64,000 nucleotides of DNA from a virus (taxonomy: Duplodnaviria; Heunggongvirae; Uroviricota; Caudoviricetes). Where the stretch lies: positions 29,489 through 93,488 of the IMG/VR virus record IMGVR_UViG_3300028914_000001; one strand, given 5' to 3'. The notes below the pieces were generated by a model. That model saw nothing but the letters and a program-made list of their open reading frames with translations, did not search any database and was not told the origin of the DNA. Of the stretch, positions 1-64,000 are shown piece after piece. A program made the translations under genes and the position numbers. Within the stretch, counting starts at the first letter, position 1. The number at the start of each line of letters is the position of its first letter.

Positions 1-138
1 GCTTCTCTCGCAAAGGAACCTGCCAAGGAAGACATCTACAACTCCAAGTGCAAGTTCTCTTGCCCCGAGCCTGATGATGATGATGAACCCACAGAAGATT
101 GGCCCGAGGAACTCGAAGGCCGTGAACTCGATATGTAA
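1..138 (+). CDS. 3' end of an upstream CDS (partial), hypothetical protein
   Basis: Open frame from the window edge ending at TAA 136-138; acidic C-terminus. Confidence 0.35.
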   Translation, partial: ASLAKEPAKEDIYNSKCKFSCPEPDDDDEPTEDWPEELEGRELDM

Positions 139-152
139 AGGGGACCCAAACC

Positions 153-614
153 ATGTGCAAAAAAATTTCTATTTTTCTCAAAGAGTGGAACGAAGCCAAG
201 GGAAACGATGATGCCCGTAGGAAGATTGCCGAAGACCTGTGGTTTGATTGGTTCTGCTCCACCAAGTCCCTCTACGGCAAGACCAAGAAAATCATCAAGC
301 CGCTCAAGACCATTCTCGCCAAGTGCAAAGATACCGAGCGCCTCGAAGTGAGCATGAAGAATAACTGCCCATGCTCGGGTCCCCTCTACGATTGCATGCG
401 CATCTACAAGGATGACGAGTTCGCTGGCTGTCTCTGCATCAACCCCGGAGAGGATGAACCCTACGAGATTATGGATGCTGACGGCAAGTCCACTTTCTTC
501 GAGGATAAGGGCAAAGCGACCGATTTCCTTGTCGAAGTAATCAACTCCGTCAAAACCCCCGAAGAGGAAGTCAATCGCCTCTGTGAAATCGAAAAGGCAA
601 ACGGAGACATTTAA
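153..614 (+). CDS. hypothetical protein, Cys-rich (153 aa)
   Basis: ATG with AAAGGGGA RBS; antisense ORF 36-659 judged spurious. Confidence 0.55.
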   Translation: MCKKISIFLKEWNEAKGNDDARRKIAEDLWFDWFCSTKSLYGKTKKIIKPLKTILAKCKDTERLEVSMKNNCPCSGPLYDCMRIYKDDEFAGCLCINPGEDEPYEIMDADGKSTFFEDKGKATDFLVEVINSVKTPEEEVNRLCEIEKANGDI

Positions 615-626
615 CTGAATCAACTT

Positions 627-696
627 GGGGGAGGGGCGGATTAACGAAACACTTCCCAAACATCCAACACTTTCCGACCCCTCCCCTCTTTTTCAA
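627..696 (+). terminator. possible intrinsic terminator or attenuator hairpin with a large loop
   Basis: GGGGGAGGGGCGG pairs with CCGACCCCTCCCC, then TCTTTTTC. Confidence 0.35.
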
Positions 697-708
697 TAGG
701 TTATCAAC

Positions 709-1047
709 ATGATTGCAAACAAGGCAAAAACAGGGATTGAACCCATTGATTACAACCGAGTCTGCGAACAGGTGGCTTCAGACCTCGTGTCCAAATTCCC
801 CGATAAGGTCAAAAGCGTGGCCAAGCCGAAACACAAGGTCAACCACGCTGTCCTGACCATAACTGCCAAAATCAAAAGGCTCGGTCCCAAAAACCAATAC
901 CTGGATGCAGGAACCATCAACACGATGGTAGACTACATCACCGCTAACCTCAAAGCGAATCAACTTATACCCAACAACTTCCAATCAACTAAGTCAATCG
1001 TACAACACCAATTCACTTCAATCATAACCATCAACCTCAAAGCATAG
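709..1047 (+). CDS. hypothetical protein
   Basis: 112-aa ORF with ATG start on the plus-strand coding block. Confidence 0.5.
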   Translation: MIANKAKTGIEPIDYNRVCEQVASDLVSKFPDKVKSVAKPKHKVNHAVLTITAKIKRLGPKNQYLDAGTINTMVDYITANLKANQLIPNNFQSTKSIVQHQFTSIITINLKA

Positions 1048-1059
1048 GAGACCACAACA

Positions 1060-1266
1060 ATGTTCAGAGTATCTGACCTTACCGAACTCTTTATCGAAAC
1101 CAGTATCCAAACCGTCGCCATTTATGACTGCGGCAAAGAAAAGGAAGTCTTCCGTGGAACAATCGACGACATTCCCGAAGACATGCAGGGACTCGAAGTT
1201 ATGTCCATAGACAACCTCGAAAAGAACAGCGATGTCTTCACCATCAATGTCGATAGCGTAAACTAA
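1060..1266 (+). CDS. hypothetical protein
   Basis: AGGAGA RBS 8 nt upstream of the ATG. Confidence 0.55.
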   Translation: MFRVSDLTELFIETSIQTVAIYDCGKEKEVFRGTIDDIPEDMQGLEVMSIDNLEKNSDVFTINVDSVN

Positions 1267-1290
1267 CCTAATCCATTTGGAGGTAAACCT

Positions 1291-1830
1291 ATGGGATGCC
1301 TTGTAAACCTTGCCAAAATCATCCTCGGCCTAATCCTTATCGTGATTATGCTTTTCACAGCCTATAAGCTAGTACACGAGCCGTATAGACCCGAGGACTT
1401 CCAACAGACTTATACACAGGAGTACCAGACCCAAGAGTCCAAAACAGACATCATCTACGAGGTTCCCATACAATCGGGTGAAACCCACGATTACATTATG
1501 GAGAACACTTTTCAAAAGCCAGGGGTCGTTATGGAGCTTACCCCAAAGCTCGAAATCGGCCTCGTGTATGTAATCAAGGTGTTCAAGTCCGTCTTCGGCA
1601 AAGACTTCACGCCCACCATCATATCAGCGCATGACTCGTTCAATAGGCACGACCAATGGTCTCCCCATCGCACGGGCAGAGCTGTCGATATCAGACTCGA
1701 TGACCTGCCCCTCAAACAGAAAAGGAAAGTGGTCCGAATCTTGCAGAACACCATCCCCGACCACTACAAAGTCCGATGGGAAAACCAGTTCCTCTCCAAC
1801 GAATACCTCCACTTCGAATCGAAAAAGTAA
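1291..1830 (+). CDS. LAS/M15-family zinc peptidase (cell-wall peptidase) with an N-terminal transmembrane anchor; candidate SAR-type endolysin
   Basis: GGAGGT RBS; N-terminal hydrophobic helix; SPHRTGRAVDI matches SxHxxGxAxD and a C-terminal HFE supplies the third zinc ligand. Confidence 0.6.
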   Translation: MGCLVNLAKIILGLILIVIMLFTAYKLVHEPYRPEDFQQTYTQEYQTQESKTDIIYEVPIQSGETHDYIMENTFQKPGVVMELTPKLEIGLVYVIKVFKSVFGKDFTPTIISAHDSFNRHDQWSPHRTGRAVDIRLDDLPLKQKRKVVRILQNTIPDHYKVRWENQFLSNEYLHFESKK

Positions 1831-1839
1831 TCCACCAGC

Positions 1840-1872
1840 GCCCGACCAACACTCGGGCTTAACTTGTTTCAG
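1840..1872 (+). terminator. rho-independent terminator
   Basis: GCCCGA/TCGGGC stem followed by a T-rich tail after the stop at 1830. Confidence 0.5.
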
Positions 1873-1880
1873 TCAAATAA

Positions 1881-1908
1881 GTTCAACTTAGGTTATCACC
1901 CCTGGCCT
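1881..1908. repeat. 28-bp exact direct repeat, copy 1 (GTTCAACTTAGGTTATCACCCCTGGCCT)
   Basis: Identical to 3456-3483; both copies lie just after terminators. Confidence 0.8.
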
Positions 1909-1962
1909 TCTTCCCGGCTCGCAACCACCCTGCTCTGTAAACATTTCTTTACACAATCCCCG

Positions 1963-1991
1963 TTGCCATCCCCTATTTAATTAACTATATT
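1963..1991 (+). promoter_or_regulatory. sigma70-type promoter
   Basis: TTGCCA-N17-TATATT with TTAATTA in the spacer. Confidence 0.55.
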
Positions 1992-2059
1992 ATACTTAGC
2001 GAAACCAGGGCTTGACCCATAGCCCAAATCAACGGTTTGATACCGAAGGAGAATCCATC

Positions 2060-2404
2060 ATGAACAGAACTACTTCCCTCATCGTGGCTAAACTCGACGA
2101 TGCCGCCAACGAGATGGCAACCACGGGTTCATCCACCTACCTTGAACAGCTGGTCAAGAAGGCCGAGTACATCAAGACCTCCGACATAGGCCGCAGACGC
2201 CGCATAGTCCTCCCGCCGGAGACACCCAACGGTGAACGCATCGTCATCGACACGGGCATCCGTACCGTCGCCTTCCTCACTGGCAAGGGCATGAATGCCA
2301 CCATCAGGTTCTCGACCTCCGCCTTCCTCCCTATCAAGACGGCAGAGGCCATCAACCACTACCTCATCGACTTCATCGAGAAGGTGGCCGCCAAACTGAA
2401 ATAA
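2060..2404 (+). CDS. hypothetical protein (114 aa)
   Basis: Track ORF begins at a TTG at 2012; the ATG at 2060 has a GAAGGAGA RBS. Confidence 0.55.
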   Translation: MNRTTSLIVAKLDDAANEMATTGSSTYLEQLVKKAEYIKTSDIGRRRRIVLPPETPNGERIVIDTGIRTVAFLTGKGMNATIRFSTSAFLPIKTAEAINHYLIDFIEKVAAKLK

Positions 2405-2460
2405 ATTTTTATTTTTAATTTTTTTATTTTTTGTTTTTCTCAAAAAATTTTCCGTTTTTT

Positions 2461-2489
2461 CTCCGCACCTCTATTTAATTATGTATATT
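2461..2489 (+). promoter_or_regulatory. putative promoter with an upstream A/T-rich UP-like tract
   Basis: TTTAATTATGTATATT -10 block; weak -35; 60-bp A/T run at 2400-2460. Confidence 0.35.
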
Positions 2490-2509
2490 TACATAAGGAG
2501 GACATAACA

Positions 2510-3385
2510 ATGTTCACTCAACAGCCGAAAGCAAAACCCGAAGCACTCACAAAGAAAATGCTCCTCGATGACAGGGCAGATTCCTTGGATTATATCAGGG
2601 AGAAACTTACCCTGAACGATTTGCGTACCGCCACGCAGAACTTGCAGGCGGTCTGTAACATCGTTCACCAAATCCTGTCAGCCCCGGCCCCGAACATTGT
2701 TGATGCCTACAAGATTGCAAACTTCGTCTCTACGGGATTCCACGACAACCTGGACATATTCCAGGAAATCAAACGTGACTCCATCGAATACCATAAAGGC
2801 CATATCTCTATCCCTAGACTTGTCAACCTCGACGATGCATACTCCTCCGAAAAAATCAGGGGTAACAAGTCGGAGTATCTAGTCAAGGCTATAGCCAATA
2901 TGCTCGAAATACTAGACCTGACAGCCCATATCCTGTCTAGGGCTAACATCACGTACTCCAACCATGTCCTGCTCGCCAAATCCATTCTAGAGAAGGCTCT
3001 CTACACATTTGGCCGTGATATCGTAGCATCGACCGATATGAACGACATCTGGCACAATCTCGTGCTGCCGAATAAGGATGCCATTACGGGACCCTCGGAT
3101 GCCTCTATAACCATGGGGGAAACCAAGTTCCATAACGGCCATACAATCTGCTTTACCCACGATGCCGTCCTAGCCGATGATACTGACCCCGCCGCCAAGA
3201 GAAGACTCAGGTACAACGGGATGCCCTTCTGCGCCCTGTTCTTCATCCCTATCAACGCATGGCTGTACATCGAACAGTCAGGCTTCTTCTCTGTCAAACC
3301 CACCAACCCTGCTGATAAACCCTCCTACGGCAAACTCGATAACAAAGACTTCGCTATGTCCCTCTACCGAGAACTCGTAGGATAA
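2510..3385 (+). CDS. hypothetical protein (291 aa)
   Basis: AAGGAGGA RBS; long ORF. Confidence 0.65.
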   Translation: MFTQQPKAKPEALTKKMLLDDRADSLDYIREKLTLNDLRTATQNLQAVCNIVHQILSAPAPNIVDAYKIANFVSTGFHDNLDIFQEIKRDSIEYHKGHISIPRLVNLDDAYSSEKIRGNKSEYLVKAIANMLEILDLTAHILSRANITYSNHVLLAKSILEKALYTFGRDIVASTDMNDIWHNLVLPNKDAITGPSDASITMGETKFHNGHTICFTHDAVLADDTDPAAKRRLRYNGMPFCALFFIPINAWLYIEQSGFFSVKPTNPADKPSYGKLDNKDFAMSLYRELVG

Positions 3386-3409
3386 CATCATCGGAATCAT
3401 GACCTTACC

Positions 3410-3443
3410 AAAGGGGGCGCCTCTGGCGCTCCCTTTCTTGTCG
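3410..3443 (+). terminator. rho-independent terminator
   Basis: AAGGGGGCGCC/GGCGCTCCCTT hairpin followed by TTCTTGT. Confidence 0.55.
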
Positions 3444-3455
3444 TATCACCCATCT

Positions 3456-3483
3456 GTTCAACTTAGGTTATCACCCCTGGCCT
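3456..3483. repeat. 28-bp exact direct repeat, copy 2
   Basis: Identical to 1881-1908; the flanking about 20 bp are also similar. Confidence 0.8.
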
Positions 3484-3521
3484 GAACCCCCGCCGCAAAC
3501 CATACCACCCCCTCCAACCAA

Positions 3522-3586
3522 TCTATCAACACCTGTTGATATCTTGTTGATATCTTAGGCGCCCGTTATCAACACCTTATCAACAT
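3522..3586. repeat. cluster of DnaA-box-like TTATCAACA/TGTTGATA sites including the palindrome TATCAACACCTGTTGATA
   Basis: At least five copies within 65 bp, each an 8/9 match to the TTATCCACA DnaA box. Confidence 0.55.
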
Positions 3587-3720
3587 CGTTTCAACATGGG
3601 TTTCATCAAGGGTTTCAACAGGGGTTTCAACACCGTTTCAACTTCGTTTCAACCTGGCTCCAATCATACGGGTTTCATCTATGGGTTCAATCAGCCCGTT
3701 CCAATCACCAGTTCAAAACC
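3587..3720. repeat. iteron array of about 11 direct repeats of (G)GTTTCAAC at roughly 11-bp spacing
   Basis: Motif repeats with helical periodicity in a non-coding region. Confidence 0.6.
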
Positions 3721-3754
3721 CACGTCGCAAACCGTAGACGAGTGGTTAACATCC

Positions 3755-3847
3755 TGTTGATAACCCGATGAAATCCCGGTGTGTGAACCCGCTGTTGAAA
3801 GGGTGGTTGAAACCCCGTCGAAACCCTGTAGAAAACCTGTTGATAAC
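3755..3847. repeat. inverted iteron array (GTTGAAAC/GTTGATAAC), reverse complement of the 3587-3720 units
   Basis: Six copies facing the direct array. Confidence 0.55.
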
Positions 3848-3919
3848 TTGTGGAGATGAACGAGGGTTAGGTCAAACCCCATCTGTTTCAACCCCGGTTT
3901 CAAATATAGTTAATTAAAA

Positions 3920-4160
3920 CGGTTCCTAAAACTTCCATTTTCTGACAGCCTCGGGCCGCCGTTACGTCCTAAAAACGTGTCGTACCGGGTAAGAACCTAT
4001 GGCGAAATTGGCGATTTTAAGCCAATTTTAAAGCACGGGTTTGAAACGGCGGTCGAAAAAATTTTTGATTTTCTCAGGGTGTCAAAATATTTTTTAATTT
4101 TTCGTGAAAGCTTGGGGGGCAGCGGAGCTGCCCCCAGGGGCGGAAAATAATTTTTAATTT
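3920..4160 (+). ncRNA. candidate small non-coding transcript between a -10-like element and a GC hairpin
   Basis: TATAGT+TTAATTA at 3905-3918; no ORF longer than 10 aa; hairpin at 4114-4135; AAATTGGC/GCCAATTT inverted repeat at 4005-4028. Confidence 0.25.
4114..4160 (+). terminator. GC-rich hairpin GGGGGCAGC-GGA-GCTGCCCCC with a distal T-tract; weak terminator
   Basis: Stem of 9 bp; the U-tract is not adjacent to the stem. Confidence 0.3.
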
Positions 4161-4174
4161 TCTGTATTGTCCTA

Positions 4175-4203
4175 TTGACAGGCGGGGGGATATTTGTTAT
4201 ATT
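4175..4203 (+). promoter_or_regulatory. sigma70-type promoter
   Basis: TTGACA-N17-TATATT, then TTAATTA and an AGGAAGG RBS. Confidence 0.6.
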
Positions 4204-4235
4204 GGCAATACAGTTAATTAAAAGGAAGGTTTCCA

Positions 4236-4463
4236 ATGGTAGATTTGAGACAGAGTGTAATCGACAGCCTGAATGTCCTGGGGGTTAAATTCGACGAGTC
4301 CAAGATAACGGTTTCAAGCACGGGGAAGATAGTGAGTCTTCCCGATACCCATATCAAGCTGATACGTCAGGAGGACCACTGGGGGATGTTTGACTGTAAG
4401 GCGGGTTCCTATGTAGGGGGTGGCGACGGCATTGACGAATGTTTGGAGGCGTTGTATGGTTAA
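4236..4463 (+). CDS. hypothetical protein (75 aa)
   Basis: AGGAAGG RBS; the stop overlaps the next start (ATGGTTAA). Confidence 0.5.
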   Translation: MVDLRQSVIDSLNVLGVKFDESKITVSSTGKIVSLPDTHIKLIRQEDHWGMFDCKAGSYVGGGDGIDECLEALYG

Positions 4464-4818
4464 GCCAACTGATAAAGAGATTAGTTCTTTTCGCAAGTAT
4501 TTGAAGAAGCAGGGGTTTATCGAGGACGGTTTATGCAAGGGAGTTTTCTACCTGTATATGAAGTACGGTTACCTCTGTGTTTCGATAGAGTATACCAAGA
4601 AGGGTGAGTTCAAGGAGGTGAGGGGTTTTCTTTCCCTCGGGTGGGAGAACAGCAAGTGCAGCCGTTTTTACATTCCTAACTACTATGAGTTGGGGAAGGG
4701 GATGAAGAAGGTGGAGTGTTCCTATGTGGACAGGGCGATAAGGTGCAGCAACATGGTCATGAACCAGATTGGGGAGTTACTGGATAACATTCCCAAGGCA
4801 GTCGGGATGATGGGTTGA
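4456..4818 (+). CDS. hypothetical protein (120 aa)
   Basis: GGAGG RBS; the ATG is inside the track ORF 4420-4818. Confidence 0.55.
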   Translation: MVKPTDKEISSFRKYLKKQGFIEDGLCKGVFYLYMKYGYLCVSIEYTKKGEFKEVRGFLSLGWENSKCSRFYIPNYYELGKGMKKVECSYVDRAIRCSNMVMNQIGELLDNIPKAVGMMG

Positions 4819-4827
4819 TGAATGAAG

Positions 4828-4860
4828 AATCCCCTGAGAGTGAGTCTCGGGGGATTTTCT
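4828..4860. terminator. bidirectional rho-independent terminator between convergent genes
   Basis: AATCCCCTGAGA/TCTCGGGGGATT hairpin flanked by T-runs on both strands. Confidence 0.6.
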
Positions 4861-5075
4861 TATAGGGGTTTGGTGCCGCCTTCTTCTATGATGCATACAT
4901 CGACAAGGATAAACACCAATGAGAGGAATGCCGATACTGCACAGATGGTAGCCGGGAGTCCTGCCGAATCCTTCTGGTCAGTCATCATGAGATAGAGGCA
5001 GATGAGGAATGTACCCCAGTCTGTTATCATGAGAATCCAGGCTATTGTATTTACGACGAGTTTTTTCATGGTCAT
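4860..5075 (-). CDS. small membrane protein (71 aa, 2 TM)
   Basis: ATGA overlap with the upstream stop; two hydrophobic helices. Confidence 0.45.
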   Translation of the reverse strand: MTMKKLVVNTIAWILMITDWGTFLICLYLMMTDQKDSAGLPATICAVSAFLSLVFILVDVCIIEEGGTKPL

Positions 5076-5692
5076 GCGAAGAAGTAGTTTCCCTTGTGTT
5101 GTGTAAGGTAATCCAGTTGGGCCTGGGACTGGTCCATATACCTGCGGTTTAGATAGAGCCATTCGTAAGCCTTGTAGGAGAGCATCCAGTCGAGGTTGTC
5201 AATCTCTTCGATTGAATCCCATCTTACATGGAGGGCATCGACATTGAATACATCCGTGATGACATAGCGGAGTTTGCTTTCGAAGTGTGCGGAGATGTAT
5301 GTGCCCTGATGTTTGAACTGGAATCCGTTTTCGCCCCATCCGTCGCAGAACTGTTCGTCGATGTTGTCGACAATCTTCTTGAGGGCATCCTTGAAGGGTT
5401 CCGGGGAGGAGTCTCGGAGGATATCGTTCTTGAAGTAGTAGCCGACGCAGAGGAGGATTCCTTCCGTGGGGGAGTAGGCGAGGTAGTGCTGGGCTGGCTT
5501 GACGCCTTCCGGGAGGTCTTCCGTCTTATGGGGGAAGTGGTTGCCCATGTATGTCATCGAGAACGCCCAGAGCAGTTCGGGGAAGTAATCCCGTTGGAGC
5601 AGGTAGGGGTCATAATCGCAGTCGTCATCCTTGCGGGATGATGTCTTGACCTTGAAGTAGAGCTTTACGAGGGAATAATCTAGTTCGTTCAT
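5072..5692 (-). CDS. hypothetical protein, DGWGENGF-motif family (paralog of 12414-13130)
   Basis: Shares DGWGENGF and the flanking about 70 aa with the other paralog. Confidence 0.6.
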   Translation of the reverse strand: MNELDYSLVKLYFKVKTSSRKDDDCDYDPYLLQRDYFPELLWAFSMTYMGNHFPHKTEDLPEGVKPAQHYLAYSPTEGILLCVGYYFKNDILRDSSPEPFKDALKKIVDNIDEQFCDGWGENGFQFKHQGTYISAHFESKLRYVITDVFNVDALHVRWDSIEEIDNLDWMLSYKAYEWLYLNRRYMDQSQAQLDYLTQHKGNYFFA

Positions 5693-5716
5693 AGGGATTA
5701 TTTTTTGATTTTTTGG

Positions 5717-6382
5717 TTACTTGATGGTTTCGGAGGTGATGACGGCGATGTTCTTTTCCCTGGCAATGTTTTGGAGACCGAGGAGGGATTCCTTTTTTAT
5801 CATGTAGGGGGAGATGGTGGCTTCCAGGGCGTCAATGACGAGGACATCTATGTGGGGATGTTCCTTGGCTTCTTCGACGAGCTTGATTGCGTTTCTTATC
5901 TCGGCGGTCATGCACATGTTTGTCCATCCGTTCCTGAGATAGATTGGTTTCTTGTCCAGGGGGAAGTCTGCCATGTTCTTCAGGCGTTCGTACAGGGTTT
6001 CCACCTTGGTCTTGGAGGAGATGAAGAATACCTTGCTGTCGGACTTGGCTGCATCGAGGGCAATCTTGCAGAGGGATTCCAGGATATTTTGGAAGGATGT
6101 ATCGGTAATGATGTGTATCTGGCCTCTTTGGAGGGAGAGGGAATCCAAGTATTCGTTTTGGAGGATGGAGCCTTCCGGGAGCTTTGCACAGTACTTGTAG
6201 TTGGATTCCTTGGTGATTACCGGGTAATCCCTATTTGGGATGTAGGCTAGGACATTTGCTATGTCAAAGGCATCTTCAGAATCGCCTACGGCCATCTGTT
6301 CTCCCTTTTCGGGGAAGACGACTGGTTCCTTTGGATTGAATACAGGGAGGGCCTTGTTTTTGTAGCTTAGGGTTTTAATCAT
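5717..6382 (-). CDS. hypothetical protein (221 aa)
   Basis: ATG start with an AAAAGGAATTAAA RBS context. Confidence 0.55.
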   Translation of the reverse strand: MIKTLSYKNKALPVFNPKEPVVFPEKGEQMAVGDSEDAFDIANVLAYIPNRDYPVITKESNYKYCAKLPEGSILQNEYLDSLSLQRGQIHIITDTSFQNILESLCKIALDAAKSDSKVFFISSKTKVETLYERLKNMADFPLDKKPIYLRNGWTNMCMTAEIRNAIKLVEEAKEHPHIDVLVIDALEATISPYMIKKESLLGLQNIAREKNIAVITSETIK

Positions 6383-6388
6383 GGTGAT

Positions 6389-6685
6389 TTAATTCCTTTT
6401 TGGTATGGTGTGTTGCACGCACTTGTATTGGATGTTCAGGTTTTTAGCCATCCAGTCCTTTGCCGGGTCGTTACGGACATATTTGTAATGTCGGTCCATG
6501 CCCTCGATAAGGACCAACGATTCCCCGCCGTCCTTCTTATAGAAATCGGTGATTTCCTTTCCGATGGCCTCGCATTCTTCCTTGGTGGAGAAGTCGATGG
6601 TTTCCGACGTGAGGCCGCCAGCACCGCCGCTACGGAATCCTCCGCCTGTCGAGAATGCAAATACAATGATAAGGGTCCAAATCAT
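6389..6685 (-). CDS. small secreted or membrane protein (98 aa)
   Basis: AGAGGT RBS; N-terminal hydrophobic segment MIWTLIIVFAFS. Confidence 0.45.
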   Translation of the reverse strand: MIWTLIIVFAFSTGGGFRSGGAGGLTSETIDFSTKEECEAIGKEITDFYKKDGGESLVLIEGMDRHYKYVRNDPAKDWMAKNLNIQYKCVQHTIPKRN

Positions 6686-6689
6686 GGGT

Positions 6690-6983
6690 TTACCTCTTGG
6701 TTGAAATAATTGCGTTGTAATGCTTTTCGAACGTGGACATGCAGCTGCCAATCTTGGTTTGGATGCCGTCTACGGACATGGGCACATCGGTGGGGTCCGC
6801 CTCGCCGTATTCGGGGTCGTCGATAGAGCATACCTTGTAGGTGTTCGGGAACAGGAAGCCCTCGCCGATTTCGACATTGAACACCATGAGCAGGTTGTGC
6901 TTTTCGAGGGTTTCTTTGAGTTCCTTGATTTTCTGGTTTACTTCAATCGCCGCTTCGGGAGAGATTACGATTGGTTTGGACAT
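6690..6983 (-). CDS. hypothetical protein (97 aa)
   Basis: AAAAGGAATTAAAcc RBS followed by ATG. Confidence 0.55.
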   Translation of the reverse strand: MSKPIVISPEAAIEVNQKIKELKETLEKHNLLMVFNVEIGEGFLFPNTYKVCSIDDPEYGEADPTDVPMSVDGIQTKIGSCMSTFEKHYNAIISTKR

Positions 6984-7005
6984 AGGTTTAATTCCTTTTG
7001 GTTGT

Positions 7006-7162
7006 TATTCCCCGTATTCTTTTTTGAATTTTTCCATTTCCTGTTCCCTGAGTTCTTCTGGGCATAGATTCTGGATACGGTATAGTTTCTTTTCCTTCTC
7101 GGACATGGTGCATTCCCATGAGCCGAGAAAGTCATATAAATCTGTTGTTTCCCAGTCTTCCA
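7006..7162 (-). CDS. small hypothetical protein (about 52 aa), not in the ORF track
   Basis: AGGTAATTAACC RBS 3 nt after the upstream stop; MEDWETTDLYDF. Confidence 0.35.
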
Positions 7163-7165
7163 TGG

Positions 7166-7678
7166 TTAATTACCTGCCAATTTAGCAAGCGCTTCAAGAT
7201 TTTCCTTGTCCGTCATGCTGATGTAGGATTTTTCAACAATCAGGTCGCCCCTGAGAGCTGTCATGGCAGCTTGCCAATGACCCCTGATAGCCAAGTCGTG
7301 GAACTTGTCGATATTCTCTTGTGCGGACATTAGTCGGAGCAGACATCCTGCATCGTCGTCATTGGTATATACCGTCTGGGCTGTTCCGTCTTCAAGCTGG
7401 AACTTAATCCTGTATTCGTACGGGATGTCCACCTCGATTGGGTCGTAACTGAGCGGGTCCTTCGGGTTAATCCTGCGGTGGACAGTTCCTTTCTGGATGA
7501 ATTTTCCCCTTTCGGTGGAGAGGATTTTAACGCTGTTCTGGCCGTGTTTAGCTTCCGAGACATTGAACGAGGGGAAGAACGGGTAGATTGGGGCGAGCTT
7601 GTAGGCGCACCAGATGCCCATGACAGGAACAGATGAAACTTGATATACTTCTTCCATGGTTATTTCACCTCGATGCAC
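7166..7678 (-). CDS. hypothetical protein (170 aa)
   Basis: Track ORF; the start appears to be a GTG. Confidence 0.5.
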   Translation of the reverse strand: MHRGEITMEEVYQVSSVPVMGIWCAYKLAPIYPFFPSFNVSEAKHGQNSVKILSTERGKFIQKGTVHRRINPKDPLSYDPIEVDIPYEYRIKFQLEDGTAQTVYTNDDDAGCLLRLMSAQENIDKFHDLAIRGHWQAAMTALRGDLIVEKSYISMTDKENLEALAKLAGN

Positions 7679-7917
7679 TGGTAGCCGTACTTTACCAAGT
7701 CGGTATATACGGTTGAATAGAGCTGGGTGGTATCCTTTCCGAACAGGGGTCTATCCGTCTGCCTGAAGAAGTACCTTGTCTCGGGGGCATTGACAACGAG
7801 TTCATATCCTGCGTTTTCGCAGTTCCTGAGGGAAGTGTAGCCTGGGATTGATGTGGAGGACAGGCCTCCTGCATTGCTTCCGTGGTAGAGTACTGTAAAT
7901 ACGATGAGTGTCCACAT
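7660..7917 (-). CDS. small secreted protein (85 aa, signal peptide)
   Basis: N-terminal hydrophobic segment; overlaps the next gene by 19 nt. Confidence 0.5.
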   Translation of the reverse strand: MWTLIVFTVLYHGSNAGGLSSTSIPGYTSLRNCENAGYELVVNAPETRYFFRQTDRPLFGKDTTQLYSTVYTDLVKYGYQCIEVK

Positions 7918-7930
7918 GGTGTTGCTTCCT

Positions 7931-8521
7931 TTAATCAGATTCAGTTAAGCCTGTAACGATGGTCTTGGATTCTTCTTTTTTGGCGAAATAGGCCGCTTTC
8001 GCCTCATGGAGTCTCTTGGCAAAGTCGGGGAAGAGTTCCTTGTAGAGTTCTACATTGTCCTTATCCTTGGCTTCGACAAGTTCTTCGAGGATAGGTGGCA
8101 TGAAGCTTTTTCCGCCGCCGAAGACGATGGGCTTGTCGGTAAAGCCGTTCTTGTCTTCCCAGCATACGAGGTCTTCGCACCATGTCTTGAACTGGATGAA
8201 CTCTGGGTCCTTTCTCAGTTCTTCCCTGGACCTGGGTTCCTTCTTTTCGTGCAAGTCCTTGCGGGCCATCTCCAGGAGGAAGTCGTCGCACATCTGATTG
8301 ATGCGTTCCTCGGTCAGGTCGGCGAGGTATCCCACGATGACATTGACATAGGGTTCATGGACATAGGGGGTAAGCGAGACGACGATATGGGTCTTTGCGT
8401 ACTTGGTCAATTTTCTGTCCAAATCTTCTTTATAGCAGGCTCTTTCAGTGATGGTTTCGAACCGTTGCTCATAACGGTGGCCTTGAATCATCTGTGAGTT
8501 GATAAATGTGTTTTCTGCCAT
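7931..8521 (-). CDS. hypothetical protein (196 aa)
   Basis: AAAGGAACTAACCC RBS, first gene after the promoter at 8552-8580. Confidence 0.6.
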   Translation of the reverse strand: MAENTFINSQMIQGHRYEQRFETITERACYKEDLDRKLTKYAKTHIVVSLTPYVHEPYVNVIVGYLADLTEERINQMCDDFLLEMARKDLHEKKEPRSREELRKDPEFIQFKTWCEDLVCWEDKNGFTDKPIVFGGGKSFMPPILEELVEAKDKDNVELYKELFPDFAKRLHEAKAAYFAKKEESKTIVTGLTESD

Positions 8522-8551
8522 GGGTTAGTTCCTTTTGTGTTTGACATGGAT

Positions 8552-8580
8552 AATATACATAAATAAATCCCCTCTGTCAA
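8552..8580 (-). promoter_or_regulatory. sigma70-type promoter; the -35 forms the loop of the hairpin CCCCTC-TTGACA-GAGGGG
   Basis: TTGACA-N17-TATATT on the minus strand; stem at 8568-8587 followed by a U-rich tract. Confidence 0.6.
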
Positions 8581-8610
8581 GAGGGGGTTGGAAATTTTTT
8601 TGTATCGGGC

Positions 8611-8814
8611 CTATAAGATACCCCGTTTTTCCACCGTTTTGGCATCCAAGGAGAAAGTGGCACCGCAAACGGAGCAACGCTTGATATAGACGAGTTTTCC
8701 TGTTAGAGGGTCCCTTCGTGGTTCCACGTCGCCCGCCAAGTTGGAAATGACGGGCTTGACGGAATCTTCCCCGTTGCACAGGGGGCATCGTGACCAGGTG
8801 TGCGTAAGTGTCAT
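8611..8814 (-). CDS. zinc-ribbon protein (67 aa)
   Basis: CPLC...CSVC pair; GGAGAT RBS. Confidence 0.5.
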   Translation of the reverse strand: MTLTHTWSRCPLCNGEDSVKPVISNLAGDVEPRRDPLTGKLVYIKRCSVCGATFSLDAKTVEKRGIL

Positions 8815-8815
8815 T

Positions 8816-9001
8816 TCATCTCCTGTATCTTTCCTTGTATATCAAATCCAGCAGGGTCCAGAAGGAAGCGGTATTGACGATGACGAAGATGACGAGGCCG
8901 ACTATATGGAGAACGGAGAGTTCTGCCGTATATAGGAGGTAGATTCCTAGTACTACGGCGACCATATTGATGAAGCAGATGTAGTCTTTATTGTGGTTCA
9001 T
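8816..9001 (-). CDS. small membrane protein (61 aa, 2 TM)
   Basis: GGAG RBS; two hydrophobic helices. Confidence 0.5.
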   Translation of the reverse strand: MNHNKDYICFINMVAVVLGIYLLYTAELSVLHIVGLVIFVIVNTASFWTLLDLIYKERYRR

Positions 9002-9016
9002 GCGGCTACTCCGTGG

Positions 9017-9589
9017 TTAGAACGGGTCGTGCATCTTCTTTTCCATAGTCCAGTAGTACTTGTGGATTGCGTTAATGAACATGGTTTCAATCAACGACCA
9101 TATCCTTTCGTTCGTGTCCTTGGAATGTCCGTAGTGTTGGAATCCTTTACGGAGGTTGCCAAGCATTATGTCGGCTGCCTTCTTTCCGTTGATATACGTA
9201 CGAATCACGTAACAGGCATGTACGCATGCCTCCTCGGGATGTGTCATATCGTCGAGCCACCTGGTAATGTGCTTTCGGTCTGTAACTCGGTTGAACCCCA
9301 TGAAGCCAGGGAAGCAGTGCCTGTGGGACTGGTACAGGAAGCGGCATAGGCTGTTGACCAGCTCCACGGGTATCATCTGCCCGTTGGATACATAGGAGAA
9401 CATCTTCTCGGTGAAACGACGTTTTTCCTCATCGTAGCATTTCCTGACCTCACGGTTGTTATTTATCTCGTCTTCGAGCGTTGCTGCTTCGCTCTTATCG
9501 AGGGTATCACGAATCTTAGCCAACTCGGCCTGACATCCGTCGTGGTTCAGTGTTCGGATATACCTTGTTATCTCGGTTACTTTCTGCAT
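9017..9589 (-). CDS. hypothetical protein (190 aa)
   Basis: Track ORF with an ATG start. Confidence 0.55.
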   Translation of the reverse strand: MQKVTEITRYIRTLNHDGCQAELAKIRDTLDKSEAATLEDEINNNREVRKCYDEEKRRFTEKMFSYVSNGQMIPVELVNSLCRFLYQSHRHCFPGFMGFNRVTDRKHITRWLDDMTHPEEACVHACYVIRTYINGKKAADIMLGNLRKGFQHYGHSKDTNERIWSLIETMFINAIHKYYWTMEKKMHDPF

Positions 9590-9609
9590 GATGTTCCAAT
9601 TAGATTTAG

Positions 9610-9798
9610 TTAGGAAATTACTAGATAATACGGGCCGACCCTATTGTGGCATACAACTTTTTGTTCAGAGTCAACATCGAAAATCGGTTCGAAATCTGGG
9701 TATAGCCAACCCTCTTCCCTGACTGGTTTCATACATTCCATGTCGCCGTGTTTCTCGATTTCGGCTTGTATCAGTTCTATCAATTCGGATGCTTTCAT
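9610..9798 (-). CDS. hypothetical protein (62 aa)
   Basis: AGGAGC RBS. Confidence 0.5.
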   Translation of the reverse strand: MKASELIELIQAEIEKHGDMECMKPVREEGWLYPDFEPIFDVDSEQKVVCHNRVGPYYLVIS

Positions 9799-9874
9799 CA
9801 GTTCGCTCCTATGACCTCTTTACCATAATATAGGTAATTAAAGGCGTGTTGTAAAGGGAAGTTGTGTAAAATTT

Positions 9875-10144
9875 CTATTTTTTCTTTTCTGCGTAAATCA
9901 TCATGCCGAAGCCGTCGCTTACTTCGTCGAGGTAGACATCGTCTTTTAGGTACTCGCTGATGCGACCGAAGAACATGAGGTCAGTTGGGGTGTTCTTGCA
10001 CCTGACGTAGCTTGAACATGCCCCTGCGCTTCTCTGCCAGTGGTTGGCGTGGGTGGTCTTCCAAGTTGGAATATCCACCTCGTAGCCGAGTTCTTTCTTG
10101 ATGCGTTCGGCGAGTTTTTCACGGAGGGTCTTGCGTTTAGGCAT
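9875..10144 (-). CDS. hypothetical basic protein (89 aa)
   Basis: AGGAGAACAACC RBS followed by ATG (MPKRK...). Confidence 0.5.
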   Translation of the reverse strand: MPKRKTLREKLAERIKKELGYEVDIPTWKTTHANHWQRSAGACSSYVRCKNTPTDLMFFGRISEYLKDDVYLDEVSDGFGMMIYAEKKK

Positions 10145-10154
10145 GGTTGTTCTC

Positions 10155-10379
10155 CTAGCAATAGTCCAGTGTCCAAATCCAGTCGGCTGTTGCGGATATC
10201 CAATTAGATTCATTTATGTATTCATCCCTCTTGGGGAATTCCTCGTCGATGGCGTACTCGTTGTTGGAAATCATTTCCTCGGCTTCGTCATCGGTGAGGT
10301 AGCCGGGGCCGTCGTCGAGGGGGAGGAGCTGGGAGGTGAGGTTCTCCTTCACCTTTTTCCTGAATGTCGCTTTATCCAT
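10155..10379 (-). CDS. hypothetical acidic protein (74 aa)
   Basis: AAAGGATG RBS. Confidence 0.5.
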   Translation of the reverse strand: MDKATFRKKVKENLTSQLLPLDDGPGYLTDDEAEEMISNNEYAIDEEFPKRDEYINESNWISATADWIWTLDYC

Positions 10380-10389
10380 AGGGCATCCT

Positions 10390-10911
10390 TTAACCGAGGA
10401 GGATTTTCGTAAGGGCTTCGGTGAACTTCTTGTCGAGCTCTACTATGGCATCCGTCACGGTAAGCACAAGGTTCATCCTTGCACGGCAGACGCTGTTCAG
10501 GTCGTACGGGCTATTGTATCTACCGTCGGAATAGCGTTCGTATTGCTCGGCCTTGCAACGGAACGAGTCGGAGCCAGCGGCGAGCTTGTCGAGTGACTTT
10601 AATGTGGTCTTGATTGCTGCGACCTTCCTTATTTCCGTCGTGGTGACTAAGCCACTCTTGGCGAGGTCGATTAGTCTGTTCATGAAGTACAGCTTGATGT
10701 CACTCATGTCCTGCAGGTATGCGTTCTGCGCCTTCACGCCGATTTCCGCATCGAGGACCTCGAAGTCTTTCTCAGTCCATGTCTCGTCGAACTTAACCTG
10801 TCCGCACAGGGTTTCGAACTCGTATGCCTCATTCGGTGTCATCTTCTTGAGTTCAGGGTTCGTACGGAGGTATTTTTCGAGAAATTCACGGGTGTTCTTA
10901 AAGTAATCCAT
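10390..10911 (-). CDS. hypothetical protein (173 aa)
   Basis: TAAGGAAACC RBS. Confidence 0.6.
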   Translation of the reverse strand: MDYFKNTREFLEKYLRTNPELKKMTPNEAYEFETLCGQVKFDETWTEKDFEVLDAEIGVKAQNAYLQDMSDIKLYFMNRLIDLAKSGLVTTTEIRKVAAIKTTLKSLDKLAAGSDSFRCKAEQYERYSDGRYNSPYDLNSVCRARMNLVLTVTDAIVELDKKFTEALTKILLG

Positions 10912-10921
10912 TTTGGTTTCC

Positions 10922-11500
10922 TTATAGTTTCAATTTGCCTCTGATTGCCTCGCACCATTCCTTGCGAAGAACCTGGAGGAGGGTCTTCTGCATCTCTATG
11001 GTATCGGGGTCGTCGGCACAGAGGTATGTCGTTCCAGACCTGTCCTGGATGAAGATGCAGTCTTCAGCCTGCTTGATTGTGCTTTTCAGCAGAGTAGTCT
11101 TCCAAGCGTCGTCGAGAACGAGTGTCTTCTCGGTTTCCTTGGCTATTTTTCGAACAAAGTCGCTTCCTTCGGTTACGACGGTTTTCCAACCGAGGGTAGG
11201 GTAGTCAACCTTGGGCTTGAACACAGGCTGTTTCTTTTTGTAATAATCATGGAAGCAGCCCTTGTAGTTCTTCCTGCGGACACAATAGCGGTGGCAGTCC
11301 CACCTGTTGCCGTGAGTGTTTTCGCATCCCATGGCCTTGCATTCGTCGAAGGTATGCTTCGGGACGAAAGCGTAGGCTTCCTCTTTGAGTTCGTCTATCT
11401 GGGCAACCAGCTCGTCGATACGCTTGCTAATTGATTTCAGTTTAGCCCAGGTCTCGTCCGAGATGGGTTCCATCTGTGGCGGTTGCGGTTTCTTATCCAT
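10922..11500 (-). CDS. hypothetical protein, Cys/His-rich central region (192 aa)
   Basis: Track ORF with an ATG start. Confidence 0.55.
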   Translation of the reverse strand: MDKKPQPPQMEPISDETWAKLKSISKRIDELVAQIDELKEEAYAFVPKHTFDECKAMGCENTHGNRWDCHRYCVRRKNYKGCFHDYYKKKQPVFKPKVDYPTLGWKTVVTEGSDFVRKIAKETEKTLVLDDAWKTTLLKSTIKQAEDCIFIQDRSGTTYLCADDPDTIEMQKTLLQVLRKEWCEAIRGKLKL

Positions 11501-11517
11501 GGGGGGAAATCCTATTG

Positions 11518-11976
11518 CTACATGATTTTCATGCGTTCTTCGATTGAACCTTCGTCATTGTCGAAGGCTGACTTTTCGAGGAGGCCCACCAGATACTTTC
11601 GCTTGGCTTCTTCGTCCTTGCTGTCCCATGCGAGGTGGCGGAACAGGTCTTCGAGCTTGTAGAAGCGGAAATACTTCTTCCATTCCTCCGGGTTCTTGTC
11701 CTTGCTGTACACCTTCTTGATGTTGAAGAGGTTGAGGTAGAGTCGCTTGATAGCCTTTTCCACTTCACGGTGGATTTCGAGCTGCATGCAGTAGGAGTAG
11801 CCCTTCATGAAGCAGTCAATGGCGAGGTCTTTGTCCGCATCATTGACGCCTGCGATGTCGGCAAGGTCCTTAGCCTGTTCTTCGACATAGTTGAACACTT
11901 CTTCTGCTTCCTTCTTGGTCTTTGCGATGGGGAAGAGCCATTTGAGGTCGTTGTGGGTCTTTGTAAACTTTCTCAT
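11518..11976 (-). CDS. hypothetical protein (152 aa)
   Basis: AAAGGATAATCCC RBS. Confidence 0.6.
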   Translation of the reverse strand: MRKFTKTHNDLKWLFPIAKTKKEAEEVFNYVEEQAKDLADIAGVNDADKDLAIDCFMKGYSYCMQLEIHREVEKAIKRLYLNLFNIKKVYSKDKNPEEWKKYFRFYKLEDLFRHLAWDSKDEEAKRKYLVGLLEKSAFDNDEGSIEERMKIM

Positions 11977-11980
11977 GGGA

Positions 11981-12325
11981 TTATCCTTTCTTTTCGAAAC
12001 AAGTTTTGATATACGCTTCCCTCATGATTCTGAGGATGGGGTTGTCTTCAATCTGGCATTCGGCTTCAATCTTTTCGAGACGGCTCCTGAGGTAAGCCTC
12101 CTTTACCGCATCGTCGATGATGATACGCTTCCATGTGCCCGTGAGGTTGAGTCTTCTGTCGCCAACTTCGAGTACCCTTCTGTAGTCGTTGAACATAAGG
12201 GGCTGTCCGCATTCTACGCAGAACTTGTCTCTACTGTAAACGGTCTTTCCGCATACGGGGCAGCAGCAGCTAATCCACGGGGAACCGTTCTGAACATATA
12301 CATGGGCTTCTTTTGGGTTTGCCAT
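11981..12325 (-). CDS. zinc-ribbon protein (114 aa)
   Basis: CCCPVCGK...CVECGQ; first gene after the promoter at 12360-12388. Confidence 0.55.
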   Translation of the reverse strand: MANPKEAHVYVQNGSPWISCCCPVCGKTVYSRDKFCVECGQPLMFNDYRRVLEVGDRRLNLTGTWKRIIIDDAVKEAYLRSRLEKIEAECQIEDNPILRIMREAYIKTCFEKKG

Positions 12326-12350
12326 TGGTTGAATCCTTTCTTGATTGGTT

Positions 12351-12390
12351 ACAAAAAACAATATAGCTAATTAAAGCTATATTGTCAAGG
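12351..12390. repeat. 38-bp duplicated promoter element containing the palindrome ATATAGCTAATTAAAGCTATAT (copy 1)
   Basis: Near-identical to 18431-18470. Confidence 0.8.
12360..12388 (-). promoter_or_regulatory. sigma70-type promoter with a palindromic, operator-like spacer
   Basis: TTGACA-N17-TATATT on the minus strand. Confidence 0.6.
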
Positions 12391-12413
12391 ATTATTTTGA
12401 TTTTTTTGATATT

Positions 12414-13130
12414 TTATGTCTCGAAGAACATGTCGAGGTGTTCCTTGATGTAGTTGAACCGTTGCATCGTGTAGTCCTTTTCAGGGGGTATGCCGAACCT
12501 CTTGAGCATATCGAGATGGTCCTGAATTTCCGCCTTGCTCTCATCGGGCCTGTACAGCATGTTGAAGGCACCGTTGCCATGGTAGAGCATCCAGTTGATG
12601 TTCTCGATTGCCTCGGTATTCTTCCACCTTACGCTGAAGTTGGCACAGTGACCCTGCACGGATGCGACGATGCCTACAAGGTTGCTCGTACTGAACTTGC
12701 AGTAGTAAGGCTTGTCTCCGCTTTCGAAAAGGAATCCGTTTTCGCCCCATCCGTCGTTGAACTGGCCGTCGATTTCGTCTTCCAGCTTGTAGAGGACTTC
12801 CTTGGTCTTCTCGGTGTCGCTGAGGATGCGGGAGTCGATGTAGACACCCATACAGAGGACGATGCCGTGGTCCTTGTCGAAGGATATGAAGTGGCCTCCC
12901 GCCTTGGTTCCTTCGGGGAACTGGTCGTCGCACAGGGGGTATGTCTTGCCCATGAATGAGGACTGGAAGGCTGAGAGCAGGTCTGGGAGCAGCTGCTTCT
13001 TTTCCTGTTCGCTGAGTTCGGTTTCATCGCCGTTCTCGTCGTTCCCGGTGAGTTCGATGCGGTAGAAGAGCTGGATGTTGTTGCTGTAATCGCAGTAGAA
13101 TGGTTTTCCTGTATGTTCGTTCTTAGACAT
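12414..13130 (-). CDS. hypothetical protein, DGWGENGF-motif family (paralog of 5072-5692)
   Basis: Conserved DGWGENGF block; ATG at track residue 22 (MSKNEH...). Confidence 0.6.
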   Translation of the reverse strand: MSKNEHTGKPFYCDYSNNIQLFYRIELTGNDENGDETELSEQEKKQLLPDLLSAFQSSFMGKTYPLCDDQFPEGTKAGGHFISFDKDHGIVLCMGVYIDSRILSDTEKTKEVLYKLEDEIDGQFNDGWGENGFLFESGDKPYYCKFSTSNLVGIVASVQGHCANFSVRWKNTEAIENINWMLYHGNGAFNMLYRPDESKAEIQDHLDMLKRFGIPPEKDYTMQRFNYIKEHLDMFFET

Positions 13131-13686
13131 TGTCTTTACCCTTGTTAGCCTTTGGAAGATAAATTCCCGCAACTTTCCTGTTGTATGGCTCAACCCCGTT
13201 GCGCCTACGGTAGCTTTGCTTCATCTTGTCGAGCCACGCTTCTGCTTCCTGTCTGCTCATGGACTTGAGGTCACCTCTCTTGATAAGGTCGGCAACTACC
13301 TGGGGACAACCAGCGACCTGTGTGAAGGTAAACTGTGTTGCAATTTCACGGGCGCCTCGGGTACCTTTGTCCTTGTCGTACCAAATCATCAGGCATACGC
13401 CGTTCATGTAGAGATATTCGTGAGTACGGTTTTCACACGAGGGGTCGAACCCACGGTAGAACAGGGTGTAACAAATCTGGTACGAATTCTCTTTCGTGAG
13501 AAGCATGAACTCGTTCTTGTGGGCAAGGTTAACTAGCGTCTTGCATGCGGCAAGCCTTGCCTTGAGAGCGGCGATTTCCTTTCGGGCGCCGTCAATATTA
13601 TATGATAAATTCCCGATGGTCTTTTCCATCTCGCCAGGGATGCGCTTCTGGCCACGCTTTACATATTTGAAATCGTATTCACTCAT
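13123..13686 (-). CDS. hypothetical protein (187 aa)
   Basis: GGAAGATTAACC RBS followed by ATG. Confidence 0.55.
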   Translation of the reverse strand: MSEYDFKYVKRGQKRIPGEMEKTIGNLSYNIDGARKEIAALKARLAACKTLVNLAHKNEFMLLTKENSYQICYTLFYRGFDPSCENRTHEYLYMNGVCLMIWYDKDKGTRGAREIATQFTFTQVAGCPQVVADLIKRGDLKSMSRQEAEAWLDKMKQSYRRRNGVEPYNRKVAGIYLPKANKGKDNV

Positions 13687-13688
13687 GG

Positions 13689-13892
13689 TTAATCTTCCTT
13701 GATATGGAGTTTCGACCAATCATCCCATCGGTCTGCACCTACTTCACGGACGAGACATCCGTCGCATTCATTGTCGGGCTTGCGGAAACGAATCCCGTTT
13801 TGACAAACATACTGGGTCTTTGTTTCACGCACTACCGTGTAAACGCTCTCTCCGCCTTTAACGAACGGATTTCTTTTAACAATAGTCTTCAT
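13689..13892 (-). CDS. small hypothetical protein (67 aa)
   Basis: TAAGGAC RBS. Confidence 0.5.
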   Translation of the reverse strand: MKTIVKRNPFVKGGESVYTVVRETKTQYVCQNGIRFRKPDNECDGCLVREVGADRWDDWSKLHIKED

Positions 13893-13894
13893 GG

Positions 13895-14488
13895 TTAGTC
13901 CTTATAAAGCTGGTACTTCTTGCTGAGCTTATGGCTCTGTTCGTCGGGGAGGGGCTTGAACCAGATTCCGACACGGCAGAACTTCTTGCCCGTTTCCGGG
14001 TCTTCGGAGTCCGGGGTCAATTCGGTGAGGCAGGCATCGTCGATGAAGTCGTAGTCGACGCCCTTAACCAGACCGAGTTCCTTGGCGGTTTCCTCGACCT
14101 TCATTAAGTGGTTGAGGTTCCTGGCTTCACAGATGGTCTTTGTGAAGATGCCCTTGACATAGTCCTCCCAGATATCCTTTGGGATGTTAACCGTAACTGA
14201 AATAGATTTGTCTGGATTCTCCCTAGGATAGGTAAACTCCTTCAGGCCAGCCTTGTGAGCTTCCTCAGCCTTCTCGAAGATTGCGGGATTCCGATACCTT
14301 ATCCAGTAGTCGGGGTCGCTCGGGATTTCCGTAGGCAGGGTCATGAACTCGTTGTCCGTGACGCCAAACAGGAGGGCGAAGTGCTTTATGAGGCTTGTCC
14401 AGTAGCCTTCGGCGCAATGGGCGACCATGGCGGCCAGCTTGCCTGGGGAGAGGTGCAAATCCTTTCTGATGATGAACAGTCTACGCAT
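13895..14488 (-). CDS. PTH2-family peptidyl-tRNA hydrolase-like protein with an internal insertion
   Basis: IRKDLHLSPGKLAAMVAHCA matches the PTH2 pattern RxDLxMxxGKxxAQxxHA; C-terminal ELGL...IDDA...TEL block. Confidence 0.5.
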   Translation of the reverse strand: MRRLFIIRKDLHLSPGKLAAMVAHCAEGYWTSLIKHFALLFGVTDNEFMTLPTEIPSDPDYWIRYRNPAIFEKAEEAHKAGLKEFTYPRENPDKSISVTVNIPKDIWEDYVKGIFTKTICEARNLNHLMKVEETAKELGLVKGVDYDFIDDACLTELTPDSEDPETGKKFCRVGIWFKPLPDEQSHKLSKKYQLYKD

Positions 14489-14515
14489 TTTCAGTTTCCT
14501 TTGGTGTTAATTTAT

Positions 14516-15580
14516 TTAATGTCTCACTTCATAGATGGTTCCGTGGTATTTAACATTGAAATACCGCAAGAGGATTGCTTCGGTCTGGTGGTGGTCCAGA
14601 TATCCGCTTTCATCATACTTGTTTTTACCGAGGGCGGCTGCCCTATATTTATCGAACTCATCGTACTGCTTATAGACAACAAGGCTCCTGTTGGCTGGAA
14701 TCCATGCTGGTTTTGTCAGGTAGTGAGTAGGGTCGTCGGTCTTTTCCATGTTGTTCTCAATGAAATCGGAAAAGTCCTTCAGGTTCATGTCGATACGGCT
14801 GATGAAAGTAAGGTAGTTGCAAACATAGAGTGCGATGTTGTTGAGAACCTCGTTTCCGCACGGAGTTATTTTGGACACGCTTTGGATACGCTGCTGTCTT
14901 ATCGGATATCGCTCACAGCAACTATACTGATATTTTTCCAGCTTTGGCTTCCATGCTTTCGGGAGATATATGGAGTCAAAGTTAACCATAATGCACCAGC
15001 TAGGACTCTTCCCCGCCTTCTCACTGGTCGTATTGAAATTGTCGTTTTCCTTGAAGTATTCCTGCCCTACACTGAATACAGTCTCCCATCCATTATCACC
15101 ACAAGGAGCAATACTGAGGCGACGCCGTTGTACCCTATATAAGGTTGACTTTTCCTTCACGATGCGGAAGTACGTCATAAAGACATCCCTCAGGCGCACA
15201 TCTTTACTGTCAATCAATTCCCTAGGAGGTTGGCCCATTGCTGTTCTAATCTGGTCTTCAATAGTTGGTGAAACCCTTATGTCACGAGCACCGAGCAAGC
15301 CCTTGGAACCACCAGTAAGCGTCCAGTCTTTCTTGAAACCAACTTCAGGCAGGTCAATCCACATGCCCTTATTACGGAAATGTCTTTCGACCATTTTTTC
15401 AAGGCGCAGGAGAGCGTACATCAGGATTCTCGGACCGCTGTTCTGGAACAGTCGGGGAGCGACACGGAACTTTGTGATAACATCATGTTCATTAAACGGA
15501 ACCCATTTTCCGTCTGGCGTCATCATCTGGCACGGTTCGCCGTTTGCGGCATGTTTCTTGCATTCGTCAAGTGACAGCAT
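14516..15580 (-). CDS. hypothetical protein (354 aa)
   Basis: AAAAGGATAAAAT RBS; long ORF. Confidence 0.6.
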   Translation of the reverse strand: MLSLDECKKHAANGEPCQMMTPDGKWVPFNEHDVITKFRVAPRLFQNSGPRILMYALLRLEKMVERHFRNKGMWIDLPEVGFKKDWTLTGGSKGLLGARDIRVSPTIEDQIRTAMGQPPRELIDSKDVRLRDVFMTYFRIVKEKSTLYRVQRRRLSIAPCGDNGWETVFSVGQEYFKENDNFNTTSEKAGKSPSWCIMVNFDSIYLPKAWKPKLEKYQYSCCERYPIRQQRIQSVSKITPCGNEVLNNIALYVCNYLTFISRIDMNLKDFSDFIENNMEKTDDPTHYLTKPAWIPANRSLVVYKQYDEFDKYRAAALGKNKYDESGYLDHHQTEAILLRYFNVKYHGTIYEVRH

Positions 15581-15644
15581 ATTTTATCCTTTTAGTTGGA
15601 GCACAACTTTCAATATAGAAAATTAAATCGGTGTTGTCAAGGGG

Positions 15645-16025
15645 TTATCGAACTTCGTATCCTACACCCTTTGTTTCAAACAGGGGGATGCAGATGCTTT
15701 CGTAGTTATCCCAGTCAGGCAAGTCGGAGAAATCGACAATCCTTAACGAGAGTCGTTCCTTCATGTATTCGAAGATGTGGTCGAAGTTGTTAGGGGTTGC
15801 TGGCCACTGGCGGTCTTCAACCTTCTTCATGACATCGTTGAGGATAGTCAGCGATGCCCACAGACGGGCGATAGGTTCCTTCAACATTTCGAGGTCTTCG
15901 TCGTTCTTCGGGTAATCGTAGGAATAGAACATCGCCGTCAGTGCGTTGGCGACGGATTCCGCAAAGCTGGTGAAGTCGTTGTCGCCGATACGGATTACGA
16001 GATAAGGTGCATTTCCTGGTTTCAT
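15645..16025 (-). CDS. hypothetical protein (126 aa)
   Basis: Track ORF with an ATG start. Confidence 0.55.
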   Translation of the reverse strand: MKPGNAPYLVIRIGDNDFTSFAESVANALTAMFYSYDYPKNDEDLEMLKEPIARLWASLTILNDVMKKVEDRQWPATPNNFDHIFEYMKERLSLRIVDFSDLPDWDNYESICIPLFETKGVGYEVR

Positions 16026-16034
16026 AGGATACCC

Positions 16035-16445
16035 CTAGTTTGTTTCGGCATAGACTTCGTCTGGGTGCTTGCCGTACTCGTAAAATGGTTCAAACGAAAT
16101 GTTCTCTTCATTGATGGGTTTAGCCATTTCGGGCGGGATATAGTCCACATTGAAGATGTAGACCTTCGTCTTGCATTCGTAGAGCTGGTCGTCATGGGGG
16201 CCGACACCCCACATGAACCGAGTCATTCCTTCGGCCTGGAAGACGCAGCCAGGATGGTACTTCTGGTCCGGGTTCTTCACATGGACATGCCAGTTCGGGA
16301 GATTATCGTCGAGACTTGCCACATTGGATTTGGCACAGGCGATAAGATGGTTCAAGTCGGGGCTGAGGGACTGGTACAGCGTCACTGTGCCAATCCCTTT
16401 CTTGGTAAGGTTCTTTTCGTGGCTGATTCTTCTGAACAGATACAT
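16035..16445 (-). CDS. hypothetical protein (136 aa)
   Basis: AAAGGAGAAACAACC RBS; first gene after the promoter at 16477-16505. Confidence 0.55.
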   Translation of the reverse strand: MYLFRRISHEKNLTKKGIGTVTLYQSLSPDLNHLIACAKSNVASLDDNLPNWHVHVKNPDQKYHPGCVFQAEGMTRFMWGVGPHDDQLYECKTKVYIFNVDYIPPEMAKPINEENISFEPFYEYGKHPDEVYAETN

Positions 16446-16476
16446 GGTTGTTTCTCCTTTGATGGTTACATCAAAG

Positions 16477-16505
16477 AATATAGATAATTAAATATCAACT
16501 GTCAA
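16477..16505 (-). promoter_or_regulatory. sigma70-type promoter
   Basis: TTGACA-N17-TATATT with TTAATTA in the spacer. Confidence 0.6.
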
Positions 16506-16522
16506 GAGGATTCGCCAAAAAT

Positions 16523-16689
16523 TATTTTTTCTTTCGCCTCGGTTCAAGGAGCTTCACTTTGAACTGATTTCCACCTGGGTCGGCCACATCTTCCATCATA
16601 GCGTCCCGCAGCATGTTGAGCGCATCTTCGCTTGTGTGCCCATGGGCATCTATTTCTATGACTCGTGTATAACTTGCTCGATAAATCAT
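16523..16689 (-). CDS. small hypothetical protein (about 55 aa), not in the ORF track
   Basis: GGAG RBS; ATGA overlap with the stop of 16686-16949. Confidence 0.4.
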
Positions 16690-16949
16690 CTTGAACTCCT
16701 TATTTTTTCTATCCAGAATGTAGCCCCGCTGCCGTCATCGGCTATGACGAATCGGTTCAGCGAGAAGTTTGTATCCATGCACATTTCTTCGAGTGCAAAC
16801 CTGTTGTTGTCCGCTCGGGTATTACCCGTGTTCCTGAGATACGTATTGAACCTTTTGAGGGGAAACGAGAAATCTTTCAGTTCGTCGAAATCCGTTTCGG
16901 CTACGTCAAGTTCAATCTTACCTTTGGTGGTGACCTTAAAACAAATCAA
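16686..16949 (-). CDS. hypothetical protein (87 aa), probable TTG start
   Basis: Strong CCAAGGAGG RBS 7 nt before the TTG. Confidence 0.45.
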   Translation of the reverse strand: MICFKVTTKGKIELDVAETDFDELKDFSFPLKRFNTYLRNTGNTRADNNRFALEEMCMDTNFSLNRFVIADDGSGATFWIEKIRSSR

Positions 16950-16950
16950 G

Positions 16951-17241
16951 TTAGGCCTCCTTGGTTTCGCCCTTCATTTTACCCCAGTCACCGAACTCGA
17001 TTACATCCTTTACCGCCGAATCAATATCGGTCACAGGCTTTGTTGCAACCAGTTCATCATCTTCATTGTACCGTTCAAAACTTTGTTTTGTGTCATCGAA
17101 TACAAGAAGACCGTCTTCGCCATAGAAAACACATCTGGGCACGTCGTTGATTACGATGGTCTCTATTTCGATGTTAACTTCATCGGCAGCAAACTTAGGG
17201 TCATTCTTGACAGCGGATGCAAGTTCTTCTTTACTTACCAT
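16951..17241 (-). CDS. hypothetical protein (96 aa)
   Basis: AAAGGAAAGCGAACAAC followed by ATG (MVSKEEL...). Confidence 0.5.
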   Translation of the reverse strand: MVSKEELASAVKNDPKFAADEVNIEIETIVINDVPRCVFYGEDGLLVFDDTKQSFERYNEDDELVATKPVTDIDSAVKDVIEFGDWGKMKGETKEA

Positions 17242-17551
17242 GTTGTTCGCTTTCCTTTGACTTTTCGTCGCATGACTTGATGAATGCTTCAACAAATTCC
17301 TTGAATTGGGTCGGGTCGGTATTCCAGCCGTACTGGAACTGGGAAACCCATAAATGGTCCTTTGCTGTGTAGAACATGGCGTTGTGGAAGTACATTGTTC
17401 CGAACTTCACATCCTTCCATGACACAATCACGTTAGACCAGCCAGTAGAATGAGGCTCGTCCAGCGGGTCCAGCGGAACCGTCCTGTCCTCCTCGAAGTC
17501 CATCGTGAATCCACGAGATTCGAGGTATTTAAACATTTCAGTGTAGTTCAT
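17231..17551 (-). CDS. hypothetical protein (106 aa)
   Basis: AGGAACG RBS. Confidence 0.55.
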   Translation of the reverse strand: MNYTEMFKYLESRGFTMDFEEDRTVPLDPLDEPHSTGWSNVIVSWKDVKFGTMYFHNAMFYTAKDHLWVSQFQYGWNTDPTQFKEFVEAFIKSCDEKSKESEQHGK

Positions 17552-17556
17552 CGTTC

Positions 17557-17985
17557 CTACTTACGGTAGCGGATATCTCCAGAGAGTGTGTTCACACTCC
17601 CCTTGACCAACCCATTTACTTCAACATCACCCGACGTGGTGTTTATGCTGCCACCAACATCACCACCGATTTCGATGTTTCCAGATGTGGTTTCAACATC
17701 GCCATTGGTCATTCCCCCTACCTTGACATTCCCAGATACCGAACTGGCTCTCTTGACATCGCCAGTGACGCTTACATTGCCAGCTGCAGTATCGACGCTC
17801 TCAACATTGCCCGTGATTGTAATTTCAATCTTACGGTCGTTGATTTTGATATCCTTGCCGTCGATGATTACGGTGTCGTTGTCCACCTGAATGCTACGGC
17901 CACCGACATAATTGCCGTTTATTGTAATAGTTGAGCCACTAGCGATGTTCTTGATAGTAGCTAGAATAGATTTAAAATGTCCCAT
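17557..17985 (-). CDS. beta-helix repeat protein (bactofilin- or DUF4097-like Gx(V/I) repeats)
   Basis: Periodic G[ND]V.V.G repeats over 100 aa; TAAGGAGAT RBS. Confidence 0.5.
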   Translation of the reverse strand: MGHFKSILATIKNIASGSTITINGNYVGGRSIQVDNDTVIIDGKDIKINDRKIEITITGNVESVDTAAGNVSVTGDVKRASSVSGNVKVGGMTNGDVETTSGNIEIGGDVGGSINTTSGDVEVNGLVKGSVNTLSGDIRYRK

Positions 17986-17995
17986 GATAATCTCC

Positions 17996-18415
17996 TTATA
18001 CGACGAGAGTCTTTACAGAAACATCTCTCTTGATTTCGTCTGCGGACACATTCTCGATTCTCTGCACGAGTACATCGACCGAGAAGTATCCATGATAGAG
18101 TTGCGCCTTCCCGTTCTTCCACGCTTCAACGACATCCTTGCTAGGTGCATGCTCATTGTAGTCCACGAGCACGTCGATGGTCATGAGGAAGCGGCCATCC
18201 TCGATGTTGGAGACCTTCCACTTGTCGATGGGGTAGTAGGTGTCCGTGGGAGATATCGCAGCAAGCAACCCGCTAATGGAATCATACTTGCCCGGATACT
18301 TAATATCGTGGCCACCTCGGCACTGGGCCTTCGGCATCCAGCCTTCCTTCGGGTCGCCAGGATAGGCTTCGAACAGGGTTATCATCGCCGTGCGGACATA
18401 GAACAGTTTCTTCAT
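17996..18415 (-). CDS. hypothetical protein (139 aa)
   Basis: TAAGGAGTCAAC RBS; first gene after the promoter at 18440-18468. Confidence 0.55.
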   Translation of the reverse strand: MKKLFYVRTAMITLFEAYPGDPKEGWMPKAQCRGGHDIKYPGKYDSISGLLAAISPTDTYYPIDKWKVSNIEDGRFLMTIDVLVDYNEHAPSKDVVEAWKNGKAQLYHGYFSVDVLVQRIENVSADEIKRDVSVKTLVV

Positions 18416-18430
18416 GTTGACTCCTTATGT

Positions 18431-18470
18431 TACAAAAACAATATAGCTAATTAAAGCTATATTGTCAAGA
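18431..18470. repeat. 38-bp duplicated promoter element with the palindrome ATATAGCTAATTAAAGCTATAT (copy 2)
   Basis: Near-identical to 12351-12390. Confidence 0.8.
18440..18468 (-). promoter_or_regulatory. sigma70-type promoter with a palindromic spacer
   Basis: TTGACA-N17-TATATT. Confidence 0.6.
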
Positions 18471-18494
18471 GGTGTAACAACAAAAATTTAATAA

Positions 18495-19244
18495 TTAGTC
18501 TTTCCAGAAGCAGTAGAGGCATCCGTGTGGACAACGTCTGGGCTTCACATTCAGTATCTGCTTCTTGGCTAGGCACTTACACTCGGCCCTCTGTTTCTTT
18601 TCTGGCTGTCCATATTCCCGGTCATCCACACCGAGGATATTGAGGTCTTTGTAGCTTGCACAACCACATTCAAGAATGTTGTATGGCAACAGCTTTGGGT
18701 CGGCACAGGCTTCGAACGTGAAGGTATGGTAGTAGGGTGCCAACAGGGCGTCTACACGCCTGAAAACGGCGTCCGGGGCGGTGAAGGTATCGTAGAACAC
18801 ATTGTATCCTGCTGCATCGAGCCTCTGTTTCACATGGGGATAGAGGTCGACGACGGAGACACGGCAACGCATGAACGCCTTCCGTTCCTGCACGACCGTC
18901 GCCCACATGGATAGCACCTTCTGGATGTTAGCCTGAGTTTCAGCCGACCAGAGGATAATCGGGTCGAGACGGAGGACGTAATGACGATAGTCGAATCCAC
19001 GGTCGAGCAGCTTCTTGAACTGTTCAAACTCATGCTCGGGAGTCTGTACGTTCGGTTCGAGTATCGTTCCGCCCTGTCCCGTTACGGTATGGTGGAATAT
19101 AACCCTGTCCTGCACGACGAGGAGCTTTTCAATCATCTCGTCGTTCAGTTCCTTTGATATGACGATGTTGGCTTCGAGCAGTTTCGTTTCCCAGTCAGGT
19201 ACGAAACATGGGTCGAAAGTTTCCGTGATACCTATTTTCTTCAT
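18495..19244 (-). CDS. hypothetical protein with a C-terminal Cys cluster (249 aa)
   Basis: AAAGGAGTAAAAT RBS; CKC...CPHGCLYC at the C-terminus. Confidence 0.6.
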   Translation of the reverse strand: MKKIGITETFDPCFVPDWETKLLEANIVISKELNDEMIEKLLVVQDRVIFHHTVTGQGGTILEPNVQTPEHEFEQFKKLLDRGFDYRHYVLRLDPIILWSAETQANIQKVLSMWATVVQERKAFMRCRVSVVDLYPHVKQRLDAAGYNVFYDTFTAPDAVFRRVDALLAPYYHTFTFEACADPKLLPYNILECGCASYKDLNILGVDDREYGQPEKKQRAECKCLAKKQILNVKPRRCPHGCLYCFWKD

Positions 19245-19250
19245 GGCATT

Positions 19251-20126
19251 TTACTCCTTTGAGGCAGCCTTCTTATTGAGCTTTTGCGTTATTCCTTCCC
19301 AGAGGAATACGTGAATAGGTACTAAGCTGATGTATGTCGAGAGAAAGCCAAGCACAGCGCAATCAAATTTCTTACCAAGATTAAAGAATATGATGAACCA
19401 CATGACCAGGAACACTTCCAACGACAGCTTTCCGACATCTTTCCAAAGTCTACGCCAATTTACTTTAGACTTGTTCTCCGATTCGACAGCCTTGGCATCG
19501 GCTTCGTCAAGAACTTCTTCAAGCGGCTTGCCTACCATGTCTTCCGTGATTTTTACACTCAGGAAGCGGTTAGTCTTCGGGTGGGTGTAGTTGTAAGTGC
19601 GGCCTACATAGTCCTCGGTAATTATCTGGCGGTCCCTAGCTTCGGTATCTGTCGCTTCCGACTCGATTGCGGAGATAGTTTTCATATAGACTACTTCGTC
19701 ATTCGTTGAGCCGCATTCTTCAAACCCTCGCTTTTCAAAGAACAGTTGAGTTAATTTGTTCTGGTTCGACTTATGCAAGGTAAAGTAGACATACGGGAGA
19801 TGTTCAGCCGTTGCCACCTCGATTGCCTTATTCAGCAGCACAGAGCCAAGCCCTTCCCCTTCCTTGATTGAACGGAGCGAGCATATCTTCAAATGATTCT
19901 CTCTTGGAATAATTGGACATATCTCGCTGTTCACATCATACCAGGATTCCCGTTTGAGAATCATCAATGCGACGATGGTTTCCCCATCCTTGACGACATA
20001 AGCATCCCGATGGGAGACTTGTAACAACCACTGGTCGAACTTCGGATAGAGTTTACGGAAGTGGTCGAATATGCCATCTCTTGCATCAAGGTCTCCGACA
20101 CGGGTTTTATCAAGTAAATAAACCAT
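19251..20126 (-). CDS. GNAT-family acetyltransferase with C-terminal transmembrane helices
   Basis: KEGEGLGSVLLNKAIEVA and FFEKRGFEE GNAT motifs; GAGGT RBS before the ATG at 20126. Confidence 0.5.
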   Translation of the reverse strand: MVYLLDKTRVGDLDARDGIFDHFRKLYPKFDQWLLQVSHRDAYVVKDGETIVALMILKRESWYDVNSEICPIIPRENHLKICSLRSIKEGEGLGSVLLNKAIEVATAEHLPYVYFTLHKSNQNKLTQLFFEKRGFEECGSTNDEVVYMKTISAIESEATDTEARDRQIITEDYVGRTYNYTHPKTNRFLSVKITEDMVGKPLEEVLDEADAKAVESENKSKVNWRRLWKDVGKLSLEVFLVMWFIIFFNLGKKFDCAVLGFLSTYISLVPIHVFLWEGITQKLNKKAASKE

Positions 20127-20134
20127 GTTTAACC

Positions 20135-20770
20135 TCACTGTTTGTCTTTAGGAAGTTCGATATTTGCAAAGTCATCGATTGACGCTTTCATGTTATCGTA
20201 GCGTTCGACCCATGCCGTCTTGTTGTTCTCCACGGCATCAGTTATGTCGGACAGCTCGCATTCCTCGAACTGTGCCATCACCTGTTCGAATTCATGCTGA
20301 TGATTCCATCTGGATACTTGTTTAAGAGGTAAGATATTAAATTCGCTATCCCTATTGTCGAACCTAGTAATGTCCTTAGCCTCGTGTTCTTCGATAATTG
20401 TTGGGCCCTCTATATGCAGAGTATCATCTAATTTTACACTGAGTATACGAATGTAGTAATGGTGTCTGCGGTTGTATAGGTACTTCCCACGGAGCCACTT
20501 GGAAAATTCGTGACGGAATTTCTCGATAAGTACAGGTTCTTTCTTTTCCAGGGCCTCCCGCATGGCTTCGGCAGTTACATTCGCCACCGTCAATTTGTCA
20601 ATAAGGTTGGTTTCCTCCTCGGTAGGGTTCATCATCCTTTTCAGATTCTGGAGAATACTGTCCCTACGCTCGGAGTCTGCCGATGAATACTTACTGCATT
20701 CATCCCAGTTATCGAAAATTGCGTTAAAGGTGTCTATTACGGAGCGTGGTATTTCGAGTTTCTTTTTCAT
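20135..20770 (-). CDS. hypothetical protein (211 aa)
   Basis: AGAAAGGTG RBS. Confidence 0.55.
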   Translation of the reverse strand: MKKKLEIPRSVIDTFNAIFDNWDECSKYSSADSERRDSILQNLKRMMNPTEEETNLIDKLTVANVTAEAMREALEKKEPVLIEKFRHEFSKWLRGKYLYNRRHHYYIRILSVKLDDTLHIEGPTIIEEHEAKDITRFDNRDSEFNILPLKQVSRWNHQHEFEQVMAQFEECELSDITDAVENNKTAWVERYDNMKASIDDFANIELPKDKQ

Positions 20771-20781
20771 GGGGCACCTTT

Positions 20782-21879
20782 CTAATTCAATCCAATTAAA
20801 TCAGGATGAACAAACTTGCCGTCTTCCTGGATGAGCTGGTCGTCGAACCATACCTTACCGCCACCGTATTCCTTGGTCATGATGAGGACCAAATCCCAGT
20901 GGATAGCAGACTGGTTACCATTGAACGCATCCTGATATGCGTTGCCCGGTGTAAAGTGGATTGAGCCAGCAATCTTCTCGTCGAAGAGGATGTCGCACAT
21001 CGGACGGTTAACCATCTTGTTGAGACCCATGGCGAACTCGCCTACGAAACGGGCTCCCTCATCCGTGTTGAAGATTGCGTCGAGAGCTGCCTGGTCGCCA
21101 GAACCGCACTTGGCTTCGACAATCTTGCCATCTTTAAAGACAAGGCTGATGTTGCTGAACGGCTTCCCGAGATACACGGTAGGCGTGTTGTAGGTGATTG
21201 TTCCGTTTACGCTGTTCTTGACCGGGGCCGTATATACTTCGCCGTCAGGGATGTTCTTTTCGCCACAGCAAGGAATAGCGGGCAACCCCTCAATGCTGAA
21301 ACGCAGGTCGGTTCCCGGTGCGACGATACGGACATTACGGGTCTTGGTCATGAGGTCAGCAAGAGGCTTGGCTGATTTTGCCATCTGAGTGTAATCCACG
21401 AGACAGGCATCGAAGTAGAAGTCCTCGAACGCATCGGTGGACATCTTTGCTTCCTGTGCCATGGCAGCGTTCGGCCAACGGGTGATGCACCACTTGGTAT
21501 GGTCAACTCGATAGCGGAGAACGGGCTTCATAATCTGCTTGTACTCCGTGAGGATTTCACTAGGCACATCCGCCATTTCGAACGCATTTTCTGCGCCACG
21601 GACTGCGATGTACGCCTGCATTTCCTTCATGAGTGAAAGTTCGAAATTAGCACGGAATTGCTTGGCTTCCTTTGATGCGTACGTCACGAACTCCCTTTCC
21701 ACACTGCTGTCATGGGTACGAACAATGGGTTTAGCACCAAGACCCGTAGCGAGGAAAGTCAACGCCTTCGAAATGCTCGACGGAGTATCGGTACATTCAA
21801 TAAGAATGTGGTCCCCTTTTTTCAAATTAACTGATTCAATGAGACGGTCGGCAAGGTTGAGAACTCTCGTATCAAACAT
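20782..21879 (-). CDS. aminopeptidase, peptidase M29 (AmpS/aminopeptidase T) family
   Basis: TDEGAR, FDEKIAGSIHF and AIHWDLV blocks match M29 signatures; AAGGAGT RBS. Confidence 0.8.
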   Translation of the reverse strand: MFDTRVLNLADRLIESVNLKKGDHILIECTDTPSSISKALTFLATGLGAKPIVRTHDSSVEREFVTYASKEAKQFRANFELSLMKEMQAYIAVRGAENAFEMADVPSEILTEYKQIMKPVLRYRVDHTKWCITRWPNAAMAQEAKMSTDAFEDFYFDACLVDYTQMAKSAKPLADLMTKTRNVRIVAPGTDLRFSIEGLPAIPCCGEKNIPDGEVYTAPVKNSVNGTITYNTPTVYLGKPFSNISLVFKDGKIVEAKCGSGDQAALDAIFNTDEGARFVGEFAMGLNKMVNRPMCDILFDEKIAGSIHFTPGNAYQDAFNGNQSAIHWDLVLIMTKEYGGGKVWFDDQLIQEDGKFVHPDLIGLN

Positions 21880-21893
21880 AAATTACTCCTTGA

Positions 21894-22061
21894 TTATTTT
21901 CGTTTATTCTTGGGTTTCCACGACTTGACCATCGAGTTCCATTCGAAATTGTCGCAACAGTCGCTGATGCACGAGTTCTTCTTTTCCTCGCCGCACCACT
22001 TCACACGGTCCTTTTTGTGGAAATGCTTGCACCAATAACATGATTTTTCAAACTCTGACAT
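21894..22061 (-). CDS. small Cys-rich protein (about 55 aa), not in the ORF track
   Basis: AAGGT RBS; CYWCKH...CISDCC. Confidence 0.4.
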   Translation of the reverse strand: MSEFEKSCYWCKHFHKKDRVKWCGEEKKNSCISDCCDNFEWNSMVKSWKPKNKRK

Positions 22062-22070
22062 GACAATACC

Positions 22071-22280
22071 TTACATGAAGATGAGGATGCCGCCAGCAAT
22101 GGCAGCGATTGGATATAGGATGGAAATGCAGATACATCCGATATTGGACCAGTGATACCACTTTGCGTAGGGATAGCCCATTCCGATGCCTAACGCCCAT
22201 GCGAACAGGGCGACGACATAGATGATGAGTGCGACTATGGTATAAATTCCGATATACAGTGCTGTCATTTCAATACCCAT
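22071..22280 (-). CDS. small membrane protein (69 aa, 2 TM)
   Basis: First gene after the promoter at 22306-22334; hydrophobic helices. Confidence 0.5.
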   Translation of the reverse strand: MGIEMTALYIGIYTIVALIIYVVALFAWALGIGMGYPYAKWYHWSNIGCICISILYPIAAIAGGILIFM

Positions 22281-22305
22281 TGGTTATGTATTGTCTACAT
22301 GCAAT

Positions 22306-22334
22306 AATGTAGGCAATTAAATCGAAATTGTCAA
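22306..22334 (-). promoter_or_regulatory. sigma70-type promoter
   Basis: TTGACA-N17-TACATT with TTAATTG in the spacer. Confidence 0.5.
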
Positions 22335-22349
22335 GAGGTTTATGAAGTT

Positions 22350-22547
22350 TTATTCCATACATTTCAGGTACAGCTTGTATGAGCCATTCACGAAAGCTTT
22401 CAATTTCATCTGGATGAAATGGTAGATACGCTGCATGATTTTATGGTCGAAGATACGGGCCTCGTATTCACGACGCTTGAATGTGTAACGGAGGTCTGCG
22501 GCCTTATGGTTAAGCCACGAAAGGACGGATGCACTAAACTTCTTCAT
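22350..22547 (-). CDS. small hypothetical protein (65 aa)
   Basis: GGGGGATAACG RBS followed by ATG inside the track ORF. Confidence 0.4.
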   Translation of the reverse strand: MKKFSASVLSWLNHKAADLRYTFKRREYEARIFDHKIMQRIYHFIQMKLKAFVNGSYKLYLKCME

Positions 22548-22701
22548 CGTTATCCCCCTTGATTGCTTCGTCATAGATGTCCGAACAGATGTCTGCCAGG
22601 TCGTTAGAGAGTTCGTTGTATGTATCCCGTCCGACGGCATCAACAAGGAGTTCCTTCATACGCTGTGCGGCGCATGTCATTACAGAAATCTTGCTGGCCA
22701 T
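22534..22701 (-). CDS. small hypothetical acidic protein (55 aa)
   Basis: GGAGGTTCT RBS followed by ATG inside the track ORF. Confidence 0.4.
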   Translation of the reverse strand: MASKISVMTCAAQRMKELLVDAVGRDTYNELSNDLADICSDIYDEAIKGDNDEEV

Positions 22702-22711
22702 AGAACCTCCG

Positions 22712-23137
22712 TTATGCCTTTGCCTTCTTGCGTTCTTCAATCTGTCGGTTAAGGGCCTCGCCAGCCTTGATGAGAACATCGGCCAAGCACTCAATTTCTG
22801 CATCGCCCTCGACAACGATTGATACTGCGTTGTCGGTATCAATTTCTTCAACATTTTCTGCATCACGAAGCATTGACTCATACGACCTAATCCCAGCTAC
22901 GCTATCGAGCTTGCTAGTCCTTGTACCCATGCAGAACCCTTCATGTCCAAACAAAGTAAGGACTGCCCTTGCACCATGGCCTGCATCACCACCATGCAAG
23001 CCGTTGGTTCCAGCAACATAGGTAAGGTAAGCGACATCTATTGCGGTATCAGTCTCGCACGGGACGGCTTCCCCATCGACCATGAGATTCATCTGGCGTT
23101 TGCCTTCAAACTCTGTATTGAATTTATGCTTTGACAT
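22712..23137 (-). CDS. hypothetical protein (141 aa)
   Basis: AAAAGGATTTAATT RBS. Confidence 0.55.
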   Translation of the reverse strand: MSKHKFNTEFEGKRQMNLMVDGEAVPCETDTAIDVAYLTYVAGTNGLHGGDAGHGARAVLTLFGHEGFCMGTRTSKLDSVAGIRSYESMLRDAENVEEIDTDNAVSIVVEGDAEIECLADVLIKAGEALNRQIEERKKAKA

Positions 23138-23149
23138 AATTAAATCCTT

Positions 23150-23533
23150 TTAGAAATGTTCGTTGTTAATGACCTTGCTGAGTGCGCTCATGTTTTCAAT
23201 GGCAGCATCTATAAGGGATTTCTGTGCGGCAGTAATTCCTTCCATCTTCCGTGCGGCATAGAGCTTATTCTTAAATTCACTGGCAGCCCTACCGAAGGCG
23301 TGGCCGACATCAGTATCCTTGGCATTAAGCCTGTCTGCTGCCTGTTGAGCAAGCAGGTAGGTGGAATAATACTTCTCGTTGCGATACCGTTCGCTTTTGA
23401 GGTCGGATTTCTTCTTGAATTGAATTGCATCGACTTTATAGCAATATGTTGCCGAACTGAAATACACATAATAGTGCATATCAGAGCGTTCGTCATATTC
23501 CTTTACCTGTTCTTCAAATGTTTTTTCGGCCAT
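23150..23533 (-). CDS. hypothetical protein (127 aa)
   Basis: AAAGGAATACAACA RBS; an upstream in-frame ATG would lie before the promoter's transcription start. Confidence 0.5.
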   Translation of the reverse strand: MAEKTFEEQVKEYDERSDMHYYVYFSSATYCYKVDAIQFKKKSDLKSERYRNEKYYSTYLLAQQAADRLNAKDTDVGHAFGRAASEFKNKLYAARKMEGITAAQKSLIDAAIENMSALSKVINNEHF

Positions 23534-23571
23534 TGTTGTATTCCTTTGCCAATAATTGGTTGGCATTATGA

Positions 23572-23600
23572 AATATAACTAATTAAACCCACTCTGTCAA
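23572..23600 (-). promoter_or_regulatory. sigma70-type promoter embedded in a short hairpin
   Basis: TTGACA-N17-TATATT; CCACT/AGTGG stem around the -35. Confidence 0.55.
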
Positions 23601-23641
23601 GTGGTTTTTTTTTATTTTTTATTCGCCTTTCATTCAGGTCC

Positions 23642-23989
23642 TTAATCGTCCATGCCGAACACAGGCCCGTAAGCCCAAGGCAGCAAGTCATTATCATCCT
23701 CTGGGCTCATGTCTTCAACCATTTCCTTCCGTTCGGTCTTGTTCAAGATGCGTTCCTTTGTAATCTTGACATCGTGACGGTATGCCGACCTGCTGTTGTC
23801 GGACGGACCTGGCTTGGAACAAGTCATGCGGATTGCCGAATGCAAGTCCTCGATTGTCATGTTATACGACCTATCCAGGTCAGCCTGTGCCGCTTTTTCC
23901 TCTGGGGTCGGCAATTTATATGTTTCGTCGTGAGCTTTCAGATAGCGTCGGCGCTTCTTGTCTCGACGGTCCTTAACTGTATTGAACAT
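23642..23989 (-). CDS. hypothetical basic protein (115 aa)
   Basis: AAGGGAATTACCG RBS. Confidence 0.55.
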   Translation of the reverse strand: MFNTVKDRRDKKRRRYLKAHDETYKLPTPEEKAAQADLDRSYNMTIEDLHSAIRMTCSKPGPSDNSRSAYRHDVKITKERILNKTERKEMVEDMSPEDDNDLLPWAYGPVFGMDD

Positions 23990-24008
23990 CGGTAATTCCC
24001 TTGATTAA

Positions 24009-24320
24009 CTACACCTGATATCCGTGGAATTTTAGAATCTTTTCGAATGCCTCTTTCAGGTCGTTGACTGTGCCCATATCAATGTTCCTGTAGTTGTCCC
24101 ACAGGCCGCTTAGACCAACTTCTTCAACCATGTCGAACACAGGGTTGTCACATTCGATGTCGCCTTCTTCGAGGTTAGCAAGTTCGTTGCATGACTCATC
24201 AATTTCATCAAGCATATTGGCAATCGTAGGAAGCTCATATTCCGGCAATGCCTTTCGGATTTTTTTGACGGTTTCCCTGATATTGTCTACTGGCGGGTCA
24301 ATCTCATCTGTATGAATCAT
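24009..24320 (-). CDS. hypothetical acidic protein (103 aa)
   Basis: TAAGGAGAATCAA RBS. Confidence 0.55.
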   Translation of the reverse strand: MIHTDEIDPPVDNIRETVKKIRKALPEYELPTIANMLDEIDESCNELANLEEGDIECDNPVFDMVEEVGLSGLWDNYRNIDMGTVNDLKEAFEKILKFHGYQV

Positions 24321-24417
24321 TTGATTCTCCTTAATTAAACTTAATCTAGTTAGGTGTGATTTCGAACGTGGCCTTGGCTGAAAGAAATTCTTCGATGTAA
24401 TCCATATTCATATAAAT

Positions 24418-24816
24418 TTATTCCTTTACTTTTACGGTCGCTTTCTTTTTCAGGAAGTTAAGCATATATTCCTTGTCTTTGGTAATGGTGCAGTCACGCC
24501 ACTGGTCATATACTGCATATTCCCCACGAGGAAGCAAGGCGACGATTGCATTGTACGGTTCAGTACCTCCACGGAAGCATATCCAGCCACAGGTACCCTC
24601 GTCCTTCATGATACATTCAGGAATGTACTTTTTGCACAGTTCGATAAACGCTTGAACTTCCATAGGAGGTTCATATTCAGCCTTCTTGTCTTTCTTGCTG
24701 CCAATGGGTTTCGGACGGAGATATGCCTGAGCCCTCTCAATCACGACATCGATTTCTTTTCGCAGTTTGATTAGACGGTCAACCTCTTCCTGAGTAAATT
24801 CTTTCTGAGGTTCCAT
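24418..24816 (-). CDS. hypothetical protein (132 aa)
   Basis: AAGGAGATAGTT RBS. Confidence 0.55.
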   Translation of the reverse strand: MEPQKEFTQEEVDRLIKLRKEIDVVIERAQAYLRPKPIGSKKDKKAEYEPPMEVQAFIELCKKYIPECIMKDEGTCGWICFRGGTEPYNAIVALLPRGEYAVYDQWRDCTITKDKEYMLNFLKKKATVKVKE

Positions 24817-24818
24817 AA

Positions 24819-24962
24819 CTATCTCCTTACGTCGATGGTAACGTCGATATGGTCAACGGTCTTCGTTCCTGTGCAATAGGCATCTATAACGAGGGTTCCG
24901 TCTGGGGTCATTCCCCTCACTTCGCTCTTTACGAGTTTCAATTCATCAGGCCATTCAGACAT
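24819..24962 (-). CDS. small hypothetical protein (about 47 aa), not in the ORF track
   Basis: GGAGGATTGAT RBS; tight packing with neighbours. Confidence 0.4.
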   Translation of the reverse strand: MSEWPDELKLVKSEVRGMTPDGTLVIDAYCTGTKTVDHIDVTIDVRR

Positions 24963-24963
24963 A

Positions 24964-25131
24964 TCAATCCTCCGCACCTTCGTGCATTTCTTTCATTTCG
25001 TATTTGAGCTTCTGCTTTTGTTTATACTGGTCCAGAGCATGATGGTAGTCACGCTTGCTGAATAGGTAGCCGTAGCTACGCTTTCCAGTCTTGGCCCAGT
25101 ACAAAAATCCCCAGAAAAAATGTTGCGCCAT
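24964..25131 (-). CDS. small hypothetical protein (about 55 aa), not in the ORF track
   Basis: GGGGGCATT RBS; stop 1 nt before the next start. Confidence 0.4.
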   Translation of the reverse strand: MAQHFFWGFLYWAKTGKRSYGYLFSKRDYHHALDQYKQKQKLKYEMKEMHEGAED

Positions 25132-25145
25132 AATGCCCCCATTTA

Positions 25146-25619
25146 TTATTTCACTTTAAATTTCTTTATCTCGGCATCAATATCGTCCAGCTTACTGTCA
25201 TATTTGGCAAGGGCGGCGTTTTTCTGTGCAAGAATCCTTTTACGCTCGTCTTTCAGAGCATTGACCTTTTCTTCAGACAGTTCTGCCAATATATCCTCTT
25301 CACTCATGGACAGGTAACGAACAGGGACTTTCACCATGGTGAACCTACACCCTTGACACATTGCAGCACAGTAGCTCGGGCGGCAGTATATCGTCTCATG
25401 CCCTTCGTTGTACTGCCACTGATAGCTCGACACCCAGCTCATCTTCTTTGCTAAGTACGGCAAAGCACCCGGCTCAGACACATTTAAACTCTGAGTATTC
25501 ACAAGAACAGTGACAATGCTTTTCAGTTTTTCGACGAGTCTTTTCTTCGCATCAAGATACTCGTCGAACACATTCTTGTCAGTGCAAGTTATGCCGTTAT
25601 CTTCTTTTGTAGTTGTCAT
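25146..25619 (-). CDS. hypothetical protein with a C-terminal coiled coil (157 aa)
   Basis: AAAGGAATTAGGTT RBS. Confidence 0.55.
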   Translation of the reverse strand: MTTTKEDNGITCTDKNVFDEYLDAKKRLVEKLKSIVTVLVNTQSLNVSEPGALPYLAKKMSWVSSYQWQYNEGHETIYCRPSYCAAMCQGCRFTMVKVPVRYLSMSEEDILAELSEEKVNALKDERKRILAQKNAALAKYDSKLDDIDAEIKKFKVK

Positions 25620-26007
25620 AACCTAATTCCTTTGCATGATTATTCAACCAAATGCTGTCAGCGACATACTGATTGCGGAGGACCGAACACCCGATATCCC
25701 CAGTCTCGCATACCGATGCAATTCTTACACCTCGATGATACAATTCAGCCGCATCGTTAACGAACTGTCGTTCACCGTACGCACGGGAATTGAACCCCCA
25801 TGCGCATATCCCTAGTAGCAGAGCCAGGGAAGCACACACCGACCACCAAGGGCAAAATCCGTATGGGTCACTGTCGTCCTTGATATCGTATTCTCGATGC
25901 TTCGCAAAAAATACTGCCAAGCAAACAAATACGATAAAGCCAACAATGCATATACACATCAGCCATGTCTGGATGGTAAACCAAGTTTCTAAACAGAGTA
26001 CGTTCAT
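25597..26007 (-). CDS. membrane protein (136 aa)
   Basis: AGGAGGAAA RBS; N-terminal TM helices. Confidence 0.55.
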   Translation of the reverse strand: MNVLCLETWFTIQTWLMCICIVGFIVFVCLAVFFAKHREYDIKDDSDPYGFCPWWSVCASLALLLGICAWGFNSRAYGERQFVNDAAELYHRGVRIASVCETGDIGCSVLRNQYVADSIWLNNHAKELGYDNYKRR

Positions 26008-26016
26008 TTTTCCTCC

Positions 26017-26195
26017 TATTTACTGTGCAACGTGATATACAGATTGGCAAACTCAACGCCCGCTTCGAATCCTTGACGGAACCCCGCCTTAAACTCGAAT
26101 TCGTCGCATTCATCGTCAAACCTACAGGATTCCAGCGCACGGTCGAGAGCACTTTTGTAGCCCTTTTCTTGTTCTTTCTCAGGTATAAAATACAT
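26017..26195 (-). CDS. small hypothetical protein (59 aa), not in the ORF track
   Basis: GGGATAAAT RBS; the start abuts the upstream stop (TAAATATG). Confidence 0.4.
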
Positions 26196-26197
26196 AT

Positions 26198-26419
26198 TTA
26201 TCCCAACAAGGCAGAAGCTTTTACTTCAACGGAGAATTTGTTTTTGCAGTCCTCTTCCGGGCACTGAACTTCAATCCAGCGTTTGCCGTTAGGACAGCGT
26301 TCGGCACAGGTTGAATACTCGTCCGTATCGAACTCGCAGCCACATTTCGGGCAAGTAAATGTTTTGACAGCCTTAGCCTTCGGTTCCGGCTTGGTTCCAT
26401 GCTTCTTGATTTCGACCAT
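26198..26419 (-). CDS. zinc-ribbon protein (73 aa)
   Basis: CPKCGC...CAERC...C; AAAGAGGTATCAT RBS. Confidence 0.5.
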   Translation of the reverse strand: MVEIKKHGTKPEPKAKAVKTFTCPKCGCEFDTDEYSTCAERCPNGKRWIEVQCPEEDCKNKFSVEVKASALLG

Positions 26420-26448
26420 ATGATACCTCTTTTAAGAATACTTAATTA

Positions 26449-26476
26449 AATATAGCATATTGCCGTAACTTGTCAA
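26449..26476 (-). promoter_or_regulatory. sigma70-type promoter heading the long minus-strand block
   Basis: TTGACA-N16-TATATT followed by TAATTAAG. Confidence 0.55.
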
Positions 26477-26536
26477 GTCATTTTCCCGGAAAAGATGAAA
26501 AATATAGTTTAATTGCAAAACATCACAGGAAACCAA

Positions 26537-26680
26537 ATGGCAGCAAGAATCGTTGATACCGTATGTGCCACGCTCGTAATGCTGGCGGTCGCACTCGTCT
26601 CCCCACTCCTCATCGCAGCATACACGGAAGCAAAGAAGGCGGAACCCTGGCTAGACAAGAATCTTGACACGCAGAAGTAA
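26537..26680 (+). CDS. small membrane protein (47 aa)
   Basis: AGGAAACC RBS; single TM helix. Confidence 0.35.
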   Translation: MAARIVDTVCATLVMLAVALVSPLLIAAYTEAKKAEPWLDKNLDTQK

Positions 26681-26717
26681 ATTGTATATCTTTTACATCA
26701 AGCTAAAAGGAAATAAT

Positions 26718-27002
26718 ATGAAAACTTATTGCGACAAAAAGCATCGAATCAAGCACAGGAAGGACGGAACATTCGCCACTCCTCAATGGAAGGGGCTTTT
26801 CTTCTGGCACAGCTACACTTACTATCCGCTAGACATGGTGATGGGCAATTTGGTCCTGTACTGCGAACCTCGCCATCCAGAGTTCGACACATTTGACCGT
26901 GCCCTCAAATTCATCCACGCTGCGATGGAAAACGAAAAGAACGGGGGCGCCAAAATCGGCGTCGTGCTAGGCCGAGAAGACGGGACAGAAGACTGGAGGT
27001 AA
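26718..27002 (+). CDS. hypothetical protein (94 aa)
   Basis: AAAGGAAATAAT RBS followed by ATG inside the track ORF. Confidence 0.5.
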   Translation: MKTYCDKKHRIKHRKDGTFATPQWKGLFFWHSYTYYPLDMVMGNLVLYCEPRHPEFDTFDRALKFIHAAMENEKNGGAKIGVVLGREDGTEDWR

Positions 27003-27009
27003 CGGCAAT

Positions 27010-27369
27010 ATGATTAAATCTACTATACAGCAACAGCTATTCGACAAATATGCACCTGACCCATCGGGTGGCACATGGAACATCCAGCGTCTTGCCGATA
27101 CAATATCCGATAGGCCATCCCCTTCTGGAGACATACTGCGAAAGTGGTTGTTCCGTCTTGATGAAACCTGTATCAAGACACGTATACACAAGGAGGGAAT
27201 TTACGAATTTATCGTGGCTAACGACTGCTGGCTCTTTATCAATGACCCCAACGATTTAAAGAATGGCGTTACATGGCGTACAAATAGCGTCGCCTGGGCC
27301 AATGCTACCGACCAAGATGTCGAACAGTGCCTGAACAACTTAACCGAGTATTTTAAAACCTTAAACTAA
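27010..27369 (+). CDS. hypothetical protein (119 aa)
   Basis: GGAGGTAACGGCAAT RBS. Confidence 0.55.
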   Translation: MIKSTIQQQLFDKYAPDPSGGTWNIQRLADTISDRPSPSGDILRKWLFRLDETCIKTRIHKEGIYEFIVANDCWLFINDPNDLKNGVTWRTNSVAWANATDQDVEQCLNNLTEYFKTLN

Positions 27370-27381
27370 ATAAAGGATACT

Positions 27382-28254
27382 ATGCTTCTAGGAGAACTTG
27401 TCCCCCTATACAAAAAACACGGCGACTTGCCCATCTACTACCGTGATTTCGACGGAATGATGATAGAGGCGGGCTGCCATTACATACACTCATCAATCCA
27501 GGGCTTCCACAAGCTGATTATCCCGTGCGACGAGATGGAAACTGTAATGCGTCTCGGCACAGGGAAGGTAGTGACCCGGCAGAAAGCCCAACCATGTACA
27601 TTAAAGACGGTTGTCGATGAAGCATCAGAGGAGTGCGACATCCCAGTCTATGTCAAGTATTTCACCGACACAGACTTCAACCCGAACAGCGCACGATGTG
27701 AAGTCATGGACGGAAAGCTGGTGTTCTACAACGACAAGGATGTCTGGGATGAATGCGAGAACTACAAGAAAAAGCGTGACGAAGCCCAGCGTGAGCGCAT
27801 GAAACAGAGCGGAGGCGCCTTCGATGTCCAGCTCCCAATCATTCGCAATGCTCAGCCTCAACTTCTCTCAACCCTACTCGTCGGGGTTGAACCGATTGAA
27901 GGCCCGCTTCCACGAGTAGACGTTACGGCAGGCGAGAAAAAAGAATCCAAAATGGAGGCCGCACACAGGCTGTACAACAGTTTCTGCGGCCCGTACAAGG
28001 AGAAACTGGATGCTGCACACAGGCTGTACAAGTCCACCGCATCTACTATAATGACCGAGCTCGAATTCTGGCAGGAGATGGCATACCGACTCGCCGAGAG
28101 CGCCGATACAGCAAGCCGAGCATCCAGAAGGGAACACGAGCATTTCCTTGCGTACCTGTCTGAACTGGATGCAAAGGAAAAGGAATTCAAGTTTCCACAC
28201 AAGTCCCCTACCGAAATCTTCAAGCAGTGGGAAGAAAAGAAGCCGTCGAAGTAA
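27382..28254 (+). CDS. hypothetical protein with an internal AAHRLY repeat (290 aa)
   Basis: AAGGATACT RBS. Confidence 0.6.
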   Translation: MLLGELVPLYKKHGDLPIYYRDFDGMMIEAGCHYIHSSIQGFHKLIIPCDEMETVMRLGTGKVVTRQKAQPCTLKTVVDEASEECDIPVYVKYFTDTDFNPNSARCEVMDGKLVFYNDKDVWDECENYKKKRDEAQRERMKQSGGAFDVQLPIIRNAQPQLLSTLLVGVEPIEGPLPRVDVTAGEKKESKMEAAHRLYNSFCGPYKEKLDAAHRLYKSTASTIMTELEFWQEMAYRLAESADTASRASRREHEHFLAYLSELDAKEKEFKFPHKSPTEIFKQWEEKKPSK

Positions 28255-28291
28255 AAATTCTGTTTACATTCATTATTTTTTCGCTCGTGTA

Positions 28292-28320
28292 TTGACACGG
28301 GCGATTTTATTATGTATATT
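28292..28320 (+). promoter_or_regulatory. sigma70-type promoter
   Basis: TTGACA-N17-TATATT followed by TAATTACGTAATTAA. Confidence 0.6.
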
Positions 28321-28349
28321 TAATTACGTAATTAAAACAAAGGAGGCCA

Positions 28350-28484
28350 CATGGCTGAGAACAATAACGAACAGGTTCAAGAAACCACACAGACCGCTTT
28401 CGAACGCAGTCTGAGTGGCGAATCCATTCAGGAAAGCATCATGGCTATGGCCCACCTCAACGACATGTCCAAGTGGGACGAATA
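28350..28484 (+). CDS. small hypothetical protein (44 aa), not in the ORF track
   Basis: GGAGG RBS 6 nt upstream of the ATG. Confidence 0.4.
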
Positions 28485-28501
28485 AATAAAAAGGAGACAT
28501 T

Positions 28502-28870
28502 ATGCCTACAATCACATCATCAGATATCATTTCCTATTACGCATCCTTGTCTGAATTCGGTCGTCACCGTCTCTTTGAAGGCATCCGATTCGATAGCGGA
28601 AAGGGAAAGTTCGTCAAACTGCCTTACCCCACTGGCAGCCACTTCGATAGCCGCATCGGTCAATTCGTCAAGGGAGAACCCGAAGCCATCGAAATTCCCG
28701 AACCCGATTGGGAAAATCGACATGGCCAGTACAGCATGGTCCTCAAAGTTGTCGACCCGTGCCATGATTTACCCGTGGAAAAAATCAGTGACAGGAATTC
28801 CAAGTTGATGTGCAACGACGATTACTACAAGGAGTCCTTGCACAAACTCTTGGCAGAACACGGCTATTAG
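28502..28870 (+). CDS. hypothetical protein (122 aa)
   Basis: AAAAGGAGACATT RBS. Confidence 0.55.
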   Translation: MPTITSSDIISYYASLSEFGRHRLFEGIRFDSGKGKFVKLPYPTGSHFDSRIGQFVKGEPEAIEIPEPDWENRHGQYSMVLKVVDPCHDLPVEKISDRNSKLMCNDDYYKESLHKLLAEHGY

Positions 28871-28880
28871 GAGACATCGT

Positions 28881-29096
28881 ATGCCCGTATATATTGGTGA
28901 AGGTCCGAGAGAGAAGTATTGGCAGGACAGTCAAGGCAAATGGCATCACGCTCTCGGGAACGGCAATTCATTCGACACAAAGGAAGCTGCCGAAGATGAT
29001 TACAAGAGCCAGGGTCATGTAGGGTGGGTAGAAACCCCGCAAGGCTTCATCTGCATGGTGGCACTATTCCTGATTCTACTATTCCTTTGTCACTAA
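28881..29096 (+). CDS. small protein with a C-terminal TM helix (71 aa)
   Basis: TAGGAGACATCGT RBS. Confidence 0.5.
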   Translation: MPVYIGEGPREKYWQDSQGKWHHALGNGNSFDTKEAAEDDYKSQGHVGWVETPQGFICMVALFLILLFLCH

Positions 29097-29106
29097 AGGA
29101 GGAACA

Positions 29107-29346
29107 ATGTATAATGAACAATTAGCAAAGATGCTGGCCGAATATCTTAAAAAAGACCTTGTTTCGGTCAGGATTAGCGGAACCAATAAGCATCTGAAAA
29201 TCATCAATGTCGAGGACAGCTGCGATGTGGGGATGCTTGATATCGTGGTAAAACCCTTTACGGATGAAATCAATTATTACTCGGAAACCCATGACTACGC
29301 AAACATAATTGAGAAGTCCGAGAAAGACGAAAACAGGATGGCTTAG
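29107..29346 (+). CDS. hypothetical protein (79 aa)
   Basis: AAAGGAGGAACA RBS. Confidence 0.5.
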   Translation: MYNEQLAKMLAEYLKKDLVSVRISGTNKHLKIINVEDSCDVGMLDIVVKPFTDEINYYSETHDYANIIEKSEKDENRMA

Positions 29347-29361
29347 CCATCCTTTATTTTA
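29335..29361. terminator. bidirectional rho-independent terminator
   Basis: AGGATGGC-TTA-GCCATCCT hairpin followed by TTATTTTAT; both stop codons lie inside the hairpin. Confidence 0.7.
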
Positions 29362-29543
29362 TCCCATCTTTTTGATAGTTCATTAACCTTGTCAGCCATC
29401 TTCTGCTCATAATAGGCGGTAGATGACACACAGGCGTCAGGATACTTGTCCACCAGAGGCTGCAGGTCAGCTTCGTCGTAGACAGGGATAGAATCCTTCG
29501 TTCCGTAACCGTTAGGATATACGATGAATACTGGACTGGACAT
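29343..29543 (-). CDS. hypothetical protein (66 aa)
   Basis: GTAGGAGGAAT RBS followed by ATG inside the track ORF. Confidence 0.45.
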   Translation of the reverse strand: MSSPVFIVYPNGYGTKDSIPVYDEADLQPLVDKYPDACVSSTAYYEQKMADKVNELSKRWDKIKDG

Positions 29544-29550
29544 ATTCCTC

Positions 29551-29871
29551 CTACGACCAGGTGATGACGTAGTACACCTTGTCCTTCTCGGCTCCCCACG
29601 CCGGGTTTCCCGTCCGCATTTCAATCTTTGGGTTCTTGAACACCATGCGGCGAGACATGTCGTCAGCCTTTGGATAACCCAGGGTAAACACAAGGGTATC
29701 AAACTCCCTCGGAACATCGGGAATGGATATGCGCCCATCGGCATAGTCAATAACTGGTCGCATCAACCGCTTGGTCCAGAACGGCTTGATTTCACGGTAC
29801 TCTTCCGTTTTCACCCCGCTCTTAATCAAGTCGAACCATTTCTTTTTCAAAGTAAGGGTAAGCGTAGCCAT
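29551..29871 (-). CDS. ASCH-domain protein (PUA-like fold)
   Basis: LKKKWFDLIKSGVKTEEYRE is a typical ASCH N-terminus; GAGAGGAAGG RBS. Confidence 0.45.
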   Translation of the reverse strand: MATLTLTLKKKWFDLIKSGVKTEEYREIKPFWTKRLMRPVIDYADGRISIPDVPREFDTLVFTLGYPKADDMSRRMVFKNPKIEMRTGNPAWGAEKDKVYYVITWS

Positions 29872-29872
29872 A

Positions 29873-30181
29873 TCAATAATCCTTCCTCTCGCTCATGTAC
29901 TTATGATAGCTGTTGATATACTTCTTGGCATATTCCAGCAAATCAAATCTAATTTCATTGACATTACATACGTGATAATTGCCACGACCCCCATATGTGT
30001 CGCCACAACCCATTTCGCCCGTATTTTTATCAAGGACGATAAAATATTCCAGCAAGGGAACATCCGGGAGCTTGAAGAGATAACTGCGGGGTTCTTTCTC
30101 CATCACCCATGTATGTTCCGTACAAATAAACCCGAGCGGTTCAAGGATTTCTTTAAGCTTATCTACATTCCACTCAGCCAT
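29873..30181 (-). CDS. hypothetical protein (102 aa)
   Basis: AAAGAAGGTCTGAT RBS. Confidence 0.55.
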   Translation of the reverse strand: MAEWNVDKLKEILEPLGFICTEHTWVMEKEPRSYLFKLPDVPLLEYFIVLDKNTGEMGCGDTYGGRGNYHVCNVNEIRFDLLEYAKKYINSYHKYMSERKDY

Positions 30182-30182
30182 A

Positions 30183-30455
30183 TCAGACCTTCTTTACCCC
30201 GAAACGCAGCATATTGTATTCCTTCAACGCCTGTCTCTCCATGCGGTTCTTACGCATTTGGAGTTCGGCGTTCTTGCCATGCCCGAGAGCGCTGATGATA
30301 AAACTGAGGTCTGTGGTGGACTTGCGGTTCCTGCTCAGCACTCGCTTGGCAAGATATATAGCATAGTCGTATTCCGTATCGAATACAAGGTTCTTCTTCT
30401 CGTCGACAAAATACGGGTTGCCGACAAGGTCCAACTGATGTTTGGCTTTTTTCAT
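30183..30455 (-). CDS. hypothetical protein (90 aa)
   Basis: AAGGATTTCAC RBS followed by ATG (MKKAKHQL...). Confidence 0.5.
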   Translation of the reverse strand: MKKAKHQLDLVGNPYFVDEKKNLVFDTEYDYAIYLAKRVLSRNRKSTTDLSFIISALGHGKNAELQMRKNRMERQALKEYNMLRFGVKKV

Positions 30456-30480
30456 GTGAAATCCTTTTATGTTTCCATTA

Positions 30481-30509
30481 AATATAGAAAATAAAAAGAC
30501 GGTTGTCAA
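30481..30509 (-). promoter_or_regulatory. sigma70-type promoter
   Basis: TTGACA-N17-TATATT. Confidence 0.55.
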
Positions 30510-30513
30510 CTTA

Positions 30514-30705
30514 TTAGATTGAACCTACGGAATCGTTCTTAAATACAGAGTATTCTCCGTGCAGCCCGTCGAGTTTCCATGATGTGACAATGGCCTTTAC
30601 ATCCTTTGTCGTATCAGCCAGTCCGAACTTAGCACCACGCTTTGTTGTGGCCCCAAGAATAACGAAATATTTAGACCCAGTATCTAGCAAATGCCCTTTG
30701 CTCAT
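30514..30705 (-). CDS. hypothetical protein (63 aa)
   Basis: TAAGGAGGTTGAC RBS. Confidence 0.5.
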   Translation of the reverse strand: MSKGHLLDTGSKYFVILGATTKRGAKFGLADTTKDVKAIVTSWKLDGLHGEYSVFKNDSVGSI

Positions 30706-30726
30706 GTCAACCTCCTTATATTAATA

Positions 30727-31320
30727 TTATATATTTTCCCTTATCTGTTTCAGGCACTCGTCGATACTCTTCATATGCTTTCGTATATTCGCAACCGACA
30801 TGCTTTTTCTTGCCATAGGGTTCCTAGCTATAAACGCATAATTAGGGTCGACTCGACAGAAGCCTTCATCCCGTTTAGCTTTTCTCAACTGGATTACGGC
30901 ATCGTCCATCAACCTCATCGCCGTACACAGGTCATATACTTCAGCCCCAAGTCCTATACCTTGCAGCATTTCCTTAAGCTCTGTCATCAGATATGTTCCG
31001 TTAGGACTATTCGACAAATTAGAATCCTCGGTTGCCATTCTGAACGGGTTAAGCATGGAGTCCACCTTATCCAGCATCCTCTTGATTCTCTGTATCTTCA
31101 GGTCTTCTTCCTTGGGTGCTTCGGTGAAGGCAGAACCCTCTGTATTAGGCTCATCAGGGCTCTCAGGAACATCCTGGATATCAGCATGGGTTTCATCATT
31201 TTCTGGGTCAAGCGTGGACTCGAACAGGGAAATGACAGTGTCTTCCTTATCTTTCGACATGCCAAGTTTATGAACGCTTTCCAAGAACAACTTTTTGCGG
31301 AATTGATTGTCGCAGAACAT
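30727..31320 (-). CDS. hypothetical acidic protein (about 197 aa)
   Basis: Track ORF; GTG at 31338 or ATG at 31320 as start. Confidence 0.5.
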   Translation of the reverse strand: MFCDNQFRKKLFLESVHKLGMSKDKEDTVISLFESTLDPENDETHADIQDVPESPDEPNTEGSAFTEAPKEEDLKIQRIKRMLDKVDSMLNPFRMATEDSNLSNSPNGTYLMTELKEMLQGIGLGAEVYDLCTAMRLMDDAVIQLRKAKRDEGFCRVDPNYAFIARNPMARKSMSVANIRKHMKSIDECLKQIRENI

Positions 31321-31347
31321 AGTATAAACCAAATTCACTTGACTATA

Positions 31348-31387
31348 GTTTATATAATAAAAACCCGCACGGAAGTTCCGTACGGGC
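31348..31387 (-). terminator. rho-independent terminator
   Basis: CCCGTACGGAA/TTCCGTGCGGG hairpin followed by TTTTTATTAT on the minus strand. Confidence 0.65.
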
Positions 31388-31401
31388 CATTTAAATTGGA
31401 T

Positions 31402-31515
31402 TTACTTGGAGTTCTTTTCCTTTCTCAGCTCATGGTTCTCTTTCAAGATGTCAATAAGCTTGCAGGTCAGGATTCCCATTAAAAATCCTACACAAACACC
31501 AATCAGTACAATCAT
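31402..31515 (-). CDS. tiny membrane protein (37 aa), coupled to the SPFH gene
   Basis: ATGA overlap with the SPFH stop; single TM helix. Confidence 0.4.
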   Translation of the reverse strand: MIVLIGVCVGFLMGILTCKLIDILKENHELRKEKNSK

Positions 31516-32459
31516 TCTTCCAACCTGCTCATGTTGATTCCCGAGAAGTTCGGCGTGATTGTGTTGGCTTCTGCGCCAGGGAACTTTCCGTTCCACCTTT
31601 CGAGACGGGCCATTGTTTCTTCATGCTTCCATGCGCTCTGTTGGATTGCATAGTTGGCTGCAATAGCCTTGTTCTTGGCAATCATAGCCTTAGCTTCGGC
31701 TTCGGCTTCCACGATGGTCGCCTGGGCGTTACGCTTAGCGATTTCGAGTTCGTTTTCGGCCTTGTTAAGAGCGTTACGGTAGGTGGCAGAGTCGGCCTGC
31801 AACTGGGCACGGGCGGTAACAACCTTCTTTTCGTTGATAGCCTTTTCGATTTCCACATCAGCCTTTGCAGTCTTTTCCTTCTGCGTCTTAATCATGGTCT
31901 CCTTAATCTGATTATCGAAGTCATCCGTCCAATCCCAGTTGGAAATGTTCACGTCCTGAATCGTAATCGGCATCTTGGCGCACTTGACTTCCATCATCCT
32001 CTTCAACTCGTCGGAAATCTTGTCGGTTTCCTTGGTCAAGTCGTAGATGGAGTACTTGCCGATGACAACCTTCAATGTGGCCTTCATGTTGGACTTGAAG
32101 AAGCTTTCCAATGAAGACTTTGTGTAGTTGCGGACGAAGTTTTCGGCTTCGTCTTCGTTGAACGCATAGATGATTGACATGGAAACGCCCACCGTCTGCA
32201 TGTCCTTAGTGATTGCACCGTCATCGCCCACGGCATAGGTGAAGTCATCCTTCTGCGGGGAGAGTTCGATTGTGGTTACACTCTGGACGACCGGAATCTT
32301 GAAGGTAACGCCGTTTCCACGGGGAATAGTGCCAGAAATCTTACCCAAGGTCTTGACGACGGCAACTTCGTTCGGTTCCACGTTCGTGAAAGAGAAGAGG
32401 GCGCCAACACCAAGTACGGCGATAACGGCGACGATGATGAATACTTTGAGCTTACTCAT
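31512..32459 (-). CDS. SPFH/band-7 (prohibitin/HflK/C-like) membrane protein
   Basis: N-terminal TM, PHB-like core and a long Ala/Glu/Lys coiled coil; AAAGGAAAACACA RBS. Confidence 0.75.
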   Translation of the reverse strand: MSKLKVFIIVAVIAVLGVGALFSFTNVEPNEVAVVKTLGKISGTIPRGNGVTFKIPVVQSVTTIELSPQKDDFTYAVGDDGAITKDMQTVGVSMSIIYAFNEDEAENFVRNYTKSSLESFFKSNMKATLKVVIGKYSIYDLTKETDKISDELKRMMEVKCAKMPITIQDVNISNWDWTDDFDNQIKETMIKTQKEKTAKADVEIEKAINEKKVVTARAQLQADSATYRNALNKAENELEIAKRNAQATIVEAEAEAKAMIAKNKAIAANYAIQQSAWKHEETMARLERWNGKFPGAEANTITPNFSGINMSRLEE

Positions 32460-32484
32460 TGTGTTTTCCTTTGTTGAGGTGATT

Positions 32485-32504
32485 GATTAGATTAGATTAG
32501 ATTA
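32485..32504. repeat. (GATTA)4 microsatellite
   Basis: gattagattagattagatta between the SPFH RBS and the upstream stop. Confidence 0.8.
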
Positions 32505-32751
32505 AACCATCGAAGGCACCTAGCCCCGCATACAAACTGATTATGCGTCTAGCATTGTTGCTTTCGGCACGCTCCAACCGGGCTGCAGCCTCTGGGTAAA
32601 TCAGTTGGTGCTCAACATTTTTCAACCCGAAGATGGCATCCCTTGTGCGGTCAAAGTGTTCCTCGTCAGATGCAAAGAATCGTTTGCACCAGCCGATATG
32701 AATCCATTTGCCACGATATTCGTATTGGAGGTAGGTGTGCTTCATGTACAA
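32497..32751 (-). CDS. hypothetical protein (84 aa)
   Basis: First gene after the promoter at 32753-32781. Confidence 0.5.
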   Translation of the reverse strand: MYMKHTYLQYEYRGKWIHIGWCKRFFASDEEHFDRTRDAIFGLKNVEHQLIYPEAAARLERAESNNARRIISLYAGLGAFDGLI

Positions 32752-32752
32752 A

Positions 32753-32781
32753 AATATAGCACATTAAAAGTCGGCTGTCAA
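32753..32781 (-). promoter_or_regulatory. sigma70-type promoter
   Basis: TTGACA-N17-TATATT. Confidence 0.55.
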
Positions 32782-32784
32782 GGG

Positions 32785-33102
32785 TTATCCCTCCTTTTCT
32801 TTAAAATCTTCTGAAGAAAATTCAGTCGACTTCGTTGGAGGATTGTCTTTCCGATTCCTTCTCTCAACAAGAAGGACATTCTCTCGGACAATGTCCACGG
32901 CATCTTCCTTAGTGTAGTAGATAGTAGTTCCACCATAGATTTCACGCTTCTTGTATTTATGTACACAGTCATAAAAGCTATAATCGACAGGAAACCACCA
33001 GAACAGGCCTTTCTCCTTGATATAGTACATCAGACGGTCGTACTCGGGACAATAAAATTCAACAACCTTGTACTTCTTAGGTTTCTTTTTAAACCATTCC
33101 AT
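32785..33102 (-). CDS. hypothetical protein (105 aa)
   Basis: AAGGGGTATGAC RBS. Confidence 0.55.
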   Translation of the reverse strand: MEWFKKKPKKYKVVEFYCPEYDRLMYYIKEKGLFWWFPVDYSFYDCVHKYKKREIYGGTTIYYTKEDAVDIVRENVLLVERRNRKDNPPTKSTEFSSEDFKEKEG

Positions 33103-33122
33103 GTCATACCCCTTGCACTTTG

Positions 33123-33491
33123 TTATCCCTTATCAGCCTCTGGTTTGAAACTGTATATAAGGGCGATATTGCCGATACGTTTCTTGAACTCGTCAAGCCC
33201 AACCCCGAGCTGCAATCTCGTGCGGTACGTGTTGAAACGGATGCTGCCGTCTTGCTCGGCAAACACGTCATCTGCCGGGATTGAAACCCATTTGCCGAAC
33301 GCCAGGTAAATCTGGCGGTGCATCATGTCGATAAATACGTCCCGACGGAAAAGGCTTTCGTGCCTCATCCTCTTGGCGACATCGACCATCGCACCGACAA
33401 TATTGTCGAACTTGCAGTTGGAGGTGTCCATCTTGGCACCAGCCCTCAGGTCTTTAAGTATTTCTTCATCAACCGCTTCTGAACTGCTCAT
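33123..33491 (-). CDS. hypothetical protein (122 aa)
   Basis: CGGAGTAAAT RBS. Confidence 0.55.
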   Translation of the reverse strand: MSSSEAVDEEILKDLRAGAKMDTSNCKFDNIVGAMVDVAKRMRHESLFRRDVFIDMMHRQIYLAFGKWVSIPADDVFAEQDGSIRFNTYRTRLQLGVGLDEFKKRIGNIALIYSFKPEADKG

Positions 33492-33493
33492 AT

Positions 33494-34687
33494 TTACTCC
33501 GATGCCTTGAAGTTATATACAGGCTTGATTGTTTCGACAATATCGCAACTGTCCTTGATGTTCTCGATGATTTCCTTTGCTGGCTTGTAAGCCATCGGGG
33601 ATTCATCCAAAGTGGATTTATTTACACATGTACTGTAAATGCCACGCATGGACTTCTGGTACGCTTCGAGCGAGATGCTTTCCTTCGCATGAGAGCGTGA
33701 CATCTTTCTTCCTGCTCCATGCGGTGCAGAGAAGTTCCAATCAGAGTTTCCCTTGCCCGTGCAAATAAGAGCCCCGTCCCTCATGTTCATAGGAATAATC
33801 AGGCGTTCGCCTTCCTGTGCGGATACAGCTCCCTTACGGAGAATCATGTGCTTCATGTCGATGTAATTATGCAAGGTGCAGAACTTGTCCACGACATGCA
33901 GACGGAGCGCCCTGACAATCTCTTCAAGCATCGCTTCACGGTTACGTGTTGCAAAGTCCTGTGCCAACGCCATGTCATGCAGATATCCGTCGAACGACTT
34001 GCCAGTGAGGTAAGACAGTTCCTTCGGGGGAGGGAAATGAGGGATGCTTGCCAACGCTGCGGGAAGCTCGTCTTCACGACCCTCACTCTTATACTTGGCT
34101 ATTATGGCACCACGCTGCTGAGTCAGGTCGTTGCATTCGTCGATTGCAACTCCCTGCCAGTAATCACAGGTTGCCAACCCAAGATGTCGGGAACCTGAGT
34201 GGATTACGATGTACAGGTTACCATGAGAATCCTTGTCGCATTCGCAGAAGTGATTGCCTCCGCCCAAACTTCCAAGCGACAACAACTCGGTATATTCCAT
34301 CTTCCCTTCCTTGTAGACAATCATATCCTCGATAGGAAAGTCCTTTGCCATCGAGTGCTTGCTTTCACGATGGGACTTCCCAGACGGAATCCTTTCACGG
34401 ATAACCTTGTCCAATTTATCAAAATCAACCGAACGGTCTTTCAACTTGGCAACAAGCATACCACACCCAATGTCCACCCCGACGAGATTAGGCACAATCT
34501 TGTCCTTAATCGTCATGGTAGTGCCAACGGTGCAGCCCTTCCCAGCATGCACATCGGGCATGATTCTAACCTGCATGTCCTTAGCCCAGCACTGACACAT
34601 CATGTTCAACAACTGTGTATATGCATCTGGGTCGATATTGTCGCTGAATACCTTGGCGGTATTAAACCTACCCTGTATATCAATCAT
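33494..34687 (-). CDS. rtcB: RtcB-family RNA 3'-phosphate/5'-OH ligase
   Basis: MPDVHAGKGCTVG, GGGNHFCE, HSGSRHLG and SAPHGAGR signature blocks; ATG at track residue 7. Confidence 0.9.
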   Translation of the reverse strand: MIDIQGRFNTAKVFSDNIDPDAYTQLLNMMCQCWAKDMQVRIMPDVHAGKGCTVGTTMTIKDKIVPNLVGVDIGCGMLVAKLKDRSVDFDKLDKVIRERIPSGKSHRESKHSMAKDFPIEDMIVYKEGKMEYTELLSLGSLGGGNHFCECDKDSHGNLYIVIHSGSRHLGLATCDYWQGVAIDECNDLTQQRGAIIAKYKSEGREDELPAALASIPHFPPPKELSYLTGKSFDGYLHDMALAQDFATRNREAMLEEIVRALRLHVVDKFCTLHNYIDMKHMILRKGAVSAQEGERLIIPMNMRDGALICTGKGNSDWNFSAPHGAGRKMSRSHAKESISLEAYQKSMRGIYSTCVNKSTLDESPMAYKPAKEIIENIKDSCDIVETIKPVYNFKASE

Positions 34688-34694
34688 AATAAAC

Positions 34695-35051
34695 CTATCT
34701 ACCAATCAATTCTTTTTTATAACCATAGGCAATATCAAATGCCTTACCCATCTCAATCGCCGCTCGGATAGCCTTCTTGATGTCATTATCCTTCACAACG
34801 CAGTCGTACAGATTTCCGAACGCAACTGGACTCGAATACTCCCGGTCACGAGTACGTATTTCACTCCACATGAGTGTATTGCCGTCATTAGTATCCTTGT
34901 CCTTGTAGAAAGACATGTTCAAAACGGTGTTATTGAACGTGATATTCAACATGCTACCGTCAGCAACTACTCCACAGTCAGGCAGATAGTGCATAGCGAA
35001 ATCAAGGTCATCCTTCTTGATTCGCAAATATTGAAGATTCCGTCGTGCCAT
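34695..35051 (-). CDS. hypothetical protein (118 aa) immediately upstream of rtcB
   Basis: GAAAAGGAATACT RBS; the track ORF N-terminus runs over the tRNA-like sequence. Confidence 0.5.
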   Translation of the reverse strand: MARRNLQYLRIKKDDLDFAMHYLPDCGVVADGSMLNITFNNTVLNMSFYKDKDTNDGNTLMWSEIRTRDREYSSPVAFGNLYDCVVKDNDIKKAIRAAIEMGKAFDIAYGYKKELIGR

Positions 35052-35071
35052 AGTATTCCTTTTCAAAAAGT

Positions 35072-35145
35072 TAATCGGGCAGGTGGGATTCGAACCCACA
35101 CTGAAGGGGGTTTAAACCCCATTCCTCTACCAGTTGGGTTACTAC
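35072..35145 (-). tRNA. tRNA-like gene (74 nt, anticodon UAA, Leu-type reading) with a weak D-arm
   Basis: 7-bp acceptor stem with one G-U; canonical GTGGG-TTCGAAT-CCCAC T-arm; anticodon loop TTTAAAC; D-stem pairs poorly. Confidence 0.45.
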
Positions 35146-35160
35146 CCGAACCAATTCAAT

Positions 35161-36309
35161 TTAGTCAGAAAGCAGACGCTTGATTCTGTCACGAGCCCGC
35201 ATGAAGTTTTCATGGTAGGTTCCGTTCAGATAAACAACATCTTCTGTGCAGTAGTGCTTACCGAGAATGCTCATCAAGACCTGATACTGCTTCTTCCTAT
35301 CTTCGAAGCTGTTCGTGAGGCAATCCCTGCTTCCGTCCTGCACCCAGCTATCTTTTTTCGGAGGCATAACGAAGATGAGGTCGTATTTCAGGAACTTCGC
35401 ATTGGCTTCGATAAGCTTATAGTCGTCTTCGGTGATGGCATACCTGTCATCCATCGAGTAATACTTAGCGTACATGAGCGTTGTCATTGCGTCACTGTCA
35501 CAGATGTTGACCTTATGCCAACTTGCCGAGTTGACTCTGTACTGCTCGTTAAGAAAACGAAGGTAGTCATTAAAGGTCAGCTTGGTATCATCAGGCTGCG
35601 GTTCCTTTCCGTTTTGAGCGGCGATGTAAGTGTGACCGTATTCCTCGGTGTACCCAACATCGAAGTATCTGGCAAGGTCTTTCGTGAGCGTGGACTTGCC
35701 TTCCGATGCCGTACCGATAATCAGGACACGCTTGGCGAACTGAGCCTTGAACTCATGCCCAATGATTTCGTCCCAATACTTCATCGGTTCCTTGCGTATC
35801 TTTGTTGCAGAAATCTGATTGAGCTCTCTCGGCAACAGATACACATTGGGGCCTTTACTGACCAACGACATGATTGCCTGTCTGTACGACGGTTCGCCAG
35901 TAAAGACAGTCGTTTTCTGAAGCAATTTCGTACACTTTCGCTTGCTGACATCAGCATTGCCGTACACGATTTCAGCGAGCTTATCGCTGAGAGCTTCCAA
36001 CCATTCAGACCATTTGTCCATGTAACCTGCAATGCCGATATCGTTATCCTTCATCATGACGACGTGAACAAGCGGGTCGCCTTCAAACATCTTCTTGATG
36101 ATTTCATAGCGACGTTCAATCGGAAGACCGATTCTCGTACCACGGTCGCCATCAAGCCCGCAAACGGCAATGATTGCACCCTTAGAGCAGAGCTTCTTCG
36201 CTGCCATTACGAGGTCAAGATGACCTGTATGCATCGGGCTGAAAGACCCGAGGACAACCCCGTATTCACGAGGGCCACCGCTGATTTGGTTAATCACGTC
36301 GTCAAGCAT
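35161..36309 (-). CDS. nadR: NadR-like bifunctional NMN adenylyltransferase/ribosylnicotinamide kinase (no HTH)
   Basis: N-terminal GSFSPMHTGHLDLV (HxGH nucleotidyltransferase motif); C-terminal Walker A GTASEGKST; GGAGG RBS. Confidence 0.75.
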   Translation of the reverse strand: MLDDVINQISGGPREYGVVLGSFSPMHTGHLDLVMAAKKLCSKGAIIAVCGLDGDRGTRIGLPIERRYEIIKKMFEGDPLVHVVMMKDNDIGIAGYMDKWSEWLEALSDKLAEIVYGNADVSKRKCTKLLQKTTVFTGEPSYRQAIMSLVSKGPNVYLLPRELNQISATKIRKEPMKYWDEIIGHEFKAQFAKRVLIIGTASEGKSTLTKDLARYFDVGYTEEYGHTYIAAQNGKEPQPDDTKLTFNDYLRFLNEQYRVNSASWHKVNICDSDAMTTLMYAKYYSMDDRYAITEDDYKLIEANAKFLKYDLIFVMPPKKDSWVQDGSRDCLTNSFEDRKKQYQVLMSILGKHYCTEDVVYLNGTYHENFMRARDRIKRLLSD

Positions 36310-36990
36310 TTAAGCCTCCACAGTGTCTGTTTCAAGCTTCTTCTCGGTATGAGACCATTCGACCCAACCGTAGATGGTGTTGATAAACCAGCAAACATAC
36401 ATCGCCACCATTGCCCATTCGCCAATGAGTGCGAAAGTCACGATGGAAATGCCATCAAGCACAAACCAGAAGAACCACTGTTCACGGTAGCAAGTGATAA
36501 TGAGAATCTGAGCAATGACCGTGAAGCTTATGCTCAACGCATCCATGTACGGAACTGCACCGTCAAGAACAAACTTGTCGAACGTACCGAAGCCAACGGT
36601 AAGAACGATTGTCGCAATAATCGAAATAACCCATGCCTTAGGAGAGAGTCGCTTCGGAATAACGTGCGTTCTGTCCTTTTCGAGCTGCTTGTACCATGCG
36701 TACAAACCATACACCATCGTCACGTTGTAGAAGATATATTCGCCAAATTCAAGCCACAGGCGGCTTTCCCAACAGATGTACATATACATGAAGTTGAAAA
36801 CGAAACTCGGTGCGTAAGCCCAGATGTTCTTCTGTGCAAACATCACGGTTGAAATCGTTCCCAGGAGTGCCGTCAGCATGGCAAACCACATTGCGGTATG
36901 GCCATCAGGCATCATGATGGTGAAGATGATGGTGAAGATGATGAACGCTGTCATGTACAGCGCACGGAATTTATTTTTGATAAAAGACAT
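36310..36990 (-). CDS. pnuC: PnuC nicotinamide riboside transporter
   Basis: Seven predicted TM helices, aromatic-rich, PnuC-like size; abuts nadR; AAAGAAGGCAAT RBS. Confidence 0.7.
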   Translation of the reverse strand: MSFIKNKFRALYMTAFIIFTIIFTIMMPDGHTAMWFAMLTALLGTISTVMFAQKNIWAYAPSFVFNFMYMYICWESRLWLEFGEYIFYNVTMVYGLYAWYKQLEKDRTHVIPKRLSPKAWVISIIATIVLTVGFGTFDKFVLDGAVPYMDALSISFTVIAQILIITCYREQWFFWFVLDGISIVTFALIGEWAMVAMYVCWFINTIYGWVEWSHTEKKLETDTVEA

Positions 36991-37028
36991 ATTGCCTTCT
37001 TTGTTGATGGTTTTTGTTGTTTGTGAAA

Positions 37029-37057
37029 AATATACTAACTTCATTCCCCTCTGTCAA
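37029..37057 (-). promoter_or_regulatory. sigma70-type promoter with the -35 in a CCCC/GGGG hairpin
   Basis: TTGACA-N17-TATATT. Confidence 0.55.
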
Positions 37058-37073
37058 GGGGGTTGCTCGATTT

Positions 37074-37802
37074 TTAACCACCTGCGGGCCAGTCAACGTA
37101 GCACTTACCCTTATTTTTCTTCACATAGGAAATAATCATGCGCTGCATCTGCTTGTACTCCTTGTCACTGCACTCGTCGGTGTTCTGAATAATGACAGCA
37201 TCATTGTCAAGGATAAAGGACGCAAGGTCGCAGAAGTCCAAGTAAGAATTGCAGCTGTCATCTACGCTCAGAATAGACAAGTCTGCATTGGGCTCGGTAA
37301 TCTTGTCAATCGTCCTGAGCATGTAGCTCATAATGATAGACTGGAAGGATTCATGCCCATAGCATCCGTTCGAAGCCCAATATTTCGGCCCAATGTATGC
37401 ACCGTTTTTCTTGGACTCTACTTTTGTATTCTTGATGGTAAGAGTGATATTCCAGTGCTTCTTGAAGCTCTTCTTCATGTAAGCAATGAACTTGCGATAT
37501 GCAGCAACAATTTCATCATTGCGCTTGATTTCCTTAGCGGTAATGTTCAGGTAGCCCTTCTTTTTCTCAGACCACTTGCCACAAGTCAACTTGTCGCACC
37601 AGTATTTCATGATGATTAGGAAGCAGTAGCTAGCCTTTTCTTCAGGCAGCTTCCTTTCGATAAGCGTTCTCTCGCTAAAATCCATCTCACCGTCAATACA
37701 GACCTTGACGGGTTCCTTGTTGAATACGCTACCCCTCGGGATGACGATTGCGTGCATCGAGGAAGAGTTCGTCTCGAATGTTGATTCTCGTATCGTTTTC
37801 AT
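37074..37802 (-). CDS. FETNSSS-motif family protein A (242 aa), unknown function
   Basis: N-terminus MKTIRESTFETNSSSMHA is shared with three paralogs; AGGAGAATGGAA RBS. Confidence 0.6.
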   Translation of the reverse strand: MKTIRESTFETNSSSMHAIVIPRGSVFNKEPVKVCIDGEMDFSERTLIERKLPEEKASYCFLIIMKYWCDKLTCGKWSEKKKGYLNITAKEIKRNDEIVAAYRKFIAYMKKSFKKHWNITLTIKNTKVESKKNGAYIGPKYWASNGCYGHESFQSIIMSYMLRTIDKITEPNADLSILSVDDSCNSYLDFCDLASFILDNDAVIIQNTDECSDKEYKQMQRMIISYVKKNKGKCYVDWPAGG

Positions 37803-37811
37803 TCCATTCTC

Positions 37812-38321
37812 CTATCTGATAATCGTGATATTACCGAAATCCTTAGCGGGATTGAGTAAAAGTATGTTGTGGTGAGGACGGGTATTGTGTTCCTCGTCCT
37901 TGACAAGGTCGTCTATGATGACATAGTCGTAACCGTCGTACCTGCTCAGGTCGTTGTTGGCAAGCTGTTCCGCCACCAGATGAATCTTACCGAGTCCGTA
38001 TGCGGCCATCATGCCTGGGTGGAGGACTTCCTCCCTGTCGGATTCCTTCAACCATTCCCGGCTGATTGCGTAATCAACCGAGTCATTCTTAGTAAAGACA
38101 CAGCCACGGGGGAACCCGTACAATCCAAACCTGTCGAAGATGCTATCGACGACATCATCACGGATATCATCCTTGGTCTTCCATCCCCATGTGAACAAAT
38201 GCACGAACAGGGGTTTGTAACGGTCGATGAACCCCTTAATCTTCTCGCAGTTTTCCTGCATGAAGTTGAGCGATGTCAGGTCATCTACGACTGTATTTTC
38301 AATATCTAATACCAGCTGCAT
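37812..38321 (-). CDS. hypothetical protein, possibly HAD-like (169 aa)
   Basis: N-terminal LVLDIENTVVDD resembles a DxDxT motif; ACAAGGAATAAAG RBS. Confidence 0.45.
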   Translation of the reverse strand: MQLVLDIENTVVDDLTSLNFMQENCEKIKGFIDRYKPLFVHLFTWGWKTKDDIRDDVVDSIFDRFGLYGFPRGCVFTKNDSVDYAISREWLKESDREEVLHPGMMAAYGLGKIHLVAEQLANNDLSRYDGYDYVIIDDLVKDEEHNTRPHHNILLLNPAKDFGNITIIR

Positions 38322-38323
38322 CT

Positions 38324-38896
38324 TTATTCCTTGTTGTAATCTCTAACTTTCTTTACATAACTGGAAATGTCGAGTTCCTCGGGGTGGAGCTTGCCTTGAC
38401 TGAAATACTCGAACTTCAGTAGCGTGGCGATTTCCCTTGGTGCGTCCTTAACGACCTCGTCGTACGCTTCGGCACTATCAATCAATTTATTCATGGCACA
38501 CTCACGGCAGTACGGGCTAACCCATCCAGTCCTCACCATGGGCACATCAAGCTTTCCACAGACGATGCAGACATTCCGTGATATCGCACAGTAGGCTTCG
38601 AGGATTTCGAAGAGTTTGTCGCTCATGGCTGACGGGTAGATACGGAGTTCGCCGAACTTCTCCTTGATGTCGCAGAAGTAGAACTCATCTCTGGCTTCCT
38701 TCTTCCAGGTGTTTACCTCGTTCTGGATATCCTCGAACATCAGGATGCCAAACGCCTTCGCCCATCCTTCAGGTAGATGGTCCATACAGGTATAGCTGTA
38801 ATCGTATCCGTCAATTACCTTTCCCGTGAACGCATTCTTCGGGAGAAGTATCGGGTACTTCTCGATGAGAGCCTTATTTTCTTCCACCGTTCGCAT
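38324..38896 (-). CDS. hypothetical protein (190 aa)
   Basis: AAAGGGAAAGAAAG RBS. Confidence 0.55.
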   Translation of the reverse strand: MRTVEENKALIEKYPILLPKNAFTGKVIDGYDYSYTCMDHLPEGWAKAFGILMFEDIQNEVNTWKKEARDEFYFCDIKEKFGELRIYPSAMSDKLFEILEAYCAISRNVCIVCGKLDVPMVRTGWVSPYCRECAMNKLIDSAEAYDEVVKDAPREIATLLKFEYFSQGKLHPEELDISSYVKKVRDYNKE

Positions 38897-39251
38897 CTTT
38901 CTTTCCCTTTATGTTGACTTCGATACACATCTTCACATAGTCCTCAATAGAACGTATCTCGTACTTCTTGCCGTTGGTTTCAACGAGGGTGGAACCACCG
39001 TGGGAAATAGTGTCCAGAGCCTCGTACATGAACCATTCGGCGCCTTCCTTGCTTTCGTAGAGGAATGCCATTAGCCAGTCGATAATGCGGTTATCAACAA
39101 GTTGAACCGGGCCAAGATACATCGAGCGGGAATCCCCTCCAAGAGCCTTGTCCATATTCGAGTTAAACTGTTCAAGTTCCTTTTCCATGCTGTCACGGAG
39201 TTCTACCAGCCGTTTAAGCAAGTCAATGAGCAATTCTTCTGTGTTTGCCAT
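38874..39251 (-). CDS. hypothetical protein (125 aa)
   Basis: AAAGAGGTTTAT RBS followed by ATG (MANTEELL...). Confidence 0.5.
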   Translation of the reverse strand: MANTEELLIDLLKRLVELRDSMEKELEQFNSNMDKALGGDSRSMYLGPVQLVDNRIIDWLMAFLYESKEGAEWFMYEALDTISHGGSTLVETNGKKYEIRSIEDYVKMCIEVNIKGKKDANGGRK

Positions 39252-39270
39252 ATAAACCTCTTTTTTCCAA

Positions 39271-39299
39271 AATATACATACTTCTTTTGAGATTGTCAA
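39271..39299 (-). promoter_or_regulatory. sigma70-type promoter (divergent from the clpX promoter)
   Basis: TTGACA-N17-TATATT. Confidence 0.55.
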
Positions 39300-39332
39300 G
39301 GGAAATACCTAATTATTTTTTCCACCAACCCC

Positions 39333-39361
39333 TTGCCACCCTATAAAAAATATACTATATT
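39333..39361 (+). promoter_or_regulatory. sigma70-type promoter for clpX
   Basis: TTGCCA-N17-TATATT, then TAATTCAAAGC and an AAAGGAA RBS. Confidence 0.55.
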
Positions 39362-39384
39362 AATTCAAAGCAAAAGGAATTACC

Positions 39385-40644
39385 ATGCCAAGCAACAAAA
39401 GACCTACACAAAACGACACCCCGGTCTGCAGCTTCTGCGGACGCCCGATTGAAGAAAACACCCTTGCCGTACGTGGCATGTCCCCGATAGGAGCATTCAT
39501 CTGCTCTGATTGCGCCAAGCTCGCCAGCAACATTATGGATGCAAGAGCAGCACAGCAACAGCAGAATGGTCGCAAGAAAGAGATGCACCTCCCGTCTCCT
39601 CATAAAATTAAAGAACACCTTGACACGTTCGTCATCGGACAGGACAAGGCCAAGGAAGCCCTTTCCATTGCGGTGTACAACCATTACAAGAGACTGGAAT
39701 ACAACGAAATCCGCTCCGACGATGATGTGGAAATCGAGAAGTCCAATGTCCTCCTCGTAGGCCCGACGGGCTGTGGAAAGACGATGCTTGCAAGGGCTAT
39801 CGCAAAGATGCTCAATGTCCCGTTCGCAATCGCCGATGCGACCGTCCTGACCGAAGCTGGCTATGTGGGCGAAGATGTGGACAGCATCATTTCCCGCCTC
39901 CTCCAAGCGGCAAACATGGACGAGAAGGAAGCCGAGCACGGCATCATCTTCCTCGACGAAATCGACAAGATTGCAAGGAAGAGTGCCAACCCGTCCATTA
40001 CCAGGGACGTATCGGGCGAAGGAGTACAGCAGGGCCTGTTGAAGCTCCTCGAAGGAACTGAGGCCAAAATCAATCCGCAGGGTGGCAGAAAGCATCCCGA
40101 ACAGAAACTGATTACCATTGACACCAGGAACATCCTCTTCATCTGCGGGGGAGCTTTCGAGGGCCTTGACGAAATCATCTCCGAACGTACTGAAAAAGGC
40201 GGCATGGGATTCGGTGCAGCCATCCACACGAGGGAAAAGAAAAGCCTCAGCGAACTGTTCGATAAGTGCGAACCTGATGACCTCGTGAGGTTCGGACTCA
40301 TGCCGGAACTCGTCGGCAGACTTCCCGTCACCGTCGCTCTTGACGAACTCGACGAGGACGCCCTCCGCAGAATCCTGACCGAACCGAAGAATGCCATCAT
40401 CAAGCAGTACACCAAGCTGCTCGAACTCGACGGAATCAAACTTTCGTTCGACGAGGAAGCGCTCGGGGAAATCGCCCGCCTGACCATCGAACGCCATACT
40501 GGTGCCCGTGGTCTCCGTTCCATCGTCGAAGAGTTGCTCCACGACGCAATGTTCATGGGTCCCGACAGCAAGGACAAGGAACTCCGCATCACGCAGGATA
40601 TGGTCATGGAACACTTCCATATTCAGGAAAGAAAGGCTTCCTAG
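39385..40644 (+). CDS. clpX: ClpX ATP-dependent Clp protease ATP-binding subunit
   Basis: N-terminal C4 zinc finger (CSFCGR...CSDCAK), Walker A GPTGCGKT, Walker [10 protein letters not shown], full-length ClpX homology. Confidence 0.95.
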
Positions 40645-40668
40645 CCATCTTTCCAACTGAATTGAAAT

Positions 40669-40700
40669 AGCCAGCGAGAACATCGCTGGCTTTCTTGTTA
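40669..40700. terminator. bidirectional rho-independent terminator
   Basis: AGCCAGCGA-gaaca-TCGCTGGCT hairpin followed by TTCTTGTTATTTCTT. Confidence 0.7.
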
Positions 40701-41135
40701 TTTCTTGTCCTTCTTATCTTCGATAATCCGAAGTACATTCCGTACCGACCGTATGACGGTATCGTCATTAACCATCTTCCTGATTATCTTCCGCAAGTCT
40801 TTCTCGTTATTGCACTTTACCACGTCGCAGTTTTCCAGTTTGAGCGGCTTGACATACGCTGGATAAAATTCGGTGTAGCTTATTGCGGCAAATTTATTAC
40901 GAACCGTAGAATTGGTCTTCGGGTTCTGATATTTGAGCAAGATATAATAGGATTCATCCTGCTCATCGCCATCAAAGAATAGTCTGGCCTCGTCCTCCGA
41001 AATAGGTTGAAGCATGACCGATGCAGTCCCTTCGGTAATACGGCAAACCTCGTTATTGAGACGGTCCAGTTCATCGTCCACCTTTTGGCTCGTCGGGGAC
41101 ATAATTTTTTCTAGGTCGAAATAATCGTTAGACAT
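40698..41135 (-). CDS. hypothetical protein (145 aa)
   Basis: GGGAGGGATAG RBS. Confidence 0.55.
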   Translation of the reverse strand: MSNDYFDLEKIMSPTSQKVDDELDRLNNEVCRITEGTASVMLQPISEDEARLFFDGDEQDESYYILLKYQNPKTNSTVRNKFAAISYTEFYPAYVKPLKLENCDVVKCNNEKDLRKIIRKMVNDDTVIRSVRNVLRIIEDKKDKK

Positions 41136-41504
41136 CTATCCCTCCCTGCGTATCACATCCTCGTAAGTCAAACATGGCTTGACCTTAGGGAGTAACGCCT
41201 TTTCCTTCATGCGGATAGTTTCCGACTTGTTCAGCTTGTTACGGAGGCGAACACACGACTGTCTCAGAGTCTTTATAGTCTTAGCATCCTTTTTTGCCTG
41301 GGCTTTGTTTCCTTTGGCCTCGTTCTGCAGCTTCGCAAGAGCAGCGGCATACTCCTCGTTCGTCATAGGACGGGCGTTCTGCTTCGTAAGCTGTTTGAGA
41401 ACCTTCTTGACATCGTCGTAACGGCACCAACGGCCATCGGAGTCATCTACGGCACGGATACCCATGTCGGTAATCTTCATCGAAAATCGTCTCAATTCAT
41501 TCAT
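41136..41504 (-). CDS. hypothetical basic protein (122 aa)
   Basis: TTGAGGTGCAAG RBS followed by ATG. Confidence 0.5.
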   Translation of the reverse strand: MNELRRFSMKITDMGIRAVDDSDGRWCRYDDVKKVLKQLTKQNARPMTNEEYAAALAKLQNEAKGNKAQAKKDAKTIKTLRQSCVRLRNKLNKSETIRMKEKALLPKVKPCLTYEDVIRREG

Positions 41505-41715
41505 CTTGCACCTCAATTTTATGGAGTTCGGCGTCGTATTCGTCCACGGTCAACTCTTTTGGTTTCAAGTGTTTAGCCTTCGCCAGCAAGGAAACGTGTA
41601 CCAGCATATTTCCATCTTTACACAGTACATAAGCCCAACTCGATTTCACTTTTCGAGTTTTCGCAACCGCCTGTCGTGCAAGCAATTTACCCAGTTCTGG
41701 AATGGAAGTCTTCAT
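41497..41715 (-). CDS. small hypothetical protein (72 aa)
   Basis: AGGAGGGAGT RBS. Confidence 0.5.
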   Translation of the reverse strand: MKTSIPELGKLLARQAVAKTRKVKSSWAYVLCKDGNMLVHVSLLAKAKHLKPKELTVDEYDAELHKIEVQDE

Positions 41716-41728
41716 ACTCCCTCCTAAG

Positions 41729-42139
41729 TTAATCCAAGTTAATTAAGTTAATGCAATCCACGATGAACTGACCGAAGTCGTCCTGAATCGCAGCAGCAAT
41801 GTTAGAGTCTAACCTTTTGGTTCCTGTGAGATATCCCCATCCACGCACGTCGAGGTCAATCTCGTCGCCGTCAGCCTTGAACCTAACCACGGCGGCACTC
41901 TGGGAGCCCAAGTACTCGGGATGCCCGAAAGACTTCTTCATAGGGGGTTCCTTACCCTCTAGGACTGCATTCATGGCATCTACAATAGCCTTGAAATGCT
42001 CATCGGCAGTACCCGTGAAGGCAGCGTCAGACATTGAACTGGTTGTACGGTTTCCGGCAGAATCCCAGATAGTATCTAGGCAAATCTGGTCGTTTTTAAA
42101 CGGGGATATAAAGTATTTTTTCCATTTGTATTCGTTCAT
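41729..42139 (-). CDS. hypothetical protein (136 aa), possibly translated from a leaderless mRNA
   Basis: The ATG lies about 7 nt after the -10 of promoter 42146-42174, with no SD. Confidence 0.5.
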   Translation of the reverse strand: MNEYKWKKYFISPFKNDQICLDTIWDSAGNRTTSSMSDAAFTGTADEHFKAIVDAMNAVLEGKEPPMKKSFGHPEYLGSQSAAVVRFKADGDEIDLDVRGWGYLTGTKRLDSNIAAAIQDDFGQFIVDCINLINLD

Positions 42140-42145
42140 AGTTAA

Positions 42146-42174
42146 AATATAGTTAAATTGTCCTGATTTGTCAA
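42146..42174 (-). promoter_or_regulatory. sigma70-type promoter
   Basis: TTGACA-N17-TATATT. Confidence 0.55.
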
Positions 42175-42175
42175 T

Positions 42176-42209
42176 TAAATAAAAGAATCGGGACTAAAAT
42201 GTCCCGATT
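42176..42209 (-). terminator. rho-independent terminator
   Basis: AATCGGGAC-taaaat-GTCCCGATT hairpin followed by TTTTATTTAA on the minus strand. Confidence 0.55.
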
Positions 42210-42229
42210 GTGTCCCGATTGTGTCCCGC
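42200..42229. repeat. tandem direct repeats TGTCCCGATTG x2 plus a partial third copy
   Basis: Overlaps the 3' arm of the terminator hairpin. Confidence 0.7.
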
Positions 42230-42365
42230 ATCACGGCGTCGGTGCGTACGTCACCGCCTTTGTTTTCAGCTTGTCCATAGGGTTTCAAGGCTTTGGGCCG
42301 CCACCTGCCGTTACGCATCCGTTCATTTAACTCCGCAAGTCCATCGTGCGGAGACGAGACAATCG

Positions 42366-42890
42366 TTATGGCTTCTCCTTGGAAGGAGGAGCGAAGATTT
42401 CATCTGATTTCTTCTCAAATTCACGAATCATGTAAGCAACGATGTTCCAGTCAGGTTCCAACAGGGATGATTCCAGTTCCTTAAACTTCGTTTTAATCCA
42501 CAGTCGCCAAGTAGCCAGTCGGCCATAGCCTTTAAACATATCATCAATCCACTTGTCGATATAAGCATCGTCCCATTCCTTGTAGTCACCAAGCAAGGAC
42601 GTACCCATCATTCCAACCGCAGACTGGGTATGGATGAACTCATACTTGTCCTTCGGAGGATACTTCTGGGTCACACAAGGAGAGTGTTCCGGGTCGTTAA
42701 CAACGCTTCTGAAAACGACGCCGAAAGCTTCCTTGTCATTTCCAGAGTAGATTTTCAATGCAATATCGGTTGGCGACGTACGTTTAAGTACGTAGCTCAA
42801 ATTACCAATAACGCATTCCTTGTAATCGCCAGCATGAGAAATTTCATCCTTGCTAGTAATTCGTTCCCACAATCTATCAATAAGGCTCAT
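42366..42890 (-). CDS. hypothetical protein (174 aa)
   Basis: ACGGAGATTGAAA RBS followed by ATG (MSLIDRL...). Confidence 0.55.
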   Translation of the reverse strand: MSLIDRLWERITSKDEISHAGDYKECVIGNLSYVLKRTSPTDIALKIYSGNDKEAFGVVFRSVVNDPEHSPCVTQKYPPKDKYEFIHTQSAVGMMGTSLLGDYKEWDDAYIDKWIDDMFKGYGRLATWRLWIKTKFKELESSLLEPDWNIVAYMIREFEKKSDEIFAPPSKEKP

Positions 42891-42908
42891 TTTCAATCTC
42901 CGTTGATT

Positions 42909-43388
42909 TTAACCATCGAACCACACAGCGTTTGCCTTCACATATATCTGACCATTCTCTTCAACCTCAGTAATGCCCGATTTATCGTAATCATAATCAC
43001 CTTCAGAGGTGAAATTGTCGGAAAGCTCCTTCATTTTAAGGTAACTGCAAGCAACATGTGATGTATTCAGATGATACATAAGAGATTCGAGCGGACCGTA
43101 ACCCTCTCCATACTTCACAGAAAGCTTGATAAATTCCACGACAAAGTCCTTAGGCAACTTGCCAATGCTTTCCGGCTCGTTCTTCATGAGGTAATCAGCA
43201 TAGTCATGTACGTCGACTATGTCATCCCTCTTATCCCACGGTCCGCTGCCACCCATCGGGTTACACAGAAGCCAAACCAAGTTCGGGTCACCTGCGACAA
43301 ACCTGTCCCATTTTTCCTTCGGCGTATACGTCAAGGCGTGTGCCGAAGACGAATTAGTTTCAAATACTGAATATCGTACTGTTTTCAT
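42909..43388 (-). CDS. FETNSSS-motif family protein B (159 aa)
   Basis: MKTVRYSVFETNSSSAHAL; TAGAGGAACTT RBS. Confidence 0.6.
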   Translation of the reverse strand: MKTVRYSVFETNSSSAHALTYTPKEKWDRFVAGDPNLVWLLCNPMGGSGPWDKRDDIVDVHDYADYLMKNEPESIGKLPKDFVVEFIKLSVKYGEGYGPLESLMYHLNTSHVACSYLKMKELSDNFTSEGDYDYDKSGITEVEENGQIYVKANAVWFDG

Positions 43389-43407
43389 AAGTTCCTCTAA
43401 TATACCA

Positions 43408-43445
43408 CAATATAACAAAAAAGCGGATGGCTGTCAACCATCCGC
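43408..43445 (-). terminator. terminator hairpin GCGGATGG-TTGACAG-CCATCCGC plus U-tract, with the -35 of the next promoter in its loop
   Basis: 8-bp stem followed by TTTTTTGTTATATT on the minus strand. Confidence 0.55.
43409..43437 (-). promoter_or_regulatory. sigma70-type promoter overlapping the terminator hairpin
   Basis: TTGACA-N17-TATATT. Confidence 0.5.
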
Positions 43446-43466
43446 AAGGCACGTAAAGAAAATTTA

Positions 43467-44063
43467 TTAGAACTTTACCGTCGGGGCCACATCAGCGCCA
43501 GTAACAGCGGAGAACGGCACCTTCGGGGTCACTCCGGCGAATCCCGCCACGAAGACACCGGGGAATGTTCTGACCTTGTTGTTAAGGTTGTTGACTGCCA
43601 CATTGAACTGGCGTCTGGACTCGGCGATACGGTTTTCGCATCCTTCAAGCTGAACACGCAGGTCACGGAAAGCGGCGTTAGCCTTCAAGTTCGGATAGTT
43701 TTCTGTAACCATCATGAGACGCTGCAATGCTCCACCGAGGCTGTTCTGTGCTTCCTGGAACTTCTTCATTGCACGTTCGTCACTGAGCATGCTTTCATCC
43801 ATCTTAATCACGCCACCCATACGGCTACGAGCCTCGATGACTTCGGTGAGCGTACTCTTCTCGAAGTTGGCTTCGCCCTTCACCGTTTCGACGATGTTCG
43901 GAATAAGGTCGTAACGACGCTGGTACTGGTTTTCGACGTTAGCCCAGCTCATCTGCACACCGTTTTCAAGAGTGCGAAGGGAGTTGAACTGGCCGATGAA
44001 AGCGCATCCGCTGATAAAGGCGAGCACGACAATGACGATAAGTACGAGTTTACCCGTAGACAT
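43467..44063 (-). CDS. lemA: LemA-family membrane protein
   Basis: N-terminal TM, then NSLRTLENGVQMSWANVENQYQRRYDLIPN, YPNLKAN and LEGCENRIAESRR blocks typical of LemA. Confidence 0.8.
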   Translation of the reverse strand: MSTGKLVLIVIVVLAFISGCAFIGQFNSLRTLENGVQMSWANVENQYQRRYDLIPNIVETVKGEANFEKSTLTEVIEARSRMGGVIKMDESMLSDERAMKKFQEAQNSLGGALQRLMMVTENYPNLKANAAFRDLRVQLEGCENRIAESRRQFNVAVNNLNNKVRTFPGVFVAGFAGVTPKVPFSAVTGADVAPTVKF

Positions 44064-44101
44064 TTTATACCTCTTTGGTTTAGATTGTTGGTTTTGTTGA
44101 A

Positions 44102-44130
44102 AATATAGCATTTAACTTGGTGCTTGTCAA
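44102..44130 (-). promoter_or_regulatory. sigma70-type promoter
   Basis: TTGACA-N17-TATATT. Confidence 0.55.
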
Positions 44131-44133
44131 GGG

Positions 44134-44874
44134 CTACCATCCGCCATGACTTCCGCCACCGCCGAAACTGCCTCCGCCGAATCCGCTGCTGCCTCCGCCA
44201 CCCTTGCCTCCGCCAAGACATGACAGTATAACGAGAACGGTACTCAACACGGGAATATCAGTGAGCGCCTCGATGATACCAAGTAGGATTAGGACGACGA
44301 TTACTATGGCTACCACGATGGCTACCGTGGTTCCGCTCACCTTCTTTTCATCGGCAGGGGCGAGCTGAGCCGTATCAAGGGTTGCCGTGAGCGTAATCTT
44401 CTTCTCTTCTTGGACCTTCGTGGCAATCATGCTTGCAAGCTTGATGATGCCCTGACCACCCTCTCCACTCTGCAATGCGGGGATAAGGGAGGTCTGCTGC
44501 ATATGTTCCACGAGGACATCAGGCAAATACCCCTCGGAACCGTAACCCACATGTACGCCTCGGTAGTGCGGGTCCATCACGACATAGATGAATACACCCT
44601 CGTTCGAATCCTTGCTGCAGATTGCCCACTTCTGGGCTACACGCAAACTGAATTGAACCGGGTCTTCACCGTCAATCGTCTTGAATGTCGCCACGGCAAG
44701 GCCGAAACGAGCGTTCTTGGCAAGGTCGGACGCAATCGAATTTAATTGGTAGACCTGGTTTGCCGACATGATTCCCGCCCCGTCGTAAACGAACGAGTTG
44801 GTTGGAATCGGTGGGACCTCGATGGCCGAAACCAACGAGACAAGTAGCACTAATATGGCTAGGATTTTCTTCAT
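44134..44874 (-). CDS. TPM-domain (YgcG-like) protein with signal peptide, TM segment and Gly-rich tail
   Basis: Signal peptide, TPM-like core, TM helix, C-terminal GGGSFGGGGSHGGW; canonical LemA partner. Confidence 0.7.
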   Translation of the reverse strand: MKKILAILVLLVSLVSAIEVPPIPTNSFVYDGAGIMSANQVYQLNSIASDLAKNARFGLAVATFKTIDGEDPVQFSLRVAQKWAICSKDSNEGVFIYVVMDPHYRGVHVGYGSEGYLPDVLVEHMQQTSLIPALQSGEGGQGIIKLASMIATKVQEEKKITLTATLDTAQLAPADEKKVSGTTVAIVVAIVIVVLILLGIIEALTDIPVLSTVLVILSCLGGGKGGGGSSGFGGGSFGGGGSHGGW

Positions 44875-44883
44875 GTTTCCCTC

Positions 44884-45597
44884 TTAGCTGTGATAGAATG
44901 TTAGGCTGATGCGTTTTCTGAGAAGGTCTCTCGGCATGTCATGCTTCTTCTCGTACAGGTCTTCTCGCCAATCCTCGGGACCGAAGAAAGTCATAGCACC
45001 TCTAAAGGAGTCACTTGTCAGACAATTACCTGTAATGCCGACGTAATGAGCAAGCTTCGGACAGTTCGGATAATCGCTGTTCTCGTTGAACCGTTTTAGC
45101 ATGTCATCGTATTCATCACGGGGCATGTCAGCAGGGTCATACTCGCAGTTCCGATAATCCTGTGGCTCATTGCCGTCGATGACAACCTTGTCGCCATCCA
45201 CGGTCAGTGCATAGCAACGATAGTCCTTGACCTCGGGAAGACCGAACTCTTTATACACATCATTGATGATGTCAAGGAAATCCTTTCGGTTCCTTTCCAT
45301 GATATCCTGACGCACGACATAGCTAACCTTCCCGTCCTTATCGACCTTTCTATCGATAAGGCAGGAGAATACAGACTGGGCGGCGAGATACTGGATAATC
45401 CTCTTGACATCGTCAGTGTCGCACTTGGAGTTGCTGGACTGCCAGAACGTATCCAGCTCGATTTCAAGCAATCCGTTCTCGTCGGGCAGCGGGAACTCCG
45501 ACTTGTCTCGAAGGGCAGGTTCAGTACCCTGTGGATAAGTGAAGGCGTGTTCAGACGAGGAGTTCGTCTCGAAAACATTCATTCTGATGGTTCTCAT
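44884..45597 (-). CDS. FETNSSS-motif family protein C (237 aa)
   Basis: MRTIRMNVFETNSSSEHAF. Confidence 0.6.
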   Translation of the reverse strand: MRTIRMNVFETNSSSEHAFTYPQGTEPALRDKSEFPLPDENGLLEIELDTFWQSSNSKCDTDDVKRIIQYLAAQSVFSCLIDRKVDKDGKVSYVVRQDIMERNRKDFLDIINDVYKEFGLPEVKDYRCYALTVDGDKVVIDGNEPQDYRNCEYDPADMPRDEYDDMLKRFNENSDYPNCPKLAHYVGITGNCLTSDSFRGAMTFFGPEDWREDLYEKKHDMPRDLLRKRISLTFYHS

Positions 45598-45606
45598 AGA
45601 GTTACC

Positions 45607-46041
45607 CTAATCGTTGTCGTTTCCCATGGAGATTACAGAGCCGCTGAACACAAAGGTGAACAGTTCCTCTGGGTCATCAAGCATGTTGCCAATGCGACGG
45701 CTATCTTCGTCTTGGGCAGGTGCGCTCTGGTGGTCGATGTAACCAGACGGTTCATCATTGAAGTCGAAATCGACGATAACGCCACGCTCTTCGAAGTATT
45801 CCTGGATTGCAGGGAGCTTTTCACGGAGGCCTTCGTGGAAGATATACTTGCCAGCCACGAGAGCATAGTCGAGGTGGTCATCAGGTGTTTCCACATCTGG
45901 GCCATACCAACCATACTCACCGCTGCCAAATACCCTGATGCGGGGATAACGCTTCGGGTCGAACTTTTGTTCAGTGACTATGCAGAACGTATGGGCACTC
46001 GAACTGTTTGTTTCAAAAACAGAATCTCTAATTGTCTTCAT
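45607..46041 (-). CDS. FETNSSS-motif family protein D (144 aa)
   Basis: MKTIRDSVFETNSSSAHTF; AAGGATGGTAAA RBS; ATG at track residue 13. Confidence 0.6.
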   Translation of the reverse strand: MKTIRDSVFETNSSSAHTFCIVTEQKFDPKRYPRIRVFGSGEYGWYGPDVETPDDHLDYALVAGKYIFHEGLREKLPAIQEYFEERGVIVDFDFNDEPSGYIDHQSAPAQDEDSRRIGNMLDDPEELFTFVFSGSVISMGNDND

Positions 46042-46042
46042 T

Positions 46043-46993
46043 TTACCATCCTTGGGTTGTAACCTGAAGCAGGTCATGAATGTTTTCCTTACCCGTGAAC
46101 GAGTAACGCTTGTCCAGAGCTGCGGTGCTCATGCGGGCTACCTGCATGTTCGGAACGTCGATGTACATCGTGGCACAGGTGATGTTCCCGTCAGCATCCT
46201 TCACATCCGTGTCGGAACCCTGGAACAGCGTATTGAAATCCTTGTCAGAGATATTGAGAGCCGTCTTCGGGTCCAACTGTTCTATGCCGAGGCAGTCGAA
46301 CGACATCACCTTAAAGGGAAGAATCGAGCGCATCATCATGAATTTCAGCCAGTTGATATTAGCCTTGATTTCATCACTGTGCTTTTCAAGCATGGCATGA
46401 CCACGACGCAAATCCTTGTAACCAAGGATAAGCACCTTCCTGTCGCTCAATGCAGGGAGGTCCTTCGCAGTCAAGATGCCCGCAATGGTATGGATTACAA
46501 CATTGTCGCCGAGCGTGTCGATGAAGTCGAAGTCTTCCTTGTTGCTGGAATCCGTAAGCGAGATGCCGATACCGTGAACGAGACCGTCGCCCACAATCTT
46601 GCAGATGATGTCCTTGTACGGTTTCAGGTGACGCTGGTTGATTGTGATGTTTGCGATTACACCCTGTTCCTTCAAGCGTTCGAGGAACCAGACGAGGTCA
46701 GGATGGGCCAAGGCGTTGCCACCACCGATAGCGCACTCGGTTCCTGAATGAAGGGTAGCAATCATCGGTTCCAATGCCCTGAGGTCGCCATGCTTGCCAT
46801 TTACCGTAGAGTTTTCATGGCAGTAAACGCATCCACCGTCGCACTGGTCGGTAATCTTGATGTCAAAGTTCTCGGGAAAATCATATGTGAAATGGTCGGC
46901 CATCGGGTCGAGCGTTTCCTTGATTTTGGTGCCATCCGAGTAGATGGTCACCATATGGTTGCCGTTTGTATATGTGTTAAGTATCGTTCGCAT
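46043..46993 (-). CDS. radical SAM enzyme (QueE-like?)
   Basis: CDGGCVYC (CxxxCxxC) cluster at residues 50-57 and GGGNALAHPDL glycine motif. Confidence 0.65.
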   Translation of the reverse strand: MRTILNTYTNGNHMVTIYSDGTKIKETLDPMADHFTYDFPENFDIKITDQCDGGCVYCHENSTVNGKHGDLRALEPMIATLHSGTECAIGGGNALAHPDLVWFLERLKEQGVIANITINQRHLKPYKDIICKIVGDGLVHGIGISLTDSSNKEDFDFIDTLGDNVVIHTIAGILTAKDLPALSDRKVLILGYKDLRRGHAMLEKHSDEIKANINWLKFMMMRSILPFKVMSFDCLGIEQLDPKTALNISDKDFNTLFQGSDTDVKDADGNITCATMYIDVPNMQVARMSTAALDKRYSFTGKENIHDLLQVTTQGW

Positions 46994-46994
46994 C

Positions 46995-47972
46995 TTAGTC
47001 TCGCCAACGGTTTCTCTTCATTTCTTCAATGAATCCTTCGGGGTAGTACAATTCGTTAGACATTCCATTGTACGTTCCCGACATGTGAATGATTTCCGAC
47101 GTAGCCTTGTCGTAAGTCTGGCATGCAACGCAATGTCCGCAACGACCCTTGTATGTCGGGCTATAACAGAAGCTGCACAGTTCGATAGGGAAATGACGGT
47201 AGTTCAAGTTACGGATAATATCCGCCTTTGTCAGGAACTGAAGGGGATAGCTGAACATGATATTCTTCTGCCCAACCACCGTCAACAGATGCTCCTGTGC
47301 GGCAAGGATATTGTGCGACCAGTTCCAGAAGTCGTCACCCTTGTGATATCCGAAGTGGTAGCAGGTCTTATTCCTGCCACACAGAGATACCATCGAGGCC
47401 ATAAAGGGTTGTTGGAAAAGAGACGGTTCCGAACCGTTCCAGTTATCCATATTCCCTTCAAGCTTAATGAAATCTCGTTTAGGTTCATAGTCGTACTTCT
47501 TAGCGAGATATTCGAGAATCTTTTCCTGAGAAGCAACTTCAGACAAATAGTGATGGGATGTGCCAAACTGTTCACACCGGAAGCTGAGCAAGCGTGGCTT
47601 GATACCCTTTTCGAGCAAATCAACGAGAATAAGCGTACTGTCAAGACCACCACTGAATACTACCGCATTGTTGATAATATCTTCAAACTTCTTTGTAATA
47701 GGCTTTACTTCATGGAGCCTATCGAAGACCTTCTCTGCGGCAGATTTGAATTGGTGGGTTTCCTCAGGCGATTCGACATCGCACAAAACTTCTTCGGGAG
47801 CGGCGTCGCACAATTCCGCTTCATCTTTCTTTTCATCCTCAGCGTCCACCTTCAATTCAGCCTTATACGGCTTCTTTTTGGCCACGAGAGCTCGCTTCAA
47901 CAGGGTGCCGTATTTCGGTTTAGACTTTGTTTCTGGACGAATCTTTTCGTTTGATTGTTTCTTTTTAGTCAT
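46995..47972 (-). CDS. queC: QueC-like PP-loop ATPase (7-cyano-7-deazaguanine synthase family) with a Lys-rich N-terminal extension of about 100 aa
   Basis: VVFSGGLDST PP-loop; C-terminal C-x8-C-x2-C-x2-C zinc motif (CYSPTYKGRCGHCVAC) as in QueC. Confidence 0.65.
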   Translation of the reverse strand: MTKKKQSNEKIRPETKSKPKYGTLLKRALVAKKKPYKAELKVDAEDEKKDEAELCDAAPEEVLCDVESPEETHQFKSAAEKVFDRLHEVKPITKKFEDIINNAVVFSGGLDSTLILVDLLEKGIKPRLLSFRCEQFGTSHHYLSEVASQEKILEYLAKKYDYEPKRDFIKLEGNMDNWNGSEPSLFQQPFMASMVSLCGRNKTCYHFGYHKGDDFWNWSHNILAAQEHLLTVVGQKNIMFSYPLQFLTKADIIRNLNYRHFPIELCSFCYSPTYKGRCGHCVACQTYDKATSEIIHMSGTYNGMSNELYYPEGFIEEMKRNRWRD

Positions 47973-48005
47973 GTGATGCCTTTTGTTGAGTTTTGTTTAA
48001 AAAAA

Positions 48006-48034
48006 AATATAGTCTTTTAAATCCTTTTTGTCAA
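48006..48034 (-). promoter_or_regulatory. sigma70-type promoter of the QueC/radical-SAM/FETNSSS operon
   Basis: TTGACA-N17-TATATT. Confidence 0.55.
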
Positions 48035-48053
48035 GCCAAACCACCGAAAGTCA

Positions 48054-48082
48054 TTGACAATTTACAAAATAATAACTATTTT
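48054..48082 (+). promoter_or_regulatory. sigma70-type promoter (divergent)
   Basis: TTGACA-N17-TATTTT. Confidence 0.5.
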
Positions 48083-48119
48083 CTACTCAAACTAAACCAG
48101 ACAACCAAAGGAGTCCACT

Positions 48120-48308
48120 ATGTATACAATTACAATAGACCAGTTCGCACTCATGGCTTATCTGGCAGCAGTCACTATGTTGCTTGTAGTCATGTCGATA
48201 CAGCTTATCAAGATAAAGAAAAAACTGAACTCAATCGAATCAAGTTGGCATTCTTTTATCCTGGGACCACACAAGCGCAAGCACAAATATCCACTGGACC
48301 ATGTATAA
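48120..48308 (+). CDS. small membrane protein (62 aa)
   Basis: CAAAGGAGTCCACT RBS; TM helix. Confidence 0.45.
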   Translation: MYTITIDQFALMAYLAAVTMLLVVMSIQLIKIKKKLNSIESSWHSFILGPHKRKHKYPLDHV

Positions 48309-48311
48309 GAT

Positions 48312-48581
48312 ATGTCTAAGCATTCCGACTTTTACGATGAGATACTAGGCCACAGCGATACCCCAGATACAAGCAGCGAGTACGACCCTTACGACCCGCT
48401 CGGGTTATCTAGCGGACGAACGTCCTGCACAATGCGACCAGTTGCCAGCCCTCTGGCGGAGGAAATGGCCGATGTGTTCATACAGGACTCCAAAGGCAAC
48501 TGGGTGGAGGACAAAGAATCCGAGGAGAAACGGGAGATTCTCATGAGACGCCTCCAGCACATGAACTATTTTAGTGACTAA
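48312..48581 (+). CDS. hypothetical acidic protein (89 aa)
   Basis: Track ORF with an ATG start. Confidence 0.5.
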   Translation: MSKHSDFYDEILGHSDTPDTSSEYDPYDPLGLSSGRTSCTMRPVASPLAEEMADVFIQDSKGNWVEDKESEEKREILMRRLQHMNYFSD

Positions 48582-48586
48582 CCATA

Positions 48587-48620
48587 TAAAAAAGACCGCC
48601 AATTAAGGCGGCCTTTTTAA
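48587..48620. terminator. bidirectional rho-independent terminator
   Basis: AAAAAGACCGCC-aattaa-GGCGGCCTTTTT. Confidence 0.7.
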
Positions 48621-48886
48621 ATCCAAGCCCAATCGTTATCCCAAATGTATTCAATAACTTCTTTTGGAGTGCATAGAATTTCCTGTTCACCATTGCCATC
48701 TATGCAGATATAGTTCTTAGCATCCTCATCGTATATGATTTGACCATCCCCAAATCGAACCACATTACATGCTCGATGAATTGCAATGCCGTATCGCCTA
48801 TATTTGCCTAATACATTCATCAAGGAATCTACACCACGAGCATATCGTGGTGCATTGATTCCATATGTCTTTCTCTGACTACGCAT
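48617..48886 (-). CDS. hypothetical protein (89 aa)
   Basis: Track ORF immediately downstream of glf. Confidence 0.5.
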   Translation of the reverse strand: MRSQRKTYGINAPRYARGVDSLMNVLGKYRRYGIAIHRACNVVRFGDGQIIYDEDAKNYICIDGNGEQEILCTPKEVIEYIWDNDWAWI

Positions 48887-50142
48887 TAGACTAAACCAAA
48901 GATGCAGCCGGGTTCGGCAGGGTGTTCCGTAATCAATCTGTCATCGACCAATGCAGCCTTAATCACGTCGTCCATGTCCATGTACTTGTACAGACCGAGA
49001 CGGCCAGTAGGGACATACTTTTTCGGCAAGTAACCAATTATCTTCTGGTACTTTTCATTCTCGCTTGCAAGAGGATAGTATCGCTCGCACTTGCCACGTT
49101 CGTACTTCACAGGGTACTCATAAGTAACAAGGGTCTTTTGTTCGTCAAGTTGTTCATTGTTGAAGAACTTGTGCTCAATGCTCCTCGTGTACGCTACTTC
49201 TGGCGAAGTGTAGTTCACAACAGCATTTCCCTGCCAGTTGTCAGTAGGAAGCAGCTTCTCTTCAAACTTCAATGAACGCCAGTCAAGCCAGTAATCTTCA
49301 AACCCGTCCTCGTGAACAAGTCCAGCAAACAATTTGCTGTCGTTCATCAAAGAGTTCAACAGGTCTGATACATCACCAGAATAGAACACCTGGTCAAACT
49401 TGTTCTTGCTCATTCCATGTACACTGTGGTTGAATATATCTTCGCAGAAATCTTCACCATAGTGAATAGGATGCCCTTCGAACATGTTCTCAATCCATGT
49501 GGTATATCCTTCCTCGGGAATACCCTGATAGATGTCATTGAAGTAGTTGTTGTCGTAGGTGAACCTAAGCGGCAAACGCTTGATTATCCACGGTTCCAAC
49601 TCTGTGCATGGCTTTCCCCACTGCTTTTCAGTGTAGTGCTTAATCAACTTTTCATACACGGTAGTTCCAACAAGGGAGATTGCCTGTTCTTCAAGGTTCC
49701 TTGGGGATTCAAACGGATGTTCCTCCTTGTACCGTTTGATTTCGGCTTGAATAATACCTTTCACAATGCTAGGAGACACAATATTCACACCAAGATTCCG
49801 TTCGAACAAGCGAACAAATGTATTCATGTTGAACGGGAGATTGTAGGTCTCCGATTCCTTACTAGCCTGATTGTAATACACGGCAATCGGACTGTTCACA
49901 AAGTTGTTGAACTTAGCGAACTTGTTCGCAAACTTCCATACAGCAGGGTCAGACGTATGGAAGATATGTGCGCCATACTTGTGAACGGTGATACCTTCTA
50001 CCTTTTCAGTATAGCAGTTACCGCCAAGGTGTTTACGCTTCTCGATAATCGTGATGTCTGCCGGATTGACACCAAACTCATTAACGAGTCGCTGATAGAT
50101 TACTGCATTGTAAAGGCCCGCACCTACGAACAGATACTTCAT
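48886..50142 (-). CDS. glf: UDP-galactopyranose mutase
   Basis: N-terminal FAD-binding GxGxxG, HKYGAHIFHT, NLEEQAISLVG and YTEKQWG blocks near-identical to E. coli Glf; GGAGG RBS. Confidence 0.95.
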   Translation of the reverse strand: MKYLFVGAGLYNAVIYQRLVNEFGVNPADITIIEKRKHLGGNCYTEKVEGITVHKYGAHIFHTSDPAVWKFANKFAKFNNFVNSPIAVYYNQASKESETYNLPFNMNTFVRLFERNLGVNIVSPSIVKGIIQAEIKRYKEEHPFESPRNLEEQAISLVGTTVYEKLIKHYTEKQWGKPCTELEPWIIKRLPLRFTYDNNYFNDIYQGIPEEGYTTWIENMFEGHPIHYGEDFCEDIFNHSVHGMSKNKFDQVFYSGDVSDLLNSLMNDSKLFAGLVHEDGFEDYWLDWRSLKFEEKLLPTDNWQGNAVVNYTSPEVAYTRSIEHKFFNNEQLDEQKTLVTYEYPVKYERGKCERYYPLASENEKYQKIIGYLPKKYVPTGRLGLYKYMDMDDVIKAALVDDRLITEHPAEPGCIFGLV

Positions 50143-51041
50143 TCTGCGGCCTCCGCATAAAGTATTGTCGGCTGGTCCTTGTGGACGCCCGCACTGAACT
50201 CACCGACCGTCATGTTGAATCCAGTTACGTCAATCTTTTCATTAACCTTTCTGTAATTCTTCTCGATACGGTCGATATCCTCTTCCGTCAAATAAAGATG
50301 GTCAGAGGTTTCTTCAAGCTGTTCCTCGGGTCGAAGGAGTTCATTCAATGTTCTGATATCAACCTTGTTCTGCATAGCCCAGACCAGCACCGCATGCAAC
50401 ATACGATACTCTTCTGTCGGCTTCACAACGGTCGTCTGGTCGATATACTTCGAAGCATTGAACGGACGGACAATCAGGTGAATGCCAGTCCTTGACGGAA
50501 CACGAGCCACAATCATGTCCTTGGGGTCAACCTTCACGTTCATACCAGGCTGCATAATCTCCGCCTCGAACGCCTTTACAATAGGGCTGTCAACCGTGCA
50601 GTCGTCAAGGTCGATAAGCCATGTGGTGGTAGCTCTCGGTTCGGAACTTACCTTTCCACATGCCGTACTCATTGCACGGAACGGGTTGCGTTGCGGGTCA
50701 AGCTGATGATGTTCGAACTGCTTGGTGTCGTTCTCCTTGGCACGGTAGATGAACTCCCGGACATAGTGCCATCCGATGGCCGTGTAGTTACGACGGTTCA
50801 AACGGATATACGCACGGGCGTTGAACTCATGGCAGAGCTTGATGATTTCGTCACGGAGCTCTTCGAGGTGGCCTTCGTGGTTCAAGAGAATCTCTCGAAT
50901 CGTGCGGTCGCCATTGTTATGCTTTCCCTGGACATTGTTTCCATCCTTGGCACGAAGCAAGATTTCAAGGTAGTAGCAGTCGCCGACTCGTTCGAATTTA
51001 AGCAGACTGCTGATTAGTTTAAAGTTGTCTATAATTTTCAT
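50139..51041 (-). CDS. hypothetical protein (300 aa), translationally coupled to glf
   Basis: ATGA overlap with the glf start; GAGGCGAAC RBS. Confidence 0.6.
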   Translation of the reverse strand: MKIIDNFKLISSLLKFERVGDCYYLEILLRAKDGNNVQGKHNNGDRTIREILLNHEGHLEELRDEIIKLCHEFNARAYIRLNRRNYTAIGWHYVREFIYRAKENDTKQFEHHQLDPQRNPFRAMSTACGKVSSEPRATTTWLIDLDDCTVDSPIVKAFEAEIMQPGMNVKVDPKDMIVARVPSRTGIHLIVRPFNASKYIDQTTVVKPTEEYRMLHAVLVWAMQNKVDIRTLNELLRPEEQLEETSDHLYLTEEDIDRIEKNYRKVNEKIDVTGFNMTVGEFSAGVHKDQPTILYAEAAE

Positions 51042-51421
51042 GTTCGCCTCACGTATTCGGTTGATAATGTAAGGTAATGGTCTGTTATGTTATACCCCGT
51101 TATGGGGAGGATGTCACAAATCCTGACCTCCTCGGTATCCCTTCTTATATAAACAAATCTTCTTTGCCCGTTCAGAGGGATGTCATACGGATGTTCATAC
51201 GGGCGTGGCGGAAGCACCAGACGATAGCCGAGAGCAGTATCCGGGTCGCTAACCTGTTCACGAACCCTTGTCGGAACATAGTTCTCGTCGGAAAGGGTTA
51301 TGTATTCAGGTTCAACGACCTCTTCCTCTTCGACAAGAGGATAGTCGTCTTCATAGCCTTCTGGGGCCTCGATGACGACGAACTCGTCATCGTCCGATGA
51401 AACTACCGTTAGTTCCCCCAT
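51038..51421 (-). CDS. hypothetical acidic protein (127 aa)
   Basis: ATGA coupling to the downstream gene. Confidence 0.5.
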   Translation of the reverse strand: MGELTVVSSDDDEFVVIEAPEGYEDDYPLVEEEEVVEPEYITLSDENYVPTRVREQVSDPDTALGYRLVLPPRPYEHPYDIPLNGQRRFVYIRRDTEEVRICDILPITGYNITDHYLTLSTEYVRRT

Positions 51422-51705
51422 GTTCGAATTTCCTGTACCTTCGGTTCACGGGGAGCTGGCACCACCGTACCATCCTTCTCGACCCTGTCGCCCTGTCCAT
51501 ACAGGATGTGGTTGACAAAATCATACCGCACATGGCTGATAGCATGGCGAGGGAAACGGATGGTCAACGTAGTGTCGTTGAACTGGTATGTACCAATGTA
51601 TCCTTCGTCCGTCTTTACACTGGATGTGCGAACACCGTACTGGATATTCGGCTCACCAGCAAAGGCAAGAGCCACTCCCAAAAGGAGTGCTGCAATCGTT
51701 TTCAT
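51409..51705 (-). CDS. secreted or lipoprotein-like small protein (98 aa)
   Basis: Signal peptide MKTIAALLLGVALAFA. Confidence 0.5.
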   Translation of the reverse strand: MKTIAALLLGVALAFAGEPNIQYGVRTSSVKTDEGYIGTYQFNDTTLTIRFPRHAISHVRYDFVNHILYGQGDRVEKDGTVVPAPREPKVQEIRTWGN

Positions 51706-51884
51706 TACGCCCCCTTCTTCTTTGAACGGGATTCCGCCCTTTCCTTGGCCATCTTGGCTAGGCCCTTGTTCAATGCCTTCATGGAACGGTCGATACGACC
51801 AACGCTTGCGGCAGACTTCTTTTCACGGAATGTCTGGGTGGGTGCGAACTTTCCTGCTGTCTTTATATCATAGATGCTTTTCAT
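51705..51884 (-). CDS. small basic protein (about 59 aa), not in the ORF track
   Basis: AAGAGGAAAAT RBS; TAATG overlap with the next gene; follows the promoter at 51911-51939. Confidence 0.4.
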   Translation of the reverse strand: MKSIYDIKTAGKFAPTQTFREKKSAASVGRIDRSMKALNKGLAKMAKERAESRSKKKGA

Positions 51885-51910
51885 ATTTTCCTCTTATTTT
51901 ATCGCCCCAA

Positions 51911-51939
51911 AATATAGTACATTATTAACTACTTGGCAA
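51911..51939 (-). promoter_or_regulatory. sigma70-type promoter
   Basis: TTGCCA-N17-TATATT. Confidence 0.5.
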
Positions 51940-52396
51940 GAGGGGCGTCCATAAAATATAATTTTGTGCGGTCTTCTTTCATTTCATCGAACTGGGTAAA
52001 CAGGATTCGTTTAACCTCGTCTGGAGAGACTTTCCTAATACCTGGCCCGCTCACTTTCTCCATTTCCCCAGGATGACGGTTGCTTCTCCGATAAGTCTGC
52101 ATCGTCCACGGATTGTTTCCATCATGATTGGCGTCCTCGGCAATCTTCATGTACAGTTCCCATCGCAACGGATATGACGTACGGTAGAGCACACGGCCAT
52201 CCACGACCAGCGTGTAGTGGACATTCACCATGTCGTTCATGGGCTCTATACGGACATCCATCACCCGGATAACATGGTCAATCATGCTTGACGCACCTTC
52301 CTTATGCTCAATGTACTCGGCGACCGCATCGACGCCTTGATACTGATTGAAGAGTTCGTTACTCATCTTTCTTATAAATGCTTCATCCATACGCAT
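51929..52396 (-). CDS. hypothetical protein (155 aa)
   Basis: ATG (MRMDEAF...) 3 nt after the upstream stop. Confidence 0.5.
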   Translation of the reverse strand: MRMDEAFIRKMSNELFNQYQGVDAVAEYIEHKEGASSMIDHVIRVMDVRIEPMNDMVNVHYTLVVDGRVLYRTSYPLRWELYMKIAEDANHDGNNPWTMQTYRRSNRHPGEMEKVSGPGIRKVSPDEVKRILFTQFDEMKEDRTKLYFMDAPLAK

Positions 52397-52398
52397 CC

Positions 52399-52860
52399 CT
52401 AATGAATAAAATCGCAACTGTCAACAACGGCTTCCATAATCTTGGCCTTTTCTTCGTCGCTCAGCTTGGGCAAGTCATGATACGCATTGTCGATTTTCCA
52501 TTTGGCCTTCAACATCCAGTAGAAATCCCTCATGCGGTAGTCCATGTCTTCGAGGAGTTCTTTATCCTTTCCATCTTCGAAGAAAGCCAGCATTTCGGAA
52601 TTCAGGCTACCCTTTGAGGCAGTGTATCCTTCCTTCAACTGATTGCACTTCTGGGCGTGAACATACGCATCCTCTCGGTTGAGAAACACGATTTTACCAT
52701 CGACATTTGCGGCAAATCCATCCGTACCCAGATTATACACCCCATACACCTGCAGCAGGTGCTTGAAAGCCTCGCCATGGTCGTGACCATGTCCGAACGG
52801 GCACATTATCGGCTTTCCCGATTGAGTGAACTTGGATAGAGAAACGGCAGCGATAATCAT
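52399..52860 (-). CDS. hypothetical protein with a CxxxHGH motif (weak QueD/PTPS-like hint)
   Basis: CPFGHGHDHGE; TGGAGGAAATA RBS before the ATG at 52860. Confidence 0.45.
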   Translation of the reverse strand: MIIAAVSLSKFTQSGKPIMCPFGHGHDHGEAFKHLLQVYGVYNLGTDGFAANVDGKIVFLNREDAYVHAQKCNQLKEGYTASKGSLNSEMLAFFEDGKDKELLEDMDYRMRDFYWMLKAKWKIDNAYHDLPKLSDEEKAKIMEAVVDSCDFIH

Positions 52861-52872
52861 TATTTCCTCCAA

Positions 52873-53712
52873 TTAAATCGGCTTAGAACCGCACGCTCTG
52901 TATTGTTCGCTTCTGCACTTGTCGAAACAATTACCATTCATCATGAGTTCATCCCAAAGCTTAGTGAAGAATCCAGTTTCCTCTTCACAGGTCATCGCAC
53001 ACAGGCCGACACTATGTTTGGAAGCACACTTATGCCATACCGCAAGCTTCGGGGCGATTTCTTTCATGTGCCTTTTACGCTCCTCTTCCCGTTGCAGTTC
53101 AGCTGCGAGGAGGTCGTTACGGCCACTCATCCAACAGGTCACATTACCTTCCTCGTCGAAACATTTGGTCACGTCATCGACTTTCCAACGCTGCACCTCA
53201 CCCGTCGGATAGTACCATGTTTCTCGCCAAGTCTTCTCGTAAGGTTCCTTGACATAGACGGTCTTACCTTCAAGGTTATACACGAACTCCACATTGTCCT
53301 TGAACTCGTGTACCTTGGTTCCGTTAATGTACTCGCTATGGTCGTTATAGTTTCGCCAGTACACGATACCTTTACGGCGTTCGGCAATGATACGGCGACC
53401 AAGGTCGATAAGGGTAGTATCCTTCTTTTCGATGACTCGGTAGATATCGTTCCCGATATACTTTCCGCCTTTCATCTGCATGGTTTGAAGAACTGCAACC
53501 CATTCGGTCATCTTGTAGATTTCAAGATGCTGAGCTTCCAGGTCGTCAATACGGGAGTTCAACTCGTTGTTCATCTGAATGATGGTCGCTCTCGTCTGTT
53601 CTATCTTGTAATAGTTATCCAGAGCCTGACCCTTGAGGGCCGACACATCACCACGAATACCCGTTGTTGCGACATAGGCGCCAAAGGCACCAAGGAAAAG
53701 TTCAAAAAGCAT
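52873..53712 (-). CDS. membrane-anchored coiled-coil protein (279 aa)
   Basis: N-terminal TM; GGAGGCAGATAAAT RBS. Confidence 0.55.
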   Translation of the reverse strand: MLFELFLGAFGAYVATTGIRGDVSALKGQALDNYYKIEQTRATIIQMNNELNSRIDDLEAQHLEIYKMTEWVAVLQTMQMKGGKYIGNDIYRVIEKKDTTLIDLGRRIIAERRKGIVYWRNYNDHSEYINGTKVHEFKDNVEFVYNLEGKTVYVKEPYEKTWRETWYYPTGEVQRWKVDDVTKCFDEEGNVTCWMSGRNDLLAAELQREEERKRHMKEIAPKLAVWHKCASKHSVGLCAMTCEEETGFFTKLWDELMMNGNCFDKCRSEQYRACGSKPI

Positions 53713-53750
53713 ATTTATCTGCCTCCATGCAGTTGATTGTTACATGGATA

Positions 53751-53779
53751 AATATACATAATTAAATAACGCCTGTCAA
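53751..53779 (-). promoter_or_regulatory. sigma70-type promoter
   Basis: TTGACA-N17-TATATT with TTTAATTA in the spacer. Confidence 0.55.
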
Positions 53780-53790
53780 GGGGGTCATTC

Positions 53791-53959
53791 AAATTTAATG
53801 CAATTTTCTTTTAAACTTTCTGGATATTTCTAAATGAGCCAAGGGGTTGACGCCCTTTATGTGGGTAGACAGCAGCATATCGTCGTTGGAAACGGCATTC
53901 TCTTTCTTGAACCGTTCCTCAGCGGCAATAGCCTTTGCCCAGGTGTTCTTTCTTTTCAT
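53791..53959 (-). CDS. small basic protein (about 56 aa), not in the ORF track
   Basis: Open frame with ATG; weak RBS. Confidence 0.3.
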
Positions 53960-53965
53960 AACAAC

Positions 53966-54190
53966 TCATTTCAGTTTGAACCCAGTATGCTTAAACCTGT
54001 ATCCGAACGCCTTTCCGTCGTTAGCACATCCGACATCGCCAGACATGATATACATGCGCTCCTGTATCGAATGCTCTAAATCCTTCTCGACCGCTTTAAC
54101 GAGGGCATCGTCAGCAAGACCGAAGCTGCTGTAAGTTTCGACTTCCAGGTCTATTACCAGTTTTTTCTTAATCAAAATCTTGTTAGGCAT
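53966..54190 (-). CDS. hypothetical protein (74 aa)
   Basis: Track ORF with an ATG start. Confidence 0.45.
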   Translation of the reverse strand: MPNKILIKKKLVIDLEVETYSSFGLADDALVKAVEKDLEHSIQERMYIMSGDVGCANDGKAFGYRFKHTGFKLK

Positions 54191-54346
54191 CTTCTTCCTT
54201 TAAGATATGGATAGTTTCAATGTTTTCACCGAACTTGCTGTAAATCCAGTCAAGGAGTGACTTGCGGTCCTCGGCTTCATGCTCCATGTTGTGAACGAAC
54301 TTCTCGTTCTTGAAGTTCTCTATAACCACGAAAAAGTACGCTTTCA
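54185..54346 (-). CDS. small hypothetical protein (about 54 aa), not in the ORF track
   Basis: GAGGTAGAAG RBS; the stop overlaps the next start codon. Confidence 0.35.
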
Positions 54347-54350
54347 TCTT

Positions 54351-54722
54351 CTACCTCGAATTAGGTTTAATTTTACACTTGTTCTTCTTGACTGAATAGA
54401 TTGCACCCGATTCAAGAGGGATTGTCGTAACCTCGTCCTCCTGCATAAACCTGCATACCATCGAATAGTGTACCGTCATCACAGTGCCCGTATAATCAGT
54501 AGTCGTACTCACGCATGCCCCGCATGGCGTAGTCACGATTACCTCATTGTTCTTGAATATCTTAATGGAATGTCCATCCTCCCAGAACTCCTCGGGATGT
54601 TCCTTGCGGTATTTTTCACGAGACTCGTGATATTTTTGTAAACAAGTAAGTACGAACCCGGCAATAAATACCAGCCCAATAACAAACAAGATTAACCAAT
54701 AATAACGCTTTATGAAACTCAT
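54351..54722 (-). CDS. membrane protein (123 aa)
   Basis: N-terminal TM; ATGA overlap upstream. Confidence 0.5.
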   Translation of the reverse strand: MSFIKRYYWLILFVIGLVFIAGFVLTCLQKYHESREKYRKEHPEEFWEDGHSIKIFKNNEVIVTTPCGACVSTTTDYTGTVMTVHYSMVCRFMQEDEVTTIPLESGAIYSVKKNKCKIKPNSR

Positions 54723-55201
54723 GCCAACCTCATGTTATAGTCGATAATTTTATCCTTCAAGCGTTCTATCATGCGATTTCGCACGATTTCCAGTTCGAAC
54801 GGGCTTCTCGACTTATCTTCGTATCCAGCAAGAAGATTGTCGATATCCTTGATTGTATGGACATCGTTCAACATATTGTCAAAATACCCAAGGTTCAGCA
54901 TATCGGTAAGGCTAGGGCTTGCCATCTTGCTCAGCCTAATCGCATTATCGGTATCGGAAAGCCACTTCCACCCCTGAGGCGTAAGGTAGCCTTTTACCAC
55001 ATCACATGACGCAACTATCAGATGGCTGCCCCTTTCCCAAATCAATTCAATCAGCTCTTCACGATTCATCGAAGTGGCCACCATCCACATATTTTCAATA
55101 TAATGGGACCAGTGTTCGCAAACCCGCTTTATGATTCCGTGAATTTTATCTGTATTTTGTGCATCGGTAACGATGATGTAGAAGTTAAGTTCCTTAGTCA
55201 T
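54719..55201 (-). CDS. hypothetical protein (160 aa)
   Basis: CCGAGGCTAAGCAAA RBS. Confidence 0.55.
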   Translation of the reverse strand: MTKELNFYIIVTDAQNTDKIHGIIKRVCEHWSHYIENMWMVATSMNREELIELIWERGSHLIVASCDVVKGYLTPQGWKWLSDTDNAIRLSKMASPSLTDMLNLGYFDNMLNDVHTIKDIDNLLAGYEDKSRSPFELEIVRNRMIERLKDKIIDYNMRLA

Positions 55202-55511
55202 TTTGCTTAGCCTCGGGACTTTTATTCATGATTAAGTGCGGATAGAGACGTTCCTTGTTCTCATCAATCCACTCCAACAGTTCTGCAATCGCAGAAACCT
55301 CGGTTTCCGTAAATTCCTTTATGGGTTTCTTTTTGAATTTGTCGAGAAACACATAGGTGATATGGTTGTCAGGATGAAACTTCTGGATAATGCGTATCCT
55401 GGAACCAGAAAGTTCGTACTCCCTGATTTTGCAACCAGTTGATACTTCGCCATGCCAGAAACTCTTCTTGGTTTCGCTATACCATGAACTCATATAAGAA
55501 AAACTAATCAT
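55194..55511 (-). CDS. hypothetical protein (105 aa)
   Basis: GAAGGAATAATG RBS. Confidence 0.5.
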   Translation of the reverse strand: MISFSYMSSWYSETKKSFWHGEVSTGCKIREYELSGSRIRIIQKFHPDNHITYVFLDKFKKKPIKEFTETEVSAIAELLEWIDENKERLYPHLIMNKSPEAKQND

Positions 55512-55517
55512 GCTGCA

Positions 55518-56063
55518 TTATTCCTTCGGTGATGGTTTCAGTTTTTCCAACTCCATGATAATGGAATCAGTGGTCCTGAAATCCGTCCCATCGTAAATAT
55601 CGCACAAGAGACCCGCTCTACTTGGCGACCAATATTCTTTGTAAACCTCTTCCCAGAATGACTCACGAAGCTCCCAGTCAGGCAAGTCAAACCCATCATC
55701 AGTCTGGTTTTGATACCAGAACTCTCGAAGTTCAACATTTTCCTTCAAGAACTTAGCCGTCGCATTGCTCGGAAAGAACTGCAAGGCGATGTAGTTAACC
55801 CCGTTCACTTCCCGTGCGAACAAGGTACACTGAAGTTGATAATCCCAGAGCCCACCTTTTTCTGGACACTTGGTATCATCTTCCAACTGTTTTAGACGCC
55901 CAAAATTGTCCAGCTCCAACAGCTTAGGCCATTTCAACATGTCGTTCGGGACCCACTTGATGAACTTCTGGCGCAATTCGTTGACATATTTAGTCGCTTC
56001 GTAAATGTCCTTAAACTCTGCATTTTCCTTGAAGAGATATGCGTAAAACACTCTCATGCTCAT
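55518..56063 (-). CDS. hypothetical protein (181 aa)
   Basis: AAAGAGGAAACCAT RBS. Confidence 0.55.
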   Translation of the reverse strand: MSMRVFYAYLFKENAEFKDIYEATKYVNELRQKFIKWVPNDMLKWPKLLELDNFGRLKQLEDDTKCPEKGGLWDYQLQCTLFAREVNGVNYIALQFFPSNATAKFLKENVELREFWYQNQTDDGFDLPDWELRESFWEEVYKEYWSPSRAGLLCDIYDGTDFRTTDSIIMELEKLKPSPKE

Positions 56064-56353
56064 ATGGTTTCCTCTTTGTTAAATAAGTTTGCGATTTCAG
56101 GAAAGTCCTCTAATTTCACACTCCTCTTAGGGAACATGTGGTCTAACAACATTGTCACGCATTCACGTCTGTCAGACGGCAACGAATCAGTCAAGATGTC
56201 GTACGTCGGCGCATTTTTTCCAGTGAAGTGTATGGCTGCACCTACCGTATAATGCTCAACAGAAACATCCATCTGGTTTAGTCCGGCAACTGCAACAAAC
56301 GCACAGGCAATGCGATGCCCAAGCAATCCTTCTAATACTTTAAGTGCATCCAT
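56060..56353 (-). CDS. hypothetical protein (97 aa)
   Basis: AAAGGGGTCCCG RBS. Confidence 0.5.
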   Translation of the reverse strand: MDALKVLEGLLGHRIACAFVAVAGLNQMDVSVEHYTVGAAIHFTGKNAPTYDILTDSLPSDRRECVTMLLDHMFPKRSVKLEDFPEIANLFNKEETI

Positions 56354-56355
56354 AT

Positions 56356-56474
56356 TACGGGACCCCTTTTACGATATAGGTTACAATAGCAATGAGTATA
56401 CCCCAGGACACCACACACGCCGACATGATGCTCACCAGGCATACCGCAGGACTGTATCTTTCTTTGGCTTTCAT
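56356..56474 (-). CDS. tiny membrane protein (about 39 aa), not in the ORF track
   Basis: GGAGGTTTAGCG RBS; single TM helix. Confidence 0.35.
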
Positions 56475-56476
56475 CG

Positions 56477-57250
56477 CTAAACCTCCACGGTAAAATCGTC
56501 TGCGGTCAAATTGTGCAAAGCGAACGGAGTTTCCCGGTCGCTGCCATAGCCAAGCGGATTCAACATGACCTGTGTATCGCCAATCATCAGCTTATGAGCA
56601 TCGTGAGTATGACCACAGCCCCAGTATTTGATTCCCGCATAGTCGAACTGTCCAATGTTGAAATAGAAAAACTTATTCTTATCAGAACCACGGTATTTCG
56701 GATTAATGTTACATTGCCACGGTGCAAAATGGCTCAACACAATAGTCGGCTTAGCACCCGTGACAATTTCAAGCTTACGCCTTTCGTTATAGGCAACGTC
56801 CTCAATATCGGCATCCTTTCCCCAATATTTACCGTCATACCATGTAGTCTCCCATTCATATTCAGTGTGAAGGTCATACTTTACGTAATCCCAAATTCCC
56901 ATCGTACCACCAATGAGAATATTGTCAACCATGGTAAGGTTCTGACTGGTTCCCAACAGGGTAGCATTGTTTAACTTAGACGCAAAGTCTTCAATACGCT
57001 TTATCTTTTCCGCAGTAGTCTTAATATCGGGGTCCCATTCCACAGTCAAGTCGTGGTTGCCAAGGACAAAGACGAACTGCTTGCATGAGTTCGATATAAA
57101 CGACAGGCATTGCTGGATTGTCGCTAGGTTGTCCCCATAGTCCCCAGAAAGCACAAGTAAGTCAGCGCCCTTACCATACGCCTCAATCTGTTTTCTTTTT
57201 TCCTCAGTAGCATATTCATAATGAATGTCTGACAGAAACTTCACTTTCAT
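56477..57250 (-). CDS. calcineurin-like metallophosphoesterase
   Basis: DxH (LSDIHYE), GDxxD (LSGDYGD), GNHD (VLGNHD) and GHxH (CGHTHD) motifs; CTGGAGATAAAT RBS. Confidence 0.8.
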   Translation of the reverse strand: MKVKFLSDIHYEYATEEKRKQIEAYGKGADLLVLSGDYGDNLATIQQCLSFISNSCKQFVFVLGNHDLTVEWDPDIKTTAEKIKRIEDFASKLNNATLLGTSQNLTMVDNILIGGTMGIWDYVKYDLHTEYEWETTWYDGKYWGKDADIEDVAYNERRKLEIVTGAKPTIVLSHFAPWQCNINPKYRGSDKNKFFYFNIGQFDYAGIKYWGCGHTHDAHKLMIGDTQVMLNPLGYGSDRETPFALHNLTADDFTVEV

Positions 57251-57598
57251 ATTTATCTCCAGGTGGATGTCTATAATAAAAAATATAAATAAATAAACAA
57301 TTTGTCAATAGGCGCTTCAATATTTTTAATTAAATTGATTGTAAATACTTTTTTACATAAATCATCCACAATAACCTTATAGACTTAGTACAATAAACTA
57401 TATGTATGGACCATGGAAAGACTATCATGAAAATTCAGATGTTGGTTATAGGAGCCCACATACTGAGAAAACGAGAAGAAGGCGTAGATGAATCATCTAA
57501 CGTCCTCGCTAGGCAGTGGATTGACGAACACGGCCTAGAATTCAGGAAGCTTTTCCAAACCGTCAGCAGCATAGTGAAATAATTATTTATATTGCCCC

Positions 57599-57627
57599 TT
57601 GACAACCCGTTTTTAATTTTGTATATT
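57599..57627 (+). promoter_or_regulatory. sigma70-type promoter
   Basis: TTGACA-N17-TATATT with TTTTAATTTTG in the spacer. Confidence 0.6.
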
Positions 57628-57657
57628 AGAGGGTAAACGTATAAAATGAGGTACACT

Positions 57658-58221
57658 ATGCAAACTGAACCTAATATCAAAGATACAGATATGGCTGGTA
57701 CCGCTGATGTATCAAGCGGAGCAGAAAATATGGTCAATCAATCTGCTGCACCAGCCCAAGAAACAACTACAACACCCAAAAAGCGTGGACGCAAGAAAGG
57801 ATACCACCATTCAGAAGCGACCAAAGCCCAAATGAGACGAGCACGCATTGGTGTACATCCATCGGAAGAAACGAAGGAAAAGATTTCCAAATCCAAGGAA
57901 GGCAAGACTCAGTCGGAAACGGCGAAGCTCAAAATGAGCGACACCCGTCGTTACAACTTCCTCCGAAAGAAGATTGAATCCGCCTTACACGGAACGTCAA
58001 CAATAGTTGATGTCGTTGCGCTTTTCAACCGAAAGGACGCAATCACTGTAACCATGTCAGAGTTCGCAGAGAACATATACAAAATCGCACACGACAAGGT
58101 CGATGGACTCATTAACACAAAGGCTGACCGAAAGGCACAAAATGCCGCCTATAAGGAAATCCTCAGACAAATCAAGGAGCTTTACAATGAGCGAATCAAA
58201 GAACTCTCAAACGCAAACTAA
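57658..58221 (+). CDS. NUMOD3-repeat DNA-binding protein (no nuclease domain detected)
   Basis: Two G..H(S)E(E/A)TK..(I/M)...G NUMOD3 motifs; GAGGT RBS. Confidence 0.5.
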   Translation: MQTEPNIKDTDMAGTADVSSGAENMVNQSAAPAQETTTTPKKRGRKKGYHHSEATKAQMRRARIGVHPSEETKEKISKSKEGKTQSETAKLKMSDTRRYNFLRKKIESALHGTSTIVDVVALFNRKDAITVTMSEFAENIYKIAHDKVDGLINTKADRKAQNAAYKEILRQIKELYNERIKELSNAN

Positions 58222-58855
58222 CGAAGAAGAGGCCGAACACGAAAAGGTTGTATTCGACGAAATGGGGTTCCCGGAGCGTGAACGCCCGAAATCGTTGAGC
58301 GACCTGATACGGTTCTGCAAGAACCGCCTAGGGAAGAATGCCGAGTTCGGGTATTGGGACGATAAAGGGTTTCCTGCATGCACTTACTACAAGGCGTTCC
58401 TTGGCCTCCTAGGGAATGGTATTCTTGCATACGATAGCGAGGAAATGATTGCACAATGCGCAGAAGATTGCGACATGTCGTATGAAGAGGCGATGGAGGC
58501 TCTCGACTACAACACATTCTGCTGCTACATGGGCCCCCAGACTCCTAAGCACATCACTCCTGTCAAGTTCCCCGAGAATCCCGAAGAGGAATTCAAAGAG
58601 ATGGAAGGAGACATGCTCACGTACATTCCTGACTGCGACAACGCCCTTGTCGGATTCATGGAAACACCTACCGGGCTTTGCTGCGTTTACAACATGAAGC
58701 TTCTTCCTGACTCTGTGAAGAACTGCAAGTACATGAGACGAGACCTACTGCTCGACCCGTACGAAAAGATTCCGTTCGACCGACAGGCCTTGAAAAAGAA
58801 GCTCGAAGCCGCAAAGGCAAAAAAGGCTAAGAAGAAGGCTAAGCATAGACGCTGA
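58187..58855 (+). CDS. hypothetical protein with a Lys-rich tail (222 aa)
   Basis: AAGGAG RBS; overlaps the previous gene by 35 nt. Confidence 0.5.
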   Translation: MSESKNSQTQTNEEEAEHEKVVFDEMGFPERERPKSLSDLIRFCKNRLGKNAEFGYWDDKGFPACTYYKAFLGLLGNGILAYDSEEMIAQCAEDCDMSYEEAMEALDYNTFCCYMGPQTPKHITPVKFPENPEEEFKEMEGDMLTYIPDCDNALVGFMETPTGLCCVYNMKLLPDSVKNCKYMRRDLLLDPYEKIPFDRQALKKKLEAAKAKKAKKKAKHRR

Positions 58856-58905
58856 CGCCTCTTCCTACCTTGATAAACTTTATGCGAATTGGGCAGGTAA
58901 CTAAA

Positions 58906-59301
58906 ATGACTTACGAGAAATTTTGCAACATAATGAGAAAGAGCAGACTGCTTTCAAAGGTCAGCGTAATCAATTCTGACAGGCAGTATTGCATCATCGA
59001 CAGAAAATGCCCCGAGCGGAAAGTAATCATCGCCCCGTCGGACAACGGAGGCGTTACGGTTGCTTTCAACAAGGTCGGCATTGGCAGCTACCCGTTCAAG
59101 TCACTTCACCTGACCCTATCCGCAAATGCGGTTTTCGACATCCCGCCTCAGGAGATGCAAACGAGCATTGACGTAAATATTCTTTTACATTGGGCAATAT
59201 CCGAATGTTTCCTCGGAAAGCCAGAACGTCCGTTACTGAAACGGATGTGGATAAAGATGATAAGGACGTGGCAGCACTTCCTTATCAGGTTCAGACATTA
59301 A
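58906..59301 (+). CDS. hypothetical protein (131 aa)
   Basis: ATG inside the track ORF. Confidence 0.45.
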   Translation: MTYEKFCNIMRKSRLLSKVSVINSDRQYCIIDRKCPERKVIIAPSDNGGVTVAFNKVGIGSYPFKSLHLTLSANAVFDIPPQEMQTSIDVNILLHWAISECFLGKPERPLLKRMWIKMIRTWQHFLIRFRH

Positions 59302-59966
59302 GCCCAGCTGGGCAGTTTATCCGTCAATGTCTTGTCGAAGACGGTACGCTTTGCGTCATATATCCTGAATCCATTGTATCTAAACCACGGTTCCATGAAG
59401 TATTCGCAAATATACCCATCAATTCGTGGGCTTTTAAACTTATGGATTTCATCAAAGTCTTTAAGAACCCCATTGAATATAAAATCAAAGAACATATTGG
59501 CAAGTCCCTTACGGCAAATAAACATGTTTCCAAGGTAAATATGGTCACCAATAAAGTTCGTTTTAAAATAGTTCGCCATATCTTTGCCGAAATTCACCTG
59601 GACGACGGCCAAGCCTAGTGCAAGTTCATTGCGCTTCCCGGTCATAGTCATGTGTTCCATGGCGTTCTGTTTCAATTCACTCCTGAACATGATGACATCA
59701 TTCTTTTTAAGGATGCCACGTATTTCGAAATCAGAAAGCAGGGTTCCGTTATCGTTGGTGAAGTACCTTCTATAATGTTCAAGGCCTACGATATCGTCAT
59801 TACAATGCTTCCATAGGTAATACATGCCCGTAAGCTCACTATACCAAGGGTTGAGCGAATCTATATTATCGCCATCATGGTCAACATCGACCAAGAACTT
59901 CTCCCTAATATCATCAAGAGGTCGAAACTTGGTTTTGCTGCTTCCTACAACATATATCTTAGTCAT
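59298..59966 (-). CDS. DUF4422-family protein (putative glycosyltransferase of polysaccharide loci)
   Basis: MTKIYVVGSSK...NPWYSELTGMYYLWKH matches the DUF4422 signature; start overlaps the GT2 stop. Confidence 0.6.
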   Translation of the reverse strand: MTKIYVVGSSKTKFRPLDDIREKFLVDVDHDGDNIDSLNPWYSELTGMYYLWKHCNDDIVGLEHYRRYFTNDNGTLLSDFEIRGILKKNDVIMFRSELKQNAMEHMTMTGKRNELALGLAVVQVNFGKDMANYFKTNFIGDHIYLGNMFICRKGLANMFFDFIFNGVLKDFDEIHKFKSPRIDGYICEYFMEPWFRYNGFRIYDAKRTVFDKTLTDKLPSWA

Positions 59967-61104
59967 GGGCCAACCCAGCCTTCTTTTCTTCCAGTTTCTT
60001 GACAAATCTCTGAACATCGGCGTCAAATGAATTTAATTCAGGTACATCACCGACATCCCCAAAGAACGCCTCATTGTTCTGTACCGTCCGAGAATCTGGA
60101 TGTATAGCCTTCGCCATCTCATGATACCGCTTTCCAGTCAGCTTGTCTCCAGTGTACCAGTAGCAGCAGCTGAGCCAAATCAGGCTCAAGAAATTGAATT
60201 CGGTATCCTCCTTGAAATACTCGCTAGTGTGGCCAAGACCGTTCACGATGGCAAGGAAATACATAGCCGCCTCCTTGTACTTCTTCGTGTTGTACAAGGC
60301 CAATGCGCAGTTGTATAGAAGACGGTTGCTCATCCCGTACTTGACGATGGACCGGGCCAGGAAGGAAATCATGTCCTCAGTCATTCCGGCATTGCCGATG
60401 ATTTCTGCGGACATCCGTGTAGCCTCGATACAGTCCTCAACCCAAGAATCATTCTGCTTGAAGAACTTGGAAAACCATTCGAGAGCCTCCTCGTTTTCTC
60501 CATTCCAATACAGCTCCTTAGCAAAGTAGAGCATATCCCTCGTGTTGAACTTTACATTCTCCTTCAACTTTTCTTTGAAGATTGCCAGGTTCCTTCCCGA
60601 ATCACGAGCAATGCTGTTTGCGGGCTTGCTATGAGTAACAGTGAAGTCCAAAGTTATTCTGGGTGTAGTCGATGCCAGATACTCATGAACGAATCCTGCC
60701 CATCGGCATGAACCTCTCTTAATGATACGTGTTACCGTAGTCGTCAGGTCATTACCTACATAGTACTTCGCCATGAAGGCGTCGCACACAAATGAGGACA
60801 AGGTATGTTTATACTCATTGATAGCTCTCTGGTTAGCCTCGTCAATGACATCGTCACAATCCAGCCACATCACATAGTCCTGTGTAGCTTTGTCGAAACT
60901 AAAATTCCTTGCTGCGGAAAAATCATTTATCCACTTGAAGTCGAATACCTTGTCAGTATACTTGGATGCGATTTCCTTTGTGTTGTCGGTCGAACCCGTA
61001 TCAACAACGACAATCTCGTCAGCGAACGACTTTACACATTCAAGACACCTTCCTATAACCTCGGATTCATTCTTAGCAATGATGCAAACGCTCAATGTAC
61101 TCAT
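59959..61104 (-). CDS. family-2 glycosyltransferase with C-terminal TPR-like repeats
   Basis: CIIAKNESEVIGRCL...DEIVVVDTGSTD...DDFSAARN...DCDD GT-A fold motifs. Confidence 0.85.
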   Translation of the reverse strand: MSTLSVCIIAKNESEVIGRCLECVKSFADEIVVVDTGSTDNTKEIASKYTDKVFDFKWINDFSAARNFSFDKATQDYVMWLDCDDVIDEANQRAINEYKHTLSSFVCDAFMAKYYVGNDLTTTVTRIIKRGSCRWAGFVHEYLASTTPRITLDFTVTHSKPANSIARDSGRNLAIFKEKLKENVKFNTRDMLYFAKELYWNGENEEALEWFSKFFKQNDSWVEDCIEATRMSAEIIGNAGMTEDMISFLARSIVKYGMSNRLLYNCALALYNTKKYKEAAMYFLAIVNGLGHTSEYFKEDTEFNFLSLIWLSCCYWYTGDKLTGKRYHEMAKAIHPDSRTVQNNEAFFGDVGDVPELNSFDADVQRFVKKLEEKKAGLAHD

Positions 61105-61186
61105 GTTAATCTAATTAGTTTCAATCTATCAGTAAAATACATTTTTTAACTTTTTACATTTTTTGTACTTTTTTTCAAAACCCTCT

Positions 61187-61214
61187 TGACAATCATGTTT
61201 TAATTATGTATATT
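61187..61214 (+). promoter_or_regulatory. sigma70-type promoter
   Basis: TTGACA-N16-TATATT with TTTTAATTATG in the spacer. Confidence 0.6.
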
Positions 61215-61242
61215 AGTATCGTAAACCAAAAGGAGTATAACC

Positions 61243-61905
61243 ATGAAAAAAACAATCATCCTCATCATCTGCATCTTGGCGACCGCCCTGTTCGCTAACC
61301 AAGAAAAGCATAACATCACAAAACTATACGGAACAGGCATTGCATTCAACGAACACTACATCGTCACCACAGGCGATATTGCTCGCCATACAAAGAAACT
61401 GGATTCCATCGTCGTTATGGTAAACGACGAGCCAATTATCGCCAGAGTAGAACATTCGGCAGACACCCTGCTCGATAGTACAAAGAATGAATATGTCAAT
61501 TTGGCTATTATCCAAGTTGACAACAAGGTATGGCTCAACTCGTGCAAAATCGAAGACCGAGCAATTCGAACAGGTGAGCCCGTCACCGTAACTGGATATC
61601 TCGAAACAAATCCAAAAGTTCAGCCAAATGCGTTCCCTGCGAAGGTTATTACCGACACGAATTTCCCGGAGTATGTCGCCCGTGCGATTGACACCCGATT
61701 GCCAGGTGGGTTCAGCGGTTCCGCAATATCTAGTCACGGAAAGGTAATCGGATTGGGTTTCCGAAACGGCACGAACAACCAAGGCAAGTCATTCTTCTAT
61801 GACGGAATGCTATTATCAAGATACATCTTGAACCAAAACAGGCCGTCAACGACCGATGTATCAAAATGCACATACCAAGTGCGAAGCTACGTTACCGTGA
61901 AGTAA
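61243..61905 (+). CDS. secreted trypsin-like (S1-family) serine protease
   Basis: Signal peptide; IVTTGDIARH (His region) and PGGFSGSAI (GxSGS catalytic Ser motif); AAAGGAG RBS. Confidence 0.55.
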   Translation: MKKTIILIICILATALFANQEKHNITKLYGTGIAFNEHYIVTTGDIARHTKKLDSIVVMVNDEPIIARVEHSADTLLDSTKNEYVNLAIIQVDNKVWLNSCKIEDRAIRTGEPVTVTGYLETNPKVQPNAFPAKVITDTNFPEYVARAIDTRLPGGFSGSAISSHGKVIGLGFRNGTNNQGKSFFYDGMLLSRYILNQNRPSTTDVSKCTYQVRSYVTVK

Positions 61906-61908
61906 CTC

Positions 61909-61940
61909 AAAAAGCCCCTCGCATTGAGGGGCTTTTATAT
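61909..61940. terminator. bidirectional rho-independent terminator
   Basis: AAAAAGCCCCTC-gcatt-GAGGGGCTTTTAT. Confidence 0.75.
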
Positions 61941-61956
61941 ATGGATAATTTCTTGG

Positions 61957-62460
61957 TTAAGCCTGTTTCTTGCTTGCCAGGTACTGTTGATATGCTGCAG
62001 CGGTTTTCGGGCCCCACTTGCCATCCACATCAAGATTTGCGCCAAGCTGCTTGTTCAGGAACGTCTGCCAACGCTGGATGCGCCCCCTCTGCTCTTCATT
62101 GTAAACAACATTGTGGTAATTACCACCAGCGACAGACTTTCCGGCATCGGTCATCGCTTTTAAATCGCCACGAGTCGCTTTGCCTGCACTGTTCTTTGTG
62201 TTCATCATCTTTTGAAGCATCTTATCATCCGTCTTCATGAGGTCCTTCATGCTCTGTTCTGCGAACATGTTGTTATCCTGGAAAGATGCGTTCTGCGTCC
62301 TATCTTGCGATGGAGCAGTTTGCTCAGGCTGTTCGTTACCGACAGGTTCTCCTTCGTCAGCTTCAAGGCAAGCCTTGAAACAATTCGTAACCGCTTCCAG
62401 CTGAGGTTTGCTCAAATTCAGTTGGGACGCATAATAATTAAACATATCTACATTGGACAT
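61957..62460 (-). CDS. protein with a C-terminal peptidoglycan-binding domain (PG_binding_1-like)
   Basis: LDVDGKWGPKTAAAYQQYL; GAAGGATACAACA RBS before the ATG at 62460. Confidence 0.55.
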   Translation of the reverse strand: MSNVDMFNYYASQLNLSKPQLEAVTNCFKACLEADEGEPVGNEQPEQTAPSQDRTQNASFQDNNMFAEQSMKDLMKTDDKMLQKMMNTKNSAGKATRGDLKAMTDAGKSVAGGNYHNVVYNEEQRGRIQRWQTFLNKQLGANLDVDGKWGPKTAAAYQQYLASKKQA

Positions 62461-62567
62461 TGTTGTATCCTTCAAGTGTAATTCTGCATATAGTTTATAT
62501 CATCGAAACATTCACCCAATATGCAAAAAAGGTTATAAACTATTGGTGAATATCACAATGGTATATT

Positions 62568-63401
62568 ATGGATTTCATTGAAGATTACAAAAATATGTTC
62601 GACCTGGTAGCAGACCTCCCAGAAGACGACCCTTGCGGCAGTTATACGAGCCTCATGAGGCCCGTCGAACTGAAAGAGACAGCGGAAGCAAAGAAGTTTA
62701 CTGGTGGGAAGGATGACGACAATCCAGCCAGCGCATCGTTCGTTGAAACCGAAGAAAAGAAGGATTTCAAGGAAGTGAAACCCAGCAAGGACACCGCCCT
62801 TAAACCAAAGGTGTCTGGTGCAGCTGAGGTCATGAAGAAGAACGGCGTTGTCACCGAAGTCGATATGCCCGAGGCTACAAAAGAAACTGTCAAAGAAGAA
62901 CTCACCAAAATCCGCAATGGCAATTCAGACGAAGCTTCGTGGGACAAGAAGGCAAATCAAGTCAAGAACATGTTCAACAACAATGTTGCAAAGATAGCAA
63001 AGCCTAGACAAACAAGAAACATCATCAACGCAGTCGCTGACCCCACTACCGACGACAAAAAGTTTCCGAAAATAAAGAACAACCCAGAATTCCTGAAAGT
63101 CAAGGACATACAGCCAGTAACCAAGGTGAAGGTTGAAAAGGTGAAGGCCGTGAACAACAATACGGTGGGCTATGACGAGCTTGATATCCCAGTCAACACT
63201 AAGTTCGTCTGCGACGACTGGGACGAGAACGCCGACGAGGCACTCCAGAAGTTCAGGGACATGGTGGACAAGATGAAGGGCATGGGAAAGTACACGGACG
63301 AATACAAAAACCGTTGTGCATCGCTCCTCCGCAAGTACAAGGACCTCCCGAAGCCTCAGTTCGAATCCCTCTGCAAGATGATGGAAAACGTAAACCGATA
63401 A
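62568..63401 (+). CDS. hypothetical Lys-rich protein (277 aa)
   Basis: Track ORF; TATATT lies immediately before the ATG. Confidence 0.5.
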   Translation: MDFIEDYKNMFDLVADLPEDDPCGSYTSLMRPVELKETAEAKKFTGGKDDDNPASASFVETEEKKDFKEVKPSKDTALKPKVSGAAEVMKKNGVVTEVDMPEATKETVKEELTKIRNGNSDEASWDKKANQVKNMFNNNVAKIAKPRQTRNIINAVADPTTDDKKFPKIKNNPEFLKVKDIQPVTKVKVEKVKAVNNNTVGYDELDIPVNTKFVCDDWDENADEALQKFRDMVDKMKGMGKYTDEYKNRCASLLRKYKDLPKPQFESLCKMMENVNR

Positions 63402-63421
63402 TCTAATTTACATTGGATAAA

Positions 63422-63455
63422 ACAAAAGCAATCGGATTTCCGATTGCTTTTTCAT
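63422..63455. terminator. bidirectional rho-independent terminator
   Basis: AAAAGCAATCGGA-tt-TCCGATTGCTTTTT. Confidence 0.7.
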
Positions 63456-63872
63456 TTAGGTTTGACTTGAACTCGTGTCGGCACAGATGTTTTCGTTTGA
63501 CAGCGCCGAACTCTTTCCGAGGACTGTACGTCCGGGTCCGCCCCAAGTTCCCACACGATATCCCATCTGGCTTTCCTTCGATGACGCAATCAAGTTCTTG
63601 ACCGTGGGGTCACCCGAAGCGATTTTGCTTTCTGGGAACCACTCTGAGTCGAAGTTGCCGTATCCAACTTCCTTCTTGCCCATAAGGCTAGGAAGGCGGT
63701 TTATCTGGCCCGTATGACGCCAGGGAATAGGAGACTCCGGGTTAGGCTTTGCGTTTACGTCGAAAGCAACCTGTTCAAAGCACGCCTTGTGTAGGCCAGC
63801 AATGCACTCGAACACGGCTGAATCCAGTCCTAGCGACTGTATTGTGTTGACGAATAATGAATGCCTACTCAT
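63456..63872 (-). CDS. hypothetical protein (138 aa)
   Basis: GGGGAAACCAA RBS followed by ATG (MSRHSLF...). Confidence 0.45.
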   Translation of the reverse strand: MSRHSLFVNTIQSLGLDSAVFECIAGLHKACFEQVAFDVNAKPNPESPIPWRHTGQINRLPSLMGKKEVGYGNFDSEWFPESKIASGDPTVKNLIASSKESQMGYRVGTWGGPGRTVLGKSSALSNENICADTSSSQT

Positions 63873-64000
63873 TTGGTTTCCCCTAGAAGCTGGAACCAGC
63901 ATCAGAAGTGTTAAACTGGAAGTTAACCGTGTCAAGACCTTCCGAATCAGATATGTTTCCACGGATATCGTGTATATGGCCGCACTTAGGGCCGTTGTTC

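Follow-up and report, generated by a model that had tools for sequence, protein, structure and literature searches.

The window, by which is meant the whole stretch of 64,000 nucleotides that was analysed, contains on its minus strand two adjoining genes, pnuC and a nadR-like gene, with a promoter-like site ahead of them and a tRNA-Leu gene, orf118 and a gene for an RtcB RNA ligase behind them (Table 1). The TAA of pnuC (36312-36310) abuts the ATG of nadR (36309-36307), and a GGAGG is located within the 3' end of pnuC. The longest pnuC reading frame opens at ATG 37044 and would yield 244 aa, but this start was rejected since it lies in the spacer of the promoter-like site and is missing in relatives, whereas ATG 36990 is conserved in them, as is the SD sequence AAGAAGG ahead of it; the start was hence placed at 36990, and the gene call in the relative L001 also gives 226 aa. 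A 572-aa plus-strand ORF (35134-36852) was likewise rejected as a gene, because both minus-strand ORFs have strong family matches, and it is explained as a codon-phase shadow arising from the absence of TTA, CTA and TCA codons in nadR.

Table 1. Positions of the genes, domains and sites at the pnuC-nadR locus, in window coordinates.
Feature	Position	Strand	Description
Sigma-70-type promoter-like site	37029..37057	-	TTGACA (37057-37052), 17-nt spacer, TATATT (37034-37029)
pnuC, Pnu-family transporter	36310..36990	-	226 aa; predicted nicotinamide riboside uniporter (profiles, PDB, conserved start)
nadR-like gene, no HTH domain	35161..36309	-	382 aa; predicted bifunctional NMN adenylyltransferase/ribosylnicotinamide kinase
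NMNAT domain of the nadR-like protein	35785..36264	-	aa ~16-175; GSFSPMHTGH and ISATKIR motifs
RNK (ribosylnicotinamide kinase) domain of the nadR-like protein	35230..35736	-	aa ~192-360; Walker A, Walker B, lid
tRNA-Leu (anticodon UAA)	35074..35149	-	ARAGORN; Rfam RF00005 47.2 bits; 11 nt downstream of the nadR stop
orf118	34695..35051	-	downstream of nadR
RtcB RNA ligase	33494..34705	-	PF01139 7.6e-63; phrog_1075 4.5e-132

By its sequence and its modelled fold, the ORF at 35161-36309 is a NadR-type NMNAT/RNK protein with all catalytic motifs present. The original prediction of a 382-aa protein with an N-terminal HxGH nucleotidyltransferase motif was borne out by GSFSPMHTGH at aa 21-30, on the minus strand as placed (HTGH at nt 36220-36231), and the C-terminal P-loop kinase sequence that it named, GTASEGKST, was indeed found as the Walker A motif at aa 199-207 (nt 35689-35715), within the AAA_28/RNK domain. 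The second NMNAT motif (ISxTxxR) is ISATKIR at aa 166-172, and the RNK domain further contains the Walker B residue Asp271 and the lid DGSR at aa 325-328. In 24 homologues with 28-88% identity to the window protein, the NMNAT residues G21, P25, H27, G29, H30 and R172 and the RNK residues G199, T200, S202, G204, K205, D271, D325 and R328 are invariant. GSFSPMHTGH aligns with the corresponding motif in 6GYE, 9X6F and 8X7F, and ISATKIR with LSATQIR (6GYE) and ISATMIR (9X6F), while Walker A, D271 and DGSR map onto Walker A (187-195), Walker B (254-260) and the lid (304-318) of L. lactis NadR, with boundaries as defined in PMC7221760. The basic residue of the RNK 'EYGR' stretch is His in the window clade, where others have Arg.

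Profile and structure comparisons give the same assignment, with Pfam matches to CTP_transf_like (6e-06) and AAA_28 (6e-21), an NCBIfam match to TIGR01526 (2e-53), a match to phrog_3462 (nicotinamide-nucleotide adenylyltransferase, 8e-62) and PDB sequence matches to L. lactis NadR (6GYE, 1.8e-39) and Bas30_86 (9X6F, 3.3e-22), followed by E. coli NadR (8X7F) and H. influenzae NadR (1LW7). The AF2 model (pLDDT 89, pTM 0.82) retrieved NadR structures as all of its top eight Foldseek matches in the PDB (6GYF/6GYE/6GZO, 8X7F and 1LW7; TM 0.69-0.79); these span both domains over ~385 columns, and the next matches are to single domains at E ~1e-6. The protein scores below the curated NCBIfam cut-offs of both TIGR01526 (181.8 versus 341.15) and PRK08099 (119.7 versus 201). 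Since the validated Bas30_86, used as a control, also fails TIGR01526 (270.7) but passes PRK08099 (253.2), the window protein is regarded as a more divergent member. An N-terminal HTH domain is absent, as the PRK08099 profile (411 positions) is matched from position 64 onwards and the NMNAT motif is preceded by just 15 residues; this absence is common to L. lactis NadR and Bas30_86 and thus rules out only the regulator subtype. NR kinase and NMN adenylyltransferase activities are predicted for the protein from homology and motif conservation.

The pnuC product matches PF04973 (4.5e-38; 131.4 bits against a gathering score of 27.3), TIGR01528, an equivalog for the nicotinamide riboside (NR) transporter (96.9 bits against a curated cut-off of 42.45), phrog_1880 (1e-36) and PDB 4QTN (3e-14). 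According to PMC5749112, Pnu-family proteins bear a ligand-binding motif, WxxW(x)3D/N, within TM6 and Trp where TM3 and TM7 end. In the window protein the former is represented by WFFWFVLD at aa 172-179; as for the latter, Trp in YGLYAWYKQ and in YGWVEWSH is matched by Trp in 4QTN where the helices corresponding to TM3 and TM7 end. Hydropathy and an alignment to 4QTN residues 18-233 suggest about eight TM segments, comprising the 7-TM Pnu core and one N-terminal TM. Hence, of the 7-TM PnuC-like transporter that had been proposed to abut nadR, the family and the abutment stand, while the TM count is raised to about eight and the start is corrected to 36990. NR is the predicted transport substrate by analogy with characterized homologues, and the TIGR01528 score and the constant pairing with NadR speak for it. 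Against it, the residues N45, Q94 and N180 of Bas30_87, reported to contact NR (PMC13464706), are G, V and D in the window PnuC, which has the Asp version of WxxW(x)3D/N, the form that is found in the thiamine transporter PnuT (PMC5749112).

Upstream of pnuC, the promoter-like site matches 11 of 12 consensus positions. Sites of the TTGACA-17-TATATT type with no more than one mismatch number 27 in the window, compared with 0.24 expected from shuffles. Four relatives (L001, L006, L007 and L075) keep the position of the site, its -35, its spacer length and its -10, while the spacer sequence varies, and the tRNA-Leu also has the same position in all four. The site is treated as a putative promoter, leaving pnuC a 5' UTR of only ~30 nt; around the pair Rfam revealed only the tRNA and no NAD+ riboswitch (pnuC motif) or other structured RNA. 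On the minus strand, no further site of the promoter motif occurs from 37029 to 32781 and the scan lists no terminator-like sites after nadR, from which it follows that the same promoter probably also serves the tRNA-Leu, orf118 and RtcB. The claim that the two genes are under their own promoter thus stands as to the site and its position, but not as to its exclusiveness, because the transcription unit probably runs beyond the pair into tRNA-Leu(UAA), orf118 and RtcB, with co-transcription as the expected outcome. Counter-defence roles are known for tRNA and RtcB-type genes of phages.

Pairing of the two genes is nearly universal among the loci surveyed, as 88 related loci, drawn from viral contigs, metagenomes and MAGs, include 86 with pnuC adjoining the nadR-like gene on the same strand, and the identities of NadR and PnuC to the window proteins co-vary across loci (r = 0.98). 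The pair stays together even with differing neighbours (L004 versus L001). Such near-universal pairing argues that selection has acted on both genes together across wide evolutionary distances. The order pnuC then nadR occurs in 8 of the 86 paired loci, all of them in the window clade. Viral contigs of 174-419 kb in IMG/VR contain the same pair with 89-90% NadR identity, and a close relative, ERZ27229684 k119_126612, is a contig of 409 kb. Megablast of positions 33000-39000 against GenBank phages gave no match, relatives there being found only at the protein level. The window pair belongs to a megaphage lineage of at least ~400 kb that is known from ruminant and gut metagenomes.

Taken as a whole, pnuC-nadR is likely to represent a NARP3-type cassette for NAD+ reconstitution, carried by a very large phage of at least ~400 kb that stems from a ruminant or gut community. 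The gene identities, the motifs, the fold, the tight pairing across relatives and the promoter motif are features of the window pair and its relatives themselves. According to the proposed mechanism, the sigma-70-type promoter at 37029-37057 would drive pnuC and then nadR after infection, and their translation would be closely coupled through the abutting TAA and ATG and the GGAGG inside the pnuC end. PnuC would allow inward diffusion of external NR, the C-terminal kinase domain would convert NR to NMN and so trap it in the cell, and the N-terminal adenylyltransferase domain would form NAD+ from NMN and ATP. Because the enzyme is without an HTH repressor domain, this supply of NAD+ is proposed to be independent of host regulation, and the NAD+ pool could thereby be kept up while host NADase defences of the SIR2, TIR or DSR type destroy NAD+. 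NADase defences yield ADPR and nicotinamide, not NR. As NR is not released by these defences, the pathway would help only where external NR is available.

The transport substrate, both enzyme activities, the timing and the anti-defence benefit are assigned to the window pair by analogy with the homologous Bas30_86/87, or NARP3 (Sci Adv, Aug 2026; PMC13464706), which imports NR and makes NAD+. Bas30_86/87 brings back both NAD+ and phage plating in the face of Sir2-HerA and DSR1, in a manner that depends on NR and needs both genes, as established by plasmid expression and not in the native phage (PMC13464706). The original prediction of NR import, conversion of NR to NMN and then NAD+, and a counter to NAD+-depleting defence is supported by this analogy, since it corresponds to the function shown for the homologous pair. 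The counter-defence idea itself is not new, given the publication of NARP3 and the earlier prediction of a NadR/PnuC role by Osterman et al. 2024 (bioRxiv 10.1101/2024.02.11.579819), and the window pair is a distant member.

Like the window pair, NARP3 (from Escherichia phage TrudiRoth; PDB 9X6F/9X6H; PMC13464706) is an adjacent same-strand two-gene phage cassette, and the two share a NadR without HTH, NMNAT and RNK domains, common catalytic motifs, a Pnu-family partner and a location beside phage tRNA genes. However, identity is 28% for the enzyme and 26% for the transporter, the order pnuC then nadR is the reverse of that in NARP3, the window enzyme has a canonical HTGH in place of TRGH in Bas30_86, and a metagenomic megaphage of at least ~400 kb known from sequence stands against a 114-kb T5-like coliphage. 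The low identity speaks against a NARP3-type role, as do the NadR scores under the curated cut-offs, the changed contact residues and PnuT-like Asp of the transporter, and the His in 'EYGR'. Among bacterial proteins, the NadR of L. lactis (6GYE), H. influenzae (1LW7) and E. coli (8X7F) have the same two-domain fold and motifs as the window enzyme, L. lactis NadR being its best PDB match by both sequence and fold, while the enterobacterial NadR differs by its N-terminal HTH regulator domain. PnuC of N. mucosa (4QTN) shares the family motifs with the window PnuC, and the N-terminal TM segments of the two align. In E. coli, pnuC and nadR lie at separate loci (PMC13464706), whereas in the window they form one tight cassette with a putative phage promoter.

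NARP1 (Adps and Namat) and NARP2 (Nampt and the NMNAT/Nudix protein NatV, as in KVP40) reach the same outcome, a phage-encoded rebuilding of NAD+. However, NARP1 starts from ADPR and nicotinamide and NARP2 from nicotinamide and PRPP, and each recycles NADase products, whereas the window route needs external NR and a transporter. Among the 25 listed of the 29 Pfam families matched by the 83 window ORFs, no PRPP-synthetase-like, NAPRTase/NAMPT or Nudix family and no other NAD+ genes were present. Clustering of pnuC and nadR as in the window is also observed in large gut and rumen phages (PMC11662467), and the GenBank phages that come closest to the window in their NadR are Lak megaphages (34-35%). 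Compared with the jumbo and Lak NadR-PnuC pairs found, the window clade shows NadR identity of at most 38% and the opposite gene order. NARP3-type counter-defence would accordingly extend beyond the T5-like enterobacterial phages at the centre of the original paper to a deeply divergent lineage of phages of at least ~400 kb in ruminant and gut communities. The near-universal pairing further suggests that pressure from NAD+-depleting defences, or from NAD+ limitation, is widespread in anaerobic gut ecosystems. Being so distant, the window version can also help to test which residues of the transporter and of the enzyme are important.

The best surviving alternative, though an unlikely one, is that the pair constitutes a general auxiliary metabolic module, which supplies NAD+ for replication of a large phage or for its own NAD+-using enzymes and requires no NADase defence. 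A survey of gut jumbo phages found NAD+ synthesis genes together with NAD+-using genes, read as self-sufficiency, and pnuC in 68 of 174 'NAD-jumbo' phages (PMC11662467); moreover, since NADase defences do not generate NR, the route serves supply and not recycling. On the other hand, enzymes that consume NAD+, for example NAD-dependent ligases, ADP-ribosyltransferases or sirtuins, were absent from the 25 listed of 29 matched families in a window covering ~15% of the genome, and the tRNA and RtcB genes next to the pair suggest a counter-defence setting. An auxiliary module would have the same biochemistry as a NARP3-type cassette and another selective reason, and both may hold together. It is a still less probable proposition that the clade cassette is a separately assembled or rearranged version, marked by the reverse order, the Asp-type Pnu motif and His for Arg in 'EYGR'. 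It would possibly form one early operon with tRNA-Leu(UAA) and RtcB that answers NAD+ depletion and tRNA cleavage at once, possibly with an altered substrate such as nicotinic acid riboside.

A different substrate altogether, with a Pnu transporter for thiamine, riboflavin, nicotinic acid riboside or the like and a kinase that traps that compound, is very improbable. Such a substrate is suggested by the occurrence of PnuT (thiamine) and PnuX (riboflavin) in the Pnu family (PMC5749112), by the PnuT-like Asp and the Bas30_87 contact residues that are not kept, and by NadR scores under the curated cut-offs. Against this, the score for the NR-transporter equivalog TIGR01528 is more than twice its cut-off, the partner enzyme has a complete NMN adenylyltransferase site, for which no substrate but a pyridine nucleotide makes sense, NadR structures alone make up the best structural matches of that enzyme, and the near-universal NadR-PnuC pairing is what would be expected if NR is taken up and then trapped by metabolism.

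That the region is a bacterial chromosomal or plasmid NAD salvage operon and not phage DNA is hardly credible, for although the closest match among genome assemblies lies on a contig of 101 kb that was assigned to a Bacteroidaceae MAG (87% NadR identity) and further homologues come from contigs with the MAG labels Clostridia, Treponema and Anaeroplasmataceae, the 174-419 kb contigs with the same pair are listed by IMG/VR as viral, the 83 window ORFs matched only 29 Pfam families, the PHROG matches include a virion structural protein family, and the genes, small and densely packed, lie for the most part on the same strand, where a promoter motif recurs. Phage contigs are often swept into MAGs by binning. 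Phage origin is thus supported by the viral relatives in IMG/VR, the PHROG matches and the phage-typical gene content. As regards the host, the closest genome match points to Bacteroidaceae, but SD-like sequences precede 62 of the 83 window genes and the promoters are sigma-70-like, and both features are not usual in Bacteroidota.

The pnuC and nadR-like genes of the window are, as judged from their sequences, a distant relative of the recently validated NARP3 kind of NAD+ reconstitution cassette, which confirms the observation of an NAD+ salvage pair in the original prediction and supports its interpretation. The two genes abut as had been claimed, with the pnuC stop codon TAA (36312-36310) directly adjacent to the nadR ATG without any gap, and with a GGAGG within the pnuC 3' end, 5 nt before this ATG. 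From sequence, the start of pnuC is the ATG at 36990, giving a product of 226 aa; the AAGAAGG-N4-ATG at this start is invariant in the relatives compared, and the pnuC gene call in a 409-kb gut metagenome contig (L001) is likewise 226 aa. The ATG at 37044 was rejected as the start, as it falls within the promoter spacer and is missing from relatives.

Features of the cassette and other genes of the window
Feature	Position	Strand	Remark
nadR-like gene	35161-36309	-	382-aa product
pnuC ORF, longest form	36310-37044	-	membrane protein
Promoter-like site TTGACA-17-TATATT	37057-37029	-	upstream of pnuC
tRNA-Leu(UAA)	35074-35149	-	directly after nadR; kept in close relatives
orf118 and RtcB RNA ligase	33494-35051	-	after tRNA-Leu
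ClpX homologue, full length (zinc finger and AAA+)	39385-40644	+	conserved in 409-kb relative
QueC-like gene	46995-47972	-	adjoins ORF whose L001 counterpart is a weak radical-SAM match
Family-2 glycosyltransferase	59959-61104	-	

The enzyme contains both motifs originally noticed, GSFSPMHTGH at aa 21-30 and GTASEGKST at aa 199-207, and Pfam assigns a cytidylyltransferase-like domain to aa 19-172 and an AAA_28 kinase-type domain to aa 194-352. Its top NCBIfam models are the TIGR01526 NadR adenylyltransferase domain (2e-53) and PRK08099 full NadR, and since the PRK08099 match runs only from profile position 64 onwards, the enzyme lacks the HTH regulator domain. Its score lies under the curated cut-offs of both models; Bas30_86, validated by experiment and used as a control, also falls short for TIGR01526, but passes PRK08099. 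In PHROGs it belongs to phrog_3462, nicotinamide-nucleotide adenylyltransferase (8e-62), and its PDB sequence matches are exclusively NadR, namely L. lactis 6GYE (1.8e-39), phage Bas30_86 9X6F/9X6H (3.3e-22), E. coli 8X7F and H. influenzae 1LW7. When aligned with 24 homologues (28-88% identity to the window protein), the invariant positions coincide with functional ones: G21/P25/H27/G29/H30 of the NMNAT motif, R172 of ISATKIR, G199/T200/S202/G204/K205 of Walker A, D271 of Walker B and D325/R328 of the lid, and the kinase motifs correspond to the segments that PMC7221760 defines in L. lactis NadR as Walker A, Walker B and lid. Structure matches to an AlphaFold2 model (pLDDT 89, pTM 0.82) across both domains are NadR only (TM 0.69-0.79), with single-domain kinases and adenylyltransferases far weaker.

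The transporter matches PF04973 (4.5e-38), belongs to phrog_1880 and scores above the curated cut-off of TIGR01528, the PnuC nicotinamide riboside transporter equivalog (96.9 vs 42.45). It aligns with the N. mucosa PnuC structure 4QTN over 210 residues (3e-14), its Trp residues aligning with the helix-end Trp of 4QTN, and the Pnu family ligand motif WxxW(x)3D/N (PMC5749112) is present as WFFWFVLD at aa 172-179. Hydropathy and the 4QTN alignment uphold the seven-helix core of the original prediction and indicate one extra N-terminal helix.

Pairing of these genes is widespread, as among 88 loci with this NadR subfamily (69 from IMG/VR, 14 from genomes/MAGs, 4 from metagenome look-ups, and Bas30) a same-strand PnuC gene lies within the flank in 86. 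In one of the two others the sequence stops 127 bp past nadR, and the other is the most distant match (27% identity). Loci whose NadR is closer to that of the window also have a closer PnuC (r = 0.98 between the two identities), and the pair is kept together despite unrelated neighbours (relative loci L004 vs L001). In 78 loci nadR precedes pnuC, Bas30 and Lak-like megaphages among them; pnuC comes first in only 8, which all belong to the clade of the window (68% NadR identity or more).

As to transcription, TTGACA-N17-TATATT with at most one mismatch occurs at 27 sites in the window against 0.24 expected, and therefore the site upstream of pnuC is one member of a genuine promoter class that is used repeatedly and looks like a genome-wide one of this phage. 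Four relatives keep both hexamers and the spacing at this site, while the spacer sequence drifts. Other copies include 4175-4203(+), 12360-12388(-), 18440-18468(-), 32753-32781(-), 39271-39299(-) and 61186-61214(+); many spacers carry a TTTAATT-like stretch, and two copies are identical across the full 29 nt. The predicted promoter holds in position, but the unit is probably not confined to the pair and runs on through tRNA-Leu, orf118 and RtcB: the tRNA starts 11 nt past the nadR stop, in the same place in close relatives, the next minus-strand site of the class is at 32781, and no terminator-like site is among those that the scan listed for the minus strand from nadR to that point.

Phage NadR genes were reported to be usually in an operon with PnuC, as a possible further NAD+ reconstitution pathway (Osterman et al., bioRxiv 10.1101/2024.02.11.579819), and a gut jumbo phage survey found pnuC in 68 of 174 'NAD-jumbo' phages, with pnuC and nadR clustered in at least one (PMC11662467). 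A characterisation of the Bas30_86/87 pair from the T5-like phage TrudiRoth, published in August 2026, gave it the name NARP3: Bas30_87 binds NR, whose import is supported by NR-dependent rescue, Bas30_86 makes NMN and then NAD+, rescue requires both genes and external NR, and the pair restores NAD+ and plating against Sir2-HerA and DSR1, in work that relied on plasmid expression rather than the native phage (PMC13464706). The proposal of NR import and conversion through NMN to NAD+ as a counter to NAD+ depletion is therefore correct in kind and already published. In the favoured reading, the predicted PnuC would import NR, the kinase domain would trap it as NMN, which would be adenylated to NAD+, and expression from a phage promoter would escape host NadR regulation. 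In contrast to NARP3, the window enzyme (28% identical to Bas30_86) has a canonical HTGH instead of TRGH, whereas in the transporter (26% identical to Bas30_87) three reported NR-contact residues are replaced by G, V and D and the Pnu motif has Asp, not Asn; the gene order is reversed, and the pair sits in a megaphage. What makes it of note is chiefly how widespread the pairing is, that the order is reversed, and that tRNA-Leu and RtcB may share its operon.

The selective benefit may be counter-defence or general NAD+ supply, the two being compatible. No NAD+-consuming enzyme is among the 25 Pfam families listed for the window, of 29 matched over 83 ORFs, and the tRNA and RtcB neighbours, which may constitute a tRNA repair or replacement counter-defence adjoining the cassette, lean to counter-defence. 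The intact NMNAT site and the PnuC equivalog score make it unlikely that the pair handles a substrate other than NR, though the transporter may still carry another. A bacterial origin is also unlikely. The closest relative in genome collections (L075, JAFXNA010000009.1, 101 kb) was assigned to a Bacteroidaceae MAG from sheep reticulum and is read as a binned phage contig; the pair also occurs on two contigs listed as viral in IMG/VR, of 174 and 419 kb (NadR 89-90% identical), L001 shares its gene order with the window (QueC, LemA, ClpX, PnuC, NadR, RtcB), no more than 29 Pfam families matched the 83 window ORFs, and a virion structural protein family is among the window's PHROG matches. GenBank phages gave no nucleotide match to the cassette region. 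The window has Shine-Dalgarno-like sequences at 62 of its 83 genes, and promoters of a sigma-70-like type, a combination atypical of Bacteroidota, which makes a Bacteroidaceae host doubtful.

In L001 (11161-13391), the RtcB of 711 aa contains, directly behind GVDIGC, an insertion of about 308 aa that resembles an intein, and there is no orf118; the insertion is missing from the window RtcB. A further L001 gene, an IS605 OrfB/TnpB (Cas12f-like) one (19658-20761), lies some 8.5 kb downstream of its cassette. Antisense ORFs opposite nadR/pnuC (35134-36852(+), 572 aa) and clpX (39355-40683(-), 442 aa) were rejected as codon-phase shadows, since nadR and clpX have no TTA, CTA or TCA codons (window mean 1.4% of codons); codon bias in both is stronger than in their neighbours. 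The clpX gene, the sole plus-strand gene within a long minus-strand block, lies between a promoter-like site of its own (39333-39361) and a following two-way hairpin (40669-40691). LemA, TPM-phosphatase and Band-7 genes near the QueC-like gene are placed by L001 synteny only. Side regions noted are 46043-47972(-), 43467-44874(-), 31512-32459(-) and 59959-61104(-), and UDP-galactopyranose mutase, PTH2 and M29 peptidase families are also present in the window.

Follow-up and report, generated by a model that had tools for sequence, protein, structure and literature searches.

What joins four phage proteins that begin with nearly the same residues, continue in different ways, and are encoded close to a single radical SAM gene? 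The genes lie on the minus strand of the stretch of DNA analysed here (the window, 64,000 nucleotides), which belongs to a phage of ~420 kb. The first-pass annotation had described them as paralogues with a possible functional tie to the neighbouring radical SAM gene. All four open reading frames were confirmed, and the features of the locus are as follows.

37074..37802, minus strand: copy A, 242 aa, A-type subfamily
42909..43388, minus strand: copy B, 159 aa, short subfamily
43437-43409, minus strand: promoter-like site of copy B, TTGACA-N17-TATATT
43445-43423, minus strand: terminator-like hairpin after LemA, overlapping the copy B promoter-like site
43467-44111, minus strand: LemA (Pfam LemA, E 2.5e-52)
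44134-44874, minus strand: TPM-domain protein (Pfam TPM, E 2.3e-22)
44884..45597, minus strand: copy C, 237 aa, C-type subfamily
45607..46041, minus strand: copy D, 144 aa, canonical family member
46043..46993, minus strand: radical SAM enzyme, 316 aa, with C51-x3-C55-x2-C58 and a GGGN SAM-binding motif, no SPASM region
46995..47972, minus strand: QueC-like PP-loop ATPase, 325 aa, with SGGLDS and a C-terminal Cys cluster; first gene of the probable operon
48006..48034, minus strand: promoter-like site upstream of the QueC-like gene, TTGACA-N17-TATATT, 11 of 12 positions

Four genes with a common N-terminal tag

The phage proteins of this family have a 17-residue start sequence in common, here called the tag. 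Its consensus, x-I-R-x-x-[VT]-F-E-T-N-S-S-S-x-H, begins within one or two residues of Met1 in all four copies, and the tags are encoded as follows.

45988-46041, minus strand: tag of copy D, codons 1-18, MKTIRDSVFETNSSSAHT
37749-37802, minus strand: equivalent tag of copy A
43335-43388, minus strand: equivalent tag of copy B
45544-45597, minus strand: equivalent tag of copy C

The near-identity of the four N-termini holds good, with eleven positions identical in all copies (M1, T3, R5, F9, E10, T11, N12, S13, S14, S15, and H17). In a six-frame scan, FETNSSS, ETNSS, and TNSSS were found at these four N-termini only, save for a single TNSSS that lies in a non-coding frame and is unrelated. For each pair of copies, 7-12 of the 13-15 shared tag residues are encoded differently, and the tag serines are specified by TCN as well as AGY codons; since the shared residues use such divergent codons, the identity of the tag is selected at the protein level. 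The start codons assigned in the first pass also stand. Each ATG follows a Shine-Dalgarno-like purine run, orthologues begin at the same Met, and the shared motif survives these start-codon checks. The longest open reading frames of copies B and D reach upstream to 43418 and 46077, and the extension of copy D overlaps the radical SAM gene.

The bodies of the proteins define the subfamilies. Copy D has all five canonical motifs (FETNSSSxH, GEYGW, a DDHLDYA helix, GYIDHQS, and GNDND), so that the canonical body motifs GE[FY]GW, (E/D)KAxY, GY[IV]DH, and (T/D)GNDN are complete in it. Copy B lacks the canonical body motifs and is classed as B-type (short); even with deep profiles, only residues 1-28 of B-type proteins can be aligned with the canonical profile. 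In an alignment, its tag is followed by an E-K-W-D-R-F..G helix, an acidic middle, and the C-terminal NGQIYVKANAVWFDG, for which the consensus of the short subfamily is T.PSG..VVAFGYYG. Copies A and C have 50-70 N-terminal residues in common with the canonical type, that is, more than the tag. Residues 1-56 of copy C align with the canonical profile (E 2.5e-13), and of the canonical body motifs it retains the W and the helix only; an orthologue alignment gives the order tag, β-hairpin, and W, with the C-terminal end ...LTFYHS. In copy A, an N-terminal subdomain of the canonical type is followed by a large insertion, and the canonical motifs are found in a diverged version (DFS, EKASY, GCYGH, and TDE), its own motifs being GCYGH, IIQxTDE, and WPxGG. 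A loose W...DYA element, previously ascribed to all four proteins, is present in B, C, and D, where it represents W45 and the invariant Y59 of the wider family, but not in A, which has DFS...EKASY instead.

The QueC-like gene, the radical SAM gene, D, C, TPM, and LemA, in that order, are probably an operon that starts at the 48006..48034 site, with intergenic gaps of 1, 1, 9, and 9 nt. Copies D and C share a transcription unit with the radical SAM gene, which precedes them, as the earlier reading had it: only 1 nt separates the stop of the radical SAM gene from the start of copy D, C follows after 9 nt, and no promoter-like or terminator-like site lies between. The accompanying claim that each of the four genes has its own consensus promoter was not borne out, as only copy B has one and no promoter-like site was found directly upstream of A, C, or D.

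Pairing with a radical SAM enzyme across phages

The tagged family is very large, unnamed, and phage-borne. Among 80 viral loci from IMG/VR seeded with the family, a radical SAM gene of the phrog_16999 type was present in 72, always on the same strand, with a median gap of 16 bp. When the loci were seeded with the radical SAM gene, the tagged family was found in 78 of 80, the two exceptions being truncated contigs. In an independent genome collection, both genes are present in 41 of the 47 loci that reach 10 kb, and in GenBank both occur in Microcystis phages, Lak megaphages, and Arash. The Thermus phages phiYS40 and TMA were matched by the radical SAM search only; in phiYS40, a divergent tagged gene lies directly upstream of the radical SAM gene. 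Over hundreds of phages, each of the two is almost always accompanied by the other. In Microcystis phage Ma-LMM01, gp130 (phrog_28997) and gp128 (phrog_16999), which belong to the same two families as the tagged proteins and radical SAM enzyme of the window, are one gene apart. In Salmonella phage Arash, gp146c joins the family domain and the radical SAM enzyme in a single polypeptide, and a second candidate fusion, a weak one, was found in BFVD. With the pairing and the fusions, the functional tie suspected in the first pass becomes both stronger and more general.

The composition of the module is also regular. Tagged genes lie upstream of the radical SAM gene in 65 of the 72 loci, and each single enzyme gene is accompanied by 1-10 of them, ten in the locus L016; C-type proteins are present in L016 and in other large-phage loci. 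Of 171 unique loci, 133 have both tagged types, canonical and short, beside the enzyme, and 85 have the order canonical, short, radical SAM. The usual module, in our reading also the ancestral one, consists of a canonical gene (copy D type), a short gene (copy B type), and the radical SAM gene. No third gene family recurs in over 32 of the 155 loci compared; a LemA-like cluster is present in 23 of these, and direct searches placed TPM in the window's clade only and LemA in that clade plus five other loci; both are co-transcribed with D and C but lie outside the conserved module.

The same applies to the QueC-like gene, a clade-specific addition whose occurrence beside the module is confined to 10 loci of close relatives, counting the window. 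A general link of the family with a PP-loop or QueC protein is not supported; of the two genes named in the first-pass reading, only the radical SAM gene is a regular companion. The gene is called QueC-like rather than QueC because its NCBIfam QueC equivalog score is 39 bits against a cut-off of 150 and its Pfam QueC match (E 1.6e-12, 47.8 bits against a cut-off of 22) covers the C-terminal third only. It matches phrog_1550 (E 7e-24) and, weakly, QatC and QueC.

In an alignment of 277 unique phage ORFs, N12, S13, S14, and H17 of the tag are each 100% conserved, next to R5 (99%), F9 (94%), E10 (99%), T11 (96%), and S15 (99%). The invariance of the polar loop extends from Thermus and cyanobacterial phages through gut phages. 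Met and the tag F are separated by 8 or 9 residues in 273 of the 277, so the distance of the tag from Met1 is fixed while the subfamilies carry differing bodies. Judged by sequence, the tag is the sole universal element of the family. Canonical members have other invariant polar residues, namely W45, Y59, D103-H104, and N141-D142-N143.

The radical SAM partner and the predicted fold

The enzyme at 46043-46993 scores 33.8 bits with Pfam PF04055 (cut-off 29.5) and belongs to phrog_16999 (E 3.6e-39). It is 40% identical to Ma-LMM01 gp128 (E 3e-58) and 31% identical to the C-terminal domain of Arash gp146 (E 2e-17). Across 27 homologues, C51, C55, and C58 are invariant and GGGN is conserved; because of these features, the enzyme looks catalytically competent. 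No other conserved Cys was found in this alignment, nor was a SPASM/twitch region or a recognisable RRE/PqqD-like domain found in the enzyme. NCBIfam maturase models matched the core region only, far under their cut-offs, and a PDB profile search gave generic core matches; the weak best matches include MoaA and viperin, which act on nucleotides. In one homologue, an intein-like element lies inside the cluster motif.

As for the tagged proteins, phrog_28997 was matched by 69 of 123 diverse family members (best E 3.7e-39), while copies A, B, and C, too divergent, gave E values of about 0.05 or no match. Neither this cluster nor phrog_16999, which is labelled "Fe-S oxidoreductase", has an assigned function, and a literature search found no paper that connects the two. 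The earlier view that the motif fits no characterised domain is sustained, in that no known domain and no characterised family matched. Structural searches with copies D and A yielded nothing significant among proteins of known function, and no structural similarity of the predicted fold to metallophosphoesterase, SGNH, Ntn, pyruvoyl enzymes, flavodoxin, or Toprim was found. The fold, as predicted, is without a solved relative in the PDB. In the models, pLDDT stays < 50 over the first 11 residues of copy A and averages 69 over the first 10 of copy D, and the first strand begins at S15 in both; the tag is thus predicted to lie outside the confident folded core.

A proposed maturation module and its alternatives

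We propose, with a probability of roughly 0.45, that the radical SAM enzyme recognises its partners by the tag and modifies them there. The tagged proteins would be dedicated partners of one enzyme, here that at 46043-46993. The flexible N-terminus would enter the active site, where one residue of the T-N-S-S-S-x-H loop would lose a hydrogen to the 5′-deoxyadenosyl radical. The post-translational modification that follows, possibly oxidation of a Ser to an aldehyde, a cross-link, or epimerisation, would mature the proteins, whose different bodies presumably have different jobs. The phage of the window would have added two tagged paralogues (A and C) and the QueC-like ATPase to the module. This reading is favoured because the tag is invariant, its distance from Met1 is fixed, the bodies differ, and 1-10 tagged genes share one enzyme, a pattern that fits a site recognised by the radical SAM enzyme better than an independent hydrolase active site. 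Conservation of this kind, with 100% positions and divergent codons, resembles that of protein modification sites, and the predicted position of the tag outside the folded core points the same way. Several tagged genes, mostly upstream of a single enzyme gene, resemble precursor-maturase operons by analogy.

The analogy extends to PflA/NrdG activases, sulfatase-maturating enzymes, and RiPP maturases, in which one radical SAM gene likewise stands beside clients that share a short conserved sequence, the client genes usually being upstream and on the same strand; the activases PflA and NrdG are also similar to the window's enzyme in size and in having a single cluster. In contrast to these systems, the tag is at the extreme N-terminus of folded proteins of 120-250 residues with a fold absent from the PDB, the system is viral, and two client types are normally together. 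Membership in known classes was rejected. No RVxG[FWY] C-terminal glycine loop was found in the tagged-family alignments and the tag has no invariant Gly, which excludes a glycyl-radical enzyme with its activase; the (C/S)-x-(P/A)-x-R motif, alkaline-phosphatase fold, and SPASM region of the sulfatase system are lacking; and the enzyme is not a SPASM/twitch peptide maturase, auxiliary-cluster Cys and an RRE/PqqD-like domain not being found.

The near-obligate pairing itself suggests that large phages have a protein-maturation module not described before. More tentatively, and with the odds somewhat against it, this may be an unrecognised system, widespread in large phages that infect bacteria and probably archaea, in which a dedicated single-cluster radical SAM enzyme modifies, or builds a cofactor on, the T-N-S-S-S-x-H loop of clients of unsolved fold; jumbo phages would have diversified these clients into up to ten different effectors. 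If true, the post-translational modification or protein-derived cofactor would be of a new kind.

Several observations go against a modification site. A SPASM/twitch region and an RRE domain are usual in peptide-modifying radical SAM members, and the enzyme has neither; the additional invariant polar residues of canonical members resemble an active site to which the tag could belong; and copies A and C share 50-70 residues, rather than the tag alone, with the canonical type. The first two of these observations lend some weight to a rather unlikely alternative, in which the radical SAM enzyme is a multi-protein assembly that has the tagged proteins as subunits and acts on something else, such as a nucleotide or nucleic acid, a lipid, or a host protein. 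The identical N-terminal strands and loops would be the contacts by which the canonical and short proteins attach to the enzyme or pair with one another, and E10, N12, S13-15, and H17 would serve substrate, metal, or cofactor binding. The fixed gene architecture and the natural fusion to the enzyme agree with such a complex, and the co-occurrence of two subfamilies in 133 of 171 loci, with the fusions, fits it as well as it fits modification. Docking interfaces, however, normally co-vary between lineages, whereas the polar loop is invariant from Thermus to gut phages; up to ten differently built paralogues for one enzyme, as in L016, and a tag predicted to be less ordered than the remaining protein also speak against it. 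It is improbable that the tagged proteins are, as the first-pass annotation had it, stand-alone metal-dependent enzymes (e.g., hydrolases) with a catalytic Glu/Asn/Ser/His loop, processing the small-molecule or nucleic-acid product of the radical SAM enzyme and, here, of the QueC-like protein, even though canonical members have conserved acidic and His residues where strands typically end, neighbouring genes would suit consecutive steps of a pathway, and the weak radical SAM matches include the nucleotide-acting MoaA and viperin.

Two further proposals can be given little credence. T4 internal proteins are phage paralogues with a near-identical short N-terminus (MKTYQEFIAE|) and divergent bodies, and the first ten residues of the tag, MKTIRxSVFE, match that sequence in length and in the hydrophobic-x-Glu ending. 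A capsid-targeting propeptide cut after V-F-E by a prohead protease is nevertheless hardly credible, as it leaves unexplained both the radical SAM partner and the 100% invariance past the supposed cleavage site; moreover, the tagged family is without a prohead-protease link, and, as an indirect pointer on presence in virions, the Arash paper reports a virion proteome of 116 proteins without "Gp146" occurring anywhere in its text. It is also very improbable that, in the window's clade, the QueC-like ATPase acts on the tagged proteins by protein-nucleobase or other ATP-dependent conjugation, as Cap9 and QatC do on their partners. The QueC-like gene heads the operon, with translational coupling to the radical SAM gene across a 1-nt gap, and QueC-family enzymes modify unstructured N-termini of their partners (PMC13279940). 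In those bacterial defence systems, Cap9-CD-NTase (type IV CBASS) and QatC-QatB, a QueC-like PP-loop enzyme likewise stands beside proteins with a conserved, poorly ordered N-terminus, and QatB, like copies D and A, has no significant structural match of known function (PMC13279940). Their substrates, however, start MG[GT]S and are modified at the exposed Gly2 (PMC13279940), whereas the phage tag, MKxIR...FETNSSSxH, begins MK(T/R), so that Met is retained and no Gly is exposed. Membership among the QueC-family N-terminal deazaguanylation substrates (CD-NTase, QatB) was rejected for the MK/MR start and for the restriction of the QueC-like gene to the window's clade; being absent from all loci outside that clade, the gene is an add-on at most.

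The four genes and their common N-terminus

Four minus-strand open reading frames with almost the same N-terminal residues had been described in the first-pass annotation, and all four are present exactly where it placed them, as follows.

Copy A: 37074-37802, minus strand, 242 aa
Copy B: 42909-43388, minus strand, 159 aa
Copy C: 44884-45597, minus strand, 237 aa
Copy D: 45607-46041, minus strand, 144 aa

A six-frame scan of the window finds the FETNSSS core at these four N-termini only. Eleven of residues 1–17 are identical across the four copies, a Shine-Dalgarno-like run precedes every start codon, and the orthologues share the same first Met. In pairwise comparisons, 7–12 of the 13–15 common tag residues are encoded by different codons; therefore, the tag reflects selection on the peptide rather than a recent DNA duplication or gene conversion. 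The N-terminal peptide expected from tryptic digestion of copy D is DSVFETNSSSAHTFCIVTEQK.

The tag, x-I-R-x-x-[VT]-F-E-T-N-S-S-S-x-H, shows extreme invariance and a fixed N-terminal placement. In 273 of 277 unique phage ORFs, the nearest Met precedes F9 by 8 or 9 residues. Conservation among these ORFs is as follows.

Tag residue conservation in 277 unique phage ORFs
R5: 99%
F9: 94% (Y in 5%)
E10: 99%
T11: 96%
N12, S13, and S14: 100% each
S15: 99%
H17: 100%

Two database proteins, P0153 (288 aa) and P0214 (395 aa), each carry two tandem tagged units, with a Met directly before the second tag. These are probably neighboring genes joined by the gene caller, possibly owing to a reassigned stop codon, and not true internal tags.

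Canonical members of the family are 140–190 aa long and have five motifs, all present in copy D: the N-terminal tag, GE[FY]GW, an (E/D)KAxY helix, GY[IV]DH, and (T/D)GNDN. Shallow profile comparisons between the paralogue groups aligned just 22–29 residues. A deep canonical profile extends the alignment to residues 1–72 of the A family (E 4e-26) and to residues 1–56 of the C family (E 2.5e-13). It follows that these groups have a common N-terminal subdomain consisting of the tag, a hairpin, a Trp, and a Tyr-bearing helix. Copy B aligns to the same profile over 28 residues only and belongs to a distinct short subfamily with the tag, an E-x-[YFW]-[DE]-x-[WF] helix, an acidic middle, and the C-terminal sequence T.PSG..VVAFGYYG.

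The values given for the predicted structures are 87.9, 0.87, and 5.3 (helical fragments) for copy A and 91.8, 0.86, and 2.7 for copy D. In both models the first strand starts at S15, and the tag residues before it are the least confident part: confidence is below 50 for residues 1–11 of A and averages 69 for residues 1–10 of D. Foldseek against BFVD returned two matches, another family member and, weakly, a 461-aa "Radical_SAM domain containing protein". The predicted fold is one without solved relatives.

A word-indexed database search with copies A to D returned close orthologues only, none with a name or Pfam domain. HMMER, run exhaustively against 1.84 billion representatives, yielded 2,895 proteins at E ≤ 1e-3, nearly all matching from residue 1. 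A canonical-member profile reached at least 6,598 clusters (90% identity), and these too had no Pfam domain or informative name. The four copies had no significant match when compared directly with Pfam and PHROGs, and none in PADLOC. With 123 diverse members, Pfam and NCBIfam gave sporadic chance matches only, none meaningful, and 69 of the 123 matched phrog_28997 ("unknown function"). Neither a PDB sequence search with the A-family profile nor a near-identity DNA search of the region against GenBank phages found a match. In the literature on the motif string, phage radical SAM enzymes, Ma-LMM01, phiYS40, and jumbo phages, we found neither the motif nor the family nor its pairing with a radical SAM enzyme described; the Arash paper does not discuss gp146.

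A phage module of tagged proteins and a dedicated radical SAM enzyme

The genes upstream of copy D are as follows.

46043-46993, minus strand: radical SAM enzyme, phrog_16999
46995-47972, minus strand: QueC-like PP-loop ATPase

In the radical SAM enzyme, C51, C55, and C58 are invariant, and a GGGN motif and an N-terminal hairpin (Y.NGN..V.I..DGTKIRE) are conserved. The alignment contains no further conserved cysteines, so the enzyme lacks a SPASM or twitch region. NCBIfam comparisons gave sub-threshold, core-only matches to MoaA, peptide maturases, NrdG, and viperin, and a PDB profile search found nothing specific. In one homologue (L050:10850-12950), an intein-like element lies exactly inside CxxxCxx|C. 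Its N-terminus reads CFHPDSEV... and its C-terminus ...NCLVHN|CHEKST, an HNH endonuclease ORF is in another frame, and the radical SAM and intein-like pieces are spread over three frames. Intein-like elements usually mark functionally critical sites.

The first-pass annotation had tied the tagged genes to both upstream genes. The tie to the radical SAM gene is borne out across IMG/VR, and the QueC-like gene was found beside the family in the window's own clade only. Among loci collected with the family as seed, the radical SAM subfamily (counted at ≥100 bits) is present in 72 of 80; the pairs are always on the same strand, with a median gap of 16 bp, and the family gene is upstream in 65. Conversely, 78 of 80 loci seeded with the radical SAM contain at least one tagged ORF, both exceptions being truncated contigs. 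In 185,579 species genomes the family occurs at only 76 loci, nearly all on MAG contigs, some binned with methanogens, and the enzyme is present in 41 of the 47 loci that are ≥10 kb. No third gene family is shared by more than 32 of 155 loci. These results show a self-contained phage module made up of tagged proteins and a dedicated radical SAM enzyme.

Among GenBank phages, tblastn finds the family in the Microcystis phages Ma-LMM01 and MaMV, the Prevotella Lak megaphages, and Salmonella phage Arash. In Ma-LMM01, the member gp130 is one gene away from gp128, which is annotated "Fe-S oxidoreductase" and is 40% identical to the window enzyme (E 3e-58). Arash gp146c is a natural fusion of the two: its N-terminal ~150 residues match the family, with FATNSSSSHS, GYGW, GYIDHES, and GGNDN, and the remainder is a radical SAM domain 31% identical to the window enzyme (E 2e-17). 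A radical SAM query recovers the Microcystis, Lak, and Arash phages again, together with the Thermus phages phiYS40 and TMA. The 355-aa radical SAM of phiYS40, gp161, has its start overlapped by a divergent tagged gene, gp162 (L249:2518-4535). In the gp162 tag, …LTSMTNSSSASM…, both Glu and His are replaced, and its distance from Met1 is greater by 5 residues. Comparison with this very divergent pair suggests that T-N-S-S-S is the irreducible core of the tag.

The commonest architecture, found in 85 of 171 unique loci, is a canonical gene, a short gene, and the radical SAM; both canonical and short types are present in 133 of the 171. Large phages have expanded the tagged set, to a maximum of 10 paralogues (locus L016). 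The window has one canonical gene, D, one short gene, B, and in addition C and A.

Possible role of the tag

How the parts of the module work together we infer as follows. The favored reading, to which we give a probability of roughly 0.45, is that the tag is the site that the radical SAM enzyme recognizes and modifies. The tag is the sole element common to proteins that are otherwise differently built, it lies at a free N-terminus outside the confidently modeled core, several client genes, usually upstream, accompany each enzyme gene, and its small polar residues are 100% invariant, which is typical of modification sites and not of docking surfaces. The general architecture is similar to that of radical SAM maturase-client systems. 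More speculatively, an aldehyde or a cross-link would arise if the enzyme abstracted a hydrogen from a loop Ser or Thr, and this product might then be used by the D-H and N-D-N residues that canonical members conserve.

The main rival, which we consider somewhat less likely, is a multi-subunit enzyme to which the tags make structural or catalytic contributions. The fixed combination of canonical, short, and enzyme genes, the fusions, and an enzyme without the accessory domains of peptide maturases all favor such an assembly. The first-pass annotation had read the N-terminus as catalytic or metal-binding, with the proteins possibly acting, as stand-alone enzymes, on the product of the QueC-like/radical SAM pair. 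This is improbable, since the other motifs are missing from short and C-type proteins, which retain the tag, and QueC lies outside the module. Two further candidates were rejected. QueC-type N-terminal conjugation as a general mechanism failed on Gly2 and on the restricted occurrence of the QueC-like gene, and a T4-like capsid-targeting sequence would leave the pairing with the radical SAM unexplained.

Should the radical SAM enzyme indeed modify the tag, the module would represent a new, virus-carried protein-maturation chemistry. There is a substantial chance that both chemistry and fold are new. The clusters, at least 6,598 of them, are nameless; we found no structural relative for them and no model in Pfam or NCBIfam, and their link to a radical SAM subfamily, itself just as unstudied, is nearly one-to-one. 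The module is carried by cyanophages (Ma-LMM01), Lak megaphages, a Thermus phage, Salmonella phage Arash, which is culturable, and hundreds of phages from gut and rumen; it also occurs on contigs from methanogen bins. The residues worth examining are already defined, and Arash gp146 and Ma-LMM01 gp128 with gp130 are genetically tractable systems. For annotation, the tag with a phrog_16999 gene next to it places thousands of proteins now called 'hypothetical' in a single functional module.

Promoters, operon, and neighboring genes

Each copy had been thought to have its own promoter. This holds for copy B; A, C, and D have none directly upstream. The signals are as follows.

48034-48006, minus strand: promoter-like site at the operon head
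43437-43409, minus strand: strong sigma-70-like site of copy B, TTGACA-N17-TATATT
43445-43423, minus strand: terminator-like hairpin of the operon

The operon order is QueC-like, radical SAM, D, C, TPM, and LemA, with gaps of 1, 1, 9, and 9 nt. For copy A, the nearest promoter-like site (39299-39271) is four genes upstream. On the minus strand between 37029 and 48034, six near-identical TTGACA-N17-TATATT sites (11/12) occur at 48034, 44130, 43437, 42174, 39299, and 37057, and they look like a repeated phage promoter class; promoter-like sites number 26, against 12.9 expected. Sigma-70-type hexamers would be unusual in a Bacteroidota host, although the bins that contain close relatives are Bacteroidaceae and Prevotella MAGs.

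The window belongs to a metagenomic phage contig of ~422 kb (JGI 3300037453 Ga0394155_0000002), and the gene order is kept in related ~418-kb contigs. Neighboring genes are as follows.

20782-21879: M29 aminopeptidase
31512-32459: SPFH/Band-7 protein
33494-34687, minus strand: RtcB RNA ligase, after the NadR-like/PnuC pair
35161-36309, minus strand: NadR-like bifunctional NMN adenylyltransferase/ribosylnicotinamide kinase, downstream of copy A
36310-37044, minus strand: PnuC nicotinamide riboside transporter, directly downstream of copy A
39385-40644, plus strand: full-length ClpX homologue with N-terminal zinc finger
48886-50142: UDP-galactopyranose mutase
59959-61104: family-2 glycosyltransferase

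The NadR-like and PnuC genes make up a set for NAD+ salvage, of a kind reported in gut jumbo phages. The ClpX homologue, located between copies A and B, is on the opposite strand in a block whose other genes are all on the minus strand. A LemA-like cluster is found in 23 of 155 loci, as well as in the window operon; the association with the module is weak and may be a lineage effect. In a second, unrelated lineage (L030, L031, L035, L085, and L092), a LemA homologue lies ~2-4 kb downstream of the module (E about 1e-12). In a related 418-kb phage (L005:8065-9013), the QueC-like gene appears as two called ORFs, of 115 and 181 aa, compared with one of 325 aa, and in another relative (L008:3983-4387) an IS200-like Y1 transposase lies just downstream of the module.
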